From positions 3,608 to 67,607 of the forward strand of contig JAHFJR010000003.1 in the NCBI GenBank assembly GCA_023245775.1: a stretch of 64,000 nucleotides of DNA, read 5' to 3'. This document shows positions 1-64,000 of this stretch, piece by piece. The DNA comes from Candidatus Peribacteria bacterium. Its GTDB lineage: Bacteria; Patescibacteriota; Gracilibacteria; Peribacterales; Peribacteraceae. Numbering within the stretch: the first letter of the stretch is position 1; every line of letters starts with the position of its first letter. The notes below the pieces were generated by a model. It did no database searches. It saw only the letters and a list, made by a program, of their open reading frames with translations, and had not been told where the DNA came from. Both the position numbers and the translations under genes were made by a program.

Positions 1-3000
1 CCGTCATCGTCGAAGGGACGATCTCGGGAGCGCTGCTTAGAGGAGCAGGTCTTGGCAGCTGTAATGGCACGACGCAGAAGCTCCTCTACAACAACACATC
101 ATTCAAATTTGAATGTGGGACAGACCTCCTTGGCAGTTTCGGTACCGGTAATGTGTTGATCATTGGTGACAATCGCTATGTCAATACCTCTGGCGACACG
201 ATGACCGGCGCACTCACGATCAACCTCACCTCCGGTTCTCTCGGACTCAAGATTCTCAACACCGCCTCCGGCAATATTATCCACGCTGAGAAGAACCTCA
301 CGAGCTCCGGAACCATCATCGCAGTGAATGACATTCTTAGTCGAAACGGTACCGCGAAGACGAAAGGCTACGTCCTCTTCTCTGGCGCAACCCTCTCGGA
401 AATGTCTGGTTTCAATGAATCCGTAAACTTGATCCACTCCGGCCTCGCAACCAACACCATCACACGTCTCACGAATCAGGGTGATCTTGTGAATATCGGT
501 ACGATTCAATCCGGCGAAGCGCACTTCAGAAGGGGTGGGACGTTTGCGACGAAGGTGGACTATACGACGGCTTTCGCTCCCATCTCGGTTGCCATCGGAG
601 ACCTCAACGGAGACAGTAAGGCTGATCTTGCTGTTGCAAATAACAACTCAAATTCCGTCTCTGTCTTCCTCAATAACGGCAACGGCACCTTCGCCTCCAA
701 GGTGGACTATACAACAGGCACAAATCCACACATTGTCTCCATCGGAGACCTGAACGGCGACGGAAATCCCGATCTTGCTGTCGCAAACTACAACTCAAAT
801 TCCGTCTCTGTCTTCCTCAATAACGGTAACGGCACCTTCGCTTCCAAAGTGGATTATACGACGGGAACGCATCCATACTCCGTCTCCATCGGAGATCTGA
901 GCGGCGACGGGAAGCCCGATCTTGCTGTCACAAACTTTGGCTCAACCTCCGTCTCTGTCTTCCTCAATAACGGCAACGGCACCTTCGCCTCCAAGGTGGA
1001 TTACACAACCGGCTCAAGTCCAGAATCCGTCTCCATCGGAGACCTGAGCGGCGACGGCAAGCCTGATCTTGCTGTCGCGAACAGAGACTCAAACACCGTC
1101 TCTGTCTTCCTCAATAACGGCAACGGCACCTTCGCCTCCAAGGTGGATTACACAACCGGCTCAAGTCCAGAATCCGTCGCCATCGGCGACCTCAATGGTG
1201 ACGGGAAGTCAGATCTTGCTGTTGCAAATAACAACTCAAATTCCGTCTCTGTCTTCCTCAATAACGGCAACGGCACCTTCGCCTCCAAGGTGGATTACAC
1301 AACCGGCTCAAGTCCAGAATCCGTCTCCATCGGAGACCTGAGCGGCGATGGCAAGCCCGATCTTGCGGTGGCAAACTACGGCTCAGATACTGTCTCCGTC
1401 TTCCTCAATAACGGCAACGGAACCTATGCGACGAAAGTGGATTATACGACAGGCACAAATCCATACTCCGTCTCCATCGGAGACCTGAACGGTGATGGTA
1501 AGGCAGATCTTGCGACTGCAAATAGTGGCAGCAGCTCCGTCTCCGTCTTCCTCAACAACTCTCGCACGATCCTCTATGCCAGTGCTGGCACCGGCGGAGC
1601 GGTCGGTATCGGTACCTCCACCCCGGGTTCCATTCTCGCGGTCTCCGGTGCCGTGCTCATCAACAGAAACGGCAATATTCTGAATACGTCAGCCGACGTC
1701 GGTCTCTCCCTCGAAGTCATCGGCACGATGTCCGGTCGCATTCTCCATGCGCAGGATCTGCTCCGCTCATCGGGTTCCGTCATCGTCGAAGGGACAATCT
1801 CGGGAGCTCTGCTTCGAGGAGCAGGTCTTGGCAGCTGCAACAGCTCTCTGCAGAAGCTCCTGTACAACAACACATCATTCAAATTTGAATGTGGGACAGA
1901 CCTCCTTGGCAGTTTTGGCACGGGCAATGTACTAATCATTGGTGACAATCGTTATGTCAATACCTCTGGCGACACCATGACTGGTGCACTCACGATCAAC
2001 CTGACGAGTGGCTTCCTCGGACTCAAGGTTCTCAACACCGCTTCCGGAAATATTCTCCACGCAGAGAAACAACTCAGTTCCTCCGGAACCATCATCGCAG
2101 TGAATGACATTCTCTCTCGAAACGGCACCGCGAAGACGAAAGGCTTCGTGCTCTTCTCTGGAGCCACACTCTCCGAAATGAGCGGCTTCAATGAATCCGT
2201 GAACCTCATCCACTCCGGCCTCGCAACGAACACCGTCACACGCCTCACGAATCAGGGTGATCTCGTCAATATCGGCACCATCCAGTCCGGAGAAGCGCAC
2301 TTCAGGAGAGGTGGGACATTCCTGCCGAAGACCGATTACACGACGGGGACAAATCCCTATGCTGTTGCAGCTGGAGATCTGAATGGAGATGGCAAGTCTG
2401 ATTTGGTTGTTGCAAACATCAATAGCGATTCGCTTTCTGTCTTTATTGGTACGGGCTCAGGTCTTTTCGTTGCAAAGTTTGATTACACGACGGGCAGTAG
2501 ACCGACCTCCGTTTCTATCGGAGATCTAAATGGAGATGGGAAGTCTGATTTAGCTGTTACAAATTACACTTCAAATTCTGTCTCTATCCTCCTCAATAAT
2601 GGTAACGGCACCTTCGCTTCCAAGGTGGACTACACGACGGGCTCACTTCCTTGGTCAGTTGCAATTAATGATCTCAATGGCGACGGCAAACCGGATCTCG
2701 CGGTCGCGAATAACACCTCCAGTACCGTCTCCATTTTCCTCAATCTCGGCAATGGTACCTTCGCATCCAAAGTCGATTACACGACCGGCTCAGGTCCATA
2801 CTCCGTTTCTATTGGCGACCTGAGTGGAGACGGCAAGGCAGATCTCGCTGTTGCGAATCAAAGCTCAAACTCTGTCTCCGTCTTCCTCAATAATGGCAAT
2901 GGCACCTTCGCCTCCAGAGTCGATTACACAACGGGTACCACTCCTTGGTCAGTTGCAATTAATGATCTCAACGGAGATGGAAAGGCTGATCTTGCGGTCG

Positions 3001-5330
3001 CCAACCAAGGTGGTACAGTTTCTGTATTCCTCAATAATGGTAACGGCACCTTCGCCACCAAGGTCGATTATGCAACAGCCTCAGGTTCAACATGGGTCGC
3101 TATCGGAGACGTCAATGGTGATGGCAAGCCAGACCTTGCCGTTGCAAATGAGACTTCAAATTCCGTCTCTATTCTCCTCAATAATGGTAACGGCACCTTC
3201 GCCACCAAGGTCGATTATACGACTGGTAGTGCACCTCATTCAATTGCTATCGGAGACCTCAATGGCGATGGCAAAGCTGATCTTGCTGTTGCAAATTACA
3301 GTTCAAATACCGTCTCCGTCCTCCTCAACAATGCTCGCACCATTCTCTATGCCAGCTCAGGCACCGGCGGCGCCGTTGGCATCGGTACCTCCACACCGGG
3401 TTCCGCACTCGCAGTCTCGGGTGCTGTGCTCATCAACAGAAACGGAAATATTCTGAATACATCCGCTGACGTCGGCCTCGCACTTGAAGTCATCGGCACG
3501 ATGTCGGGTCGCATTCTCCATGCACAGGATCTGCTCCGCTCATCGGGTTCCGTCATCGTCGAAGGGACGATCTCGGGAGCGCTGCTTCGAGGAGCAGGTC
3601 TTGGCAGCTGCAACAGCACAACCCAGAAGCTCCTCTACAACAATACATCATTCAAATTTGAATGTGGGACAGACCTCCTTGGCAGTTTCGGCACGGGTAA
3701 CGTGATGACGATTGGTGATGCGCGCTATGTGAATACCAGTGGCGACACCATGACTGGCGCCCTCACCATCAATCTCACTTCCGGCTTCCTCGGCCTCAAG
3801 GTTCTCAACACGGCTTCCGGAAATATTCTCCACGCAGAGAAACAACTCAGTTCCTCCGGAACGATCATCGCAGTGAATGACATTCTCTCTCGAAACGGCA
3901 CCGCCAAAACCAAAGGTTTCGTCCTCTTCTCTGGGGCAACCCTTTCCGAAATGTCTGGCTTCAATGAATCGGTGAACCTCATCCACTCCGGCCTCGCAAC
4001 CAACTCCATCACGCGTCTCACCAACCAGGGTGACCTCGTCAATATCGGCACCATCCAGTCCGGTGAGGCGCACTTCAGAAGGGGCGGGACATTCCTGCCG
4101 AAGACGGATTATACGACAGGTTCACTGCCAAATTTTGTCTCTATGGGAGACTTGAATGGCGATGGAAAAGCAGATCTTGTTGTTGTCAACCAAACCTCAA
4201 GTACCGTCTCTGTCTTCCTGAACAATAGCAATGGCACCTTTGCTTCTAAAGTTGATTATACGACTGGCTCAAGTCCACGCTCCGTCTCCATCGGAGACCT
4301 GAATGGCGATGGAAAAGTAGATCTTGCAGTTGCAAATGCCAATGATAGCACTGTCTCCGTCTTCCTGAACAATAGCAATGGCACCTTTGCTTCCAAAGTC
4401 GATTATACGACAGGCACAAGTCCATATTCCGTCTCCATTGGAGACCTCAATGGCGATGGCAAAGCAGATCTTGCTGTTACGAACATTGGTATCGGTGTCA
4501 AAACCGTCTCCGTTCTCCTCAATAATGGCAACGGCACCTTTGCTCTGAAGGTCGATTACGCAACCGGAACGAATCCATACCCTGTTGTTATCGGAGACCT
4601 GAATGGCGACGGTAAGGAAGATCTTGCAGTTGCAAATGCCGATGATAGTACTGTCTCGATCCTCCTCAATAACGGCAACGGGACATTCTCTACGAAGGTC
4701 GATTACACGACGGGTTCAAGTCCACGCTCCGTCTCCATCGGAGACCTGAATGGTGATGGGAAAGCAGATCTTGCTGTTGTGAATGGAAGTGATAGTACTG
4801 TCTCCATTCTCCTCAATAACGGCAACGGCACCTTCGCTACCAAGGTCGATTATACGACCAGCACAATTCCACAGTCGGTCTCTATGGGAGACATGAACGG
4901 TGATGGGAAGGCAGACCTTGCGGTTGTGGGTTCGAGCGAAAATGTAGTTTCTATTTTCCTGAATAATGGCAATGGCACCTTTGCTGCGAGAGTCATTTAT
5001 GCGACTGGCACAAATCCAATCTCCGTCTCCATCGGAGACCTCAACGGAGACGGAAAGGCAGATCTTGCTGTCGCGAACAGCTCAAACTCTGTCTCCGTCC
5101 TCCTCAACGACTCCCGCACCATCCTCTATGCCTCCGCTGGCACCGGCGGTGCCGTTGGCATCGGTACTTCCACTCCGGGTTCGGCCCTCGCGGTCTCCGG
5201 TGCCGTGCTCATCAACAGAAACGGAAACATCGCAAACAGTGCAGCCGACGTCGGCCTCGCACTCGAAGTCATCGGCACGATGTCCGGTCGTATTCTGCAT
5301 GCGAACGATCTCCTCAGATCTTCCGGCTCG
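1..5330 (+). repeat. Coding super-repeat, period 1776/1773 nt (three full units plus the tail of a fourth)
   Basis: Unit starts (GGN AAY GTN = G-N-V) lie at 147, 1923 and 3696. Connector and linker segments are near-identical at the nucleotide level, while the blade segments are clearly more diverged. Confidence 0.95.
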
Positions 5331-7445
5331 CTCGCGATCGAGGGTGCGTCATACTTCGGTTCCGGCGTCACAATTCGCACCACCCACACCAGTGCCGGCG
5401 CCAGCGAATTCACCATCATCACCGACTACACCAGCACCAGTAACAAGGTCTTCCGCGTCTCTGCCTCCGGTGCCGTCTACGCCGATGGCAGATATAACTC
5501 CGCTGGAGCTGACTACGCGGAGTGGTTCCAGACTTCGCGCTCCGGCGCTTCGTCCGACAGGCCCCTTGAGCCCGGCGAAGTGGTGTGTATCGATGTCACG
5601 CAGAACAACACCGTCAAACGCTGTGAGCGCTCTGCTGATCCTAACCTCATGGGCATCGTCTCCACCCACCCCGCCTTTGTGGGAAACGTCGTCTCTGGGG
5701 CCGACGGAGTCATACCACCAGGCTACGCGTTGATCGGATTGATCGGTCAGGTGCCTGCCATGGCTTCGCTGGAGAACGGTCCGATCCGCGCCGGAGATTC
5801 TGTCACCTCGGCAGAAACCCCAGGATACATTCGGAGAGCCAATGCCGGAGAATCCACCGTGGGTGTCGCCCTCGAAGCCTTCGATGGTGTGACGGCAGAC
5901 GGCTCACGACTCATCAATGTCCTTATTTCTAGGCGCAATCAGTCGCCGACAGTCGAACTCGTCGAACAGAAAGTGTTGGATTCCATCAAGGCCATGGACA
6001 TCACGGAGCAAATCAACAAGCTTGTTTCTTCCGTCTCGCAGAATCTAAACCTCGACGACCGCGTCACGCAGGCTCTGAACACGCAGCTTCAAGCCTTCGA
6101 CCTCGAGTCCGAAGTCAACCGTCTCGTCGATCTCCGCCTCGCCTCCCTCAACCTCACCTCCAGTTCAGCTGTCCTCACCTTCGCCAACTCCCTCACCGGC
6201 TCCTTCTTCCAGTCCCTCGCGAAGGCTGTTGCTTCGGAGCTGAGTTCTCCCACGACGGATGTTGATACGGCATCGATCTCGACTGGGAATGAAGTAAGAA
6301 TGAAGAATGATGAATCAAGGATCTCGCATCTTGAGTCCGTCCTCTCTGCTACCGGCGGTGTTGTTCGTTTTGCCTCAGGTACCACTCTGCATGCTGCAGC
6401 ATTGGATCTCAGTAGTGGAGCCACCATCCGTGGCAATCTCCACCTCTCCGGTGCCCTGATCATTTCCGACAACTTCTCTCTCCTCTCTGTTCACTACTCA
6501 CTCCTCACTATTTCCGGGACCGGCGTCCAGATTGGTTCTCTGATGGCCTCCGGTTCCCTCAAGGTCATCGGTCCGATCACCATCACCGGACTCGCCACCT
6601 TCCTCGGTGACGTGCAGATCAAGGGACAGCTGATTCTTAGCAACAAGCAGGCAGGATTCGCTGTGATCCCGAAGACTGGGACATCCGTGATCGTTCATTT
6701 CCCACTCCCGATGGTCGGTACTCCGATCGTCACGGCGACAGCCGATGTTCCGGTTGGGTATGCCGTGACGAAGACGAGTGCCACGGGCTTCACACTCCGT
6801 ATCGCAGAGCCTGCAACCGAGGACATCACCTTCAGTTTCATCGCGCTCTCTGCCGATCAGCCCTTCACGACGGTCGCTGGTTCTCATGCAACGGCGACGG
6901 CTTCGCTGATTCCGTTCCCCGTGAATATCTTCGGTCAGCCCGTGAGCTCCGATCCTCTGTGGAATGGCTGCATTGCAGGACATCCGGTTCTGAATTCCGA
7001 TGGTGTGCCCTTCAGTTGCAGTCGCTACCACTCCAGTTACGCGTGGGATCACCCCGATCTCCATATCAGTTTCCTCTACAATCCAAATCACGATCCCGCG
7101 ATTCTGACTCTGCCCGAGGGATACATCGTGGTGATCGTCTCGAGTGATGGAACCACGACTCCAGTGACTCCGGCCGAGGAGACTCCGATCGTCGAGACTC
7201 CACCATCCTCTTCGACTGGTTCTGGTCTTCTCGATGCATCGAGCGGATCCACCGTATCGGTTGATTCGCAGACGGGAGCGATCATCCCATCTTCAGTATC
7301 TGGGTCACGAGGTGAAACAGGGAGTTCCGTCATCACCTTCTTCGGTGCAACGACGCTCGAGTCTTCTCCTGAGTCTGGAGATGGCGCGGAAACAACATTG
7401 AGTGGCACGGGAACAGCACTGAGTGGGACGGGAGTGACGCAGTAG
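1..7445 (+). CDS. Giant surface/adhesin-like repeat protein, 5'-truncated by the window edge (tail-fibre-like connectors + FG-GAP/VCBS beta-propellers)
   Basis: The frame is open from nt 3. Nt 1-152 repeat the unit junction seen at 1777-1930 and 3550-3700, so the ATG at 153 is internal. Each ~591-aa unit has a ~125-aa connector (GDxRYVNTSGDTMTGALTINL), seven ~46-aa blades (GDLNGDGKxDLAVAN...SVFLNNGNGTF) and a Gly/Ser linker. The C-terminus carries an ADYAEWF...PGEVV...GIVS module, a heptad-like region and an S/T/P-rich tail. Stop TAG at 7443-7445. Confidence 0.9.
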   Translation, partial: VIVEGTISGALLRGAGLGSCNGTTQKLLYNNTSFKFECGTDLLGSFGTGNVLIIGDNRYVNTSGDTMTGALTINLTSGSLGLKILNTASGNIIHAEKNLTSSGTIIAVNDILSRNGTAKTKGYVLFSGATLSEMSGFNESVNLIHSGLATNTITRLTNQGDLVNIGTIQSGEAHFRRGGTFATKVDYTTAFAPISVAIGDLNGDSKADLAVANNNSNSVSVFLNNGNGTFASKVDYTTGTNPHIVSIGDLNGDGNPDLAVANYNSNSVSVFLNNGNGTFASKVDYTTGTHPYSVSIGDLSGDGKPDLAVTNFGSTSVSVFLNNGNGTFASKVDYTTGSSPESVSIGDLSGDGKPDLAVANRDSNTVSVFLNNGNGTFASKVDYTTGSSPESVAIGDLNGDGKSDLAVANNNSNSVSVFLNNGNGTFASKVDYTTGSSPESVSIGDLSGDGKPDLAVANYGSDTVSVFLNNGNGTYATKVDYTTGTNPYSVSIGDLNGDGKADLATANSGSSSVSVFLNNSRTILYASAGTGGAVGIGTSTPGSILAVSGAVLINRNGNILNTSADVGLSLEVIGTMSGRILHAQDLLRSSGSVIVEGTISGALLRGAGLGSCNSSLQKLLYNNTSFKFECGTDLLGSFGTGNVLIIGDNRYVNTSGDTMTGALTINLTSGFLGLKVLNTASGNILHAEKQLSSSGTIIAVNDILSRNGTAKTKGFVLFSGATLSEMSGFNESVNLIHSGLATNTVTRLTNQGDLVNIGTIQSGEAHFRRGGTFLPKTDYTTGTNPYAVAAGDLNGDGKSDLVVANINSDSLSVFIGTGSGLFVAKFDYTTGSRPTSVSIGDLNGDGKSDLAVTNYTSNSVSILLNNGNGTFASKVDYTTGSLPWSVAINDLNGDGKPDLAVANNTSSTVSIFLNLGNGTFASKVDYTTGSGPYSVSIGDLSGDGKADLAVANQSSNSVSVFLNNGNGTFASRVDYTTGTTPWSVAINDLNGDGKADLAVANQGGTVSVFLNNGNGTFATKVDYATASGSTWVAIGDVNGDGKPDLAVANETSNSVSILLNNGNGTFATKVDYTTGSAPHSIAIGDLNGDGKADLAVANYSSNTVSVLLNNARTILYASSGTGGAVGIGTSTPGSALAVSGAVLINRNGNILNTSADVGLALEVIGTMSGRILHAQDLLRSSGSVIVEGTISGALLRGAGLGSCNSTTQKLLYNNTSFKFECGTDLLGSFGTGNVMTIGDARYVNTSGDTMTGALTINLTSGFLGLKVLNTASGNILHAEKQLSSSGTIIAVNDILSRNGTAKTKGFVLFSGATLSEMSGFNESVNLIHSGLATNSITRLTNQGDLVNIGTIQSGEAHFRRGGTFLPKTDYTTGSLPNFVSMGDLNGDGKADLVVVNQTSSTVSVFLNNSNGTFASKVDYTTGSSPRSVSIGDLNGDGKVDLAVANANDSTVSVFLNNSNGTFASKVDYTTGTSPYSVSIGDLNGDGKADLAVTNIGIGVKTVSVLLNNGNGTFALKVDYATGTNPYPVVIGDLNGDGKEDLAVANADDSTVSILLNNGNGTFSTKVDYTTGSSPRSVSIGDLNGDGKADLAVVNGSDSTVSILLNNGNGTFATKVDYTTSTIPQSVSMGDMNGDGKADLAVVGSSENVVSIFLNNGNGTFAARVIYATGTNPISVSIGDLNGDGKADLAVANSSNSVSVLLNDSRTILYASAGTGGAVGIGTSTPGSALAVSGAVLINRNGNIANSAADVGLALEVIGTMSGRILHANDLLRSSGSLAIEGASYFGSGVTIRTTHTSAGASEFTIITDYTSTSNKVFRVSASGAVYADGRYNSAGADYAEWFQTSRSGASSDRPLEPGEVVCIDVTQNNTVKRCERSADPNLMGIVSTHPAFVGNVVSGADGVIPPGYALIGLIGQVPAMASLENGPIRAGDSVTSAETPGYIRRANAGESTVGVALEAFDGVTADGSRLINVLISRRNQSPTVELVEQKVLDSIKAMDITEQINKLVSSVSQNLNLDDRVTQALNTQLQAFDLESEVNRLVDLRLASLNLTSSSAVLTFANSLTGSFFQSLAKAVASELSSPTTDVDTASISTGNEVRMKNDESRISHLESVLSATGGVVRFASGTTLHAAALDLSSGATIRGNLHLSGALIISDNFSLLSVHYSLLTISGTGVQIGSLMASGSLKVIGPITITGLATFLGDVQIKGQLILSNKQAGFAVIPKTGTSVIVHFPLPMVGTPIVTATADVPVGYAVTKTSATGFTLRIAEPATEDITFSFIALSADQPFTTVAGSHATATASLIPFPVNIFGQPVSSDPLWNGCIAGHPVLNSDGVPFSCSRYHSSYAWDHPDLHISFLYNPNHDPAILTLPEGYIVVIVSSDGTTTPVTPAEETPIVETPPSSSTGSGLLDASSGSTVSVDSQTGAIIPSSVSGSRGETGSSVITFFGATTLESSPESGDGAETTLSGTGTALSGTGVTQ

Positions 7446-7459
7446 GAGATGATGATGCT

Positions 7460-7955
7460 TCAGATGCTCTGGCGCAGTGCTCGCCCTTTCCTTCTTTCAT
7501 GTTCTAGGAGCCACTTCTTGATCCTCAATCCTCCGCTGTACCCGCCAAGCCCTCCTGACGATCCGATCACTCGGTGGCAGGGAACGAGGAGAACGATAGG
7601 GTTCTTGCCGCAGGCTGAGCCAACTGCACGCACGGCCTTGGGTTTGCTGATGCGTTTTGCGATGTCTGCGTACGAGAGAGTTTTTCCGAAGGGAATTTTC
7701 TTCATCGTGCGCCAGACAGATTGTTGAAAATCCGTACCTTCGGACTTCAACGGTACGGAGAACGTTCTGCGTTTTCCTTCAAAATATTCTTTCAGTTCTT
7801 GTTCTGCTTTTTTTTAGAATCGGCGAAGGTTTTCTTTGAAGACTCTTCCTTGTCGTGCCGGATGTTTTGAACGATACTCGGACGATGTTTCCCCCGTCCA
7901 TCGTGATGTGCAGTCTGCCAACAGGGGAATCAAGAACAGAAGAAAATGCTTGCAT
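7460..7955 (-). pseudogene. ogt: Methylated-DNA-protein-cysteine methyltransferase (Ogt) interrupted by a 1-nt frameshift in an A8 run
   Basis: ORF 7460-7750 has GTDFQQSVW and the PCHRV active site. ORF 7779-7955, in another frame, has the N-domain SPVGRLHI. The frames meet at T8 (+ strand 7808-7815). Removing one base gives a contiguous ~164-aa Ogt reading ...PILKKAEQELKEYFEGKRRTFSVPLKSEGTDF... Confidence 0.85.
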
Positions 7956-8033
7956 ACACAGCAGTATACCCGAAATAGAGACAATGATTTTTTGGCTGCA
8001 GGACTTTCTTCTTCGATGCGTTCGTTCATTTGT

Positions 8034-8177
8034 TTGACAGTGTACGGGGAGCATGGCAAATTCTTGGCAGTGTCACGCACCCTGACGATCATCAGCTCCA
8101 TTATTATTTCCGCTTCCGTGCGGGGGTAGGAGCGTAACCAGATACGCATTCTCTCCTCCGCAGACGGAGGATTTTTT
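8034..8177 (+). promoter_or_regulatory. Candidate ilvA leader/attenuator (TTGACA box, Ile/Thr-rich leader ORF, terminator hairpin overlapping the ilvA SD)
   Basis: TTGACA at 8034-8039. Short ORF 8070-8129 (GTG; or TTG at 8064) encodes VSRTLTIISSIIISASVRG-stop. Hairpin TCCTCCG-CAGA-CGGAGGA at 8154-8171 is followed by T6 (8172-8177) and then the ilvA ATG at 8178. Confidence 0.4.
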
Positions 8178-9455
8178 ATGCCAAACCTTTCACTACCAAC
8201 CATCGGCGATATCGAAGCAGCTCGCAGAGAACTGCCGGAGGACTTTGTCTTTCGGACGCCGCTAGAGCCTCATGCCAGATTATCCAATCAGCATGGTGCT
8301 GATATCTATCTGAAGCGGGAAGACATGCAAGGAGGAAGGTCCTACAAACGTCGAGGGGCGGGTAATGCGATGCTTTTATTGCCACCTGAAACAAGGAAAA
8401 AAGGCGTTGTCTGTGCGAGTGCAGGGAATCACTCACAGGGTTTCAGTGCTTCCTGCAATTATTTTCATGTGCATGGGGTGGTCTTCATGCCAAAGAATAC
8501 TCCTCAGCAGAAGATCGATGCGACACGACAGTTAGGGAATGGTTTTGTGGAGATCAGACTCGTCGGAGATACGTTCGATGAAGCGAATGTTGCAGCGAGA
8601 AACTATGTCGCAGAGACCGGTGCCTCCTACATTCACCCGTTCGATGATGGTGATACGATTGCAGGTCAGGGGACCGTGGCGCTTGAAATATTTGAGCAGA
8701 TGTCTGCAATCCAAAGAAAGGTGGATCTTCTCCTTGTTCCTGTAGGCGGCGGCGGGTTAGTTGCGGGGAGTGCCATTTGTGCGTGTGGGAAGTCTCCACA
8801 GACAAAGGTCATCGGAGTCGAGCCGGAACATGCAGCAGCAATGCATGCATCCCTTGAACAAGGACACTTGGTTACATTGCAGAGGGATCGCATGAGCAGA
8901 TTCGTTGACGGTGCTGCGGTACTCACTCCGGGCGAACTGACATTTCAGGCAGTGAGAGATCTAGATGTGCAGATTAGGACAGTCCCAGAAGATCGCGTAT
9001 GCGGAACCATGATCGATTTGTTCAATAGGGAGGGGATGGTGACGGAACCCGCCGGAGTATTATCCATTGATGCCTTAACAGACATTGCTGCTGACATACA
9101 TGGACAGACGGTTGTCTGTGTCCTCAGTGGTTCGAATTTTGATCTTTCCCGTTATCCTGATGTTCTTGAGAGATCGGATCGCTTCAGAAGAAGGAAGCGA
9201 TATTTTACCGTTGAAATGCCAAATCGCCCAGAAGCACTGAGCGAGTTACTCGATCTCATCACGACAAGTTCAGTGAATATCTCGGATATTGATTTTCATC
9301 AAGTTGCCTCCGGTGGAATGGCAAACTGTTTCATCGGTCTTGAGTCGATTGAATCAGGTGTCCTCGATCAAGCAGTTTTACGGTTGCGAGGGTATGGCAC
9401 CGTGGAAGAAGAGACAAAGAATCCTCTCCTTGCAGAGCTTCTGAAGAGAAGATAG
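8178..9455 (+). CDS. ilvA: Threonine ammonia-lyase (threonine dehydratase), PLP-dependent, with C-terminal ACT-like regulatory domain
   Basis: SYKRRGAGN (PLP-lysine motif), ASAGNHSQG and the GGGGL loop. Length 425 aa. GGAGGA SD 7 nt upstream of the ATG. Confidence 0.9.
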   Translation: MPNLSLPTIGDIEAARRELPEDFVFRTPLEPHARLSNQHGADIYLKREDMQGGRSYKRRGAGNAMLLLPPETRKKGVVCASAGNHSQGFSASCNYFHVHGVVFMPKNTPQQKIDATRQLGNGFVEIRLVGDTFDEANVAARNYVAETGASYIHPFDDGDTIAGQGTVALEIFEQMSAIQRKVDLLLVPVGGGGLVAGSAICACGKSPQTKVIGVEPEHAAAMHASLEQGHLVTLQRDRMSRFVDGAAVLTPGELTFQAVRDLDVQIRTVPEDRVCGTMIDLFNREGMVTEPAGVLSIDALTDIAADIHGQTVVCVLSGSNFDLSRYPDVLERSDRFRRRKRYFTVEMPNRPEALSELLDLITTSSVNISDIDFHQVASGGMANCFIGLESIESGVLDQAVLRLRGYGTVEEETKNPLLAELLKRR

Positions 9456-9481
9456 AAACAGTCTCCAGAGTTGGATACAAT
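9453..9481 (+). promoter_or_regulatory. Putative promoter TAGAAA-N17-TACAAT placing +1 at the ATG of the ABC ATPase gene (leaderless arrangement)
   Basis: TACAAT at 9476-9481 and ATG at 9488, exactly 7 nt after the hexamer. Confidence 0.35.
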
Positions 9482-9487
9482 CTGCCC

Positions 9488-17122: not shown

Positions 17123-17483
17123 CGGCAAGGAAAGGTGTTGCCGCGGCAAAGACGATAGCTGCGACGCTCCCATCGTAGGTATGAGAACTCTGATTTCTCG
17201 ACGTGCGGTAGTCGAACCACTTCTCGACGTTCTCAATGTAGCCTCGCTCGGAGGCTGTTCTGAGAAGATTGTTATAGCCCATCTGGTCAACGAGATCGCC
17301 ATGTTGTATCTCGAGGATGCGTTTCATGAAGCGAAGAGCCAGCTCATGAGAGTACTCGAATCGCTGGATCACGCCATCACGTACAATTTCGCTCTTCGGT
17401 TCTGCTTCTGCCGCCTTCAAGCCTTCCTGCAGTTGCTCCAGAGCATTCTTCAATGCGGTCAGATCAAGTGGTGGCATGGTCAC
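17079..17483 (-). CDS. HEPN-domain protein, nucleotidyltransferase substrate-binding subunit (HI0074 family toxin)
   Basis: DGVIQRFEYSHELALRFMKR and RNQSSHTYD (Rx4-6H HEPN motif). Gene order and overlap are typical of HEPN-MNT modules. Confidence 0.8.
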   Translation of the reverse strand: MTMPPLDLTALKNALEQLQEGLKAAEAEPKSEIVRDGVIQRFEYSHELALRFMKRILEIQHGDLVDQMGYNNLLRTASERGYIENVEKWFDYRTSRNQSSHTYDGSVAAIVFAAATPFLADALFLLKRLEERSA

Positions 17484-17553
17484 AGTCTAGCCTATGCCCC
17501 CTTTTTGTGCATCAGTACGTCCAAGCACTCCGAAAAAGTCCCCTCTTAGACCC

Positions 17554-17582
17554 TTGTATTTTTCGATCTTGATGGCTACAAT
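17554..17582 (+). promoter_or_regulatory. Putative promoter TTGTAT-N17-TACAAT upstream of atpD
   Basis: Hexamers at 17554-17559 and 17577-17582. This would leave a ~60-nt C/U-rich leader before the ATG at 17648. Confidence 0.4.
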
Positions 17583-17596
17583 CGCGCGAAATTTGA

Positions 17597-19101
<1,505 letters not shown>

Positions 19102-19521
19102 GTGCACGTTGAACTCATCACATCAGAGGGCAGTGCCTACAGTGGAGACGCTGTCTCTGTCACGCTGCCGAGCGGCATGGGGGAAATCACCGTTCTTGCC
19201 AATCATATTCCGCTCCTCTCCACTGTCGAACCGGGCACGGTGATCATCCGTACGGGCAAAGAAGACCTCCTTTTTGCAGTATCGCGTGGCGTTGTACAGG
19301 TGGAGGATTCCGCCGTTCGCATTCTTTCCGATATCGCCGATCGTGCAGAAGGTTTGGAGGAGGAGACGATCGAGCTCGCAAAGAAGAGGGCCGAAGACCT
19401 CAAGGATGCACGTCGTGGTGATCGTGAAGGATTCGCCGAGGCCCAAGCCACGCTCGAACGCGAGCTCGCACGCCTCACGAGTATTCGTCGTCTCCGCTCG
19501 CATCGACGTCAGAGAGTCTAA
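19102..19521 (+). CDS. atpC: F1 ATP synthase epsilon subunit
   Basis: 139 aa with GTG start. N-terminal beta-sandwich pattern (ITVLANHIPLLS) and a C-terminal helical region. Lies downstream of atpD. Confidence 0.9.
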   Translation: MHVELITSEGSAYSGDAVSVTLPSGMGEITVLANHIPLLSTVEPGTVIIRTGKEDLLFAVSRGVVQVEDSAVRILSDIADRAEGLEEETIELAKKRAEDLKDARRGDREGFAEAQATLERELARLTSIRRLRSHRRQRV

Positions 19522-19527
19522 TGGTTC

Positions 19528-19893
19528 TTGTGTATGCTTTCTTCCACACCTCCATCATCGGCGCCGAAAGAACCCGTGCAGGACGTGTCTCCGAAAGACA
19601 GTTTTGTCCTTGGTATCGGATTTGCCTGGGAGCTTGGGTATACCATTGCCATTCCCGCTGTTCTTTTTGGTATTGGCGGCGCATATCTTGACAAGTATCT
19701 GGATGTGTCACCGCTCTTCCTACTGATCGGCATGCTTCTTGCATGTGTCATTTCTTTTTCAATCATCGCGGACAAACTCAGGATGATTGCGAGGAGAATG
19801 CCGAAGGATCTTCCAAGGAAAGTGCCGGTGACCCCCAAAGAACATCAGGAACAACAGGAGATTCATGATCTCTTCCGTCCACCACACTCATGA
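19528..19893 (+). CDS. AtpZ/AtpI-like small membrane protein of ATP synthase operons
   Basis: Two TM helices with GFAWELGYTIAIPAVLFGIGGAYLDKYLDVSPLFLLIG. Its stop overlaps the atpB ATG (ATGA at 19890). Confidence 0.7.
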   Translation: MCMLSSTPPSSAPKEPVQDVSPKDSFVLGIGFAWELGYTIAIPAVLFGIGGAYLDKYLDVSPLFLLIGMLLACVISFSIIADKLRMIARRMPKDLPRKVPVTPKEHQEQQEIHDLFRPPHS

Positions 19894-20696
19894 ATGCTGT
19901 TGCTATTTCACTGGCATCCGAAGCCGTCGGGTCCGTTGGAGGTTTCGAGATCAGGAATACCATGCTCATGGCATGGCTTGCGATGGGGGTTCTGTTCCTT
20001 CTTGCGTTCTGCATTCGTCGCACGGGCTACCGGCTCATGCCCGGACGTTTTCAGGCGCTGATCGAACTGGTGGTGAGCGGCCTCTATGATCTCTTCGCTT
20101 CCATCGTGCAGGATGATCGTATGGCTCGGAAATTCTTCCCTCTCACTGCAAGCATTTTTATCTTCATCATCATCGGCAACTGGATGGGCATTCTCCCGGG
20201 GGTGGGTAGCATCACGATCCAAGGGATGCATGAGGGGTATATGCAGGCGATTCCTCTGTTTCGGTCCATGAATGCGGATGTCAACATGACCCTTGCCATC
20301 GCCGTTTTCGCCATCGCAAGCGTCCAATTCTTCGGTGTGTGGGCTCTCGGTTTTAGGTCGTATGGTTCCAAATTCGTTGCGGCGCCTTGGAAACACCCCA
20401 TTCAGATGTTCGTGGGATCCCTCGAAATGGTCGGTGAACTGTCGCGCATCGTCTCCTTCACCTTCCGTCTCTTCGGAAACATTTTTGCCGGAGAAGTGCT
20501 TCTGCTCGTCATTTCGTATCTCGTACCGTATCTTGCGCCGGTTCCTTTTCTCGCCATGGAACTGTTCGTCGGTCTTATTCAGGGTCTTGTGTTCGCGCTG
20601 CTGACCGCGGTGTTCTTGAAGATTGCGATTACGGAACACGAAGCGCATGCCGATCATGATGGCCATGATATGGGCACAGCCGCCCCCTCGTTCTAG
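19890..20696 (+). CDS. atpB: Fo ATP synthase subunit a
   Basis: Conserved FRLFGNIFAGE (essential Arg) and a polytopic profile. Confidence 0.95.
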   Translation: MNAVAISLASEAVGSVGGFEIRNTMLMAWLAMGVLFLLAFCIRRTGYRLMPGRFQALIELVVSGLYDLFASIVQDDRMARKFFPLTASIFIFIIIGNWMGILPGVGSITIQGMHEGYMQAIPLFRSMNADVNMTLAIAVFAIASVQFFGVWALGFRSYGSKFVAAPWKHPIQMFVGSLEMVGELSRIVSFTFRLFGNIFAGEVLLLVISYLVPYLAPVPFLAMELFVGLIQGLVFALLTAVFLKIAITEHEAHADHDGHDMGTAAPSF

Positions 20697-20990
<294 letters not shown>

Positions 20991-21011
20991 TTCTTTTTCC
21001 TCTTTCTTCCC

Positions 21012-21521
21012 ATGGGAGATCTCGTCCATGCCCTTGGCATCCAGTGGTCTGCGTTGATCGCGCAGATGGTCAACTTTTCCATTCTGATCTTCGTTCTCGC
21101 AAAATTCGTCTATAAGCCTGTTCTGAAGGTGATCGATGATCGTCGCGATACCATCGCCGCGTCACTGGAGAAAGCGAAGGAAATCGATCAGCATAAAGAA
21201 CGTATCGATGCTGAGCGCGTGGCCATTCTTCGCAAGGCGGACGAAGAAGCTGCAGCACTCCTCGAACGAGCGAAGCTCGAGTCCGAAGCGCTCCGAGTGG
21301 ATGTGGAGAAGGTGGCACGTGCTCAGGCTGCGCAGCTCGTGACCAAAGGAATGGAGCAACTCGAACATGAGCGAGCGAGCATGGTGCGCGAGCTGCAGAA
21401 TAAACTCGCTCATGCGATTGTGCTGTCTGCCGAGAAGATCCTCCGTCGTGAATTTTCGAAAGAGGATCAAGCGAGTTTTGAGGATGAGCTCAAGCAGAAT
21501 CTTCCCTCCATGCTGTCATGA
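21012..21521 (+). CDS. atpF: Fo ATP synthase subunit b
   Basis: N-terminal TM segment followed by a long charged helix, in the expected operon position. Confidence 0.9.
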   Translation: MGDLVHALGIQWSALIAQMVNFSILIFVLAKFVYKPVLKVIDDRRDTIAASLEKAKEIDQHKERIDAERVAILRKADEEAAALLERAKLESEALRVDVEKVARAQAAQLVTKGMEQLEHERASMVRELQNKLAHAIVLSAEKILRREFSKEDQASFEDELKQNLPSMLS

Positions 21522-21627
21522 TACGGCTCTGCGATTCCATCATTGGGTATGCTTCATCTTTGCTGCCACTCATAGCGGTGAAGCGATATCGCTACGCCGA
21601 TATTTGTGATGCGTATGGAGAACATAC

Positions 21628-22056
21628 TTGTTACCTTTTTCGCGAAACCGTATGAGATTGAAGCCTAAGGACATCGCGCGTTCCCTCGTCGATACGGTGG
21701 CGGTCTCGCCCCATGTCTCGGTCGATAACGCATGTCTCAGCGCCATCACCCTCCTGAAGCGCTCGTGTCCGGGCATCACCAACCGCGAGTTCCTAAGGCT
21801 CGTGGAGCACGAAGTTAAAAAACAAGGAGCGACCGCATCTGGTCTCCTTGTGGTTCCGACCGAGCACTCCCTAAAATCCGAATCGATCGCACCGCTCCTC
21901 GCAGAGAAGACCGGAAAAACCGTTCATCTGGAGCGAAGCGTCGAACCTGAATTGATCGGAGGAGCCGTCCTCCTCATCGATCATCGCCGTATCGATTGCA
22001 GCATTCAGGGAGCTCTCGCTACTCTGCTGCGCACGTGTCTCCTTCCACTCGATTAA
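21628..22056 (+). CDS. atpH: F1 ATP synthase delta subunit (OSCP), short form
   Basis: Lies between atpF and atpA. C-terminal [22 protein letters not shown] matches the delta signature (GG...D.S). The start is uncertain (TTG at 21628 or ATG at 21652). Confidence 0.8.
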
Positions 22057-22082
22057 TTCCTTCGTATTCCCTACCCACCCAC

Positions 22083-23651
22083 ATGTCCCTCTCCACCAAT
22101 CTCATCAAGACGCTCGAGGAACGCATTGCACAGTACAAGCCTGACGTTGCGGCCGAGCACGTTGGTAGCGTGGTCCAAGTCGGGGACGGTATCGCAAAGA
22201 TCGCAGGACTGACGACCATCGGTTCCGGAGAAATGATCGACTTCGGTCATGGTGTCATCGGCAGTGCGCTGAACCTCGAAGAGGAACTTGTCGGTGCCGT
22301 GATCTACGGGGATTACACGTTGGTGAGTGAAGGCGACACGGTGAAGGCTCTCGGGCGTGTGCTCTCGGTTCCTGTAGGCAATGCGCTCCTTGGGCGAGTT
22401 GTTTCAGCCCTTGGACAAGCCAAAGACAACGGCCCAGCTCTCAAGCTCGAGATGCACTACCCGATCGAGAAAGTCGCTGCAGGTGTCATCGAACGCAAAT
22501 CGGTGACGGTGCCTCTGCAGACCGGCATCACCGCCATCGACTCCATGATCCCCATCGGTCGTGGTCAGCGTGAACTCATCATCGGCGATCGTCAGACCGG
22601 AAAGACGGCTGTCGCCATCGATGCCATCCTGAATCAGAAGAAGACACAGGGAACCGACAGGCCTGTGATCTGCATCTATGTTGCCATTGGTCAGAAGGAG
22701 GCGAAGGTCGCTCGGATCGTCGCTGAGCTCGAGAAGCACGGAGCGATGGACTACACGATCGTCGTCAGCGCTTCGGCCTCAGAGCCGGCAGCACTCTCCT
22801 ACATAGCACCCTTTGCAGGGACAGCAATGGGCGAGTACTTCGTGGACCAGGGCAAGGACGTGCTCATTGTCTACGATGACCTCAGTCGTCAGGCGTGGGC
22901 GTATCGTCAGATTTCACTCTTGCTTCGCAGACCGCCGGGACGCGAGGCCTACCCCGGTGATGTCTTCTACCTCCACTCTCGTTTGCTCGAGCGCGCAGTG
23001 TGTCTCGATGAGAAGCATGGAGGCGGTTCGCTCACGGCTCTTCCCATCATCGAGACACAGGCTGGTGACATCGCCGCGTACATTCCGACGAACGTCATCA
23101 GCATCACCGATGGCCAGATTTTCCTCGAAGCCGACCTCTTCTACAAAGGTATTCGTCCTGCGGTGAACGTTGGTACATCTGTCTCGCGTGTAGGGTCCGC
23201 AGCGCAGCGAAAATCCATGAAGAAAGTGGCGGGAAAACTGCGTCTGGATCTCGCACAGTACCGTGAGCTTGCGGTGTTCGCGCAGTTCGGATCCGACCTC
23301 GATGCTGCGACGAAGAAGCAGCTGGACCGAGGCGCCAGACTCACGGAAATCCTGAAGCAGAACCAATGTGAACCCCTGTCGGTTGGTGAACAGGTCTCAC
23401 TTCTCTATGTCGCTGTGAACGGACACCTCGATGAAGTGCCGGTTGCAGACATCAAGACGTTTGCAGATACATTTTTGAAGCATCTTCGCGAGAAACACTT
23501 CGACCTTCTGAAAATTCTCGATCTGGAACTGACGAAGGAGGCGGAAGAGCAATTGCAACGCCTCATCACCGCGGAGAGAACAAAAGCCTATCCGCCGAAG
23601 ATCGAAGAGCCGAAGAAAGAAGTTGTTGTTCAGAAAGGGAAAAAGAATTAA
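22083..23651 (+). CDS. atpA: F1 ATP synthase alpha subunit
   Basis: Walker [10 protein letters not shown] plus the alpha signature. ATG at 22083. Has a short Lys/Glu-rich C-terminal extension. Confidence 0.97.
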
Positions 23652-23683
23652 GAATTAGGAAGTAAGAATTAAGAATTAAGAAA
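23641..23683 (+). repeat. Left arm of an inverted heptamer array ((A)AGAATT units) overlapping the atpA stop
   Basis: AAAAGAATTAAGAATTAGGAAGTAAGAATTAAGAATTAAGAAA, imperfectly complementary to 23768-23805. Confidence 0.85.
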
Positions 23684-23767
23684 TCCTTCCTCAATGATCA
23701 CTGCACAGTTTTCCTTCATTCTTCTGCCCCTGATCACAACATGACCTTCAATTGTATCTTTGCATCA

Positions 23768-23805
23768 TTCTTAATTCCTAATTCTTAATTCCTAATTCTT
23801 CCTTC
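23768..23805 (+). repeat. Right arm of the inverted heptamer array (TTCTTAA/TTCCTAA units) abutting the atpG GTG start
   Basis: TTCTTAATTCCTAATTCTTAATTCCTAATTCTTCCTTC. The two arms flank an ~84-nt spacer. Confidence 0.85.
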
Positions 23806-24741
23806 GTGGCACGTTCCCTCCGCGATATCCGGCGCAAGATGAAGGCGATCAAGTCCACAAGGCAGGTAACCAAAGCCATGGAACTAGTCGCCGCCTCGAA
23901 GATGAGAAAGGCCGTGCAGCATGCGCAGGCGCTGCGTCGCTACGCCCTCCATGCATGGGAAATCCTTCTCAGTATCGGTCGCAGCCATGCCAGCGATCAT
24001 CCCTTCATCGTGCAACGCAAAGTGAAGAGGGTTCTTGGCATTGTCTTCACGTCTGATCGAGGCCTCTGCGGCAGTTTGAATGCGCAGCTTCTGCGTTCGC
24101 TCCAGCAGTACATCAAGACGGTGTCGGTGCTTGGCACATTTCAGTCGATGGACTTCATTACGGTTGGCAGGAAAGGCCACCAGATGCTGACGCGTCAAGG
24201 CAAGACGGTCGTTGCGACCTTCCCCTCGCTCAGCAATCATCCAACGATCAAAGACGTGCTCCCGATCGCCCGTCTCGCGATCGATGATTTCAAGAAGGGA
24301 ACGTACGACCATGTCGTGCTCGTCTACACCGATTTCATTTCGCCCATTCTGCAGCAGGCCTCCGTGAAGGTGCTTCTGCCGTTCTCCCCGAGCGAAGTGC
24401 GCGAAGTGGTTTCGCATATTGCCGAGCGCAGAAGGCAGACCAAGGAAGAGCAGGAGATCTATCATTCTTCGATGCGCAAAGGACAGGAGTACCTCTTCGA
24501 ACCGACCCCCGAGGAAGTGTTGGATGTCATCCTGCCTCAGCTTACGGAGGTGCAGGTGTTTCAAGCGGTGCTCGAGTCGGTTGCCTCGGAGCATTCGGCG
24601 CGTATGCTCGCGATGCACAATGCCACTGACAGTGCATCCGAGATCCTCGATGATATTACCCTCGTCTATAACCAAACTCGTCAGGCGAATATCACGGGTG
24701 AATTGGCTGAGTTGTCTGCTGGAGCTGCAGCATTGGGATAG
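23806..24741 (+). CDS. atpG: F1 ATP synthase gamma subunit
   Basis: N-terminus MARSLRDIRRKMKAIKSTRQVTKAMELVAASKMRKA and C-terminus ITGELAELSAGAAAL, both typical of gamma. GTG start. Confidence 0.95.
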   Translation: MARSLRDIRRKMKAIKSTRQVTKAMELVAASKMRKAVQHAQALRRYALHAWEILLSIGRSHASDHPFIVQRKVKRVLGIVFTSDRGLCGSLNAQLLRSLQQYIKTVSVLGTFQSMDFITVGRKGHQMLTRQGKTVVATFPSLSNHPTIKDVLPIARLAIDDFKKGTYDHVVLVYTDFISPILQQASVKVLLPFSPSEVREVVSHIAERRRQTKEEQEIYHSSMRKGQEYLFEPTPEEVLDVILPQLTEVQVFQAVLESVASEHSARMLAMHNATDSASEILDDITLVYNQTRQANITGELAELSAGAAALG

Positions 24742-24762
24742 GAACAGCCCTCATCCTCTTGT

Positions 24763-24840
24763 CCTTCTCCATAAAAATGGAGAAGGAAGCTCTGCAGTGA
24801 TGAATCCTAAGATTCCTCTCTCCATTTTTATGGAGAGAGG
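24763..24840 (+). repeat. Two related perfect palindromes downstream of atpG (core CTCCAT-N4-ATGGAG)
   Basis: CCTTCTCCAT-AAAA-ATGGAGAAGG at 24763-24786 and CCTCTCTCCAT-TTTT-ATGGAGAGAGG at 24815-24840. Neither is followed by a U tract. Confidence 0.8.
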
Positions 24841-24904
24841 TGCCCCGCAGGGAGGAGTGAGGGCTGTCTGCAGTCTTTCGATTATTCCTTAAGCCCTCTA
24901 ACCT

Positions 24905-25546
24905 ATGCCCATGCTTTTCCTTCACTCCCTCCTCGATCTCTTCCTGCATATTGATACGCATCTCGGTTCTGTATTACAGGAGTACGGAGCCCTGACGTAT
25001 GCCATTCTCTTCCTCATCATCTTCTGTGAGACGGGGCTCGTCGTCACACCGTTTCTGCCTGGAGATTCACTCCTCTTTGCCGCGGGCGCATTTGCAGGAA
25101 GAGGAGACCTAGAGATTGCGATTCTTCTTCTTTCTCTAAGCATCGCGGCCATTTTCGGCGATTTCCTGAACTTCTCGATTGGTTCTCGCATCGGACAGGC
25201 TGTGTATACGTGGAATTCTCCTTGGATCAAACGTGAGCATCTGCTGAAAACACAGGCGTTCTTTGATTCTCACGGCGGCAAGGCCATCGTCATCGCGCGC
25301 TTCATGCCCATCATCCGAACCTTTGCTCCGTTCGTTGCCGGTGCCGGAAAGATGTCCTACCCGCATTTCTTCAGATACAACATCATCGGAGGGTTGTTCT
25401 GGGTCTTCCTCTTCTGCGGGGGTGGTTACTTCTTCGGATCGTTGCCGTTCGTCGAGAAGAATTTCAGCCTTGTCATTCTCGTGATTATTTTCCTCTCCGT
25501 TCTTCCCGGAGTCGTGGGTTGGGTGAGGGGACGTCTTCAGCAGTAA
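24905..25546 (+). CDS. dedA: DedA family membrane protein
   Basis: VVTPFLPGDSLLFAAG and ARFMPIIRTFAPFVAG motifs. Confidence 0.9.
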   Translation: MPMLFLHSLLDLFLHIDTHLGSVLQEYGALTYAILFLIIFCETGLVVTPFLPGDSLLFAAGAFAGRGDLEIAILLLSLSIAAIFGDFLNFSIGSRIGQAVYTWNSPWIKREHLLKTQAFFDSHGGKAIVIARFMPIIRTFAPFVAGAGKMSYPHFFRYNIIGGLFWVFLFCGGGYFFGSLPFVEKNFSLVILVIIFLSVLPGVVGWVRGRLQQ

Positions 25547-26967
25547 CATTCACGATGTTTCCCATTGAGCAATGACTCAGCGAGAACCATCACCAGCAGC
25601 ATCGCGATCGGTGCGATGTGGAGGAGCCCTCGACTCAGCCCGGTTTGCATGATGGCTTCCGTTGCGAGCGGTGTGAACGTGAAGATCAGGAACTGCGCAG
25701 TGATCGCAGCGAAGAGGAAGACGGTCAGCACTCCTTCTGGCAATCGGAAGGCGCGTTTTCCAGAGAGAAGAAGAGTGAGAGGAAGAACGAACGGGAGCAG
25801 GAGCCAATTTGGTTCATGGCTCAGGTGATACCAGATGGCACCGGGGACAGCCGGATGGAAGGCGATGTGCATACCACTCACAGACTTTGCATTGCCGAAG
25901 CTGAGACCATGGAACCACTTGAAGAGAATCCACGGAGCCCCAATACAAGCGACAATCAAGAAGCTTGTTCCAAGAAGTTTCCGTACAGATTCTGCATCGA
26001 TACTGTTGTTTTTTTTCTTCGAGAGCATGATGAAGATCAGGAGGAAGAGAAGAAGTGGAGCATACAGAACGGATGCTTCATTCTTGGTGAATAGCAGTAT
26101 CCCAATGGCGAAGCCCGAGAGTTTCATCCAGGTTGATAGCTCAGGAAGCTCTTGTGCTTGGGCTGATCGATACACGCACATCATCGCAAGAAAGAGGTGG
26201 GCTGCTAGGAAGATATCAGCATATGGGTTCATAGCTTGGATCAGAAAGAGTGGGAGTGAGATGAGGAGACAGACACCACCGAGGCTGAGCAGCGGCGAGA
26301 GTCGACGACGGAGCGCGAAGTAGAATGAGCCGATCAGTCCGACGAGCCAAATGATGTGGAGCCCATTGATGAGCGGTTCTTGCCATGATCCTCGCAGAAC
26401 CGAGAGCCACGTTTTGAGGAGAGGCACGGAGGGGGGATATGAGCTCACCCCGTCTGATGGTTGCACGAGGCCATTGCCAATCGGGATCTCGAGGACGAGT
26501 TTCTGATGGAAGAAGAACATTTTCCCACGCATATTCCAGTTGTTGAATGAGTCGTCCCAGGAGGTTGGAACCGAAATCAGATCGTACGTTCCTGCAAGGA
26601 CTTTCATCCCCGCCCAGACTGAGAGTAGGAGAATCAGACAGACAAGAAAACGCGAGAGTGGAGCAGACTGCGCGTAGAAAATCTTGGCATGTCGGACCTG
26701 AAGGGCATGTGTGCGTTGTGCCACGAAGAGAAGCAGACTCAGCACGAGGAGCAGAGGAATGAGAAAGCCGAAGAGATTCAGCTTCGTGAGGCCTAGTACC
26801 TGTGATAGGAAGACGATCAGCGTGAAGAGTGTTGGTCCAAGAATCAGTGCCCAGAACATGCGTTCGGTTCGTCCGAGAACAGGATGATTCTTCTCGAGGA
26901 TCAAGAGGAGAACCCATCCGAGGAGTGTGGGGAGCGCGAGAGCGAGAAGGAAGGTGAGGAGGTTCAT
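25537..26967 (-). CDS. Polytopic membrane protein (possibly a GT-C-type glycosyltransferase, PMT/ArnT-like)
   Basis: 476 aa with more than 10 hydrophobic segments and a large loop. The functional family is not verifiable by eye. Confidence 0.7.
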   Translation of the reverse strand: MNLLTFLLALALPTLLGWVLLLILEKNHPVLGRTERMFWALILGPTLFTLIVFLSQVLGLTKLNLFGFLIPLLLVLSLLLFVAQRTHALQVRHAKIFYAQSAPLSRFLVCLILLLSVWAGMKVLAGTYDLISVPTSWDDSFNNWNMRGKMFFFHQKLVLEIPIGNGLVQPSDGVSSYPPSVPLLKTWLSVLRGSWQEPLINGLHIIWLVGLIGSFYFALRRRLSPLLSLGGVCLLISLPLFLIQAMNPYADIFLAAHLFLAMMCVYRSAQAQELPELSTWMKLSGFAIGILLFTKNEASVLYAPLLLFLLIFIMLSKKKNNSIDAESVRKLLGTSFLIVACIGAPWILFKWFHGLSFGNAKSVSGMHIAFHPAVPGAIWYHLSHEPNWLLLPFVLPLTLLLSGKRAFRLPEGVLTVFLFAAITAQFLIFTFTPLATEAIMQTGLSRGLLHIAPIAMLLVMVLAESLLNGKHRECYC

Positions 26968-28151
26968 TGTTGGGTGGGGGCTGAAATGTTCATTGTTGCT
27001 GGCTCGTTGCTCCGGAAGACGAAAGAGCGTTCATCGAATCGTCCGAGAATCTTTCCAGGTCCCGTGACAGGGAGTCCATCGATGTTCAGTTCATTGTCTT
27101 TTGTCACCGTGACATCCGATCTCCGGTAGATCACCCACGTATCATCATGTTGCAGATCGATCCCTGGAATCGACGGATACGTGAGGTAGCGCATGTTGCC
27201 GAGGTAGGGCCACTGTTGCTCCGCGAAGAAGATGTAGCTCGTTCGATCTCTCACCAGAGGGGCTGCGAAGTCGGCGAAATCATAGAACCGGTTGCGTTCA
27301 CGAAACGTTCGTGACTCGGAGTCGACTCCGATGTACGACGACTGGTCAGCGAGAATCCAACTCAAAAATTCACTCCCCATGCGTAGGTCGAGGAAGATCC
27401 AGATGCCGAGCAGGAGCGAAGAACCGATCACCAGTGCCCGCTTCCTCGTGATCATTCTCTGCGCGGCGAACCAGAGCACGGCCGTCAGGATGGCCAGGAG
27501 CCAGAGGATGACGTACATCGCTGAAGTCGATGTGCTCGGTGGTTGGATGAAGAAGAGATCTCGTCTCGTTGCAGGATTATTGGTCAGCTGCGGTCCCCAG
27601 AGGAAGTTGATGCTGTAGTTCTCGTACCAATCGAACGTCCAGAAGGATCTCCATTCTTCCATCGTTCGCTCCAGCACGTTCAATTCGTCGAAGCGAATCT
27701 GGTGGAGCAGAATCTGCGTGTGTGGCAGAAGAATGAGGCCGATCTTCTTCGACGAATGTGACCAGCTGAGGACCTCCGAGAGCGAGACGTACGTCGTGAG
27801 TGCCTCGCCGGCAGGCAGATCGAGAGCGGTGTTGTACTGGTGCTGATCCGGATCTTTATCGTAGATCCAGGAGAGGTAGAGATGAGCCGGCGTCTCGCTA
27901 CTCACGGTGATTTCTCCCATCTGTGGTGAGAGGGTCAGCGCCGATTCTGTGATGAAGAGCCCCGTTCCCGTGGTCGAGAGCAGAATGCCCCCCGGGAGTT
28001 GCTGCATCTGGATCGCGCCTTTGCCCGACCACGTTGCGTTCACCTCGCCGGCCGCGAAATCGAACGTCTGCGATCGCATGGCGAACGCACTTGTCGGAAC
28101 GAGCAGGAGGCCGAAGATGATACTAGGCAGCAGATGCTTCACTGGCTGCAT
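26964..28151 (-). CDS. Hypothetical exported/membrane protein, translationally coupled to the downstream polytopic membrane protein
   Basis: Signal peptide MQPVKHLLPSIIFGLLLVPTSAFA and two central TM helices. Its stop overlaps the next start (ATGA-type 4-nt overlap at 26964-26967). Confidence 0.7.
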   Translation of the reverse strand: MQPVKHLLPSIIFGLLLVPTSAFAMRSQTFDFAAGEVNATWSGKGAIQMQQLPGGILLSTTGTGLFITESALTLSPQMGEITVSSETPAHLYLSWIYDKDPDQHQYNTALDLPAGEALTTYVSLSEVLSWSHSSKKIGLILLPHTQILLHQIRFDELNVLERTMEEWRSFWTFDWYENYSINFLWGPQLTNNPATRRDLFFIQPPSTSTSAMYVILWLLAILTAVLWFAAQRMITRKRALVIGSSLLLGIWIFLDLRMGSEFLSWILADQSSYIGVDSESRTFRERNRFYDFADFAAPLVRDRTSYIFFAEQQWPYLGNMRYLTYPSIPGIDLQHDDTWVIYRRSDVTVTKDNELNIDGLPVTGPGKILGRFDERSFVFRSNEPATMNISAPTQQ

Positions 28152-28199
28152 TCTAGCGTAGAATCAATCTACTTCCCCACTTCTGCTTGCCTTACATGC

Positions 28200-28229
28200 T
28201 TGCATTGCACTAACATTGTATGTACAATG
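28200..28229 (+). promoter_or_regulatory. Promoter TTGCAT-N17-TACAAT with an overlapping palindromic operator CATTGTA-TG-TACAATG
   Basis: -35 at 28200-28205, -10 at 28223-28228 and the palindrome at 28214-28229, directly upstream of the RHH antitoxin gene. Confidence 0.6.
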
Positions 28230-28269
28230 AGTGTCTATGCGATTCGTAGCGAACAAGAAGGCAGCGAAG

Positions 28270-28527
28270 ATGTCCACGCTCACGATTAGGATCAATGCTG
28301 ATCTGAAGAGCGACATCATGGCGATTGCGCATCATTCCGGTGAGGATGCCAGTTCGTGGATCCGGAGGTTCTTCGAGCGCATCCGAGCAGATGCAGGCAG
28401 GAAGAAGATTGATAGAAGGTGCCTTGGGGATGACGATGGTGTTTTCTCGCAGGAGTTTATCCAGAGTGTTCTTGAAGCCAAGAAATCAGGTTCATTTCAG
28501 ACCTTCGATTTGCAGAAGTATGTTTGA
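28270..28527 (+). CDS. Ribbon-helix-helix (CopG/RelB-like) antitoxin
   Basis: MSTLTIRINADLKSDIMAIA is an RHH beta-strand/helix pattern. Possible earlier leaderless start at ATG 28237. Overlaps the toxin gene by 8 nt (ATGTTTGA). Confidence 0.75.
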   Translation: MSTLTIRINADLKSDIMAIAHHSGEDASSWIRRFFERIRADAGRKKIDRRCLGDDDGVFSQEFIQSVLEAKKSGSFQTFDLQKYV

Positions 28528-28777
28528 AATTGTCATTGAATCGCGTGCGGATAAGGCTTTGCGTTCTTTTGACGCGCCCCTGAGAGCAAGCATTGCGGAG
28601 GAAATCTATGCTCTCTCTACAAGATTTATGGATGGGAAACGCCTCACAGGAGTTTTAAAAGGTTGCAGATCGTGGCGCTCCGGCGACTATCGCATCGTCT
28701 ATGACGTGGATTTTAAGAAGAGTAGGATACGCATCTTGCGTATTGGACACCGGAGTGAGGTGTATAGGAAGAGATGA
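28520..28777 (+). CDS. RelE/ParE family toxin
   Basis: 85 aa. WRSGDYRIVYDVDFKKSRIRILRIGHRSEVYRK matches the RelE/ParE C-terminal pattern. Confidence 0.85.
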   Translation: MFEIVIESRADKALRSFDAPLRASIAEEIYALSTRFMDGKRLTGVLKGCRSWRSGDYRIVYDVDFKKSRIRILRIGHRSEVYRKR

Positions 28778-28890
28778 ACGGATCCGCAGGAAGAAATCCT
28801 GCTCCTGTAAATCTCTGCTTTTGAAAAAAGAGAATGGTTATTCAAATGGGAGCGGGCTTTCTGCCCGCGAAATGCATGGAACAAAGAAAA

Positions 28891-28930
28891 GCCCGGCCGA
28901 CGGTGAAGTCGGCCGAGGCTCGGGTTTTTT
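28891..28930. terminator. Bidirectional terminator between the TA operon and the convergent TIM-barrel gene
   Basis: GGCCGAC-GGTGAA-GTCGGCC with outer CCC/GGG pairs. T6 on the + strand and a U-rich tract on the minus strand. Confidence 0.6.
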
Positions 28931-28945
28931 GACGATGGTTGCTTC

Positions 28946-29941
28946 TTATCTCTCGAACGCCGCATCGAAGCGCATGCTCGATGGTGCGAAATCAATGTTC
29001 TTGCAGAACTGAGCGGCTTCGCGTGCGCCTTGTTCGCGTTCCATTCCCTTGTCTTCCCACTCAACCGAGAGTGGGCCCTTGTAGCCAGCCACATTGAGGG
29101 CTCGGATGATTTCTCCGAACTTGATCGAACCGCGGCCAACAGAACGGAAGTCCCAGCCGCGGCGTGGATCGCCGAATTCCAGGTGGCTGCAGTTGATGCC
29201 GGTACGACCATTGAGCGTCACGCTCGCGTCCTTCATGTGGACGTGGTAGATCCGGTCTGGGAAGTAGCGGATGAACTCCGCCGGATCGACTCCTTGCCAA
29301 ATCAAGTGGCTTGGATCGAAGTTGAACCCGAACGCCTCGCGGCGGTCGAGCGCCTTGAGCGCCCACTCGGCCGAATAGATGTCGAACGCAATCTCCGTCG
29401 GATGGACTTCCAGCGCGAACTTCACGCCACATTCATCGAAGACATCGAGGATCGGATTCCAACGTTCAGCCAGCAGTTTGAAACCGGCTTCGATGGTTTC
29501 GCGTGGCGTCGGCGGAAAGTCGTAGATGTACGACCAAATGCTTGACCCAGTGAAACCGTTGACGATGCTGACACCCAATTTCTGAGCGGCTCGCGCGGTG
29601 TTCTTCATCTCGGCGATGGCCCGCTCTTGAACCTTCTCAAGGTTGCCATCGCCCCAAACATGCGGCGGAAGGATCGCCTTGTGCCGCGAGTCGATGACGT
29701 CCAGCACCGCTTGGCCGACGAGATGGCTCGAAATCGCGAAGAGCTTCAGGTCGTGCTTCGCCAGCAAATCTCGCTTCTGAGCACAATACGTGTTGTCCGC
29801 GAGGGCCTTATCGACCTCGAAGTGGTCGCCCCAGCAGGCAAGCTCAAGGCCATCGTAGCCCCACTCTTTTGCCTTTTTGCAAAGGTCTTCGAGTTTCAGA
29901 TCTGCAAACTGACCAGTAAATAACGTAACGGGACGGGCCAT
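28946..29941 (-). CDS. Sugar phosphate isomerase/epimerase (xylose isomerase-like TIM barrel) protein
   Basis: [23 protein letters not shown] and YHVHMKD are typical of AP_endonuc_2-fold proteins. Confidence 0.8.
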
Positions 29942-30287
29942 GATTCGTTCTCACAATCTAAGGGCATTGCCCAAACAAAAGGGAAAAACAGTTTGGTACC
30001 AAGTGATACTGCGTGTGTTCTGCCGAAAATGTGAAAATTCTCGAGTGTATTTCACATGTCCATCTGCGATGCGCTTCTATCCTTTCTAATGGCGCGTAAT
30101 AAAATGGCGAACGAGAAAAACACTTTCCCGTCTTACACGTAGCGCTTTACACATGAAGAACGTGCAAGGCGCTACGAGCGACGGAAGAGTGTTAAGCAAC
30201 GATGAAGTCAAAGACCACTTCCAGCTTCCCCACATGGAAAAGCCGGACAAGTAGTGTGTCATTTTTAGGGAGAATGTCAATGCTTCT

Positions 30288-32198
30288 TTACTTGGCCTCA
30301 GTTGCAACTTCTATTTCCTGTGGCCCTCCGCTCACAACGGCTTTGATTCTCCGTACTCCCGCAGAAGAACTCTCCTCTTTCTGGATCTTGAAGTGTCCGA
30401 GCATGCCTGTTTTCGCGACGTGTGGCCCACCACAGATTTCTTTTGAAAATACTGGGACGTTGCGTCCCAGCTCCGATTTTTGTCCCAGCTCCGAGTTTTT
30501 TCCTAGCTCCGTATCACCTCCCATCGTATAGACCTTCACCTTCTCGCCGTACTTGCTCTCGAAGACGCCTATTGCACCCGCGGCTTTCGCTTCATCAACG
30601 GTCATGACCGAGTAACTGACGGGCACGTCAGCTTTGATCGCTTCATTTACGAAATCTTCCGCCTGTTTGATCTGCTCCGGTGTCATCTTATCGGGATACG
30701 AGAAATCGAAACGAAGTCTTTCGGCGGTGATATTGGATCCCTTCTGCCAGATACCGTCTCCGAGAATTTTTCTGAGAGCTGCGTTGAGAAGATGTGTCGC
30801 GGTGTGCAACTTCGTCGTCTCTGCCGAGTGATCCGCAAGACCTCCTGCAAATTTCTTTTCTGCTCCCGCACGGCTGAGTTTCTGATGCTGCTCGAAGGCC
30901 TTCTTGAAGCCCTCTTCGTCCACCTTCAGATGTCCTTCCGCCGCGAGGTCTCTCGTCATTTCGATCGGGAATCCATACGTGTCATACAGACGGAAGGCTG
31001 TTGCGCCGTCGATGATCGTCATCCCTGTCTTCAGCACGGTCTTGTCGTAGTGCCTCAGTCCTTCCGAGAGTGTGTGTTTGAACTGCCCCTCTTCATGGTT
31101 CAGAGTCTGGTAGATCTCACGAGATTTCTCTTGGAGGTGCGAATAACAATCTCCATACTGGTGAATGATTTCTTGTGCGATGACAGAGCAGTACATTCTC
31201 GTTTCAAAATCTGCATGCACTTCGATGTTCAGTCTGCGGATGGATCGAAGAGCACGACGGATAATTTTTCTTAGAACATAGCCCTGATCGACGTTGCTCG
31301 GTCGTACGCCATCGGCGATCATGAACGTTGATGCCTTCAGATGATCGACGATGATGCGGACATGGCGTGTCACGTAGCGTCCAAGTTCGGTGTCATCGAG
31401 GATGTGTACACCCCGTGCGAGTTCCACGAGTGAACTGAACGCATCCGTCTCATAGACACTCTTCACTCCCTGCATCACTGCGGCGACACGCTCAAGCCCC
31501 ATGCCCGTATCGACGTTCTGCTGGGCGAGCGGCACGAACGAACCGTCTTCCTGTTTGTTGTACTGCATGAAGACGTCATTCCAGATTTCAAGCCAATTGG
31601 CATCGTCATTCTCCGGATTCGATCTGGATGGTGGGAATACAGAAGGCCCGACCCAATAGAACATCTCGGTATCCGGTCCGCACGGGCCGGTTTTCCCTGC
31701 TGGTCCCCACCAGTTCTTCGCTTTTGGAAGAAAGCCGATGCGTTCACGCGGAATGCCGACAGATTCCCAAATTGTTGCTGATTCCTCATCTTTTGGCGCA
31801 TCCTTGTCACCTTCGAAGCAGGTGACTGCGAGCATCTTCTCATCGATTCCGAGCCATTGTTGTGATGTCAAAAATTCGAAGCTCATCTCGATCGCTCCCT
31901 TCTTGAAGTAATCCCCAAGTGACCAGTTGCCGAGCATCTCGAAACATGTGAGGTGTGACATATCGCCGACTTCGTCGATGTCTTGCGTTCGCACGCAGAG
32001 CTGCACGTCGCAGAGCCTTCTCCCGAGTGGATGCTTCTCTCCCATGAGATAAGGGACGAGCGGGTGCATGCCCGCCGTCGTGAAGAGCACGGTGGGATCA
32101 TTCTCCGGAACGAGCGATGCGCCGGCGATCACCGCGTGACCTTTGGACTTGAAGAAGTCGAGGTACGCTTGCCGGATCTCTGCAGTGGTGCGAGGCAT
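30288..32198 (-). CDS. alaS: Alanyl-tRNA synthetase, short form (catalytic + tRNA-recognition + editing domains; no coiled-coil or C-Ala domain)
   Basis: FFKSKGH, FTTAGM, FEMLGNWSLGDYFK, editing-site HTATHLL and CGGPHV. The protein ends ~20 aa after GVRRIKAV. ATG at 32198. Confidence 0.93.
   Translation of the reverse strand: MPRTTAEIRQAYLDFFKSKGHAVIAGASLVPENDPTVLFTTAGMHPLVPYLMGEKHPLGRRLCDVQLCVRTQDIDEVGDMSHLTCFEMLGNWSLGDYFKKGAIEMSFEFLTSQQWLGIDEKMLAVTCFEGDKDAPKDEESATIWESVGIPRERIGFLPKAKNWWGPAGKTGPCGPDTEMFYWVGPSVFPPSRSNPENDDANWLEIWNDVFMQYNKQEDGSFVPLAQQNVDTGMGLERVAAVMQGVKSVYETDAFSSLVELARGVHILDDTELGRYVTRHVRIIVDHLKASTFMIADGVRPSNVDQGYVLRKIIRRALRSIRRLNIEVHADFETRMYCSVIAQEIIHQYGDCYSHLQEKSREIYQTLNHEEGQFKHTLSEGLRHYDKTVLKTGMTIIDGATAFRLYDTYGFPIEMTRDLAAEGHLKVDEEGFKKAFEQHQKLSRAGAEKKFAGGLADHSAETTKLHTATHLLNAALRKILGDGIWQKGSNITAERLRFDFSYPDKMTPEQIKQAEDFVNEAIKADVPVSYSVMTVDEAKAAGAIGVFESKYGEKVKVYTMGGDTELGKNSELGQKSELGRNVPVFSKEICGGPHVAKTGMLGHFKIQKEESSSAGVRRIKAVVSGGPQEIEVATEAK
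30464..30517. repeat. 18-nt tandem repeat x3 inside alaS (encodes ELGKNS-ELGQKS-ELGRNV)
   Basis: Units start at 30464, 30482 and 30500 (GTCCCAGCTCCGATTTTT-like). Confidence 0.9.
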
Positions 32199-32288
32199 AG
32201 AAAAAACGGTATTACGAGAGTACTGAAGGACGGATTTTTCGTCGAGATGATTGACGAATGCCAAGATTCATTTACATTATCCTTCCTC

Positions 32289-33557
32289 ATGCTTCCAGAT
32301 CCCCCCTGCATTCGCGGTCTCGTTGGTTGTTCGGACTCCACCTTTGTGGGCTCGGATAGTTCGGAACATGCTTCTTTCGTCATTCCCACGAGAGACCGCC
32401 CATCGACGACTTTGGGTACTCCTATTGGTAGCTTGAGTGGGCAGCAGAGAACGATCCCAAGTCAGGGCCAGAGCTCCAGTCGAGGCAGGTTTGACGTACC
32501 TCCGCGTCCCACGAATGGATCTATCCCTTCGCTTCCATCTGTTCGCCTGCCATCCGTTTCGCTACCCACGGTTCGCCTGCCATCCGTTTCATTGCCTTCG
32601 GTGAAGCTCCCTTCAGTCTCCTTGCCTTCGGTTTCCCTTCCCTCGGTGTCTCTCCCTTCTTTCATTCGCTCCTCTCGTCCATTCGGTTCTCTCTTTGGAG
32701 CGCGTCCTGATCTCACCGCGATCTACGATATTTCACTGAGGAACCTAAGCTCCAGTGCTCTCTCTGATGTTCTTGCTCATCATGGGCCAACACCGTTCGG
32801 TGCAAGCTTCGATCCGCTGCGGTCGGACCAGACATGTAGCGTTGTGGCAAAAACGGTCCAATGTCAGATGAGTCTTGGGGCGGGGGAGACACGATCATTT
32901 CCGATTGCCTACAAGGTCACAAATGCCACTTTCTGCAGACTTTCACCCGTATTGCAGAGCGTGAAGATCGCCATTGACAAGCTCATGCAAAATTCCGCTC
33001 AGCCCGTGAGGGCATCGGTGCGTTGTACTGTGAAGAATGGAGATGCTCTCGATCAGTCTCTCATTCAGAAGGGCTCCCAAACGAGCACGACTTCCGGCCC
33101 TTCTGCGGTGGCAGGAAATGCTTCTTCGTCGCGCGAAGGGCTGTCTCAGGGAAGTGGAGCTCTGCTTGGGAAGATGGGTGGAAGAACGACTTCCTCTGCA
33201 TTCGGCAGTGGAACGAATGCAGCAGCAATGGTTTCTTCCCTTGCTCGTATGAAGGGTCGTGCTGTGGGCCATACTGGTTTTGCAGAGAGCGAACAGGGTC
33301 TCTGGATCAATGAGAGAGCCCTAGAGGAAGCCAAAAAGTCATATGGATCACAGGAAAATGCTACGATGCCAGTGACCGGCATTGAACAATCCTACTATGC
33401 ACCGAAGACCGATCTAGGGTACATTCTGATCCCAAAGAATACTCTCGTTTCGGAGACAGGACTTGCTTCTATCTTCTGGTTATTGTTTGGTAGCATTATC
33501 CTTTTGGCTTTCATTTTTAGGGCAGGTTTTTCTCAGAGGGAAGGGCTACATTCATAG
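32289..33557 (+). CDS. Hypothetical surface protein with (LPSVx)n pentapeptide repeats, one degenerate DUF11-like domain and a C-terminal sorting-signal-like anchor
   Basis: ATG at 32289 is the first start clear of alaS. LPSV(S/R/K) occurs about 9 times. The C-terminus is LVSETG + LASIFWLLFGSIILLAFIF + RAGF. No N-terminal signal peptide is evident, so the start is uncertain. Confidence 0.6.
   Translation: MLPDPPCIRGLVGCSDSTFVGSDSSEHASFVIPTRDRPSTTLGTPIGSLSGQQRTIPSQGQSSSRGRFDVPPRPTNGSIPSLPSVRLPSVSLPTVRLPSVSLPSVKLPSVSLPSVSLPSVSLPSFIRSSRPFGSLFGARPDLTAIYDISLRNLSSSALSDVLAHHGPTPFGASFDPLRSDQTCSVVAKTVQCQMSLGAGETRSFPIAYKVTNATFCRLSPVLQSVKIAIDKLMQNSAQPVRASVRCTVKNGDALDQSLIQKGSQTSTTSGPSAVAGNASSSREGLSQGSGALLGKMGGRTTSSAFGSGTNAAAMVSSLARMKGRAVGHTGFAESEQGLWINERALEEAKKSYGSQENATMPVTGIEQSYYAPKTDLGYILIPKNTLVSETGLASIFWLLFGSIILLAFIFRAGFSQREGLHS
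32533..32672 (+). repeat. 15-nt (5-codon) tandem repeat, about 9 units
   Basis: Encodes IPSLPSVRLPSVSLPTVRLPSVSLPSVKLPSVSLPSVSLPSVSLPSF. Confidence 0.9.
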
Positions 33558-33593
33558 TTTTTGCTATGAATGATTTTCATGACCTTTTTAGAT

Positions 33594-33622
33594 TTGACAA
33601 TATTTTATGAATAAGGTAAAGT
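33594..33622 (+). promoter_or_regulatory. Putative promoter TTGACA-N17-TAAAGT upstream of the DUF11 gene
   Basis: Consensus -35 at 33594-33599. It would give a ~40-nt C/U-rich leader to the ATG at 33670. Confidence 0.4.
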
Positions 33623-33669
33623 TCGTCCCTTTTCCTTCATCTGACGCACGTCCATTCCCCCCTGCTCCT

Positions 33670-36600
33670 ATGGAGTTTCGCAAGACGATCGCCTCATTGG
33701 TACTCACGGCTCTCCTCCTGACCGAGGTGCAGATGGGAGCCCTCTCCGTATTCCAGCCCTTGATTCCAGTGTCGAGCGCTGCGGGTGCAGCTGACCTCAG
33801 TATCACCAAATCTGCTTCTGCATCCTCTGTTCTGCGTGGCACGACCATCACCTACACCGTCACTGCCTCCAATGCTGGACCAGATACGGCGACGAACGTC
33901 GTCATTGCAGATCCGATTCCTGCAGATTTTCTCTTCAACTCCGGTCTCAGTAGTCCTGGTTGTGTGCAGATTGGTTCCAATATTCTCTGTGATAGTTTCA
34001 GCTTGAATGCCGGCGACTCTCATCCGGTGAGCATCGTCTTCGATGTTCCAACGATCTCGAACTGCACACCGAGTACCGTCTCGAATACTGCCTCTGTTTC
34101 CTCTTCCATCACCGACCCAGACTCCAGTAACAACCAGAGTAACACCGTCCAGACGAATGTCACCTGCCCTCCTATCACTGCGGACCTGAGTATCACCAAA
34201 TCCGCTTCGTCACCGTCCGTTGTTCGTGGCTCTGTCATCATGTACACCGTGATCGCGAGCAACGCCGGTCCAAGTGCAGCAACCAACGTCGTGATCACCG
34301 ATTTGTTTCCCGCAGGCCTGACGTTCAATGCAGGCATGAGTAGTGCAGGTTGTGTGCTCAACGGTACAGAAGTTCTCTGCAATAACTTCAATCTATCAAG
34401 TGGCGACACACATACGGTCCAGATTGCTTTCGATGTTCCCCTCGTTCCGAATTGCTCACAGACGACGATACAGAATTCTGCCATCGTGTCGACGTCGATG
34501 ACCGATCCGGATCCGAGTAATAACCAGAGCGCTGTGGTCCAGACCACCGTCACGTGTCCCACCATGCAGGCTGACCTGAGCATCACGAAGTCCGGCCCAT
34601 CGTCCATCGTTCGTGGTTCGGTGATCACGTACACGCTCACGGGTTCGAATGCAGGCCCAGATGCAGCCACGAATGTCGTCATCAGCGATCCCATCCCCGT
34701 AGGCCTGACGTTCAATGCAGGCATGAGCAGTGCAGGGTGTGTGCAGAATGGTTCCAATATTCTCTGCGATAGTTTCAGTCTCACCAGTGGTCAGAATCAT
34801 GCGGTGCAGATTGCCTTCACTATTCCGGCCGTCGCTAACTGCAGTCAGACGACCATCCAGAATATGGCGTCCATCTCATCGAGTTCGACCGATCTGAACC
34901 CAGGCAATAATCAGAGCGCTGTCGTGCAGACCACGGTGATGTGTCCCGTGCTCTCTCCGAAGCTCTACGTCACGAAGTCGGTGCCAGCGCTGACCGTGGG
35001 TGGTCAGAATGTGACCTACACGTTCACGCTCCAGAATACGAGTACGTTCACAGCGAATAATGTGTACGTCTATGACTACTACATCGACGCGACTCTCGTG
35101 AAGATCGCGCCTCCGTTCACGTTCCTCTCCTCGAGTGGCCTCACGTGTCAGTTCGAGATGATCAATAATCGCGTTGCCTGTGCGCCCGTGAACTTGGCGC
35201 CGCAGCAAATGATCCAGTTCACGATGACGTTTGCAACACCCTCCAGCGGTCCTGCTTGCAACTATGCGTTCACGAATAAAGTGGAAGCTATTGCAGGGAC
35301 CGACCAGCAGTCGCTAGATACCGATACCGCTTCGACATTCCTCCAGTGTTCCGCTCCGCAGTTCAGCTTGAGCAAGCTTGGTCCGACGGTCGTGAGTCCT
35401 GGTGAGGAACTGTCCTACATCATCACGGCGACCAATACCGGTCAGACCGTGCAGACAGGGATCCAACTCGTCGATGATATTCCTCTCGGCCTCATCTTTC
35501 AGCCTATTGGTTCAACGGCAGGTTGTAGTGTCCAGACGGATGCTGTTGTGTGCGCTGCGCAAACATTCAATCCCGGCCAGATCATCAGTTACACCCTCAA
35601 GTTCATTGCAGACTCAACTGTCGCGTGCGGATCGGTCATTCTCAACGAGGCCGAGCTCAAGAAGAACGGCGTCGAATTCCGGTACTCGAACCAAACGCAC
35701 TCCGATGTGCAGTGCAATAATCCGAAACTCGACGTCACCAAGAGCGCTCCTATCAGTGTCAATGCTGGTGGGACTGCAACGTATACCTACATTCTCCATA
35801 ATACGAGTCTGACGTCTTCGGCATTGGCGATCGAACTCTTCGATTTCAATATTGATCCTCAGGCGCATCCCCTGAATCCTGCACAGTTCACATTCCTCTC
35901 GTCGTCGATCGGTCACTGTACGGTGGACTCCGAGGCTCGTGTGCACTGCACCTTGCCGAGCTTGTCGCCCAATCAGACCGTCACGTTCACGCTCACCTTC
36001 GCTGTGCCGAATACGCCACAGCTCTGTGGTACAACCGTCATCAATCAGGTGGATGTCTGGACGCAGGGACGGATCGCGGATGCTGATTGGGACAAGGCCC
36101 AGACCATCGTCACCTGTCCGCTGATCTCTGATCTCGGAATCATCAAGACGGGGGCAACGTCCATCACGCGTGGGAATGTCCTGAGCTACAACCTTGCCGT
36201 AACGAATGCGGGGCCGTCCATCGTCCCTGCCAACGTTCGTGTCGTGGATGCCATTCCGCAGGGGCAGAGCCTCACCTTCAATCAGGGAGCCAGCAGTGCG
36301 GGTTGCAGCCAGAGCGGGACGACGATCGTCTGTCTTGGTACGCTTGCACCGAATACATCGACCAACTTCGTCGTTGCATTCACCGTGCCGACGATCCAGA
36401 ACTGCTCCGTCGCATCGATCTTCAATACGGCAACCGTCACCAGCCAGCTCACGGATTCGAATCTGACGAATAACACCAGCCAGGTTGCAACGACGCTGAA
36501 CTGTCCTGACACGGGTGGAGGTATCACCGTCTACAAGACGGACAATCGCACGACCGCGAATGTGAATGATGTCCTCCACTACGACATCATCCTGACCAAT

Positions 36601-37230
36601 AGCGCCAATACGACCTCGGCCAACCTCACCGTGACGGATGCAGTTCCCTACGGTCTCACGATTCTCGATGTGTCGGATGGCGGCAGTATCAGTGGCCAGA
36701 ATGTGACGTGGAACAATATCACGGTGGGTGCCAATGCCAGTCGGACCATCCGAGTGAATGCGAGGGTACGTACGGATGTGAGTGATCGTACAGTTCTGCA
36801 TAATACTGTGTCTGTGAATGGCCAATCTTCGTCGGACGACACGACGATCAACAATCCGACCTACAGCAATAACCCCCCCACGTACTATCCTCCGTACCAA
36901 GTTGCCTACCAGCCCCCCTACTACCAGCAGCCCTATCAGCCTTCATACACGCCGGTGGCTCCCACGGTGTTCTCTGTGCCAGCACCTCCCGTGACTCCTC
37001 CGCCTATCTATTATCCCCCCGTCGTCATCCCGCAGACAGGGACGATCGGTGCAGGATTCTATGCGAATGCCTACGATCGATCGAAACTGTCGCCAGCGCG
37101 CGTCGCTGCCGCTGTCTCAGATGCAGCCAGTCAGAGCGCCTTCTCATCGATCTTCTACCTCACGCTCCTGACACTCTTCGCCGCTGGATCAGCGACTGCG
37201 ACGAGGTTCCTCATCGGGGGAGGTTTGTAA
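33670..37230 (+). CDS. Large cell-surface protein with about 8 DUF11-type (conserved repeat) domains, a Pro/Tyr-rich stalk and an IPQTG + TM C-terminus
   Basis: Signal peptide MEFRKTIASLVLTALLLTEV. Repeated (A)DLSITKS...Y.(V/L)T..N.GP..A.NVVI.D..P.GL.F... pattern. PTYYPPYQVAYQPPYYQQPYQPSYTP, then VVIPQTG and a terminal hydrophobic segment. Confidence 0.9.
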   Translation: MEFRKTIASLVLTALLLTEVQMGALSVFQPLIPVSSAAGAADLSITKSASASSVLRGTTITYTVTASNAGPDTATNVVIADPIPADFLFNSGLSSPGCVQIGSNILCDSFSLNAGDSHPVSIVFDVPTISNCTPSTVSNTASVSSSITDPDSSNNQSNTVQTNVTCPPITADLSITKSASSPSVVRGSVIMYTVIASNAGPSAATNVVITDLFPAGLTFNAGMSSAGCVLNGTEVLCNNFNLSSGDTHTVQIAFDVPLVPNCSQTTIQNSAIVSTSMTDPDPSNNQSAVVQTTVTCPTMQADLSITKSGPSSIVRGSVITYTLTGSNAGPDAATNVVISDPIPVGLTFNAGMSSAGCVQNGSNILCDSFSLTSGQNHAVQIAFTIPAVANCSQTTIQNMASISSSSTDLNPGNNQSAVVQTTVMCPVLSPKLYVTKSVPALTVGGQNVTYTFTLQNTSTFTANNVYVYDYYIDATLVKIAPPFTFLSSSGLTCQFEMINNRVACAPVNLAPQQMIQFTMTFATPSSGPACNYAFTNKVEAIAGTDQQSLDTDTASTFLQCSAPQFSLSKLGPTVVSPGEELSYIITATNTGQTVQTGIQLVDDIPLGLIFQPIGSTAGCSVQTDAVVCAAQTFNPGQIISYTLKFIADSTVACGSVILNEAELKKNGVEFRYSNQTHSDVQCNNPKLDVTKSAPISVNAGGTATYTYILHNTSLTSSALAIELFDFNIDPQAHPLNPAQFTFLSSSIGHCTVDSEARVHCTLPSLSPNQTVTFTLTFAVPNTPQLCGTTVINQVDVWTQGRIADADWDKAQTIVTCPLISDLGIIKTGATSITRGNVLSYNLAVTNAGPSIVPANVRVVDAIPQGQSLTFNQGASSAGCSQSGTTIVCLGTLAPNTSTNFVVAFTVPTIQNCSVASIFNTATVTSQLTDSNLTNNTSQVATTLNCPDTGGGITVYKTDNRTTANVNDVLHYDIILTNSANTTSANLTVTDAVPYGLTILDVSDGGSISGQNVTWNNITVGANASRTIRVNARVRTDVSDRTVLHNTVSVNGQSSSDDTTINNPTYSNNPPTYYPPYQVAYQPPYYQQPYQPSYTPVAPTVFSVPAPPVTPPPIYYPPVVIPQTGTIGAGFYANAYDRSKLSPARVAAAVSDAASQSAFSSIFYLTLLTLFAAGSATATRFLIGGGL
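33790..34960 (+). repeat. 390-nt coding repeat x3 (the first three DUF11 domains)
   Basis: ADLSITKS codons start at 33790, 34180 and 34570. Confidence 0.9.
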
Positions 37231-37254
37231 GTACCCTCCATGCATTCTAGAAAG

Positions 37255-37281
37255 CACCCTGTCGCCGCGGGGTGTTTTTTT
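37255..37281 (+). terminator. Intrinsic terminator after the DUF11 gene
   Basis: CACCC-N10-GGGTG followed by T7 (37275-37281). Confidence 0.6.
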
Positions 37282-37299
37282 GAGATACACTCTCTGCCT

Positions 37300-38013
37300 A
37301 TGACACCCGAGGTCTTCGTTGCTAGCACGAGTTTTCGTTTCTTCGGGCCCTCGTTCGCTGTACCGCAGTTATGGCTCTACTGGCTGTATCGCTCTCCTGC
37401 TCTCATGGGATGGATGGAGCGATGGAACACCAGGCTTCCTGTACCTCTGCATCCTGCTCTTCGCTCACTTCTCTGTATTCCACGCATGTCGACGCTTGCG
37501 ATGGGTACACTTCTGCGTGAATGTGTCGCTCAGATGCCAGCAGGTTCTGCTTACGTAAACATCGGTGTGTGGCATGGTTTTAGTATACTTGCAGGAATGG
37601 CGGGGAATGCTGATCGCAGGTGCATTGGTGTTGATAATTTCTCGGAGTTTGGTGGTCCGAGAGATGCGTTCCTTGCACGTTTCAAATGTCGTGCCTCCCC
37701 GCATCATTCTTTCTACGAGATGGATTACCGAGACTATTTTTCTTCCGTACACCGCGGCCCTATCGGATGCTATTTCTACGATGGTTCCCATACGTATGAG
37801 GACCAACTGGAAGGTTTGCAGGCTGCCGAACCGTTCTTCGTCGCAGGTACCCTCGTCCTCATCGACGATACGAATTGGGAGGCTCCACGAAATGCAATGG
37901 AGGAATTCCTACGGACCTCGCTACGCCGATATGAACGCATTCTTGATATTCGAACTGCCCGCAATAATCATCCGACGTGGTGGAATGGACTCATCGTTCT
38001 CCGTTCTTTCTGA
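37300..38013 (+). CDS. Class I SAM-dependent methyltransferase (Methyltransf_24/TylF-like)
   Basis: YVNIGVWHGFS (motif I-like), IGVDNF and LVLIDDTNW. ATG at 37300 lies downstream of the terminator. Confidence 0.75.
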   Translation: MTPEVFVASTSFRFFGPSFAVPQLWLYWLYRSPALMGWMERWNTRLPVPLHPALRSLLCIPRMSTLAMGTLLRECVAQMPAGSAYVNIGVWHGFSILAGMAGNADRRCIGVDNFSEFGGPRDAFLARFKCRASPHHSFYEMDYRDYFSSVHRGPIGCYFYDGSHTYEDQLEGLQAAEPFFVAGTLVLIDDTNWEAPRNAMEEFLRTSLRRYERILDIRTARNNHPTWWNGLIVLRSF

Positions 38014-38168
38014 TGCTGCCTCTCTCCTTTCGCATCCTCCTCCGGCGTCTCGGTTCAAGATCGGATCTTTCATCATGGCACGATCATCTGAAGGTCATGT
38101 TCGCCGTGATGCGTTTCGAGAAATTGATGCGCAGCCTCGACACGCCGAGCCCAGTGGGTAAAGGAGAA

Positions 38169-38864
38169 ATGACCGCAATTGTCCTCAGTTACAAGCGTCC
38201 GCAAAATATGGATGCGATTGTCCGTTCACTTCTTGCAACACCGTCCGTCGGAACCGTCATCGTTTCGAACAACAATCCGGAGATTTCCATTGAAAAGTGG
38301 ATCATGATCCAAGACTCGCGTCTTCGGATCCTCAACCAGAAAGAGCATCGCTGTACGCCCGAACGGATGCACATCGCCTCACGATGTCCGGGGGAACTCT
38401 TTCTGACGGTCGATGATGATCTCTTCCTGCGGCCGGATCAGTATGAGATCGTCTGCACTGCACTGCGTTCCGATCCTACACGCGTGCATGGCATGTTCGG
38501 TACCGATTGCACATCGGATGGAAGCTTTCTGACCATTCGAACGGGAGACCGTGATGTGGACATCCTGAATCGTATCTATGGCTTCTCCCAAACACATGTT
38601 TCGGCGTTCGCTGCACTCGTAAAATCACTGCGATCTTCCGGTATATCCGTGCCGGAGAACGACAATACATGGGATGACATCATCCTCAGTTTTTCTGGCA
38701 CAGGAAGGCCGCGGAGTCATCACATCGGTTGCTACCTCGATTGCCCGACGCAGGGAACCAGACACATTGCCGTCTGGAGAGAGGATGGATTTTTTGAAAA
38801 GAGAAGAAAGCTCTACGGAACACTGCTGGGAATGGATATGCGCCAAGTACACCGCAACGCCTGA
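38169..38864 (+). CDS. Glycosyltransferase family 2-like protein
   Basis: AAGGAG SD lies before the ATG at 38169 (2-nt spacer). MTAIVLSYKRPQN start and LTVDDDL (DxD) motif. Confidence 0.75.
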   Translation: MTAIVLSYKRPQNMDAIVRSLLATPSVGTVIVSNNNPEISIEKWIMIQDSRLRILNQKEHRCTPERMHIASRCPGELFLTVDDDLFLRPDQYEIVCTALRSDPTRVHGMFGTDCTSDGSFLTIRTGDRDVDILNRIYGFSQTHVSAFAALVKSLRSSGISVPENDNTWDDIILSFSGTGRPRSHHIGCYLDCPTQGTRHIAVWREDGFFEKRRKLYGTLLGMDMRQVHRNA

Positions 38865-38868
38865 AGCA

Positions 38869-39867
38869 TCAGGCTTGCTCCGCATGCGCCGCTGCAAGTT
38901 CTTCCGCAACCGAAAGTAGGAGCGACCATGGGTCCGTCGGTTTCGGCAACAAGCGCAACGTCATGGTGTCGGATACAGGATCTTCGATGGTGACATCATC
39001 TACGTCGGTTGCCCTCGACATTTCTCCAGACACGCCGAATTTTTCCAACGTACAACCTTGACGCTCGACGTCGATCAGCCGTTCCCATTGGGATACCGTT
39101 GCATATTCAAGCGCCATGCGCTTCAGATCGAGAACAGAAAGTTCCTGATGATTCTTCAATGCGTCGTACATGACCTTCCATTGGTAACAACCGCCCTTCA
39201 CTCTCGTCGGATCTGCACTGTAACTGAGCCAGCCGGCAATGGTTTTATTCATGATCTGGAAAGCGCTCCTGACCGGAAAATGTGCCAGATGAAGATTCTG
39301 TGCTGGATATATCGGACTCTCTGACGTCCCTCTTTGCAGGAGCCCGTGATTCCCGAACCCGATGCCGCAACGCTGGTCGGTTGCCAGTTCGGAGGGAATC
39401 AGGATTTTGTACCACTGAGGATCTTCGATCCTCCGACGATGCCTGATGCGGCGATATGGAGGCAATGAACCGTCGTCCTCGGGCAACGGCACATACGTTC
39501 GCCAAGGCAGAAGATGCACAACATTCCGATCATACTCCTGCAAAACCGAATGCAGATCGGTCCCTTTCTCAAGAACAAGACACTCGTCCGCATCGATCGG
39601 CAGAATCCAGTCTGGCGGATTCTCGCCGGTCATCAGTTCATGCAAAATCTCGGTCAACGCTTCCGATTGCCGATGCAGCAGAGACCTGTCTTCACGGACA
39701 TCAATCGACAGGTCCTCGTCCTGTAATGATTTCAAAATATCGCCTGAGTTATCTTCGCTCCGATGATTGATGATGATCATCCGGTCCACCAGCGCACAGT
39801 GGTGGCGCACGAAAGATTCGAGGATGTCACACTCGTTCCGGACCCAACTGATACTGACGATCTTCAT
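38869..39867 (-). CDS. Glycosyltransferase family 2 protein (Glyco_tranf_2_4-like)
   Basis: KIVSISWVRNECDILESFVRHHCALVDRMIIINHRSEDNSGDIL and PIDADE. Confidence 0.75.
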   Translation of the reverse strand: MKIVSISWVRNECDILESFVRHHCALVDRMIIINHRSEDNSGDILKSLQDEDLSIDVREDRSLLHRQSEALTEILHELMTGENPPDWILPIDADECLVLEKGTDLHSVLQEYDRNVVHLLPWRTYVPLPEDDGSLPPYRRIRHRRRIEDPQWYKILIPSELATDQRCGIGFGNHGLLQRGTSESPIYPAQNLHLAHFPVRSAFQIMNKTIAGWLSYSADPTRVKGGCYQWKVMYDALKNHQELSVLDLKRMALEYATVSQWERLIDVERQGCTLEKFGVSGEMSRATDVDDVTIEDPVSDTMTLRLLPKPTDPWSLLLSVAEELAAAHAEQA

Positions 39868-39882
39868 GGAGAGCAGGAGAAA

Positions 39883-40509
39883 TTATTTCTTCTGAAGGAG
39901 AATCTGATACTCCTGATGCAGGATCGTATACTGTCCTTGAAAGACGTTCAGAAATGCGTCGATGCCCATTCTCGGATTTTTGAGCGGCTGGTCGAGAAAC
40001 ATCTGCCACAAGTAGTCATCGAGGACCATCACACCGTCGTCTGTCAGTAGATCCCAGCAGAGGATCATATCCCTCAGAACGTTCGGAGCCCGATGTGATC
40101 CGTCGATGTAGATGCAATGATAGGTTCTCGAAGGCAACGTGCGAAGAACATACTTCGAATCTCCCTTGCATTTGATCACACGGTGCTCGGCATGCAGAGC
40201 CTTGATGTTATGATCGAAATTTTCTTCAGAGGAGACGTTCTTGGGAATGGCATCGCGCAAGGTAGGAGAGTGGATGAAAATGTCTCGATGCTCTTCGGAC
40301 ACCTGCCCCTTCGACGGAAAGAGGTCGATACACGTAAGCTTGGAACTCGGATTGGTGAGAATGTTCTGAAGGAGCCAACATGCAGATCTTCCTTCGAAAC
40401 TACCGATCTCCAGAAACTGCAGCGAAGGTTTGCCACGAAATCGCGCGAGGTGCTCTGTCCAGATGGGAATGTTGCCAGTGAACCAGTCGCTGCTGAAACG
40501 GAGTGCCAT
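39883..40509 (-). CDS. Class I SAM-dependent methyltransferase (Methyltransf_24-like)
   Basis: FLEIGSFEGRSACWLL, IYIDGSH and VMVLDDY. ATG at 40509. Confidence 0.75.
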   Translation of the reverse strand: MALRFSSDWFTGNIPIWTEHLARFRGKPSLQFLEIGSFEGRSACWLLQNILTNPSSKLTCIDLFPSKGQVSEEHRDIFIHSPTLRDAIPKNVSSEENFDHNIKALHAEHRVIKCKGDSKYVLRTLPSRTYHCIYIDGSHRAPNVLRDMILCWDLLTDDGVMVLDDYLWQMFLDQPLKNPRMGIDAFLNVFQGQYTILHQEYQILLQKK

Positions 40510-40568
40510 GCGTACAGTGTAGAAGAAGGAGGAAGTGAGTTGTAGCTGAGAACTTTTTCGCGGTAGAT

Positions 40569-40596
40569 TTGCAAAATAATATAAATATGTTATAAT
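40569..40596 (+). promoter_or_regulatory. Strong promoter TTGCAA-N16-(TGt)TATAAT placing +1 at or next to the vanW-like ATG (leaderless)
   Basis: -35 at 40569-40574, an extended -10 TG at 40588-40589, TATAAT at 40591-40596 and ATG at 40604. Confidence 0.55.
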
Positions 40597-40603
40597 ATGT
40601 TTC

Positions 40604-41977
40604 ATGAACACACAAGAAAGCATGGGTTCGCGTCGTGCACATCTGGAGAAAGCAGGAGTGTCTGGTGTTCTTGTGATCGGTATGCTCGTTGCTCTTGGCT
40701 TCGGTTCGTGGTCGTCTCTCGGAGTGTCGGTTGCTCCTCTCTCTGCTGATGCGGCGCGCATGAGAAATGCGGAGCAGCTGACCGCTTTGAATATCAGCGA
40801 TGCCACCTTGAAGCGTAGGCAATTCCTGAAGCGATCGACCACAATTTCTTTCACCGCAGGCACAGGGGGAACGGTTGCTCGATGGACAGTCTCTCTCGCT
40901 GAGCACCCATCGTGGATCATCTTCGAGCCAGAGGGCCCAGATCACATCCATGCCATGATCAGTGCCGAACGTATTCGCAGTGATCTCCTCCTCCATCCGG
41001 TTGCCGATCTCCCTGGGGCGACGTCGTGCAGGATCATTCGTGAAGCCAAAGATGCACAGGGTGTCGTGCGTGCTCAGACCGATTGCATCGCGAGCGAGGG
41101 GTATCGTTACGATGTGGTGTCGCTTGCAGTGCTGACGAAGGACGCACTGGAGTCGGGGACTGCGAATGTCTCTTTCCCCGTCGAGCCAGTCGCACCAAGC
41201 ATTCTGGCGAGTGGTCAGAGTGGCGCCGAGATTGTCACGACATTACAACTCCTTGCCACCGGCCGGTCGAACTTCAAGGGGTCGGGTGAAGGGCGCAAGG
41301 CCAATGTCAGAAAAGCGCTCAATGAACATGTGAATAATGTGATCGTTCCAAAGGGAGCGACCTTCTCCTTCAACAGCGTGCTTGGAGACAAGGTGAGTGT
41401 TTCGCGTGGTTGGCATATGGCATTGACGATCTTCAATGGTGTGGACCTGAAGCCAGCCCCAGGGGGTGGTATCTGCCAGGCTTCTACGACACTCTACCGC
41501 GCAGCACTTCAAGCAGGGTTTCCGATCCTCGCACATAAGAGTCATAGTCTCTACGTCGTGTATTACGAGAAGTATGGCGTTGGCCTCGATGCCACGGTGT
41601 TCCCAGGTCAGCAGGACATGACCTTCGTCAACGATTCGTCTGGGCCTCTGCTCCTCCAATCCTACAATCGTGGGGATGATGCGTACGTCCAGATTTATGG
41701 CATCGATGATCATCGTGCTGTGACGATGACTGGTCCCTACTTTGCTTCGACAGCGCCGAAGGATCTACGGAAGGACAATGGACACGCGATTGCAAGGAAT
41801 GAGATCGCATGGCAACGGACCGTGGTGATGCCGACGGGGGAGCAGAAACAAGAGCTCTTCGTTGCACGGTACCAGGCCATCCCGCGCTCGCTCGCCGGCC
41901 GTTCTCCGGCGACAACGCTGCACGTGCGCGGACTTCCGGACATCGCTTCCGTCGTGACCGTTGCAGAGAACCGTTAG
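40604..41977 (+). CDS. VanW domain-containing protein
   Basis: N-terminal TM segment. GGGICQASTTLYRAALQAGFPI...H...Y...G.DATV matches the VanW core. Confidence 0.85.
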   Translation: MNTQESMGSRRAHLEKAGVSGVLVIGMLVALGFGSWSSLGVSVAPLSADAARMRNAEQLTALNISDATLKRRQFLKRSTTISFTAGTGGTVARWTVSLAEHPSWIIFEPEGPDHIHAMISAERIRSDLLLHPVADLPGATSCRIIREAKDAQGVVRAQTDCIASEGYRYDVVSLAVLTKDALESGTANVSFPVEPVAPSILASGQSGAEIVTTLQLLATGRSNFKGSGEGRKANVRKALNEHVNNVIVPKGATFSFNSVLGDKVSVSRGWHMALTIFNGVDLKPAPGGGICQASTTLYRAALQAGFPILAHKSHSLYVVYYEKYGVGLDATVFPGQQDMTFVNDSSGPLLLQSYNRGDDAYVQIYGIDDHRAVTMTGPYFASTAPKDLRKDNGHAIARNEIAWQRTVVMPTGEQKQELFVARYQAIPRSLAGRSPATTLHVRGLPDIASVVTVAENR

Positions 41978-42777
41978 CCTTGCTTCGTTCGTCTCCAAGC
42001 GACCATCGCACCTATGAGATAGCCGAGGTACGACACAAGTTGGAGGACCGTAGGATGGTCACTGTATCCGAAGAGCGATTCGAGCATGCCTCCGATGGCT
42101 CCTTCCTCTGGCAGGATCGTCGACATATTCCACGCGTGCGATTGTAAGACCGTCACGAGGTGTGCCTCTTGCAAGGCGCCGATGCCGTGTGACACGAGTC
42201 CGGCACCTACAAATAGCAAGAGGAGTGCTGTCGAGGTGAAGAATGTTCTCAGTGGCAGTTGTCGGCTACCGCGGAAGAGGAGGACGGCAAGGAGCAGCGC
42301 CCCCGTGATCCCTGCAAGGACTCCGGTGAGGTGATGAATATTGGATTTCGCGCTCAGAAAAGCTGCATGTAGAAAGAGCACCATCTCGGTCCCTTCACGC
42401 GCCATCGAGGTGAAGCTCAGCAGAAAGATGCCGAGGTACTGATCGTTACTCGCGTAGGCTGTGAGGTCTCGTTCGAGAGATGCACGCATCGACCTTCCCA
42501 TCCGCATCATCCAGAGGATCATCCACGTGAGGAGTACTGCAGCGGAGAGCATCATGCAGCCCTCGTAGATCTCTTTCGCCTCATCCGTCAGGTGTGTGGA
42601 GAATGACTGGAAGATCACTGCAACGGCAATACTGACGGCGCCGCCGCACCCAACCCCCATCCAGACGTACCTCTGCTCACGCTTGCGGCCGAGTCTTGTG
42701 AGGAGTGTCAGGAGAATGCCGACAATCAACGAGGTCTCGAGCGTTTCTCGCAGTGAGATCAATGTTGCAGAAAACAT
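41974..42777 (-). CDS. FTR1/EfeU family iron permease
   Basis: Two RExxE motifs (LRETLETS and AREGTEMV) in a 7-TM-like profile. ATG at 42777. Confidence 0.8.
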   Translation of the reverse strand: MFSATLISLRETLETSLIVGILLTLLTRLGRKREQRYVWMGVGCGGAVSIAVAVIFQSFSTHLTDEAKEIYEGCMMLSAAVLLTWMILWMMRMGRSMRASLERDLTAYASNDQYLGIFLLSFTSMAREGTEMVLFLHAAFLSAKSNIHHLTGVLAGITGALLLAVLLFRGSRQLPLRTFFTSTALLLLFVGAGLVSHGIGALQEAHLVTVLQSHAWNMSTILPEEGAIGGMLESLFGYSDHPTVLQLVSYLGYLIGAMVAWRRTKQG

Positions 42778-43031
42778 AGAGCAGGGTAGGGAAGTGCGGA
42801 GCTGAATGTGTCCGCCGGTACCATAGGAAATCATAGGAGAGGAATGTTGCGGACGCAATGAGCAAATGCCCTAGGTACTGTTCACATATACCTTGGCTCT
42901 CAGATTCAATTCCATGCGTCTCCGCACCCCGAACGGGTGCTCCTGTGGTGGAAGTATTTCTAGAATCAAACGGAGCAGGTGTTCGACCTGCGTTGACGAA
43001 GAATTGGAGTCTAAAAGTATGTGAACAGTAC

Positions 43032-44450
43032 CTAGACCATCGGCAGCCTCACCGTCACAGTCGTGCCTCTGCCTTCGGTACTCTTGATACCGATGCTTCC
43101 TCCCGAGCGTTCGATGATGCCATTCACGATGTACAGACCCAGTCCGTTGCCGTCAGCTTTGAACTTCGTCGCATTGGATCCACGTGTAAATTCATCGAAG
43201 ATTCTGTGCATGTCTTGCTTCGGGATTCCGCAGCCAACGTCTTCGATCTCGAAGATTGCCGTACGTCCTTCTGTACGTGAGCGGAGAACGATCTCTGCAT
43301 TCTCTGGAGAGAAGTCGATCGCATTATTGAGGAGTTCCAACGCAACGCCAGCAATGAGTTTCGGATCGAGACGCATGGTGATGTTCTCCATCAGATCAAG
43401 ACGTACACGTTGTCCGCGACTGGCCAGTCGTGCTCCTGCTTCGTTGGCCATCTCTTTCAGGACCGATGTCAGGGAGGCGAACTCTGGTTTGTAGTCGATC
43501 TTTCCGGCGTGCACGAGATCTGCCTCCTTCAATGTTTTCAGGATGCTCGTCAGTCGCTTGACACCTTCTTGGATATTGGCGATGGATCGTTGGATGGACT
43601 GTGGACCATCTTCTTCCAGTTCCTGCAGAGACCAACTGATGATGGTGAGTGGACCGCCAAGTTGGTGGAAGGCGAGACGCATCAACCCAGATCGTTCGGT
43701 ATCGAGGCGTTCGAGATTCTCGACTCTGCGTTTCGATAGGAAGAGGATCATGCTGCTTGCGAGGCAGAGTGCGGCGAGAGTGATGAGGAGGAATGCAACA
43801 GGGGAGAAGATGCTCTGCGTAAGTTGAATGTATTCATCTGCTGCCATGTCGAGTCCTAGGATTCCAACGATCTTTCCCTGCTTCGTGCGGATGGGAGCGT
43901 ATCCCGAGACGGTTCCCCCCCACTGATCCTTCGTCACACTCCTGTCGACGGCAGCATGAAGGAAAGCCTCATGAGCAATCTCTGGAATATCGGTCGTGTC
44001 GTACAGGTCTCCTGGGTGTGATGTCTCTTCCTCTGGATCGACCTTCCCATTCTGATTGCGATCGAGCTCTTGATCCGTGAGGGCGAGGTCGGCATCTGCT
44101 ACGAATTTCAGGAACGTCGGATGCTCTGTGCGCTTCATGATGTAGGCGAAACGGATATGGGTGATCGCTTCGCGAATGGCTTGCAGTTTCAAGACGGTGT
44201 CACGGAGAGCAGCGGAATTGTTCATCGTGTCTTTGTCTCGGATCTTCAGGATCTGGTCACCGTCGAACTGCATCACTGCAGCAGCAGCTGTGCTACGCAG
44301 TGTATCTTTGAGCTGTGATTCCATCATGGACTGTCCTCGGTAGTAGAAGAAACTGCCCGCAAACAACAGGATGAGCAGAATGCTGATAGGGATCATGATC
44401 GCAGGCAGCACGCTCGGAACACGTCGGTAGATTTTGGAGTGGGTGTGCAT
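43032..44450 (-). CDS. Sensor histidine kinase (orphan; no response regulator in the window)
   Basis: N-terminal TM, extracytoplasmic domain and second TM. H-box LAFHQLGGPLT, plus N and G boxes (NNAIDFS, DVGCGIP, GNGLGLYIV). Confidence 0.9.
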   Translation of the reverse strand: MHTHSKIYRRVPSVLPAIMIPISILLILLFAGSFFYYRGQSMMESQLKDTLRSTAAAAVMQFDGDQILKIRDKDTMNNSAALRDTVLKLQAIREAITHIRFAYIMKRTEHPTFLKFVADADLALTDQELDRNQNGKVDPEEETSHPGDLYDTTDIPEIAHEAFLHAAVDRSVTKDQWGGTVSGYAPIRTKQGKIVGILGLDMAADEYIQLTQSIFSPVAFLLITLAALCLASSMILFLSKRRVENLERLDTERSGLMRLAFHQLGGPLTIISWSLQELEEDGPQSIQRSIANIQEGVKRLTSILKTLKEADLVHAGKIDYKPEFASLTSVLKEMANEAGARLASRGQRVRLDLMENITMRLDPKLIAGVALELLNNAIDFSPENAEIVLRSRTEGRTAIFEIEDVGCGIPKQDMHRIFDEFTRGSNATKFKADGNGLGLYIVNGIIERSGGSIGIKSTEGRGTTVTVRLPMV

Positions 44451-44549
44451 GTGGAGATTTCATGAAAGTATACCAGAAAATTGATAGGTGTGCCACATCA
44501 ACAGGCCACAGAACAATGGATGCATTCATGTTTCAAACGCGAAGTGGTA

Positions 44550-45332
44550 TCAGTACTGATAACAGTTCCTCGTATTCACCGTGGCGCCGAGACAGGCTGC
44601 ATAACATGCGTTGAAATAGACCTGTCCTTCCTTCGTGCAGACCGGCGCGTACTGGCTCGGGCAGGTACACGGTGAGGTGTTACTGAAGGCGTTATTGCAG
44701 ATGGGTGTGACGCTTGGGCAGCCGTTGCTATCGGTTCCGAACTGGTAGCTGCATCCGGGAGGTGGCTGTGAGAGCGGGCGCTGCGTGCAACTGCCGGCAC
44801 CATGGTACTCATCACGATATCCCCCATAGGGAGCACCGTAGTAGGAGGAGCCGTAGTTCAGTGGGTAGTACGATGGAGGGCCGAACGTCGTTGGGGTGTA
44901 CGCGGGCGGGATCGATTCGGGGATGGCCGAGGCATAACACTCGCTGCGCTTGCGCTGGTAGACGTTCCAGACATCGGACGTTCGCATCGAGAAATTGCGC
45001 CACTTCTGACTACTCTCGTACGAGAAGTTCGACTGTGCTCTGGAGAGTTCATTCTGCCGTACGGACAGGTCGCTGTATCCGAGAGCATCGAACTCCTGAT
45101 GTTCCTGTGTATCGATGACTCCATTCATCTCATCCCGCAGTCTGTTTTGGGCATCTTTCAGTTGGTCTCTGCGCTCGCGGCCGGCTTGCCGAAGGCATTC
45201 GATGTCATTCATCTCAGCGAAGACCGGGAACACCTTGAATACGAGTTGGAGAGCAAGTAGAAGCGAGAAGAACACAGCAGAACGCCGGAGGAAGGGCACA
45301 AGTGTAGTCATAAGGGGAGTAGTGTAGACCAT
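44550..45332 (-). CDS. Secreted/anchored protein with a Tyr/Gly/Pro-rich segment and a C-terminal Kazal-like Cys-rich domain
   Basis: N-terminal hydrophobic segment. C-terminal CTCPSQYAPVCTKEGQVYFNACYAACLG fits C-x6-PVC-x4-G-x2-Y-x-N-x-C-x3-C. Confidence 0.7.
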   Translation of the reverse strand: MVYTTPLMTTLVPFLRRSAVFFSLLLALQLVFKVFPVFAEMNDIECLRQAGRERRDQLKDAQNRLRDEMNGVIDTQEHQEFDALGYSDLSVRQNELSRAQSNFSYESSQKWRNFSMRTSDVWNVYQRKRSECYASAIPESIPPAYTPTTFGPPSYYPLNYGSSYYGAPYGGYRDEYHGAGSCTQRPLSQPPPGCSYQFGTDSNGCPSVTPICNNAFSNTSPCTCPSQYAPVCTKEGQVYFNACYAACLGATVNTRNCYQY

Positions 45333-45377
45333 CGATATCTTTTTAGTCTAGAGGAAGTTGCACATACTCTTGTTGGT

Positions 45378-46229
45378 CTATGAACTCTCCTCCGAGAGAT
45401 CACCGTAGGAACACAGTTGGATTTCCCGCTCTACGAGCTCCTCGCGGATCGACTCATCGAGGAGCATGCGCAGTTCCGTTTGTCGTTGCGGGTCTAGGTC
45501 GAACGACGTGCCGATCGTGATGGCGCTGCCAGGATGCACCATGAGTTCCGTCGTCCCAGGCAGGAGCCTTCCGATGATGTGGCGGAGGTTTTTGAGCGAC
45601 GCATGACCAGCGAGGGTGAGACCGCGGAAATGGTCCGTTGAGTCGATGCCGTACGCGCGGTACATGTCTCTGGCAGACCTGGATACTTCATTGATCTTGC
45701 GAGTACGTTCGAGTTGGTCGTCTGGAACAATGTACCCGAAGGGTGGCAGCGGTTCCTCGAGTGGCATTCTGATCCATCGCAGCCCGTAGCGTTCCATTAC
45801 CGGAATCAGTGCAGAAGCGACGGCCGGGTGCGTGTGGAGATGATGATGACTATCGAGATGCGTCGGTGAACCAACGGTATCGAAGAACCACTCGATCTGT
45901 GCGCGGATCTCGCGCTCGAGGTGCTCTGGTGCAATCACACCCTCTTCGAGGAGGATTGCGAGCCTTTCTCGATCGTGGAACATGCCGTTTCCTGCGAGGA
46001 GGGATTCGATACTGTCCTTTCTCGAGAGCGGATACTCTTCCGTGAGATTCAGGTGGAGCCCTATTGTAAGCCCTTTCTCGCGTGCCTGTTTGCCAGCGCG
46101 ATCTGAGTCTGATGTATTTGCGAGAAGTGTTGCACTGGTGACGACGCCAAACTCGAAGCACTGAAAGATCCCATGCGAGCGTTGTGGATTGGCACCCAGA
46201 TCGTCAGCGTTGATGATGAGACGGCGCAT
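45378..46229 (-). CDS. YdjC/ChbG-family carbohydrate deacetylase
   Basis: MRRLIINADDLGANP start and H.H.H (LDSHHHLHTHP). ATG at 46229. Confidence 0.85.
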   Translation of the reverse strand: MRRLIINADDLGANPQRSHGIFQCFEFGVVTSATLLANTSDSDRAGKQAREKGLTIGLHLNLTEEYPLSRKDSIESLLAGNGMFHDRERLAILLEEGVIAPEHLEREIRAQIEWFFDTVGSPTHLDSHHHLHTHPAVASALIPVMERYGLRWIRMPLEEPLPPFGYIVPDDQLERTRKINEVSRSARDMYRAYGIDSTDHFRGLTLAGHASLKNLRHIIGRLLPGTTELMVHPGSAITIGTSFDLDPQRQTELRMLLDESIREELVEREIQLCSYGDLSEESS

Positions 46230-46251
46230 GCAAACAAGTTGAGGGGAGGGG

Positions 46252-46629
46252 TTAGGGGGAGGGGCGCGAAGCGCAGAAACTGTACGGTGTGATCTCATAC
46301 CCACTCCGCCTCTCAGGATCATAGGCACAGTGATCCAGTGGTTTGGTCTTCGTGACGCTCGAGCAGGGCCTCGTGCAGACGATGCGTCCATTCTGGTTGC
46401 ATTCAATGGCTCTCGATAATCGCGACTTCATCGCGACTCTGCAGAACGAATGTGCGTCCTTCTTCGGTGTGCAGTTTGTTACTTTCTTCGCCGTCGTCTG
46501 ATAGAAATCACAGGCGATCTTGTTCGGGTAGGGTCCGATCTGCGTTGCTGTCATCGCCAATGCGGGCATGGCAGTCGTGAGACTGAACACGAAGCAGACA
46601 CTCAGGAACAGAGCGGATTTGCTATCCAT
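46252..46629 (-). CDS. Small secreted Cys-rich hypothetical protein
   Basis: Signal peptide ...TTAMPALA-MT and 8 Cys in the mature part. Confidence 0.55.
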   Translation of the reverse strand: MDSKSALFLSVCFVFSLTTAMPALAMTATQIGPYPNKIACDFYQTTAKKVTNCTPKKDAHSFCRVAMKSRLSRAIECNQNGRIVCTRPCSSVTKTKPLDHCAYDPERRSGYEITPYSFCASRPSP

Positions 46630-46845
46630 ACGCGCGATTCTACGCTTCTGTAGCGTATGATACCAATCTGCAATAAAAACGTTACTATTCGCTTTCCGTT
46701 AGCGACATCCTCTCGTACCGCGAAGCGTTTGCTCTCTCCAAGAATAGCAAAAGCAACCTTCGTTCCATTTGTCATGTTTCAAACGCGAAGTGGTATGAAC
46801 AAGGCACGTCCTCAACGAATCTTCTGCGCCAACGCTCAGACCATG

Positions 46846-47295
46846 TCATGAGACAGGTCGCTTCAGGAGCCTGCTCGTGAGTTCCGGATGTCTGATCCAT
46901 CCGATGATGAGGAGGAAGGCGAACGTGATGTAAATGGGCAGAGCCTCCATGTTCGAAAATCCGTGCGTCAGGTTCGTCGCGAGTGCGCCACCCATGTACC
47001 CGACGAGCAGGATGAATCCGATCGTCGAAGTGCGAGGGATGAGGAAGAGGAGGACGATGGAGAGTTCCAGCACGCCGAGTGCGTGGTCGAGTGTTACAGT
47101 GATGCCGAGCTTGCTCATCATCGCTTCTGGCGGAGAACCGGGGGCGACGGGCATGAATTTCATGACACCTGCGAAGAGATTGAAGGCCGCGACGAGGAAC
47201 ACGGAGACGCCGCTCAGAACGGAAGAGAAACGGAGTTTCATACAGAGGATGGAGGAAGGAGAAAACGAAATGGAGTATAGCAAGATGACCTTCAC
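46846..47295 (-). CDS. DoxX-family membrane protein
   Basis: Four TM segments. GVLELSIVLLFLIPRTSTIGFILLVGYMGGA is typical of DoxX-like proteins. Confidence 0.75.
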   Translation of the reverse strand: MKVILLYSISFSPSSILCMKLRFSSVLSGVSVFLVAAFNLFAGVMKFMPVAPGSPPEAMMSKLGITVTLDHALGVLELSIVLLFLIPRTSTIGFILLVGYMGGALATNLTHGFSNMEALPIYITFAFLLIIGWIRHPELTSRLLKRPVS

Positions 47296-47388
47296 TGAAC
47301 ATTGACATATCCTTATTTTTTATTAGAATACATTGCTCTGCGTTCTGCGCAGAGGAATGGTCTTTGATAGCAACGGTGACGATGAAAA

Positions 47389-47436
47389 CCATTGCGGCAG
47401 AGTGCATAGGGAGACCTATCCAGTCTGCCGCAATGG
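47389..47436. promoter_or_regulatory. Perfect 12-bp inverted repeat (CCATTGCGGCAG-N24-CTGCCGCAATGG) in the divergent intergenic region
   Basis: Arms at 47389-47400 and 47425-47436. The loop contains a nested TAGG/CCTA stem. Confidence 0.5.
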
Positions 47437-47502
47437 CAACACCAGCCGGTCCGCACATCGCAGATCGGTGGTGAACTACTTTTTTGGAGCTCGAGACGAA
47501 TC

Positions 47503-48357
47503 ATGATCAAGATCGATTGGACGTGGTGGTGTCTTACAAACAATGAGTTTGGCCCGAATTGGAATTTGGCCAAGGTCATTCAAAACGCCAAAGCGGCAGG
47601 TGCCGTTGGTGTTGAACTCACCCCTCCCGAGCATTGGAAGGCGCTCAGGAGTGAGGGGCTGACGTGTCCGCTGTCACTCGTCGGGTACGAAGGCTGTGCT
47701 CCTTTCGACATCGGTTTCAACCGAGTCCAGGACCGGCCGAGAGTGCTCGACGAAGCGAAACGGCAAGTCGCACTGTGCGAAGCGTCCAACGGGGTTTGTA
47801 ACGCCGTCATCGCTTTCTCCGGAAAGCATGACCATTCGCAAACCGGAGACACAGCTATCCAGAACTGTGTTGATGGGTTGAATCAGCTCATCGAGGAGAC
47901 AAGAGGCTCGAGTGTGGTATTCATGCTTGAACATCTCAACGATGTTGCTCCAGTGAGCGAGTCGCTATACGGCCGAGGATGGAGACATCATCCCGACTAC
48001 GATGCCACGCACCCGAACTACGTTTTGGAAGTCGTGAAGCGGGTCAATTCTCCGCGTTGCAAACTCTTATTCGACATCTATCACTTCCAGAGACAACTGC
48101 CACAGGAAAATATCGTCCGGTGGATGACCAAAAACAAGGACCACATCGGTCACATCCATGTGGCCGGTGACAACGGGAGCACGTCAGTTCGTGGAGAACT
48201 GAACGTGCCGACTCAGCTTGTGGATTGGGATCTAACGTTTGCGGCCATTCGTGAGATGAATTACCAAGGTCACGTTGGCCTGGAGTTCATCCTGACTCCC
48301 GGTGGTCATTACGCTCGCGAGCAGAAAGCTGTGATGAAGAGAATTCGTGGCTCCTAA
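47503..48357 (+). CDS. Sugar phosphate isomerase/epimerase (xylose isomerase-like TIM barrel) protein
   Basis: AVGVELTP, VVFMLEHLN and GHIHVAGDNG. Confidence 0.8.
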   Translation: MIKIDWTWWCLTNNEFGPNWNLAKVIQNAKAAGAVGVELTPPEHWKALRSEGLTCPLSLVGYEGCAPFDIGFNRVQDRPRVLDEAKRQVALCEASNGVCNAVIAFSGKHDHSQTGDTAIQNCVDGLNQLIEETRGSSVVFMLEHLNDVAPVSESLYGRGWRHHPDYDATHPNYVLEVVKRVNSPRCKLLFDIYHFQRQLPQENIVRWMTKNKDHIGHIHVAGDNGSTSVRGELNVPTQLVDWDLTFAAIREMNYQGHVGLEFILTPGGHYAREQKAVMKRIRGS

Positions 48358-48382
48358 TCCGTCACCAAGTTTCAAAGGCCGA

Positions 48383-48412
48383 AACGGTCATGGCAATTGC
48401 CATGACCGTTTT
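48383..48412 (+). terminator. Intrinsic terminator (12-bp perfect stem, then TTTT)
   Basis: AACGGTCATGGC-AATT-GCCATGACCGTT followed by TT. Confidence 0.7.
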
Positions 48413-48454
48413 GAGGATGTACATGGAGAGAGGATCATACGTCGCTCTTGCTCG

Positions 48455-48513
48455 GAGCTCTGCAAGGCACACTTCGCTGAGCACGCTAAGAGAGACGAGT
48501 GTGGTGGGAAGGA
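48455..48513 (-). repeat. Degenerate copy of the tmRNA 3' terminus plus its downstream flank
   Basis: AGCTCTGCAAGGCACACTTC matches 50888-50907 (AGCTCTGCGGGGCACACTTC). GAGAGACGAGTGTGGTGGGAAGG matches GAGAGCGAAGTGTGGTGGAGATG (about 50955-50978). Confidence 0.6.
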
Positions 48514-48816
48514 TTAGAAACACTCATCCTAGTATAGGCTTAGATTTGACAGAAATCTATGTAAGGATTATAAACATATTGGAGGCTGCAGTCTTGAAGC
48601 AGAGGGAACAGTGATTCCCACTTTTTCTTCTGTAGTTTTCACCCGATCTTTCACAAGCACAGGTCTGCAGAGAGAGGGATAGCAGCATCATGGGCATTCT
48701 GTGCTCGAGGTGCTGCTATTCTTGCCAATCGCTGGTTCTTCTCGTGAAGAACCGCTCTGCGAAAGGCATTCCTCGATACCCGCCCCGGGTAATAAAATAT
48801 GGGGGAAGGAGATGAC

Positions 48817-49884
48817 ATGACACTTCGTTTGCACAATGCAATGTGGCCTGGTTTGGTGGGCAAGGGAGAAGGCAAGGGGCAGGAGTTGCCGATCAGTCTG
48901 AATCGGATGCTCCAGATGACGGCGGACGCCCGTTTTGGCGATCAGAAGTTCGATGGCGTGGATCTGTTTCTGTTTGATCCGCACATTGGCATCGATCTGC
49001 ATGAAGACGTCATCAGAAGATTTGCTGATCAGATCGCTGCGAGGGGATTGGTTGTCGGGTCGGTGGTGGCTCCTGTGTGGCCGGGAACTGTCGGAGACAG
49101 CGCCATGGGGGGCCCCGAACAGCGAGCGAAGTTTATTCTCGCTGTGAGGAAAGCCTGTCGGATTGCCAAGATCTTCAACGATCATGGCGTGCGAAAGTAC
49201 GGCATCATCCGCGTTGATTCCGCCAGCAAGCCCGAGTTTTGGGCAGAGGATCCTTCCAGGAATACAGGAAGGATCGCATCGACGTTCCGCGAAGCGGCGA
49301 TCGTTGCGGCTGCTCACGGTGAACGGCTTGCCGCCGAAGGCGAGATTTGCTGGGGCGGGATGCACTCGTGGAAGGACATGGTCAATCTTCTCGAAGAAGT
49401 TGACATGCCCGGAACGGTTGGCTTCCAGGCTGACCAAGCCCACACGTATCTCTATCTGTTGGGATTCAATGCTCCAGAGCACGCTTTGTTGAAGGCAGGC
49501 TACACACAGGCCGAATTCGATGTGGCGTACACGAAGATGACCAATGCTCTGCGCCCGTGGGCGATCGATTTCCACGTTGCTCAGAATGATGGGACCGTCT
49601 TTGGCTCCGGCTCTCATGACAAGACAGGACGTCATTGCATGCCCGATGACCCAAACGGGAAGCTCGATATCACGGCGACAGCCCAGTATTGGCTGAAGGG
49701 GTGCGAAGATCGTGGCATGCGCCATCTGTGTTGGGACGGTTGCATGTTTCCGAATTCCACACTGGAAACTCCAGCAACGTGGAACACGATCCTCGGTGCG
49801 ATGATCAAGGTGCGAGATGCGCACGATCGCATGGTCGCGGAAGTCCTAGCCAAAGCCAAGGCTAATGCGGAAGCGACCACGTGA
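48817..49884 (+). CDS. Sugar phosphate isomerase/epimerase-like TIM barrel protein
   Basis: GGAAGGAG SD 5 nt upstream of the ATG at 48817. [19 protein letters not shown] and FHVAQNDG. Confidence 0.75.
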
Positions 49885-50048
49885 GACCCTCTGCAGTAAT
49901 CTGTGCTCGAAAGATTTCGCCCCCTCTGGTCTTTGTACCGGAGGGGTGCTTCTTGATGGAAGGATTCGTAGCATGTTGATGCGGTATCAGTTGACACATG
50001 GTTCTCGAATGAATTATATTGCACTTGAAGATACCCTAGACGTTTGAA

Positions 50049-50345
50049 CTACTCCGCCAAACCTAGAAATCGTGCGATTGCTCTCTTTGCATTCACAGAC
50101 AAACCCGAAAAATCGAATTCATTCAACCCATCAATCACTAAGTCGATTTCGACACATTCATCTTCCGTTAACCTCAATAGGTCTTCTGTATTTAGATAGG
50201 CTCTCTCCATTAAATCATAGAGAGCACGCGTTACTGCCAGCTCTTTCCCTGTTTCTTCCCCAGAAACACCAATATCATCAATTCTTTTTTCAAGAATCAC
50301 TCTGTCTAGAACGTAGCCTGCTTCTGCAATTGTCCTGTTTACCAT
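50049..50345 (-). CDS. Hypothetical acidic helical protein on a low-GC islet
   Basis: 98 aa from the ATG at 50345, with no recognisable motif. Local GC is clearly below the surroundings. Confidence 0.5.
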   Translation of the reverse strand: MVNRTIAEAGYVLDRVILEKRIDDIGVSGEETGKELAVTRALYDLMERAYLNTEDLLRLTEDECVEIDLVIDGLNEFDFSGLSVNAKRAIARFLGLAE

Positions 50346-50400
50346 TGAGTATATTTTAAACTTTATTAAAAAGTATGTCAAGTTGTTGGTGAAGTTGGTG

Positions 50401-50421
50401 AAGATGCCCGGCCTCGTTCGC
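50401..50421 (-). repeat. att-like copy of the tmRNA 3' end
   Basis: GAAGT-TGGTGAAGATGCCCGG versus GAAGTGTGGTGGAGATGCCGGG at 50963-50984. Preceded by the tandem TTGGTGAAG x2. Confidence 0.6.
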
Positions 50422-50470
50422 TTCGTCCTTGGCTTCGCGAACTACGGACGGGCAGGCGGGGAGATCGGTT

Positions 50471-50707
50471 TCAAGTTAATCTTTTGTTCCTAAAGGCGAA
50501 CCCTGAAGAACTCTTCAGATATTTTTCAAAATCATAGGCTTTCTCCTTATTCTTGAATGCAGCATAGAAGACAAGTTCTTCTGGGCGAATGCGGCTTGTT
50601 GTCGGTACGGCATGGTGTTTGTGCTTCTCCAATCTCTCTTTTAGGTCTTGTGTGCAGCCGACGTAGTGCTGACCATTCTCGAGTTTCAGGATATAGACGT
50701 AGTGCAT
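50471..50707 (-). CDS. GIY-YIG nuclease-domain protein (small, stand-alone)
   Basis: MHYVYILKLENGQHYVGCTQDLKERLEKH contains GIY...YVG and the conserved Arg/Glu region. ATG at 50707. Confidence 0.8.
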   Translation of the reverse strand: MHYVYILKLENGQHYVGCTQDLKERLEKHKHHAVPTTSRIRPEELVFYAAFKNKEKAYDFEKYLKSSSGFAFRNKRLT

Positions 50708-50968
50708 AGTGACGCACTTTACGCCAAACAGCCCCACTTCGCTCTGCGATTTGCATAAAGCGAAATAAAGCATTGAGATTTTTTTCTGGAATTTGGGCAG
50801 AGCTACGCGGGGCACCCCCCTTCACTCCGTTTCGGAGGGGCAAGCACTTCTTGATTTTTTAACGCCCCACGCCGCTTTCCTTGGAAAGCTCTGCGGGGCA
50901 CACTTCCTGTGCAAGTAAGTGGCTCGCCACGCGTAGCTCTCGTGAACGAAGTGAACGAGAGCGAAGTG

Positions 50969-51375
50969 TGGTGGAGATGCCGGGAGTTGAACCCGGGTCC
51001 AACGTGTAGTGGGTAGGCCAGTACGATCATGTTCCTCTCGTTATTCACCTTCCGTAGGAGAGAAACAGAGAAAGGAAGGTGAAGACGATGTCTGTATACA
51101 AGAGCGGTTACAACATCCGATAACCGTCAGGTCCCGCTGTGACGCCTCATCCCAGTAGCGAGAATCGAGGGGAAGCGTGGTCCGAAGTGAATCAGACCTT
51201 AGGCCATGGCCATCGCAGGGGCAAAGACATTCATCTTTGCAATAGCGCGACCGATGACACTGTCGGCAAATTTGTCGGCAGGTATAGGTTGCAACAAGTG
51301 GATAACGGGAACCGTTGCCGTCCCGGATCGTGGCACAGACTCACTAGAATCACGCTGTCAAAGCCTGTCATCCCC
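50969..51375 (-). ncRNA. ssrA: tmRNA (transfer-messenger RNA)
   Basis: 5' end GGGGATGACAGGCTTTGACAGCGTGA and 3' end GGGTTCAACTCCCGGCATCTCCACCA, with G3:U70 in the acceptor stem. An internal tag frame ends ...NVFAPAMAMA-TAA (stop at 51199-51201). Length 407 nt. Confidence 0.9.
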
Positions 51376-51454
51376 ATAAAAACTAGAAGAGATCACGCTG
51401 CCTGCCCCTCGTAGCTCCCGCAGGAGCGAAGTGGGGTCAAAGCCTTGCATCCCC
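51376..51454 (-). repeat. Partial tandem duplication of the tmRNA 5' region, interrupted by a 3'-flank-like hairpin
   Basis: Minus sense reads GGGGATGCAAGGCTTTGAC (51454-51436), then CCCACTTCGCTCCTGCGGGAGCTACG, then CAGCGTGATCTCTTCTAG. Compare the tmRNA 5' end GGGGATGACAGGCTTTGACAGCGTGATTCTAG. Confidence 0.65.
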
Positions 51455-51535
51455 AAAAGAAAAGAAACAGAGGAATCAAAGGAAACAGAAGAAACAAGGG
51501 AATGTGCGAAGCGGTGATTCCAGAGAGCAGAGAGA

Positions 51536-52498
51536 TCAGTATACCACAGATTGACGAGCCATCTTCACTTTTCGATTTCTCCATTCATGGAACATCTGTC
51601 GACCAATTTTCCATTTGCCCCTTTCTCGAAAGGCAGGCATAGATTGTTTTTTTGCAGCGTTGGCAAGGCTTTGAGCTGAGTGTAGAGAATCCTCTCTTGC
51701 CATCTCGCTCAAGAGCAGAATTTCATCACTGCGGAGGTAGGCAATGCGCTTATGAAGACTCTCTTTGAGCAAAACAACAACAATGTGCTCCATATTTTTC
51801 GTAGAGCGATCATCGTCATATGCCTGCAGTGATGCATAGTATTGCCTCTTTTCTTTATCCCGAATGATGATAGGAGGATAGCGATGCGATTTGAGTTGGA
51901 ATTGCATGAGTGCGCGTCCCACGCGTCCATTCCCGTCACAAAATGGATGAATGCGTTCAAACTCTAGGTGGAAGGCGACAATGCACTGGAGAATGTCCGA
52001 AGGAGTCGCATCATATGCTCGCAGGGCATTGGCCATCAGTGAAGACACATGAGCGGGCGATGGAGCAATGTGACGACCAACCCGGACATACTCTTCGCCA
52101 TGACGGAAACGCCCAGCAATATTTTCATCGATGTGGCTCAGAAGTGTTTGGTGTATGAGCAAGATCATCTGCTTGTTCAGTGATTCCTTTGTACGCACTT
52201 TCTCATTCAAATACTCTGTTACCCGTGCGAGATTGATCGCTTCAAAAAATTCCCGCTGCGTATGGTAGGGCGGAATCTCCTGATGTAGCAGGATCTTCTC
52301 AGTTTCGTCCAAGGTAAGTGTGGAATTCTCAATCGCGTTCGAGTTATAGATTGCTTCAGGCAATTCTGCTTCTTCAAGAAGCGCTAACAGTGAATCTTTC
52401 CCTGTTCGCAATTGATGGAACTCCTGGAGGAGGACATCAAGATGCTTGCGTGTCGTTAGATGCAAATTTATAGGTGAAAAAGTACATATAGTATACAT
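51536..52498 (-). CDS. Fic family protein (AMPylase-type), class II with an N-terminal inhibitory motif
   Basis: Fic motif HPFCDGNGRVGR. Inhibitory (S/T)xxxE(G/N) motif = SNAIEN upstream of the core. GC is lower than in neighbouring genes. Confidence 0.9.
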   Translation of the reverse strand: MYTICTFSPINLHLTTRKHLDVLLQEFHQLRTGKDSLLALLEEAELPEAIYNSNAIENSTLTLDETEKILLHQEIPPYHTQREFFEAINLARVTEYLNEKVRTKESLNKQMILLIHQTLLSHIDENIAGRFRHGEEYVRVGRHIAPSPAHVSSLMANALRAYDATPSDILQCIVAFHLEFERIHPFCDGNGRVGRALMQFQLKSHRYPPIIIRDKEKRQYYASLQAYDDDRSTKNMEHIVVVLLKESLHKRIAYLRSDEILLLSEMAREDSLHSAQSLANAAKKQSMPAFRERGKWKIGRQMFHEWRNRKVKMARQSVVY

Positions 52499-52509
52499 TT
52501 TTCACCTAT
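52470..52509 (-). promoter_or_regulatory. 12-bp perfect hairpin enclosing the fic start codon
   Basis: ATAGGTGAAAAA (52470-52481) and TTTTTCACCTAT (52498-52509). The fic ATG (52498-52496) sits at the stem-loop junction. Confidence 0.5.
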
Positions 52510-52513
52510 AAAA

Positions 52514-52912
52514 TCAATAGATTTTCTTCAGCGCCCAATTTGCAACTCCCAGTACCGATCCGATGGTGATCCATCCGCTGATTCCGCCTGTAAGGGTGAG
52601 TGCCAGAATGTTCGGGTCCATCTGCAGCGTGATCTTGTAGATCAAGGTGAGAAAGAGCGTGTTTACGAGAAGATCCGCAAGGAGGCTCGTGACGAGGTGG
52701 AGCGGGAAGGTGAAAAGGTTCAGAAGCGGCCGAACGAGGAAGTTCATGAGGGTGAGCAGACTGCCGAAGATCACGAAGGCGCCAACCCCACCGAAGAGCG
52801 TGAAGTACTGCGGGAGGTAGGAATCGAGAAGGCCTGCCAGCACCGAGTTCAGAACCGCGCTGAGAGTGAGTCGGAGGGGGAGGGAGAGTTTGAGCACAGA
52901 TGAGAAGTACAT
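52514..52912 (-). CDS. Small 4-TM membrane protein, phage-holin-superfamily-IV/DUF360-like
   Basis: LMNFLVRPLLNLFTFPL resembles the LN.lvRPll.lltlPl core of that family. Confidence 0.55.
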   Translation of the reverse strand: MYFSSVLKLSLPLRLTLSAVLNSVLAGLLDSYLPQYFTLFGGVGAFVIFGSLLTLMNFLVRPLLNLFTFPLHLVTSLLADLLVNTLFLTLIYKITLQMDPNILALTLTGGISGWITIGSVLGVANWALKKIY

Positions 52913-53006
52913 TCTACATCATCGACGACGCAGGAAGAATCCTGCTCCCTTCTTGTCTGCTTTCCTACAGTCACGGGAGCGGGTTGCTACCCGCGGTTGT
53001 CGTGGT

Positions 53007-56000
53007 TTACTTCTTCTTCTCAAATTTGACCTCGATCTGCATCTCTTCGATCTCGACCGTCTGGGCTTTCGCTTTCGTCTCGCCGAGTGTTGCTTTCGTC
53101 TCACTCAAGACCAGTTCCTGATGCTGAATGAGAATCGCATCTGCTCCGGTGAGTGACAGCGTGATCGTGTCCGTGAACTCAAGCCCTGCATCTTTCCTGA
53201 GCACCTGAATCGCATGGATGAGTTCACGGGCTTGCCCCTCGAGTTTTAGAGCATCTGTTAGGGCTGTATTGAGGCTGACGACGATGCCATGCTCAGATGC
53301 GACGCAGCCGTCTTCTTTCGTTTTGAAGACGACCGTGGCTTCGCTTCCGGTGATCGTTTCGCCAAGGACAATGAAACCACCCTCTTTCTCCTCGAAATTT
53401 CCTTCTTTGCCGGCACGGATCAATTCCTGTACTTTCGAGCCGAGACGCGGTCCGACTTTGCGCGCATCGATCTGCAGGATCTTCGTTGCGATTGCAGCGG
53501 CATCCGAGACGGCGATCACCTGTTTCACATTCAGCTCCTCTTTGATGAGCTCCTTGATGATCTGGCCGTCCTCGGAGGGCGGCAGTGCGACGGTGACGGA
53601 TTGCAGTGGCGTGCGTACGGCAATCTTGGCATCGGCTCTGAGTTTGAGACCGAGCGTCACGATGGAGCGCGTGTTATCCATGCGCGTGAGGATGCTCTGA
53701 TCTTCATCGCTGAGTTCGCAGCTGACTGGCCAATCCGTGAAGTGCACGGATCCGTGGTCTTCGGCAACGAGATTCAGGTAGATCGCTTCGCTGATGAAGG
53801 GGCAGAATGGAGCGAGAAGCTGCGCATTGGCAAGCAGAACTCGGTAGAGTGTGTCGAGAGCATCTTTCTGCTCGCCGGACGAAGCCTTGGCGAAGTCTGG
53901 CTCCTGTTCATTTTCGGATCCTAACTCTTTACCTGCAAGACGGCGGCGACTCAATCTCACATACCAGTTTGTGAGGTCATCGATGGATAGACAGAGGTGT
54001 GCACAAGTGGCCGAGAGATCGTAGCCATCCAGTTCCTTCGTCATGTTATTCACGAGCGTCTGTGTCTTCAGAGTGATCCACCGATCGAGCAGGTTCTTGC
54101 TCTGCGCATTCTTCAGAGAGAAATCCAGTGATGGTTTCCACTTGGCGGCATTTGCGTACGTGACGAACAGGCGATACGCATGCCAGAGAGGAAGCAGAGT
54201 AGAGCGCACGGTTTCCTCCACGAGCTTCTCGGAGAAGCGGAGATCTTCGCCTCGGACGGCAGGGGAAGCCATGAGGGCAAATCGCACCGCATCAGCTCCA
54301 TGTCGATCGGCAACCAGCGTCGGTTCGGGATAGTTCTTGAGTCTCTTACTCATCTTTTTCCCATCTTCCGTGAGCACCGTGCCATTCACGATGCAGTGGC
54401 GGAACGCTGGACAGTTGAAGAGTGCGCTACTCAGAACGGTGAGTGTATAGAACCAGCCGCGCGTCTGATCCAGTCCTTCGGCGATGAAGTCGGCGGGGAA
54501 ACCTTCAGGAATATCTTTCTTCTCACTCTGTCCTTCGAAGGGGAAGTGACCCTGCGCATAGGGCATCGAGCCTGACTCGAACCAGCAGTCGAGGACCTCC
54601 GGGATTCTCTGCATTTTAGGAACGATCGTGAACGTGTACGCATGCCCATTCTTCGGCTCCTCTTTCATCGCATCGTCATAGGACATGCCGGTGACGTACT
54701 TCATCGCACGTACCACACCGCCATGACCCACGAGAAGCACTTTCTTTCCTGCAAATTCCTTCAGCAGCAGATCGGAACCGCGTCGGATTCTTGCCGTAAA
54801 TTGTTCGAAGGATTCTCCTCCTCCATCGGGCGTGACGCGTAACCAAGTCGGTGTCAGTCCTTTCGGTTTCTTCTTCGGTCCGTGCTTCGTCATCACGTCA
54901 TCAATCAGCGTATTGGACCATGTACCGAGGTGGCGCTCGCGAAAGATGTCGTACTTTCCCGCGTATTCAATCTTCAATTCTTTACTGAGGATGGTTGCCG
55001 TTTCCACGGCACGCTTCAGATCCGACGAGAGAATGACATCGAAGGTCTGTCCTTTGAGCTTTTCTGCTGCTGCTTTGGCTTGCTCTTTCCCGATCTTATT
55101 GAGAACCATGTCGATATTGCCGCCTTGGGTCAATTTCTGTTTGTTCAAATCCGTCTCCCCATGCCGTACGAGTGTCAGCTCCACGGACTTTCCCCGTCCG
55201 ACCGCATCCGGGCGGGCACTTTCCCCGTCCGACCGCATCCGGGCGGGCACTTTTCCCTTTTCACTCGCCCAGACAATCTCGTCCACGGTCTCTTTGTGCA
55301 GATCCATCTGCGCGTTCTTCTCGTGATCCCAGTAGAAGGTGCGATGACCGGCGGTTTCTGGATAGGGCTGATGGACGATCTTGTGTTTCTCCTGTCCCGT
55401 GAAGAAATGGATCGCGTTCATGACGAGGTCGGCGTGCGTTACGACCACGATTGTCTCACCTTTGTGCTTCTTCAGGATCTCATCGAAGAACGCACTGAGC
55501 CGGAGTTCGGCCGAGTCCCATGTCTCCATTCCTTGAAAATGGAACACGCTCTCCACTTGATTCTTCGAGAGTTTGTGTGCACGGCGTTCCTTGATGAAGG
55601 TCAGATCGTCGAAGTCGATGTGTTTGCCTTCGTACTCACCGAAGTCGAGTTCACGGAGCCTTTCATCGATCAGAATCGTTGCGTCCGTTGCGGCGGCGAC
55701 CGCTCCGGCTGTCTGTTGTGTCCGAAGAAGGGGCGAACAGTAGATGGTTTTAAGAGGAAGGCCGGCTTGATTCTTCACGGCTTCTGCAAGCTCTTTCGCT
55801 TGTCCTTGCCCACGCTCAGTGAGCGGAGTACCTGGGACTTTTCCCTGATAGATCGTCTCCACATTTCCCTCACTCTCACTGTGGCGTGCGACGATGATCT
55901 TCGTGAACCTCTGAGGATCTTTGGACACAAGTTCATCGCGTGAGCCGATGACCTCGATCTCTCCCGTGATCGCGTTCCGCCAGATCGGAAGTGGCGTTCC

Positions 56001-64000: not shown

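Follow-up and report, generated by a model that had tools for sequence, protein, structure and literature searches.

What kind of gene lies at positions 1–5330 of the window, the 64,000-nt stretch that we analysed on a contig of an uncultured, ultra-small Candidatus Peribacteria (CPR/Patescibacteria) bacterium, where long direct repeats follow one another in a single reading frame? This region falls entirely inside one intact open frame on the forward strand (3..7445 (+), 2,480 aa), which is open at the left window edge and ends at a stop codon at 7443–7445. A reading made from the sequence only had proposed that the gene extends past the left edge, and it does: the frame is unbroken over 11 kb and is still open at base 1 of the contig. 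On the evidence set out below, we hold with moderate confidence that the region is the middle part of a giant gene encoding a secreted fibre of the cell surface, with propeller cassettes and a mode of evolution as proposed here.

A repeat search found direct repeats with start-to-start spacings of 1776 and 1773 nt, and TRF detected a 147-nt blade period within every unit. Each unit consists of a ~253-aa connector and exactly seven 49-aa FG-GAP blades, 592 aa in all. The sequence-only reading had given the same spacing and at least 3.1 units; the spacing stands, while the count rises to five tandem units on the contig (C9), a lower bound that, like the join to a second contig described below, was read from assembled contigs. 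Within the window, unit 3 begins with the last 181 codons of its connector (3..545 (+)), which starts upstream at contig C9:3394 and holds a Cys-x18-Cys loop, a GDTMTG motif (window 192) and a pre-propeller adapter ending in HFRRGGTF; its propeller (546..1562 (+)) has seven 49-aa FG-GAP blades with a calcium-type loop in each. The 253-aa connector of unit 4 (1563..2321 (+)) runs from a post-propeller capping-loop segment (RTILYAS..VGIGTSTPGSIL) through the Cys-x18-Cys loop and GDTMTG (window 1968) to the adapter (..NIGTIQSGEAHFRRGGTF), and is followed by a propeller of seven blades, one of them 48 aa long (2322..3335 (+)); this is the unit that we modelled with AlphaFold2. In unit 5, the connector (3336..4094 (+), GDTMTG at window 3741) precedes the most diverged propeller (4095..5114 (+)), again with seven blades, one of 51 aa. 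A last capping-loop segment after propeller 5 (5115..5345 (+)) then leaves the repeat, and the same protein continues for 700 aa to the stop codon (5346..7445 (+)).

In the window part alone, the Pfam model PF13517 (FG-GAP_3, the former VCBS model) matched in 22 stretches with 716 bits against a cut-off of 26.9, and PF01839 (FG-GAP) in 21 stretches with 434 bits; the FG-GAP_3/FG-GAP match reached E=4e-221. Every propeller has seven blades of 48–51 aa, and the blades within one propeller are 69–82% identical in amino acids (unit 3 median 80%). The pattern D-x-[N/D/S]-x-D-[G/S/A]-x-x-D is present in each of the 35 blades, 22 of which have its strict form DxNxDGxxD; by this sequence pattern, the D-x-N-x-D-G-x-x-D loop is of the calcium type. 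AlphaFold2 predicted unit 4 with a pLDDT of ~90 over the propeller (model residues 246–598; ~84–96 at residues 250–590) and ~30 strands over model residues 244–598, and Foldseek aligned this model with the seven-bladed propellers of ITFG2, CRTAC1, PVL lectin and integrin alpha over ~340–370 columns at probability 1.0 (TM by target 0.66–0.79; 24% identity to PVL). In accordance with the earlier suggestion that seven blades are enough for one closed propeller, the seven four-stranded blades are predicted to form one closed ring; whether the ring closes and where the termini lie was judged from DSSP and Foldseek alignment lengths.

Entropy over the 35 blades peaks at TTG-x-x-P-x (columns 8, 9 and 11) and AN-x-x-x..x (columns 33, 34, 35 and 38), the same places at which the differences had been seen by eye (TTGxxPxxV and ANxxSxx); nearly all of the rest are near-invariant, and the only further variable one, column 24 (P/S/A), belongs to the calcium loop. 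When DSSP is applied to the model, the variable columns fall in the 4-1 and 2-3 loops, which in the predicted structure form one common face, with the calcium loops on the other side. Integrin alpha propellers have their calcium loops, the 1-2 loops, on the lower face, whereas the 4-1 and 2-3 loops build the upper face, to which ligands bind; in PVL, GlcNAc is bound between blades.

The segment that follows the blades had been described as a Gly/Ser-rich linker, a description that we replace: it is a conserved capping-loop element, 96–99% identical among four internal copies and ~90% in the terminal copy after unit 5, and it is kept in other genera. Its profile matches Bd2133 (8OND, E=8.7e-17), Bd1334 (4e-10), Bd3182 (1.6e-7) and Bd2439 (0.009). 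The matched Bdellovibrio structures belong to trimeric MAT fibres, whose capping-loop motif is V-G-x-x-x-x-P-x-x-x-L (PMC10769870). In the local form (..ILYAS..VGIGTSTPGSAL..), VGIGTSTPGSAL has one residue more than the published consensus V-G-G/N-small-x-x-P-x-x-x-L (PMC10769870). The likeness of the GDTMTG module to phage tail fibres, also proposed from sequence, is real but short, with a repeat profile match over 32 residues to the proximal subunit of a T4-type long tail fibre (9f4a, E=4.2e-5) and further matches to PHROG tail-fibre families (best E=1.6e-6). The 86-aa adapter is rare, belonging to a family of only 20 representatives. From the homology of these short motifs, and solely from it, we infer that the shaft would be a trimeric fibre. 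As a monomer, the connector is predicted poorly by AlphaFold2 (pLDDT <50); an obligate trimer modelled as a single chain would give such a result, but the result is no evidence for a trimer. In the architecture that we propose, a unit would run from the capping-loop element, whose counterparts in Bdellovibrio MAT fibres lie at the edges of trimeric beta-helices, through a disulphide-type Cys-x18-Cys loop, the GDTMTG motif and the 86-aa adapter to a seven-bladed FG-GAP/VCBS propeller.

Upstream of the array, the fibre gene almost certainly continues on contig C17 (reverse strand), which would abut C9: these two contigs carry the only unpaired fibre-gene ends, and the N-terminus encoded on C17 can be aligned, from its first residue on, with those of multi-cassette genes in sister genomes, where the same kind of gene has 1–5 cassettes. 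The lineage was named after a cluster member that carries the annotation Candidatus Peribacteria. The C17 part encodes a predicted signal peptide and ~1,290 aa of fibre repeats without propellers, and the capping-loop motif occurs five times in the C17 part and five times in the C9 part. Given the putative C17–C9 join, the protein would start with MHTQRTSLARLLLGIYLVMLLPSDG, whose basic n-region and 13-residue hydrophobic core are features of a Sec-type signal peptide. The first 322 aa of the C17 part gave no match in a Pfam search and are 46% identical to genes of sister genomes. Paired cysteines are present in every connector, which fits an extracellular protein. At the other end, the 700-aa C-terminal region consists, in order, of a conserved beta domain with GADYAEWF, a helical stretch, a beta-rich domain, a Cys-containing domain and a Ser/Thr/Pro-rich tail that holds a 21-nt tandem repeat. 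Family searches with this region gave no match, its AlphaFold2 model (pLDDT 36) was unusable, and a paralogue with 50% identity is found on contig C17. From N- to C-terminus, the protein would thus comprise the signal peptide, ~1,290 aa of fibre repeats that lack propellers, at least five units of 592 aa and the C-terminal region, giving at least 4,988 aa for the C17 and C9 parts together and a gene that takes up ~1.2% of the 1.2-Mb genome.

The connectors of units 2–5 are 95–97% identical in protein, as had been proposed (>90%), but not near-identical in DNA, where identity is only 86–89% and 11–14% of bases differ between units (95–97% and 86–88%, respectively, for unit 3 against units 2, 4 and 5). 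The propellers are indeed less alike than the connectors, though somewhat more so than the ~60% first estimated: protein identity between units is 68–84% (67–74% against unit 1), and 20–32% of bases differ. Since connector dS is 0.44–0.59 and dN/dS 0.06–0.09 (0.13–0.18 in the propellers), purifying selection, and not recent gene conversion, keeps the connector proteins alike; on these rates, the connectors are under strong purifying selection, without recent or ongoing homogenisation. The sequence-only reading had instead suggested connectors homogenised by gene conversion alongside diversified ligand-binding faces. In its strong form, with conversion still ongoing and positive selection diversifying the propeller faces, we regard this as possible but doubtful. 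Connector pS (0.33–0.41) is about half that of blades between units (0.5–0.77), even in units 4 and 5, where blades have not been turned over recently within the propeller; this genome's five connectors group as a single clade (SH-aLRT 92), whereas sister-genome connectors group by position; short runs of concordant sites link some connector pairs (permutation p=0.004–0.015); and the best tree does not recover the propellers as monophyletic. Against this stand the connector dS of ~0.5, which leaves no room for recent conversion, and the dN/dS of 0.07, which by itself accounts for the identity of the connector proteins. The halved pS and the connector clade do make older connector-confined gene conversion or lineage-specific re-amplification plausible, but propeller monophyly is not rejected by the AU test (p=0.074), so that the two cannot be separated, and amplification of whole units followed by blade turnover would also fit. 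Older concerted evolution or lineage-specific amplification of the connectors is therefore likely. As for the faces, variable loop positions have a dN/dS of ~1–1.4 against 0.07 elsewhere, but these positions were chosen for being variable, so that the value is no proof of positive selection and equally fits relaxed constraint; the variable loops do share one face, which the suggestion of a diversified ligand-binding face would demand. Unit 1 contains a recent local two-blade duplication (DNA identity 98% between blades 3 and 5, and 90% between blades 4 and 6). We propose that the five units arose from one cassette type by lineage-specific amplification and/or old connector gene conversion, and that blades turn over inside each propeller while top-face loop positions would evolve about as fast as synonymous sites. 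A diversity-generating retroelement (DGR) target protein was considered and rejected, as the reverse transcriptase model PF00078 had no match in the 98%-complete genome, with controls positive.

The array itself could be suspected of being an assembly artefact of collapsed, expanded or mis-joined copies, given that the contig begins within it, meaning that the assembler broke at the repeat, and that unit 1 holds exact repeats of 99–126 nt. We consider this very improbable: these are the longest exact repeats, with none of 127 nt or more in 11 kb of unbroken frame, all five units are distinct at the connector and propeller divergences given above, and arrays with the same 1.78-kb spacing occur in three other genomes of the genus, one of them assembled in 8 contigs (spacing 1776–1794 nt). 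We give still less credence to a phage or prophage tail-fibre gene in place of a cellular surface protein. The GDTMTG and capping-loop motifs also occur in phage fibres, and a Peptidase_S74 chaperone domain is found in P0006, a close relative. However, tblastn of the whole connector found nothing in 50,697 phage records, the genes downstream in the window are housekeeping genes (ogt, ilvA, Liv transporter), the protein is predicted to start with a signal peptide, four genomes of the genus carry orthologues on the chromosome, some as adjacent paralogues, and Peptidase_S74 (PF13884) had no match in the whole genome, with control genomes positive. That the propellers are instead enzymes or a toxin-delivery scaffold (RGL11 lyase, aldos-2-ulose dehydratase or the FG-GAP regions of Tc-type toxins) is equally hard to credit as the artefact. 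Foldseek also returned aldos-2-ulose dehydratase (4a7k) and a Tc holotoxin chain, and Pfam a TcdB_toxin_midN match at sub-domain level, but such matches are generic to the FG-GAP blade and no TcdB_toxin_midN stretch passes alone. A catalytic or toxin domain was found nowhere in the protein, and the most variable residues lie in loops at the surface, while an enzyme would be expected to conserve its active site.

In the surface-fibre reading that we prefer, a trimeric shaft would display propellers sideways at the level of every unit, and their top faces (4-1 and 2-3 loops), which differ in all 35 blades, may bind glycans or proteins on the surface of a partner or host. One fibre could then offer several binding specificities at high valency, and would be a plausible candidate for a multi-target attachment device. 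A more specific version, which we put forward as a rather long shot, is a multi-receptor ‘reading head’: a phage-fibre-derived trimeric shaft into which a portable cassette of capping loop, GDTMTG repeat, adapter and calcium propeller could be inserted in any number, each propeller with a different lectin-like face, while connector-restricted conversion would keep the shaft compatible and the faces would diverge. If true, loop sequence and the number of cassettes, which ranges in the genus from 1 to at least 5 between species, would set which partner cells the episymbiont grips, as a cellular analogue of phage host-range modules arranged serially on one molecule. How CPR/Patescibacteria recognize and hold their hosts is little understood beyond the type IV pili of cultivated Saccharibacteria, and this gene is a concrete candidate, being under purifying selection and having parts related to experimentally shown Bdellovibrio adhesins; its propeller is a compact, confidently modelled domain. 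The one gene also shows three repeat layers (blades in a propeller, cassettes in a fibre and paralogous fibres in a genome) that differ in the balance of amplification, conversion and selection.

Several known systems share parts of this architecture. Integrin alpha-type FG-GAP/VCBS propellers (ITFG2, CRTAC1, the integrin alpha headpiece and PVL, 2BWR) likewise have seven blades, with the calcium-type DxNxDGxxD loop between strands 1 and 2 and the same Pfam families. Integrins carry the calcium loop in three or four blades, whereas here a calcium-type loop is found in all seven; integrin-type propellers are one head on a stalk, while here five stand serially on a fibre, and the blades here differ from that type in being 69–82% identical within a propeller. 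With the T4-type long tail fibre proximal subunit (gp34 type) and the PHROG families, the protein has in common a ~30-aa core (..RYVxxxGDTMTGxLxIN..), and the likeness is confined to this motif, the Peribacteria gene being chromosomal with a predicted signal peptide. Highly repetitive VCBS/FG-GAP propellers have been described as amplified from single blades, within single domains (Pereira and Lupas 2022, PMC9218822). The Peribacteria propellers resemble these in a median blade identity above 60% and in the recent two-blade duplication, but here whole propeller-plus-connector cassettes are amplified in tandem as well. Giant surface proteins of CPR bacteria, large, exported, annotated with integrin/FG-GAP domains and proposed to act in host attachment, have been reported from Vampirococcus lugosii (PMC8080830) and Peribacteria genomes (PMC4736985). 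Both papers list only domains, and neither describes a fibre-plus-propeller cassette or its tandem amplification and pattern of selection.

The closest system is the NS74 subgroup of the prey-gripping MAT (mosaic adhesive trimer) fibres of Bdellovibrio bacteriovorus (Bd2133, 8OND; Bd1334, 8OML; Bd3182, 8OJN; Caulton et al. 2024, PMC10769870). Both are cell-encoded and phage-fibre-like, the signal peptide and surface location of MATs being here predicted from sequence, and both have the capping-loop motif, which in the Peribacteria protein follows each propeller and recurs in five N-terminal copies. The S74 domain is absent from the NS74 subgroup and from the Peribacteria genome, and the architecture is modular and swap-prone in both. 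The likeness rests on parts other than the conserved, beta-rich N-terminal domain of ~130 aa that defines MATs and comes immediately behind their signal peptide, and the hosts differ, a predatory Bdellovibrio in one case and a CPR bacterium in the other. Published MATs are ~1,000 aa long, lack propellers and have a single binding domain, placed at the C-terminal tip (PMC10769870), whereas the Peribacteria fibre would reach ~5,000 aa, with five propellers set into the shaft. Our verdict is that the protein, as its sequence indicates, is a real multi-propeller variant of MAT-like fibres.

The giant gene, a candidate surface-fibre gene, occupies window positions 3 to 7445 on the forward strand: 2,480 codons in one uninterrupted frame, still open at the left window edge. 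On C9, the contig that holds the window (C9:3608-67607), this frame stays open back to base 1, giving 3,683 residues and five units. The sequence-only reading was right that the gene runs on past the window and that its units form a tandem array, while its count of at least 3.1 units falls short of the five on C9, and five is itself a lower bound for the source genome (1.2 Mb, 42 contigs, 98% complete). Each unit consists of a ∼253-aa connector followed by exactly seven blades of 48–51 aa, with GDTMTG at residues 81, 675, 1267, 1859 and 2450 of the C9 frame and RTILYAS at residues 540, 1132, 1724, 2315 and 2908. A repeat search places the starts of successive units 1782, 1776, 1776 and 1773 nt apart, TRF gives a blade period of 147 nt, and the Pfam scores are 716 bits for FG-GAP_3 (the former VCBS model) and 434 bits for FG-GAP. 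The periodicity and identity of the array are far beyond chance, and its anatomy (periods, seven blades per unit, FG-GAP matches) is the one first described from the bare sequence. Unit 1 lies upstream of the window, within C9:1-3607, and window 5346-7445, the C-terminal region of the gene, lies outside the array.

That the array is an assembly artefact, a caution raised with the first reading, is unlikely. All units differ from one another (connector bases by 11–14%, propeller bases by 20–32%), no exact repeat within the 11 kb reaches 127 nt, the frame is unbroken, and sister genomes carry arrays with a tandem spacing of 1776–1794 nt; for these reasons the architecture is real. The same cassette is found in three of the five other searched genomes of the genus. 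One sister genome has 14 cassette copies; two of its genes, one of 6,186 aa and the other of at least 4,929 aa, contain five cassettes each. Genome G005, assembled in 8 contigs, has two adjacent same-strand paralogues of 4,707 and 4,793 aa (C5 ∼101–131 kb; L019, L020) with four cassettes each, whose connectors pair by position between both genes, and additionally a single-cassette gene of 4,325 aa (P0006; C5, locus L021:3102-16076). Few proteins contain the 86-aa adapter that precedes the propeller. At E≤1e-3 it matches just 20 of 1.84 billion representatives, mostly proteins of 3,500–5,400 aa, and among 401 sampled genomes of the phylum it occurs only in this genus and in two genomes of one other family. 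In G236, from a different family of the phylum, the same propeller adapter (C1 ∼208568-208774) sits within an 11,716-aa open frame.

The start of the gene would lie on a second contig, C17, whose reverse strand opens inside a frame beginning with MHTQRTSLARLLLGIYLVMLLPSDG, a basic n-region followed by a 13-residue hydrophobic core. Propeller-free, GDTMTG-type fibre repeats make up the 1,292 aa that follow in this frame. We infer that C17 (reverse complement) and C9 are parts of one gene, ≥4,988 aa long, because the last residues of C17 (..SYALGSF) and the first of C9 (TVSGTTLVISQNGSFSGS..) share a repeat register with ∼13 residues between them, because the only other fibre-gene contig ends belong together (C31 with C10), and because the N-terminus on C17 can be aligned, from its first residue and at 46% identity, to those of the multi-cassette genes in sister genomes. 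A second fibre gene is split over C31:1242-1 (−) and C10:2-1336 (+), contigs that very probably abut, with the reverse strand of C31 ending in ..GNITINDDA and C10 starting with NDDADTNNAVLTF... Divergent from the start of the giant gene lies a 1,081-aa protein (C17:4204-7449, +), a possible fibre partner, which belongs to no obvious family and contains long stretches of helix that resemble coiled coil.

To model the propeller, we ran AlphaFold2 on unit 4 and its flanks from 13 aligned cassettes of source and related proteins. The pLDDT is 84–96 at residues 250–590 and below 50 in the connectors. Foldseek matches the model to seven-bladed FG-GAP-type propellers of the PDB with a probability of 1.0 over ∼340–370 columns, among them ITFG2 in KICSTOR, CRTAC1, BBSome propellers, integrin alpha headpieces and the fungal lectin PVL, the last at 24% identity. 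For unit 4, the blades of the proposed propeller are thus confidently predicted. A calcium-type loop, D-x-[N/S/D]-x-D-[G/S/A]-x-x-D, is present in 35 of 35 blades. Across these 35 blades, entropy peaks at columns 8, 9 and 11 (TTG-x-x-P-x) and 33, 34, 35 and 38 (AN-x-x-x..x), which are the TTGxxPxxV and ANxxSxx positions already picked out by eye; column 24, within the calcium loop, varies too (P/S/A). DSSP of the model assigns the variable columns to the loops between strands 4 and 1 and between strands 2 and 3, and the calcium loop to the 1-2 loop. Successive loops of a beta-meander blade alternate between faces, and therefore both variable loops are predicted to share one face, with the calcium loops on the other. 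The face of the 4-1 and 2-3 loops is the one that binds ligand in integrins.

The connectors have no Pfam family, and neither they nor the C-terminal region retrieve anything meaningful from Pfam or NCBIfam; the NCBIfam matches (XAC2610_fam, GatD and others) are spurious, driven by the blade repeats and far below or unrelated to the cut-offs. A profile of the GDTMTG repeat matches the proximal subunit of a T4-type long tail fibre (9f4a, E=4.2e-5, 32 residues) and several PHROG tail-fibre families (best E=1.6e-6), yet tblastn of the whole connector against 50,697 phage records returns no match, so the tail-fibre likeness noted at first stands for the motif and not for the connector as a whole. 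What had been taken for a Gly/Ser linker after the propellers is a segment that other genera conserve as well; identity is 96–99% across the four internal copies and ∼90% in the terminal one. A profile of the segment matches crystal structures of the mosaic adhesive trimer (MAT) fibres of Bdellovibrio: Bd2133 (8OND, E=8.7e-17, three stretches), Bd1334 (8OML, E=4e-10), Bd3182 (8OJN, E=1.6e-7) and Bd2439 (8OL4, E=0.009). In these trimeric beta-helical adhesins, the element V-G-x-x-x-x-P-x-x-x-L forms capping loops (PMC10769870). Paired cysteines (Cys-x18-Cys; x17 in unit 1) also occur in every connector and fit an extracellular protein.

Across the genus, the C-terminal region (window 5346-7445, +) is conserved with 48–64% identity. 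A beta domain with GADYAEWF comes first, followed by a helical stretch, a beta-rich domain, a domain containing Cys and a tail rich in Ser, Thr and Pro. Against the PDB, phmmer and a 7-sequence profile yield only matches at E≥0.14 (best, lactococcal phage receptor-binding protein 5e7t), and the AlphaFold2 model of the region (pLDDT 36) is too poor to use. The last codons of the gene contain a 21-nt tandem repeat (window 7382-7433, 2.5 copies, TGGCACGGGAACAACACTGAG) that encodes LSGTGTA/LSGTGVT in frame, such that a change in copy number would alter tail length only. A Peptidase_S74 chaperone domain is ruled out for the giant gene, the domain being absent from the source genome; in the single-cassette P0006 of G005, it is found mid-protein, upstream of the GADYAEWF region rather than C-terminal. 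The same C-terminal region recurs at 50% identity over 666 aa in a paralogous fibre gene at C17:40943-38331 (−) (L002, L003), which has a run of N inside it. With this paralogue and a further, shorter GDTMTG-repeat protein at C10:4565-6649, the source genome holds a small family of such fibres.

Between units 2–5, the connectors are 95–97% identical in protein and 86–89% in DNA, with dS 0.44–0.59, dN 0.03–0.05 and dN/dS 0.06–0.09. In contrast, the propellers are 68–84% identical in protein, with dN/dS 0.13–0.18 and a dS of 0.8–1.5 that is inflated because blades are aligned non-orthologously between units. The contrast between connector and propeller described from the sequence is present, while its proposed cause, gene conversion, fails for recent time: at this dS and dN/dS, purifying selection keeps the connector protein alike, and recent homogenisation is absent. 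The first half of the unit 1 connector has just 48% nt identity to the other units. Blades within a unit are closer to each other (73% nt) than blades between units, where same-position blades are 69.7% identical versus 69.0% at other positions, showing no positional orthology. Blade turnover is real: unit 1 has a recent two-blade duplication (locus L005:895-1482), in which blade 3 matches blade 5 at 98% in DNA and 100% in protein, and blade 4 matches blade 6 at 90% in DNA. Highly repetitive VCBS propellers behave likewise (PMC9218822).

An older concerted process is kept in play by two results. Connector pS (0.33–0.41) is about half of between-unit blade pS (0.5–0.77), also for units 4 and 5, whose blades lack internal turnover younger than pS 0.42; and in a tree of adapter and post-propeller segments, where sister-genome cassettes group by position in the gene, the five source-genome cassettes form their own clade (SH-aLRT 92). 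Both may reflect older gene conversion restricted to the connectors in the source genome. The propeller tree is star-like, and in its best topology the source-genome propellers are not monophyletic. However, an AU test does not reject propeller monophyly (p=0.074), and amplification of whole units with blade turnover thereafter is likewise plausible. A GENECONV-like run test on the connectors gives weak signals, partly from one divergent tract in unit 3.

In the seven top-face loop columns, chosen for their variability, dN/dS is 0.98–1.41 versus 0.07 elsewhere. Because of that choice, the contrast shows either loss of constraint or diversifying selection. Hypermutation of the loops by a diversity-generating retroelement is excluded, as the genome has no reverse transcriptase.

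The best reading of the gene is a long surface fibre, probably trimeric, that would present five or more distinct propeller faces to bind glycans or proteins on the surface of partner cells, as suggested by the putative signal peptide, the shaft motifs of MAT and tail-fibre type, the calcium propellers with lectin and integrin relatives, and the variability of one face. A prophage origin is rejected (no match of the whole connector in the 50,697 phage records; neighbouring genes cellular). The protein is mechanistically unsurprising and would be a good, expressible candidate for host recognition in the CPR, here in an uncultured organism. Its components are known separately, as FG-GAP propellers, as MAT fibres and as giant surface proteins of the CPR, and NCBI labels relatives 'FG-GAP-like repeat-containing protein'. 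The paper defining MAT fibres never mentions propellers (PMC10769870), and our literature searches returned no description of a MAT-like shaft with propeller cassettes in series, of its rare adapter, of copy variation within a genus or of a conserved shaft contrasting with one-face variability. As to lineage, a relative at 57% identity has a cluster member that carries the annotation Candidatus Peribacteria. Large exported proteins with integrin/FG-GAP annotations, proposed to serve attachment, have been described in genomes of Peribacteria (PMC4736985) and Vampirococcus (PMC8080830).

What the first reader, a model, noticed from the sequence alone, without database searches (positions are those of the whole stretch)
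54618..55901. IleRS with two histidine-phosphatase (PGAM-like) domains inserted into its catalytic core
The ileS ORF (53007-57449, minus strand) has every class I/IleRS landmark: PHYGH, WAISRNRYWGTP, DCWFESGSMPYAQ and KMSKRL. It is 1480 aa, roughly 400 aa longer than ordinary type-2 IleRS.

The excess resolves into two ~190-aa modules:
- aa ~517-705: IIVARHSESEGN...YCSPLLRTQQTA...VVVTHADLV.
- aa ~756-944: LTLVRHGETDLN...LSSDLKRAVETA...LLVGHGGVVRA.

These are the RHG-x-x-x-N and distal His signatures of histidine phosphatase superfamily branch 1 (PGAM/CobC/SixA-like). Module 2 looks catalytically canonical. Module 1 has RHS in place of RHG.

The modules bracket a short native IleRS piece (MDLHKETVDEIVW). 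They occupy the place where the Zn-knuckle segment normally precedes R(I/V)PEV-DCWFESG.

I am not aware of a described aaRS-phosphatase fusion of this kind. The gene is divergent from rel, 60 bp away, with a Nudix hydrolase 3 kb further on. A link to nucleotide-alarmone or tRNA-end chemistry is therefore conceivable, but that is pure inference.
Basis: partly seen in the sequence, partly recalled or inferred. Interest (0 to 1): 0.85.

Follow-up and report, generated by a model that had tools for sequence, protein, structure and literature searches.

The report
IleRS carrying two nested histidine phosphatases
This Peribacteria (candidate phyla radiation, CPR) isoleucyl-tRNA synthetase really has two intact-looking histidine-phosphatase domains looped into a peripheral subdomain (CP3); such nesting turns out to be common but apparently undescribed in Ile- and Val-tRNA synthetases of CPR bacteria, and its purpose is unknown.

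Summary
ORF 53007-57449(-) is a complete type-2 IleRS (TIGR00392 830 bits). It carries two His_Phos_1 domains at aa 517-705 and 756-944 (E 5e-36 and 7e-38), each with the full catalytic residue set.

It is not an artefact. The identical protein occurs in two ENA assemblies. Eleven Peribacteria species genomes encode both modules at 44-65% identity. AlphaFold2 folds the IleRS body and both modules confidently (pLDDT 90.5, pTM 0.88).

The interpretation needs correcting:
- **Location.** The modules sit at two loops of the peripheral, fold-variable CP3 subdomain. They did not displace a Zn knuckle.
- **Uniqueness.** The architecture is not unique. His_Phos modules are nested in IleRS at four or more sites and in ValRS (up to four copies) across CPR lineages. 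The catalytic residues are invariant in 103 modules examined.
- **Other inserts.** GNAT and P-loop domains are nested in relatives.
- **rel/Nudix.** This adjacency is Peribacteria-only synteny.

The modules most resemble compact small-molecule phosphatases (PspA, PhoE, GpgP, CobC), not mutases.

Ten literature searches found no description. The best reading is autonomous phosphomonoesterases riding on an essential scaffold. A tRNA- or aminoacylation-linked role is not excluded.

The parts
53007..57449 (-). ileS ORF, 1480 aa: type-2 isoleucyl-tRNA synthetase with two nested histidine-phosphatase domains
   Evidence: TIGR00392 829.7 bits (cutoff 621.4). Pfam finds tRNA-synt_1 (split), His_Phos_1 x2, Anticodon_1 and DUF5915.
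55914..57449 (-). aa 1-512: first Rossmann half (HIGH = PHYGH at aa 58), CP core, CP1 editing domain, CP2 and the start of CP3 (WAISRNRYWG at 475)
   Evidence: AF2 pLDDT is mostly above 90. Foldseek TM 0.76-0.77 to 1ILE and 6LDK.
55335..55901 (-). Module 1 (aa 517-705), His_Phos_1 nested at CP3 site 1. Catalytic residues R522, H523, N529, R576, E600, H672.
   Evidence: Pfam E 4.6e-36. Residues. Mean identity 67% among Peribacteria. Site-1 modules are the commonest class in CPR IleRS.
55185..55334 (-). aa 706-755: retained native CP3 piece (QMDLHKETVDEIVW, aa 714-727) followed by a disordered linker
   Evidence: The DLHKxxVD motif aligns to insert-free IleRS. AF2 pLDDT is below 50 at aa 737-752.
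55187..55248 (-). Perfect 31-nt tandem duplication inside the linker, read in two different frames; it is required for ORF continuity in this allele
   Evidence: A one-copy version stops at aa 748.
54618..55184 (-). Module 2 (aa 756-944), His_Phos_1 nested at CP3 site 2 (the hairpin before RIPEVLDCW). Catalytic residues R762, H763, N769, R813, E838, H909.
   Evidence: Pfam E 6.8e-38. Residues. Only 26% identical to module 1. It clusters with other site-2 modules.
53580..54617 (-). aa 945-1290: second Rossmann half (DCWFESGS at 954, KMSKR at 1032), stem-contact fold and anticodon-binding domain
53016..53552 (-). aa 1300-1478: DUF5915, the C-terminal domain typical of type-2 IleRS
   Evidence: E 2.6e-21.
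57509..59437 (+). Context only: divergently transcribed rel (HD_4, RelA_SpoT, TGS, ACT). Not part of the feature.
   Evidence: The adjacency is not conserved outside Peribacteria.

Best explanation
This is a genuine, vertically inherited multifunctional enzyme of the class Peribacteria (Peregrinibacteriota, CPR).

**Shown**
- A complete, editing-competent-looking type-2 IleRS has two independently folding branch-1 histidine-phosphatase domains looped out of two loops of its peripheral CP3 subdomain.
- Both domains retain the complete catalytic apparatus: Arg-His nucleophile, Asn, second Arg, Glu proton donor and distal His.
- They resemble compact PspA/PhoE/GpgP/CobC-type phosphomonoesterases, not dPG mutases.

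**Inferred**
- The synthetase charges tRNA-Ile normally.
- Each module works as an autonomous phosphomonoesterase on small phosphorylated metabolite(s). The two probably have different specificities, given 26% identity and different caps.
- The essential, constitutively expressed synthetase acts mainly as a permissive scaffold. It guarantees co-expression in a ~1-Mb-genome, ultra-small cell.

This gene is one instance of a CPR-wide habit of nesting small enzymes (His_Phos, GNAT, a P-loop domain) into surface loops of class Ia synthetases.
For: **Real gene**
- Identical protein in two assemblies.
- 11 Peribacteria species carry both modules at 44-65% identity, in continuous 1420-1619-aa ORFs.
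- No GC anomaly.

**IleRS intact**
- Equivalog score above cutoff and all motifs present.
- The AF2 body matches solved IleRS at TM 0.76-0.77.

**Modules are enzymes**
- Catalytic residues are invariant in 103 nested modules at ~30% identity.
- Module 1 (67%) and module 2 (51%) are conserved like the core (74-78%) and the C-terminal domain (59%).
- AF2 pLDDT is 90-98 in both modules.

**Phosphatase type**
- Best PDB sequence hits are PspA 4IJ5 and PhoE.
- Foldseek TM is 0.77-0.82 to PspA, PhoE, GpgP and HFP, against ~0.63 to dPGM.

**Scaffold rather than site-specific coupling**
- Modules occur at four or more unrelated loops: CP3 sites 1 and 2, between SMPYA and FPADFIAEG, and in the anticodon-binding domain. 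They also occur in ValRS, with 1-4 copies per protein.
- Unrelated GNAT and P-loop domains nest in the same hosts.
- aaRS are known to be favoured insertion hosts (PMC13114784).
- Nested modules are not systematically basic.
- No CP3-tRNA contact is described for the yeast IleRS-tRNA complex.
- There is no conserved neighbour hinting at a partner.
Against: - No substrate is identified. Neither module reaches any NCBIfam equivalog cutoff.
- Repeated, independent nesting specifically into Ile/Val synthetases, rather than into any abundant protein, hints at a functional tie to these enzymes that a pure scaffold model does not explain.
- This window's module 2 is strongly basic (+9, pI 9.6).
- One relative combines the phosphatase with a kinase-like P-loop domain, a pairing reminiscent of end-healing enzymes.
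- I could not inspect model coordinates, so the orientation of the phosphatase pockets relative to the tRNA path is unknown.
- I could not test whether these genomes lack free-standing housekeeping phosphatases.
Confidence: 0.5

Rival explanations
1. The phosphatases act in cis on the aminoacylation cycle. Examples: removing a 3'- or 2'-phosphate from damaged tRNA ends so they can be charged (end healing), or hydrolysing a phosphorylated by-product or inhibitor at the synthetase.
For: - Hosts found so far are only class Ia synthetases (IleRS, ValRS), repeatedly and at several sites.
- Catalytic residues are strictly kept.
- Module 2 here is basic, pI 9.6.
- P0236 pairs His_Phos with an AAA_18/AAA_33 P-loop domain, with a weak Pnkp1 hit at E 0.066.
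- Both modules match the phosphatase half of the RNase H/acid phosphatase model PRK07238.
Against: - Insertion sites are scattered over CP2, CP3, the Rossmann half and the ABD rather than focused near the acceptor end.
- The nearest relatives are small-molecule phosphatases.
- There is no class-wide basic shift.
- No CP3-tRNA contact is reported.
- The P-loop match is weak and equally close to shikimate and APS kinases.
- Many CPR IleRS and ValRS lack modules.
Confidence: 0.22
2. The modules are protein phosphatases that protect or regulate the synthetase. For example, they could reverse inhibitory phosphorylation by HipA/HipT-like toxin kinases, or act like the phosphohistidine phosphatase SixA.
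For: - The superfamily includes protein phosphatases (SixA, PGAM5, Sts; my own knowledge).
- There are weak SixA model hits.
- Toxin kinases are known to target aaRS (GltX, TrpS; my own knowledge).
- A Fic-domain gene lies two genes downstream of ileS.
Against: - The SixA match is marginal (26 bits against a cutoff of 74.5 for module 1).
- The closest structures are metabolite phosphatases.
- No kinase partner is conserved nearby.
Confidence: 0.07
3. The modules are non-catalytic: either structural filler for the CP3 subdomain or ligand-sensing regulatory domains that modulate IleRS.
For: - CP3 is structurally plastic (PMC7191050).
- The modules sit where other IleRS have a small hairpin or Zn knuckle.
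- pTM 0.88 suggests a defined arrangement with the core.
Against: - All six catalytic positions are invariant across 103 modules at ~30% identity, which is not expected for a scaffold.
- Insert-free relatives do well with a 78-aa CP3.
Confidence: 0.08
4. Artefact: an assembly chimera, a pseudogene, or two genes falsely joined.
For: - The continuity of this allele depends on a perfect 31-nt tandem duplication read in two frames.
- At least one database relative (P0015) does look chimeric.
Against: - The same protein occurs in two assemblies.
- Nine other species have uninterrupted ORFs spanning both modules.
- Composition is flat.
- Both modules are flanked on each side by in-frame IleRS sequence.
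Confidence: 0.02

Closest known systems
Type-2 (eukaryote-like) bacterial IleRS, e.g. T. thermophilus 1ILE, P. megaterium IleRS2 8C8U, and yeast/Candida IleRS 8WND/6LDK
   Same: Full domain set, HIGH/KMSKS and CP1 editing motifs, and the DUF5915 C-terminus. E 1e-189 to 2e-227, TM 0.76-0.77.
   Different: CP3 is 487 aa instead of ~78 aa between WAISRNRYWG and DCWFESGS, because two whole enzymes are nested in it. There are no Zn-knuckle cysteines.
Compact branch-1 histidine phosphatases: PspA phosphoserine phosphatase (4IJ5), PhoE/YhfR (1H2E/1EBB), GpgP Rv2419c, CobC, riboflavin-pathway HFP (9MMH)
   Same: Fold (TM 0.77-0.82), ~190-aa size and the complete catalytic residue set.
   Different: The modules are nested inside another enzyme. 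No equivalog-level match exists. Module 1 has an unusual conserved cap segment (DLTFIKERRAHK...FHFQGMETW). The substrate is unknown.
NCBIfam NF040702 'isoleucine--tRNA ligase, N-acetyltransferase domain-containing' (IleRS with a nested GNAT)
   Same: It shows that IleRS carrying a nested accessory enzyme is a recognised annotation class. A sister Peribacteria species (L004) and P0003/P0008 carry GNAT and His_Phos together.
   Different: This protein has no GNAT (272 bits against a cutoff of 1999). The GNAT sits at the CP1 edge, not in CP3.
Bifunctional RNase H/acid phosphatase (PRK07238, M. tuberculosis Rv2228c type)
   Same: A CobC-like His_Phos domain is joined to an unrelated nucleic-acid enzyme. 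Both modules match its phosphatase half at 88-96 bits.
   Different: That case is an end-to-end fusion, not a nested one. The host differs, and the scores are far below the cutoff of 326.
Canonical nested domains of class Ia synthetases (CP1 editing domain, LeuRS-specific insertions)
   Same: The topology is the same: a domain looped out of the Rossmann fold. aaRS are known favoured insertion hosts (PMC13114784).
   Different: Those inserts serve aminoacylation fidelity. Here the insert is a phosphomonoesterase with no known role in translation.

Membership tests
Isoleucyl-tRNA synthetase, type 2 (TIGR00392 ileS) | Equivalog HMM score above the curated cutoff | tested here: met
   829.7 bits against 621.4.
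Isoleucyl-tRNA synthetase, type 2 (TIGR00392 ileS) | Class I signature motifs HIGH and KMSKS; CP1 editing motifs; anticodon-binding domain; type-2 C-terminal domain | tested here: met
   PHYGH at 58, KMSKR at 1032, WTTTGWTLP at 245, GTGIVHIA at 337. Anticodon_1 and DUF5915 found. Fold TM 0.76-0.77.
Isoleucyl-tRNA synthetase, type 2 (TIGR00392 ileS) | Aminoacylation of tRNA-Ile | not testable with these tools
   Needs a biochemical assay.
Histidine phosphatase superfamily, branch 1 (PF00300) | Profile match above the gathering score for each module | tested here: met
   124.8 and 130.7 bits against 21.7.
Histidine phosphatase superfamily, branch 1 (PF00300) | Catalytic residues: RH(G) nucleophile His, two Arg, Glu proton donor, distal His | tested here: met
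   R522/H523/R576/E600/H672 and R762/H763/R813/E838/H909. These positions are invariant in 103 nested modules.
Histidine phosphatase superfamily, branch 1 (PF00300) | Alpha/beta fold of the superfamily | tested here: met
   AF2 pLDDT about 89-90. Foldseek TM 0.77-0.82 to PspA, PhoE and GpgP.
Histidine phosphatase superfamily, branch 1 (PF00300) | Phosphomonoesterase or mutase activity | not testable with these tools
   Needs an enzyme assay.
Cofactor-dependent phosphoglycerate mutase (dPGM) | Equivalog scores and a full-length match including the mutase-specific C-terminal half | tested here: not met
   All dPGM models are far below cutoff (best is dPGM_arch at 102 against 225). PDB dPGM hits align only to about residues 6-108. 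Foldseek TM is about 0.63.
Alpha-ribazole phosphatase CobC (TIGR03162) | Equivalog score above 162.9 for one domain | tested here: not met
   The whole protein reaches 182.5 only by summing two domains. Single modules score 89.7 and 103.5.
Phosphoserine phosphatase PspA (NF045917) | Equivalog score above 350 | tested here: not met
   87.3 and 70.8 bits, although PspA is the best PDB relative.
IleRS with nested GNAT (NF040702) | Model score above 1999; GNAT domain present | tested here: not met
   272 bits. No GNAT Pfam hit. The loop is only 37 aa where L004 and P0003 carry the GNAT.
Mupirocin-resistant IleRS MupA/MupB | Exception-model score above 1900 | tested here: not met
   630 and 625 bits.
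Mobile or self-splicing insertion (intein-like or recent mobile-element insertion) | Flanking repeats, a compositional break, or splicing-domain homology | tested here: not met
   No flanking repeats at the module borders. GC is flat. Pfam finds only His_Phos_1 in the insert. Modules cluster by site, which indicates vertical descent.

The most novel reading that the evidence does not exclude
The nested histidine phosphatases of CPR Ile/Val-tRNA synthetases form a previously unrecognised synthetase-linked activity that acts on the aminoacylation cycle itself. Candidates are dephosphorylation of 3'/2'-phosphorylated tRNA ends (built-in tRNA end healing), or destruction of a phosphorylated inhibitor or by-product at the enzyme. 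That would amount to a new class of aaRS accessory catalytic domain alongside editing domains.
Probability: 0.2. Interest if true: 0.85.

Novelty: new variant of a known kind. Interest (0 to 1): 0.62.

Why it matters
Apart from editing domains, catalytic domains nested inside bacterial aminoacyl-tRNA synthetases are rare.

- **What is new here.** Catalytically intact phosphatases are nested, often in several copies and at several sites, in IleRS and ValRS across a large part of the candidate phyla radiation. As far as ten full-text searches show, nobody has described or tested this.
- **If the modules are autonomous.** It would show how ultra-small, genome-reduced cells package housekeeping enzymes into essential scaffolds. 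It would also warn that metabolic reconstructions of CPR genomes may miss, or wrongly score, phosphatase/'PGM' functions hidden in aaRS genes.
- **If the modules act on tRNA or the aminoacylation cycle.** It would be a new kind of synthetase-coupled chemistry.
- **Testability.** Either way it is directly testable with one recombinant protein and two point mutants.

Tried and rejected
1. **Assembly chimera or pseudogene: rejected**.
2. **Recent tandem duplication of one module: rejected.** Modules 1 and 2 are 26% identical and fall in different site-specific clusters.
3. **Zn-knuckle replacement: rejected**.
4. **Functional link to rel/Nudix: no support.** The synteny is Peribacteria-only, and most relatives have only a ~30%-identical rel-like gene 3 kb away.
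5. **dPG mutase, CobC or PspA assignment: no equivalog cutoff met**.
6. **P0015 (beta-CASP + module 2) as evidence for an RNA-enzyme link: discarded.** It is a likely chimera on a 2.5-kb contig with a garbled C-terminus.
7. **P-loop insert of P0236 as a polynucleotide kinase: inconclusive.** E is 0.02-0.07 to shikimate kinase, APS kinase and Pnkp1 alike.
8. **Charge analysis for RNA binding: no class-wide signal**.
9. **Mobile-element signatures at the module borders: none**.
10. **Literature: ten searches found no description**.
11. **dN/dS was not computed.** Orthologues are 57-74% identical at the protein level, so synonymous sites are saturated. Amino-acid conservation was used instead.
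12. **The look-up of encoding contigs for P0042 found nothing**.
13. **Database limitation.** The first homology database returned only proteins under 1000 aa (split or partial gene calls). Full lengths came from the representative library and from genome loci.
Full report
**1. Observation**

The ORF 53007-57449 (minus strand) encodes 1480 aa.
- Pfam finds tRNA-synt_1 in two pieces (aa 22-513 and after aa 945), two His_Phos_1 stretches, Anticodon_1 and DUF5915.
- The NCBIfam ileS equivalog scores 829.7 bits against a cutoff of 621.4.
- Scanned alone, module 1 (aa ~517-705) gives E 4.6e-36 and module 2 (aa ~756-944) gives E 6.8e-38. The 43-aa piece between them matches nothing.
So are HIGH, KMSKR and the CP1 editing motifs.

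**2. Is it real?**

- GC content is flat across the insert.
- The identical protein with identical neighbours is present in two separate ENA metagenome assemblies.
- A scan of one genome per GTDB species found 11 'Candidatus Peribacteria' genomes encoding the whole module 1-linker-module 2 segment at 44-65% identity. One lies on a 1.39-Mb contig (taxonomy).
- Nine of these have uninterrupted ileS ORFs of 1420-1619 aa with both modules in the same frame.
- Within this set, mean pairwise identity is 74-78% for the IleRS core, 67% for module 1, 51% for module 2, 51% for the linker and 59% for the C-terminal domain. Both modules are therefore constrained, module 1 strongly.
- AlphaFold2 on aa 1-1130 with a 109-sequence alignment gives mean pLDDT 90.5 and pTM 0.88. 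Both modules are at pLDDT 90-98, and only aa 737-752 is disordered.
- The model's body matches solved type-2/eukaryote-like IleRS at TM 0.76-0.77 normalised to the target. It scores about 0.56 normalised to the query because ~400 residues have no counterpart.

**3. Where exactly are the inserts?**

- The phmmer alignment to yeast IleRS breaks at query 508/chain 489 and resumes at query 946/chain 519. That lies inside the CP3 subdomain (residues 473-534 in C. albicans IleRS).
- Chung et al. describe CP3 as lying opposite CP2 and as having a different topology in each solved IleRS. It binds Zn only in T. thermophilus (PMC7191050).
- Insert-free relatives have 77-78 aa between WAISRNRYWG and DCWFESGS. 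The window protein has 487.
- Site 1 lies between '...IGSRDEL-x7' and 'DLHKxxVD'. Site 2 lies in the hairpin between 'VDxI...' and 'R(I/V)PEV'.
- Zn-knuckle cysteines are absent here, but they are also absent in many insert-free relatives (P0092, P0093, P0114). They are present in some module-bearing ones (P0182, P0148, P0016). The modules therefore did not displace a Zn knuckle.
- 'Inserted into the catalytic core' is better stated as 'nested in the peripheral CP3 subdomain'.

**4. It is not unique**

- A homology search with the insert plus flanks returned over 100 IleRS clusters (at 90% identity) carrying PF00300. Their source names include Peribacteria, Peregrinibacteria, Parcubacteria/Paceibacterota, Gracilibacteria, Kaiser-, Campbell-, Vogel-, Uhr- and Kerfeldbacteria.
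- I classified them by anchor motifs:
  - site 1 only: the large majority;
  - site 2 only: e.g. P0016, P0017;
  - sites 1+2: the window and its Peribacteria relatives;
  - site 3, inside the anticodon-binding domain: P0027, P0040, P0042, P0058 and others.
- The exhaustive representative search added full-length examples:
  - P0124: 1468 aa, sites 1+2;
  - P0127, P0129, P0149: sites 1+3;
  - P0169: site 3 plus a fourth site between SMPYA and FPADFIAEGLDQTRGW;
  - P0148: three modules;
  - P0236: site 1 plus a weak AAA_18/AAA_33 P-loop domain at site 4.
- P0132 is a ValRS fragment with four modules. A follow-up search found about 30 further ValRS+PF00300 clusters (Gracili-, Moran-, Doudna-, Colwellbacteria), alongside many CPR ValRS without modules.
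- Some Peribacteria (L004, P0003, P0008) additionally nest a GNAT domain at the edge of CP1. This is an arrangement for which NCBIfam has an 'ileS_w_GNAT' model.
- Modules cluster mostly by site, which implies long vertical descent at each site. Several site-2, site-3 and ValRS modules are closest to free-standing proteins, and site-4 modules are closest to site-1 modules. That implies several acquisitions or intragenic duplications.

**5. Are the modules enzymes, and of what kind?**

- In an alignment of 103 nested modules, the Arg, nucleophile His, second Arg and distal His are invariant in every residue-bearing sequence. The Glu is E in all but one sequence (one D), and the Asn varies in five. 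Overall identity is only ~30%.
- The Gly of RHG is replaced by A or S in 9 site-1 modules, including this one.
- The closest solved sequences are H. thermophilus PspA (E 1e-17 and 3e-12), PhoE, CobC and GpgP. dPGMs align only over the N-terminal ~100 residues.
- A separate AF2 model of aa 503-951 (pLDDT 89.2) matches PspA, PhoE/YhfR, GpgP-type hydrolases and the riboflavin-pathway HFP at TM 0.77-0.82. It matches dPGMs at about 0.63.
- Neither module alone reaches any NCBIfam equivalog cutoff. The apparent CobC 'pass' for the whole protein is the sum of two domains.
- Both modules are therefore very probably active phosphomonoesterases of unknown specificity, not mutases.

**6. Function**

*Evidence that bears on coupling to tRNA*
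- The insertion sites are scattered over the synthetase.
- Unrelated enzymes (GNAT, P-loop) nest in the same hosts.
- Nested modules are not systematically basic: mean net charge is -2.2 against -3.1 for free-standing ones, although module 2 here is +9.
- The yeast IleRS-tRNA paper describes contacts by the catalytic, editing, anticodon-binding and C-terminal domains, but none by CP3.

*Evidence from gene neighbourhoods*
- Parcubacteria loci show argS...ileS-recO...other aaRS genes.
- The uvrA-Nudix-rel(-like)...ileS-holin-like order is loosely conserved only within Peribacteria. A close, divergent rel as in the window is seen only in L009.
- No free-standing His_Phos gene occurs in the window or in ~200 kb of related loci.

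*Reading*
- I favour autonomous small-molecule phosphatases using an essential, permissive scaffold (confidence ~0.5). aaRS are known to be favoured insertion hosts (PMC13114784).
- Against this, the recurrent choice of Ile/Val synthetases as hosts and the kinase-like co-insert keep a cis role in the aminoacylation cycle alive (~0.2).
- Protein-phosphatase and non-catalytic readings are minor. An artefact is essentially excluded.

**7. An oddity inside the region**

- The disordered linker contains a perfect 31-nt tandem duplication (55187-55217 and 55218-55248; TRF reports 2.3 copies). It is read in two different frames (PARMRSDGES / ARPDAVGRGK).
- A one-copy allele would stop at aa 748 and split the gene.
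- The duplication is also present in the independent contig L001.
- The fusion architecture does not depend on it, because the orthologues are continuous. Read mapping across it is still advisable.

**8. Novelty**

Ten full-text searches found no paper describing a synthetase-histidine phosphatase fusion. The proteins are in public databases under generic names such as 'class I tRNA ligase family protein' and 'histidine phosphatase family protein'. I rate this a new variant of a known kind (aaRS with a nested accessory domain). It is widespread but uncharacterised, and of moderate-to-high interest.

Noticed in passing
window 55187-55248 (TRF 55187-55257): Perfect 31-nt tandem duplication inside ileS, in the disordered linker before module 2. 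The two copies are translated in different frames. A one-copy allele would truncate the protein at aa 748 and leave a ~740-aa open frame starting just before module 2.
   Followed up: partly
L004 (Peribacteria JAYVRL010000039.1) ileS about 7988-12838; proteins P0003, P0008: Sister Peribacteria IleRS carry, in addition to the phosphatase module(s), a GNAT acetyltransferase domain nested at the N-edge of the CP1 editing domain. The window protein has only a 37-aa loop there.
   Followed up: partly
P0132 and about 30 clusters (P0270-P0301 etc.): CPR ValRS also host nested His_Phos_1 domains. P0132 has four: one in the CP2 region and three in tandem after WCISRQ...IPVW, with a repeated 'QAPKLQ' lead-in that suggests internal duplication.
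   Followed up: partly
P0236 aa ~737-870: An IleRS with a site-1 phosphatase module also has a P-loop (GACGAGKT) AAA_18/AAA_33 kinase-like domain nested between SMPYA and FPADFIAEG. Its similarity to shikimate kinase, APS kinase and Pnkp1 is only marginal.
   Followed up: partly
P0015 (JGI, 2.5-kb contig): The tail of module 1 plus module 2 is joined at the distal-His motif to a beta-CASP metallo-beta-lactamase, with a garbled C-terminus. It is probably an assembly chimera rather than a real RNase-phosphatase fusion.
   Followed up: partly
one search hits P0131, P0134 and many others (~405-420 aa): A large family of free-standing proteins made of two tandem His_Phos_1 domains is among the closest non-aaRS relatives of the modules. 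Their function and taxonomy were not examined.
   Followed up: no
L013 8001-11623 (Parcubacteria OLB19, GCA_001567365.1) and L014 7633-10921: In two Parcubacteria contigs the module-bearing ileS is called as two consecutive ORFs (943+260 aa and 932+142 aa), broken in or just before the anticodon-binding domain (L013) or just after it (L014). This could be frameshift errors or genuinely split genes.
   Followed up: no
window 153-7445 (+) and 33607-37230 (+): Two giant putative surface proteins: a 2430-aa protein with about 20 FG-GAP repeats and a 1207-aa protein with seven DUF11 repeats.
   Followed up: no
window 30288-32264 (-): The AlaRS ORF is only 658 aa (tRNA-synt_2c plus tRNA_SAD). That is short for bacterial AlaRS, and it apparently lacks the C-terminal C-Ala/DHHA1 region.
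   Followed up: no
window 50969-51375 (-), 51536-52912 (-), 59481-60716 (+): A tmRNA gene (tag ADKFADSVIGRAIAKMNVFAPAMAMA), a Fic-domain gene and a holin-like 4-TMS gene lie immediately downstream of ileS. A 411-aa ORF with no Pfam match sits between rel and the Nudix gene.
   Followed up: no

Follow-up and report, generated by a model that had tools for sequence, protein, structure and literature searches.

The 62-nt tandem repeat found in the ileS gene of this Candidatus Peribacteria genome is most probably a pair of adjacent copies of a genome-wide mini-element, which resembles the SDR, REP and RPE elements of other bacteria, possesses a 24-nt GC-rich hairpin core, and lies here in a disordered linker of the protein. 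A tandem that seems hazardous, being read out of frame in an essential gene, becomes ordinary when it is understood as a heptamer plus a 24-nt core. The repeat was detected in a window of 64,000 nucleotides (the whole stretch of DNA analysed), within an ORF of 1480 aa (P0001; 53007..57449, minus strand; ORF list, translation and Pfam).

TRF placed the repeat at 55187-55257, with a period of 31, 2.3 copies, 97% matches and a score of 135, and a pattern search located perfect 31-nt copies at 55187-55217 and 55218-55248, where shuffled sequences predict none; the back-to-back perfect units described in the first-pass annotation are therefore real. What had been taken for a 9-nt partial third unit (55249-55257) proved to be no third copy, only the neighbouring degenerate heptamers GGGAAAA/GTGAAAA (55251-55264). 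On the coding (minus) strand these two heptamers, in the order GTGAAAA GGGAAAA, form an array remnant 5' of the units, to be compared with the GTGGAAA arrays flanking other copies. The unit phase used below is 2 nt off the one chosen originally, so that the coding-sense 5' copy (GTG, core, GAAA), read VPARMRSDGE(S), occupies 55220..55250 and the coding-sense 3' copy, read (S)ARPDAVGRGK with the frame shifted by one, occupies 55189..55219, both on the minus strand according to sequence and translation. The coding strand is translated as ...WASEKGK-VPARMRSDGES-ARPDAVGRGK-SVELTLVRHGETD, which confirms that the copies are read in different frames, as VPARMRSDGE and then as ARPDAVGRGK; the peptide of the repeat-containing linker, as it is read in the ORF, is SDGESARPDAVGR. 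The location in the linker preceding the second phosphatase module was also given correctly (55189-55250 versus 54624..55178 for the module, minus strand). Changing the number of units in silico brings the first stop to aa 748 with one unit (...GESPWS and a stop), to aa 795 with three and to aa 764 with none, and this reproduces the statement that one or three copies break the frame and that a single copy ends the protein after ...GESPWS.

As to the structure of the unit, the 31-mer consists of GTG, CCCGCCCGGATGCGGTCGGACGGG and GAAA; in other words, it is one GTGGAAA heptamer interrupted by a 24-nt hairpin core, referred to here as core A, the boundary of which is ambiguous by one G. Copy 1 of core A lies at 55224..55247 and copy 2 at 55193..55216 (minus strand, 8 codons each; genome search, C9:58831-58854 and C9:58800-58823, respectively, minus 3607). 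Core A folds into an 8-bp hairpin with the stem CCCGTCCG/CGGGCGGG and a loop of 8 nt. As RNA, the hairpin is stronger on the strand antisense to ileS (-15.4 vs -12.3 kcal/mol), because a G-U pair there replaces a C-A mismatch, and according to the folding the two tandem 31-nt units are capable of pairing with each other. Another element, core B (CCTGCCTGCCGGACAGGCAGG, 21 nt, at least 10 copies), is inserted at the identical heptamer position, GTG-core-GAAA. Both core lengths, 24 and 21 nt, are multiples of three. When one core is removed from ileS in silico, the ORF stays open with 1472 aa; when both are removed, it is open with 1464 aa and the linker reads EKGK-VESGK-SVELT. Each core is frame-neutral and adds eight codons, and the shift of phase is owed to the heptamer and not to any need for two copies: the same DNA is read as PARMRSDG and then as RPDAVGR because the 7-nt heptamer between the cores moves the phase by one. 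Thus, of the earlier claim that the repeat is required to keep the frame, the part concerning the 31-nt units stands, since their number is fixed and zero, one or three of them break ileS, while the part concerning the inserted sequence does not, one or both cores being removable from an ORF that remains open.

The host gene encodes a protein for which Pfam assigned tRNA-synt_1, two His_Phos_1 stretches, Anticodon_1 and DUF5915, both His_Phos_1 modules being insertions within the IleRS catalytic domain. Module 1 (about aa 516-708) is encoded at 55326..55904 and module 2 (aa 758-942) at 54624..55178, both on the minus strand and both delimited by Pfam and by an AlphaFold2 pLDDT above 90. ileS is the only IleRS gene of this genome. 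Within the same family, no fewer than 12 genera have full-length IleRS with two His_Phos modules (1437-1553 aa, 57-77% identity), and IleRS of other families of the class has one such module or none. A database search returned 219 proteins of the IleRS-2xHis_Phos type, named as Candidatus Peribacteraceae or Peregrinibacteria and including one from Ca. Peribacter riflensis. Judging from these homologs, the fusion is family-wide and older than the repeat, which neither created nor rescued it: since the fusion is present without the repeat in 12 or more genera and in over 200 database proteins, the proposal of a compensatory duplication that created or restored the fusion can be abandoned.

A comparison is provided by the closest ileS ortholog, that of the relative designated G005 (77% identity), which at the same place has ...GTGGAAA GTGGAAA GTCCGTAGAG, encoding KVESGKSVELT, the peptide that also results here once both cores are taken out in silico. 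In the DNA alignment of ileS from this genome (G000) and from G005 there is one 48-nt gap (2 x 24), situated within the heptamers, and several other homologs encode KS[AD]KVESGKS at the same linker site. Since G005 and other relatives encode KVESGKS, the two heptamers, each of them core-bearing in this genome, are ancestral. The orthologous locus thus speaks against a duplication that is 'required', as G005 has the same two heptamers without cores and an intact fusion. The two ileS genes make a clean pair of a filled and an empty site and show a precise gain or loss of a 24-nt element.

The linker itself is variable in length: most homologs have 8-13 aa in the segment from DEIxW to VELTLVRHG, one has 23, and the 28 aa present here exceed all others among the 17 linkers measured. 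Several species encode this segment by 7-nt repeats, with a 7-residue periodicity, namely AAATTCC heptamers in G002 and G003 (NSKTEIPNSKNA) and AAGTCAC heptamers in G013. AAATTCC dimers, with one mismatch allowed, number 4 in G000, 64 in G002, 17 in G003 and 3 in G005, and exact GTGGAAA dimers number 30, 2, 0 and 4, respectively; by these counts, the ileS linker of each species uses that species' own dominant genomic heptamer. An AlphaFold2 model of the fragment aa 515-960, built on 27 sequences, gave both phosphatase domains a pLDDT above 90, and the stretch aa 718-752 (55194..55298, minus strand; fragment residues 204-238) a pLDDT below 50. This low-confidence stretch takes in almost all residues encoded by the repeat (aa 734-754), and in the model the 16 extra residues sit in a length-variable linker that is predicted to be disordered.

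The repeat had been described as a tandem duplication. Search of the short-read metagenome-assembled genome (1.207 Mb, 42 contigs, 52.9% GC) revealed instead that its units are two neighbours belonging to a dispersed family: the 31-mer occurs 13 times at no more than 3 mismatches, 9 of these copies being exact, and a reversed-pattern control gave none. Twelve of the 13 copies are arranged as GTG-core-GA(A/C)A, inside or abutting runs of GTGGAAA heptamers, as in GTGGAAAGTGGAAAGTGGAAA-unit-GTGGAAAGTGG. Among the period-7 repeats of the genome GTGGAAA predominates, with 46 TRF arrays and 30 exact dimers; period 7 accounts for 345 TRF arrays altogether, period 5 for 96 and period 8 for 108. Heptamer arrays lie deep inside crude ORFs in 38 of 78 cases, as against roughly 85% expected (an estimate from the 91% coding density); by this estimate, they are depleted in ORF interiors, though far from excluded.

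Genes were assigned to the copies by a crude longest-ORF map together with Pfam. With Pfam support, core A is in frame within two GT4 glycosyltransferase genes, a FemAB-family gene, a Sua5/YrdC gene, an alpha/beta-hydrolase gene and the gene of Der/EngA, where it stands in the inter-domain linker as a diverged 31 + 28-nt tandem; according to the longest-ORF map, it is also in frame within a 1274-aa putative DnaE-like ORF. On the same crude map, three or four of the copies fall between genes or upstream of the true start. In protein ORFs core A was found in all six reading frames, as PARMRSDG, RPDAVGR, PPGCGRT, PVRPHPGG, PSDRIRA and RPTASGR. Neither the unit nor the heptamer nor core B contains a stop triplet on either strand; however, 18% of genomic 31-mers are likewise stop-free on both strands, and since this makes the stop-free unit weak evidence by itself, we dropped it as a significant trait. 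Both heptamers and cores are missing from the der and GT4 sites in the orthologs of 7 relatives. In CPR genomes, which are streamlined and have scant intergenic space, such micro-repeats reside within proteins, the linkers of which they shape.

Among 30 relatives, the core was found in G002 (2 exact copies), G008 (2 copies, with one change) and G014 (1 copy). An exact scan of the genomes of 185,579 species, for which we estimate a chance expectation of about 0.01 matches, yielded 12 loci, 9 in Peribacteria or Peregrinibacteria and 3 in Candidatus Scalindua (Planctomycetota). In other Peribacteria the identical core stands in other heptamer arrays, as GAAAATG-core-GAAAATG and TAGCTTG-core-TAGCTTG, an indication that what is gained is the 24-nt core and that the arrays serve as receiving sites. 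The copies of Scalindua, which come from three genomes, are intergenic, 1-2 per genome, and a search of their surroundings for a nuclease gene found none; with these results Scalindua was dropped as a candidate reservoir. The presence of an identical core in a second phylum raises the question of how so small an element moves. A scan of metagenome contigs for the left junction and for the unit-unit junction gave no match, and a search for other contigs encoding P0001 found none.

The linker that joins the IleRS segment DLHKETVDEIVW to the second His_Phos module was already built of GTGGAAA heptamers, and in this lineage the last two of them hold one core each. The cores were probably acquired once this lineage and that of G005 had diverged; the polarity could be the opposite, i.e. 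the cores were lost by G005 and not gained here. Core A has a fixed insertion point and both filled and empty sites, with no target duplication. One conceivable route would be a sequence-targeted insertion without target duplication, of the HUH/RAYT single-strand type and 3' of a short target, for which we can name candidates only; another would be short-patch gene conversion between heptamer arrays, in which the heptamers could provide the flanking homology. The genome possesses two RAYT-like Y1_Tnp genes (C25:~18223-18660 and C26:1440-1874) with HUH and Y motifs, each of them flanked by inverted hairpin repeats, the left flank of the C25 gene carrying a core-B-like hairpin, and a DUF559 gene bracketed by composite hairpin modules of about 140 nt. 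Core A was not found beside the RAYT-like or DUF559 genes; their flanks carry other hairpins, and the link of either gene type to core A was dropped on this ground, so that RAYT-type transposases are to be regarded as no more than candidate movers of core A. The insert is probably tolerated and neutral, with no part in making or keeping the fusion.

Local slippage would explain the tandem by duplication in place of one 31-nt unit of the dispersed family and loss of one heptamer, restoring the frame (31 - 7 = 24). It would agree with the identity and adjacency of the ileS units, with the different lengths of heptamer arrays between species, which mean that slippage occurs, and with the second tandem pair in der; nevertheless, we consider it unlikely. 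A single-copy essential gene would have had to undergo two frameshifts, or a single complex event, and the G005 site has exactly two heptamers where both cores sit. Identity of the units is no argument for local copying because 9 of the 13 copies genome-wide are identical, and a rough hand estimate for 13 hits placed at random on about 150-300 heptamers predicts 0.5-1 adjacent pairs, against which the 2 observed are no clear excess.

The ileS unit number is known from one assembly, and that assembly, obtained from short metagenomic reads and divided into 42 contigs, is of the kind in which a tandem of a different true copy number might be made by the assembler. Such an artefact is nonetheless very improbable, considering that only two units give the open 1480-aa frame colinear with the orthologs, that the unit is exact at 8 other loci and that der has its own diverged tandem pair; moreover, the 62 nt are shorter than a typical sequencing read. 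A contingency (phase-variable) switch could be imagined since the unit is not a multiple of 3 and a change in the number of units cuts the protein off ahead of phosphatase 2 and the KMSKS half. However, the off state would be lethal because ileS is the sole IleRS gene in the genome, and the cores themselves are frame-neutral. The widespread fusion without the repeat argues against the switch as well as against a compensatory event creating or restoring the IleRS-phosphatase fusion, and we regard this whole group of explanations as extremely improbable.

The reading of the tandem as two copies of a dispersed mini-element allows a wider and tentative extension, which we find possible although doubtful. 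Core A might be a free-moving 24-nt element, letter-identical across genera of Peribacteraceae and in Scalindua, that targets one heptamer position without target duplication; the species-specific arrays would be its landing pads, the same linkers would have been colonised repeatedly (ileS in at least 4 species), and its movement would depend on a RAYT-type enzyme of the host or on some other mechanism. If this is true, essential genes in minimal CPR genomes would be gaining new linker sequence from selfish micro-repeats.

Several known systems share some of these properties. The heptanucleotide tandem repeats (STRR) of heterocystous cyanobacteria, said to have been described by Mazel and colleagues in 1990, resemble the arrays considered here in being species-specific tandem 7-nt repeats dispersed genome-wide, but their unit sequences differ, and the arrays considered here are stop-free and give rise to protein linkers that repeat every 7 residues. 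Rickettsia palindromic elements reportedly occur inside protein genes, according to Ogata and colleagues in 2000. Like them, core A is palindromic and is found in frame in the genes of IleRS, two GT4 proteins, Der, FemAB, YrdC and the hydrolase; unlike RPE-1 elements of Rickettsia, which are 100-150 bp long, it is a 24-nt core inside a heptamer and has a host from Peribacteraceae.

As for the REP sequences, they are known within genes, often those of replication and repair, where they frequently occur as dimers and are read through as 20-30 aa; their place in loops or linkers is the reason for regarding them as neutral (Di Nocera et al., 2013, PMC3733652). REPs of the CGTC-tagged type have an unpaired tag, a stem of 8-9 bp starting with A/T pairs, a loop of 4-5 nt and a CCA tail, and those of the GTAG-tagged type have an unpaired GTAG at one end (PMC3733652). 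In contrast, core A possesses neither an unpaired GTAG or CGTC tag nor a CCA tail, its CGTC is inside the stem, the stem is GC from the first pair, and the loop is of 8 nt; membership in the GTAG/CGTC REPs was rejected against these published features (PMC3733652). The pair in ileS is also direct and not inverted, which distinguishes it from intragenic REPs and RPEs. REPIN/RAYT systems consist of GC-rich dispersed hairpins, forming inverted doublets, and a flanking RAYT gene (Bertels and Rainey, 2011, PMC3116915). GC-rich dispersed hairpins are present here too, as are the two Y1_Tnp genes with inverted hairpin flanks; however, core A flanks neither RAYT gene, occurs as singlets or direct tandems and has only 13 copies. 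Because the tag features are lacking and no RAYT gene is flanked, we do not file core A as a tagged REP or REPIN.

The small dispersed repeats SDR1-8 of Nostocaceae appear to be the closest analogues of core A. They are said, in the account of Elhai and colleagues from 2008, to be 21-27 nt long, some of them forming hairpins, to be nested at fixed positions in tandem heptameric and other repeats, and to be present or absent at conserved sites without target duplication. No transposase is known to be linked to SDRs, and core A is likewise without a linked transposase. In terms of these SDR criteria, core A has 24 nt and 13 copies, and core B has 21 nt and at least 10 copies; 12 of the 13 copies of core A are at a fixed heptamer position, as are those in the arrays of other genomes; and filled and empty sites without target duplication are represented by ileS (G000 versus G005) and by der and GT4 (versus 7 relatives). 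Among HIP1-rich cyanobacteria, no SDR-like repeat was found outside Nostocaceae (PMC5861425). The hosts of core A, in contrast, are Peribacteraceae of the CPR and Scalindua, and, as a further difference from SDRs, many copies of core A lie within essential genes and are read through there in frame.

Two His_Phos (PGAM-like) domains within the catalytic domain of IleRS are kept throughout Peribacteraceae, both in the ileS ORF of the window (53007-57449, minus strand) and in the compared loci L010-L020; outside this family, in other families of the same class, IleRS has one such domain or none. Some IleRS homologs (P0004, 1618 aa, and P0086) additionally possess a GNAT acetyltransferase domain. 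The linker ahead of the second His_Phos module, which in our genome carries two 31-nt units (GTG, the 24-nt hairpin core A and GAAA), contains in the genomes of three relatives, G003 (L011), G002 (L015) and G013 (L016), 7-nt repeats that lie at one site and differ between species (AAATTCC, AAGTCAC). Each of these repeats is the dominant heptamer of the respective genome, and the encoded linkers display a 7-residue periodicity (NSKTEIP-NSKNA, KSQVVRH-KSQV).

The second direct tandem of the 31-nt unit in our genome is located in der (C28:29562-29620), in the inter-GTPase linker of Der, and its copies have diverged: a 31-nt copy with a G>A substitution adjoins a 28-nt copy with a 3-nt deletion. 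Exact 24-nt core A is also present in intergenic spacers of three genomes of Candidatus Scalindua, anammox Planctomycetota (L026, L027, L028), two of which share the flanks around it (core A, then TCGGGCAGGCTGA).

Outside the window, our genome encodes two RAYT-like Y1_Tnp genes (C25:18150-18850 and C26:1380-1930), each with inverted GC-rich repeats on both sides; the left flank of the former includes a hairpin (CCTGCCTACCGGCAGGCAGG) resembling core B, the 21-nt core of a second family located at the same heptamer position. A gene of DUF559 endonuclease (C32:5650-6365, also outside the window) lies between two direct copies of a ~140-nt composite of nested hairpins, a core-B variant among them.

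The uvrA-like ORF of the window contains a ~94-nt imperfect palindrome (63034-63127), which consists of two arrays of AAAGGAAAC-like short repeats in inverted orientation and belongs to a family different from core A. Inverted pairs of GTGGAAA arrays, spaced by 20-80 nt, are frequent in our genome and occur at many loci (for example, C7:71261/71312, C20:42487/42525 and C21:16251/16306), giving long, chiefly intergenic palindromes that are similar to MITEs.
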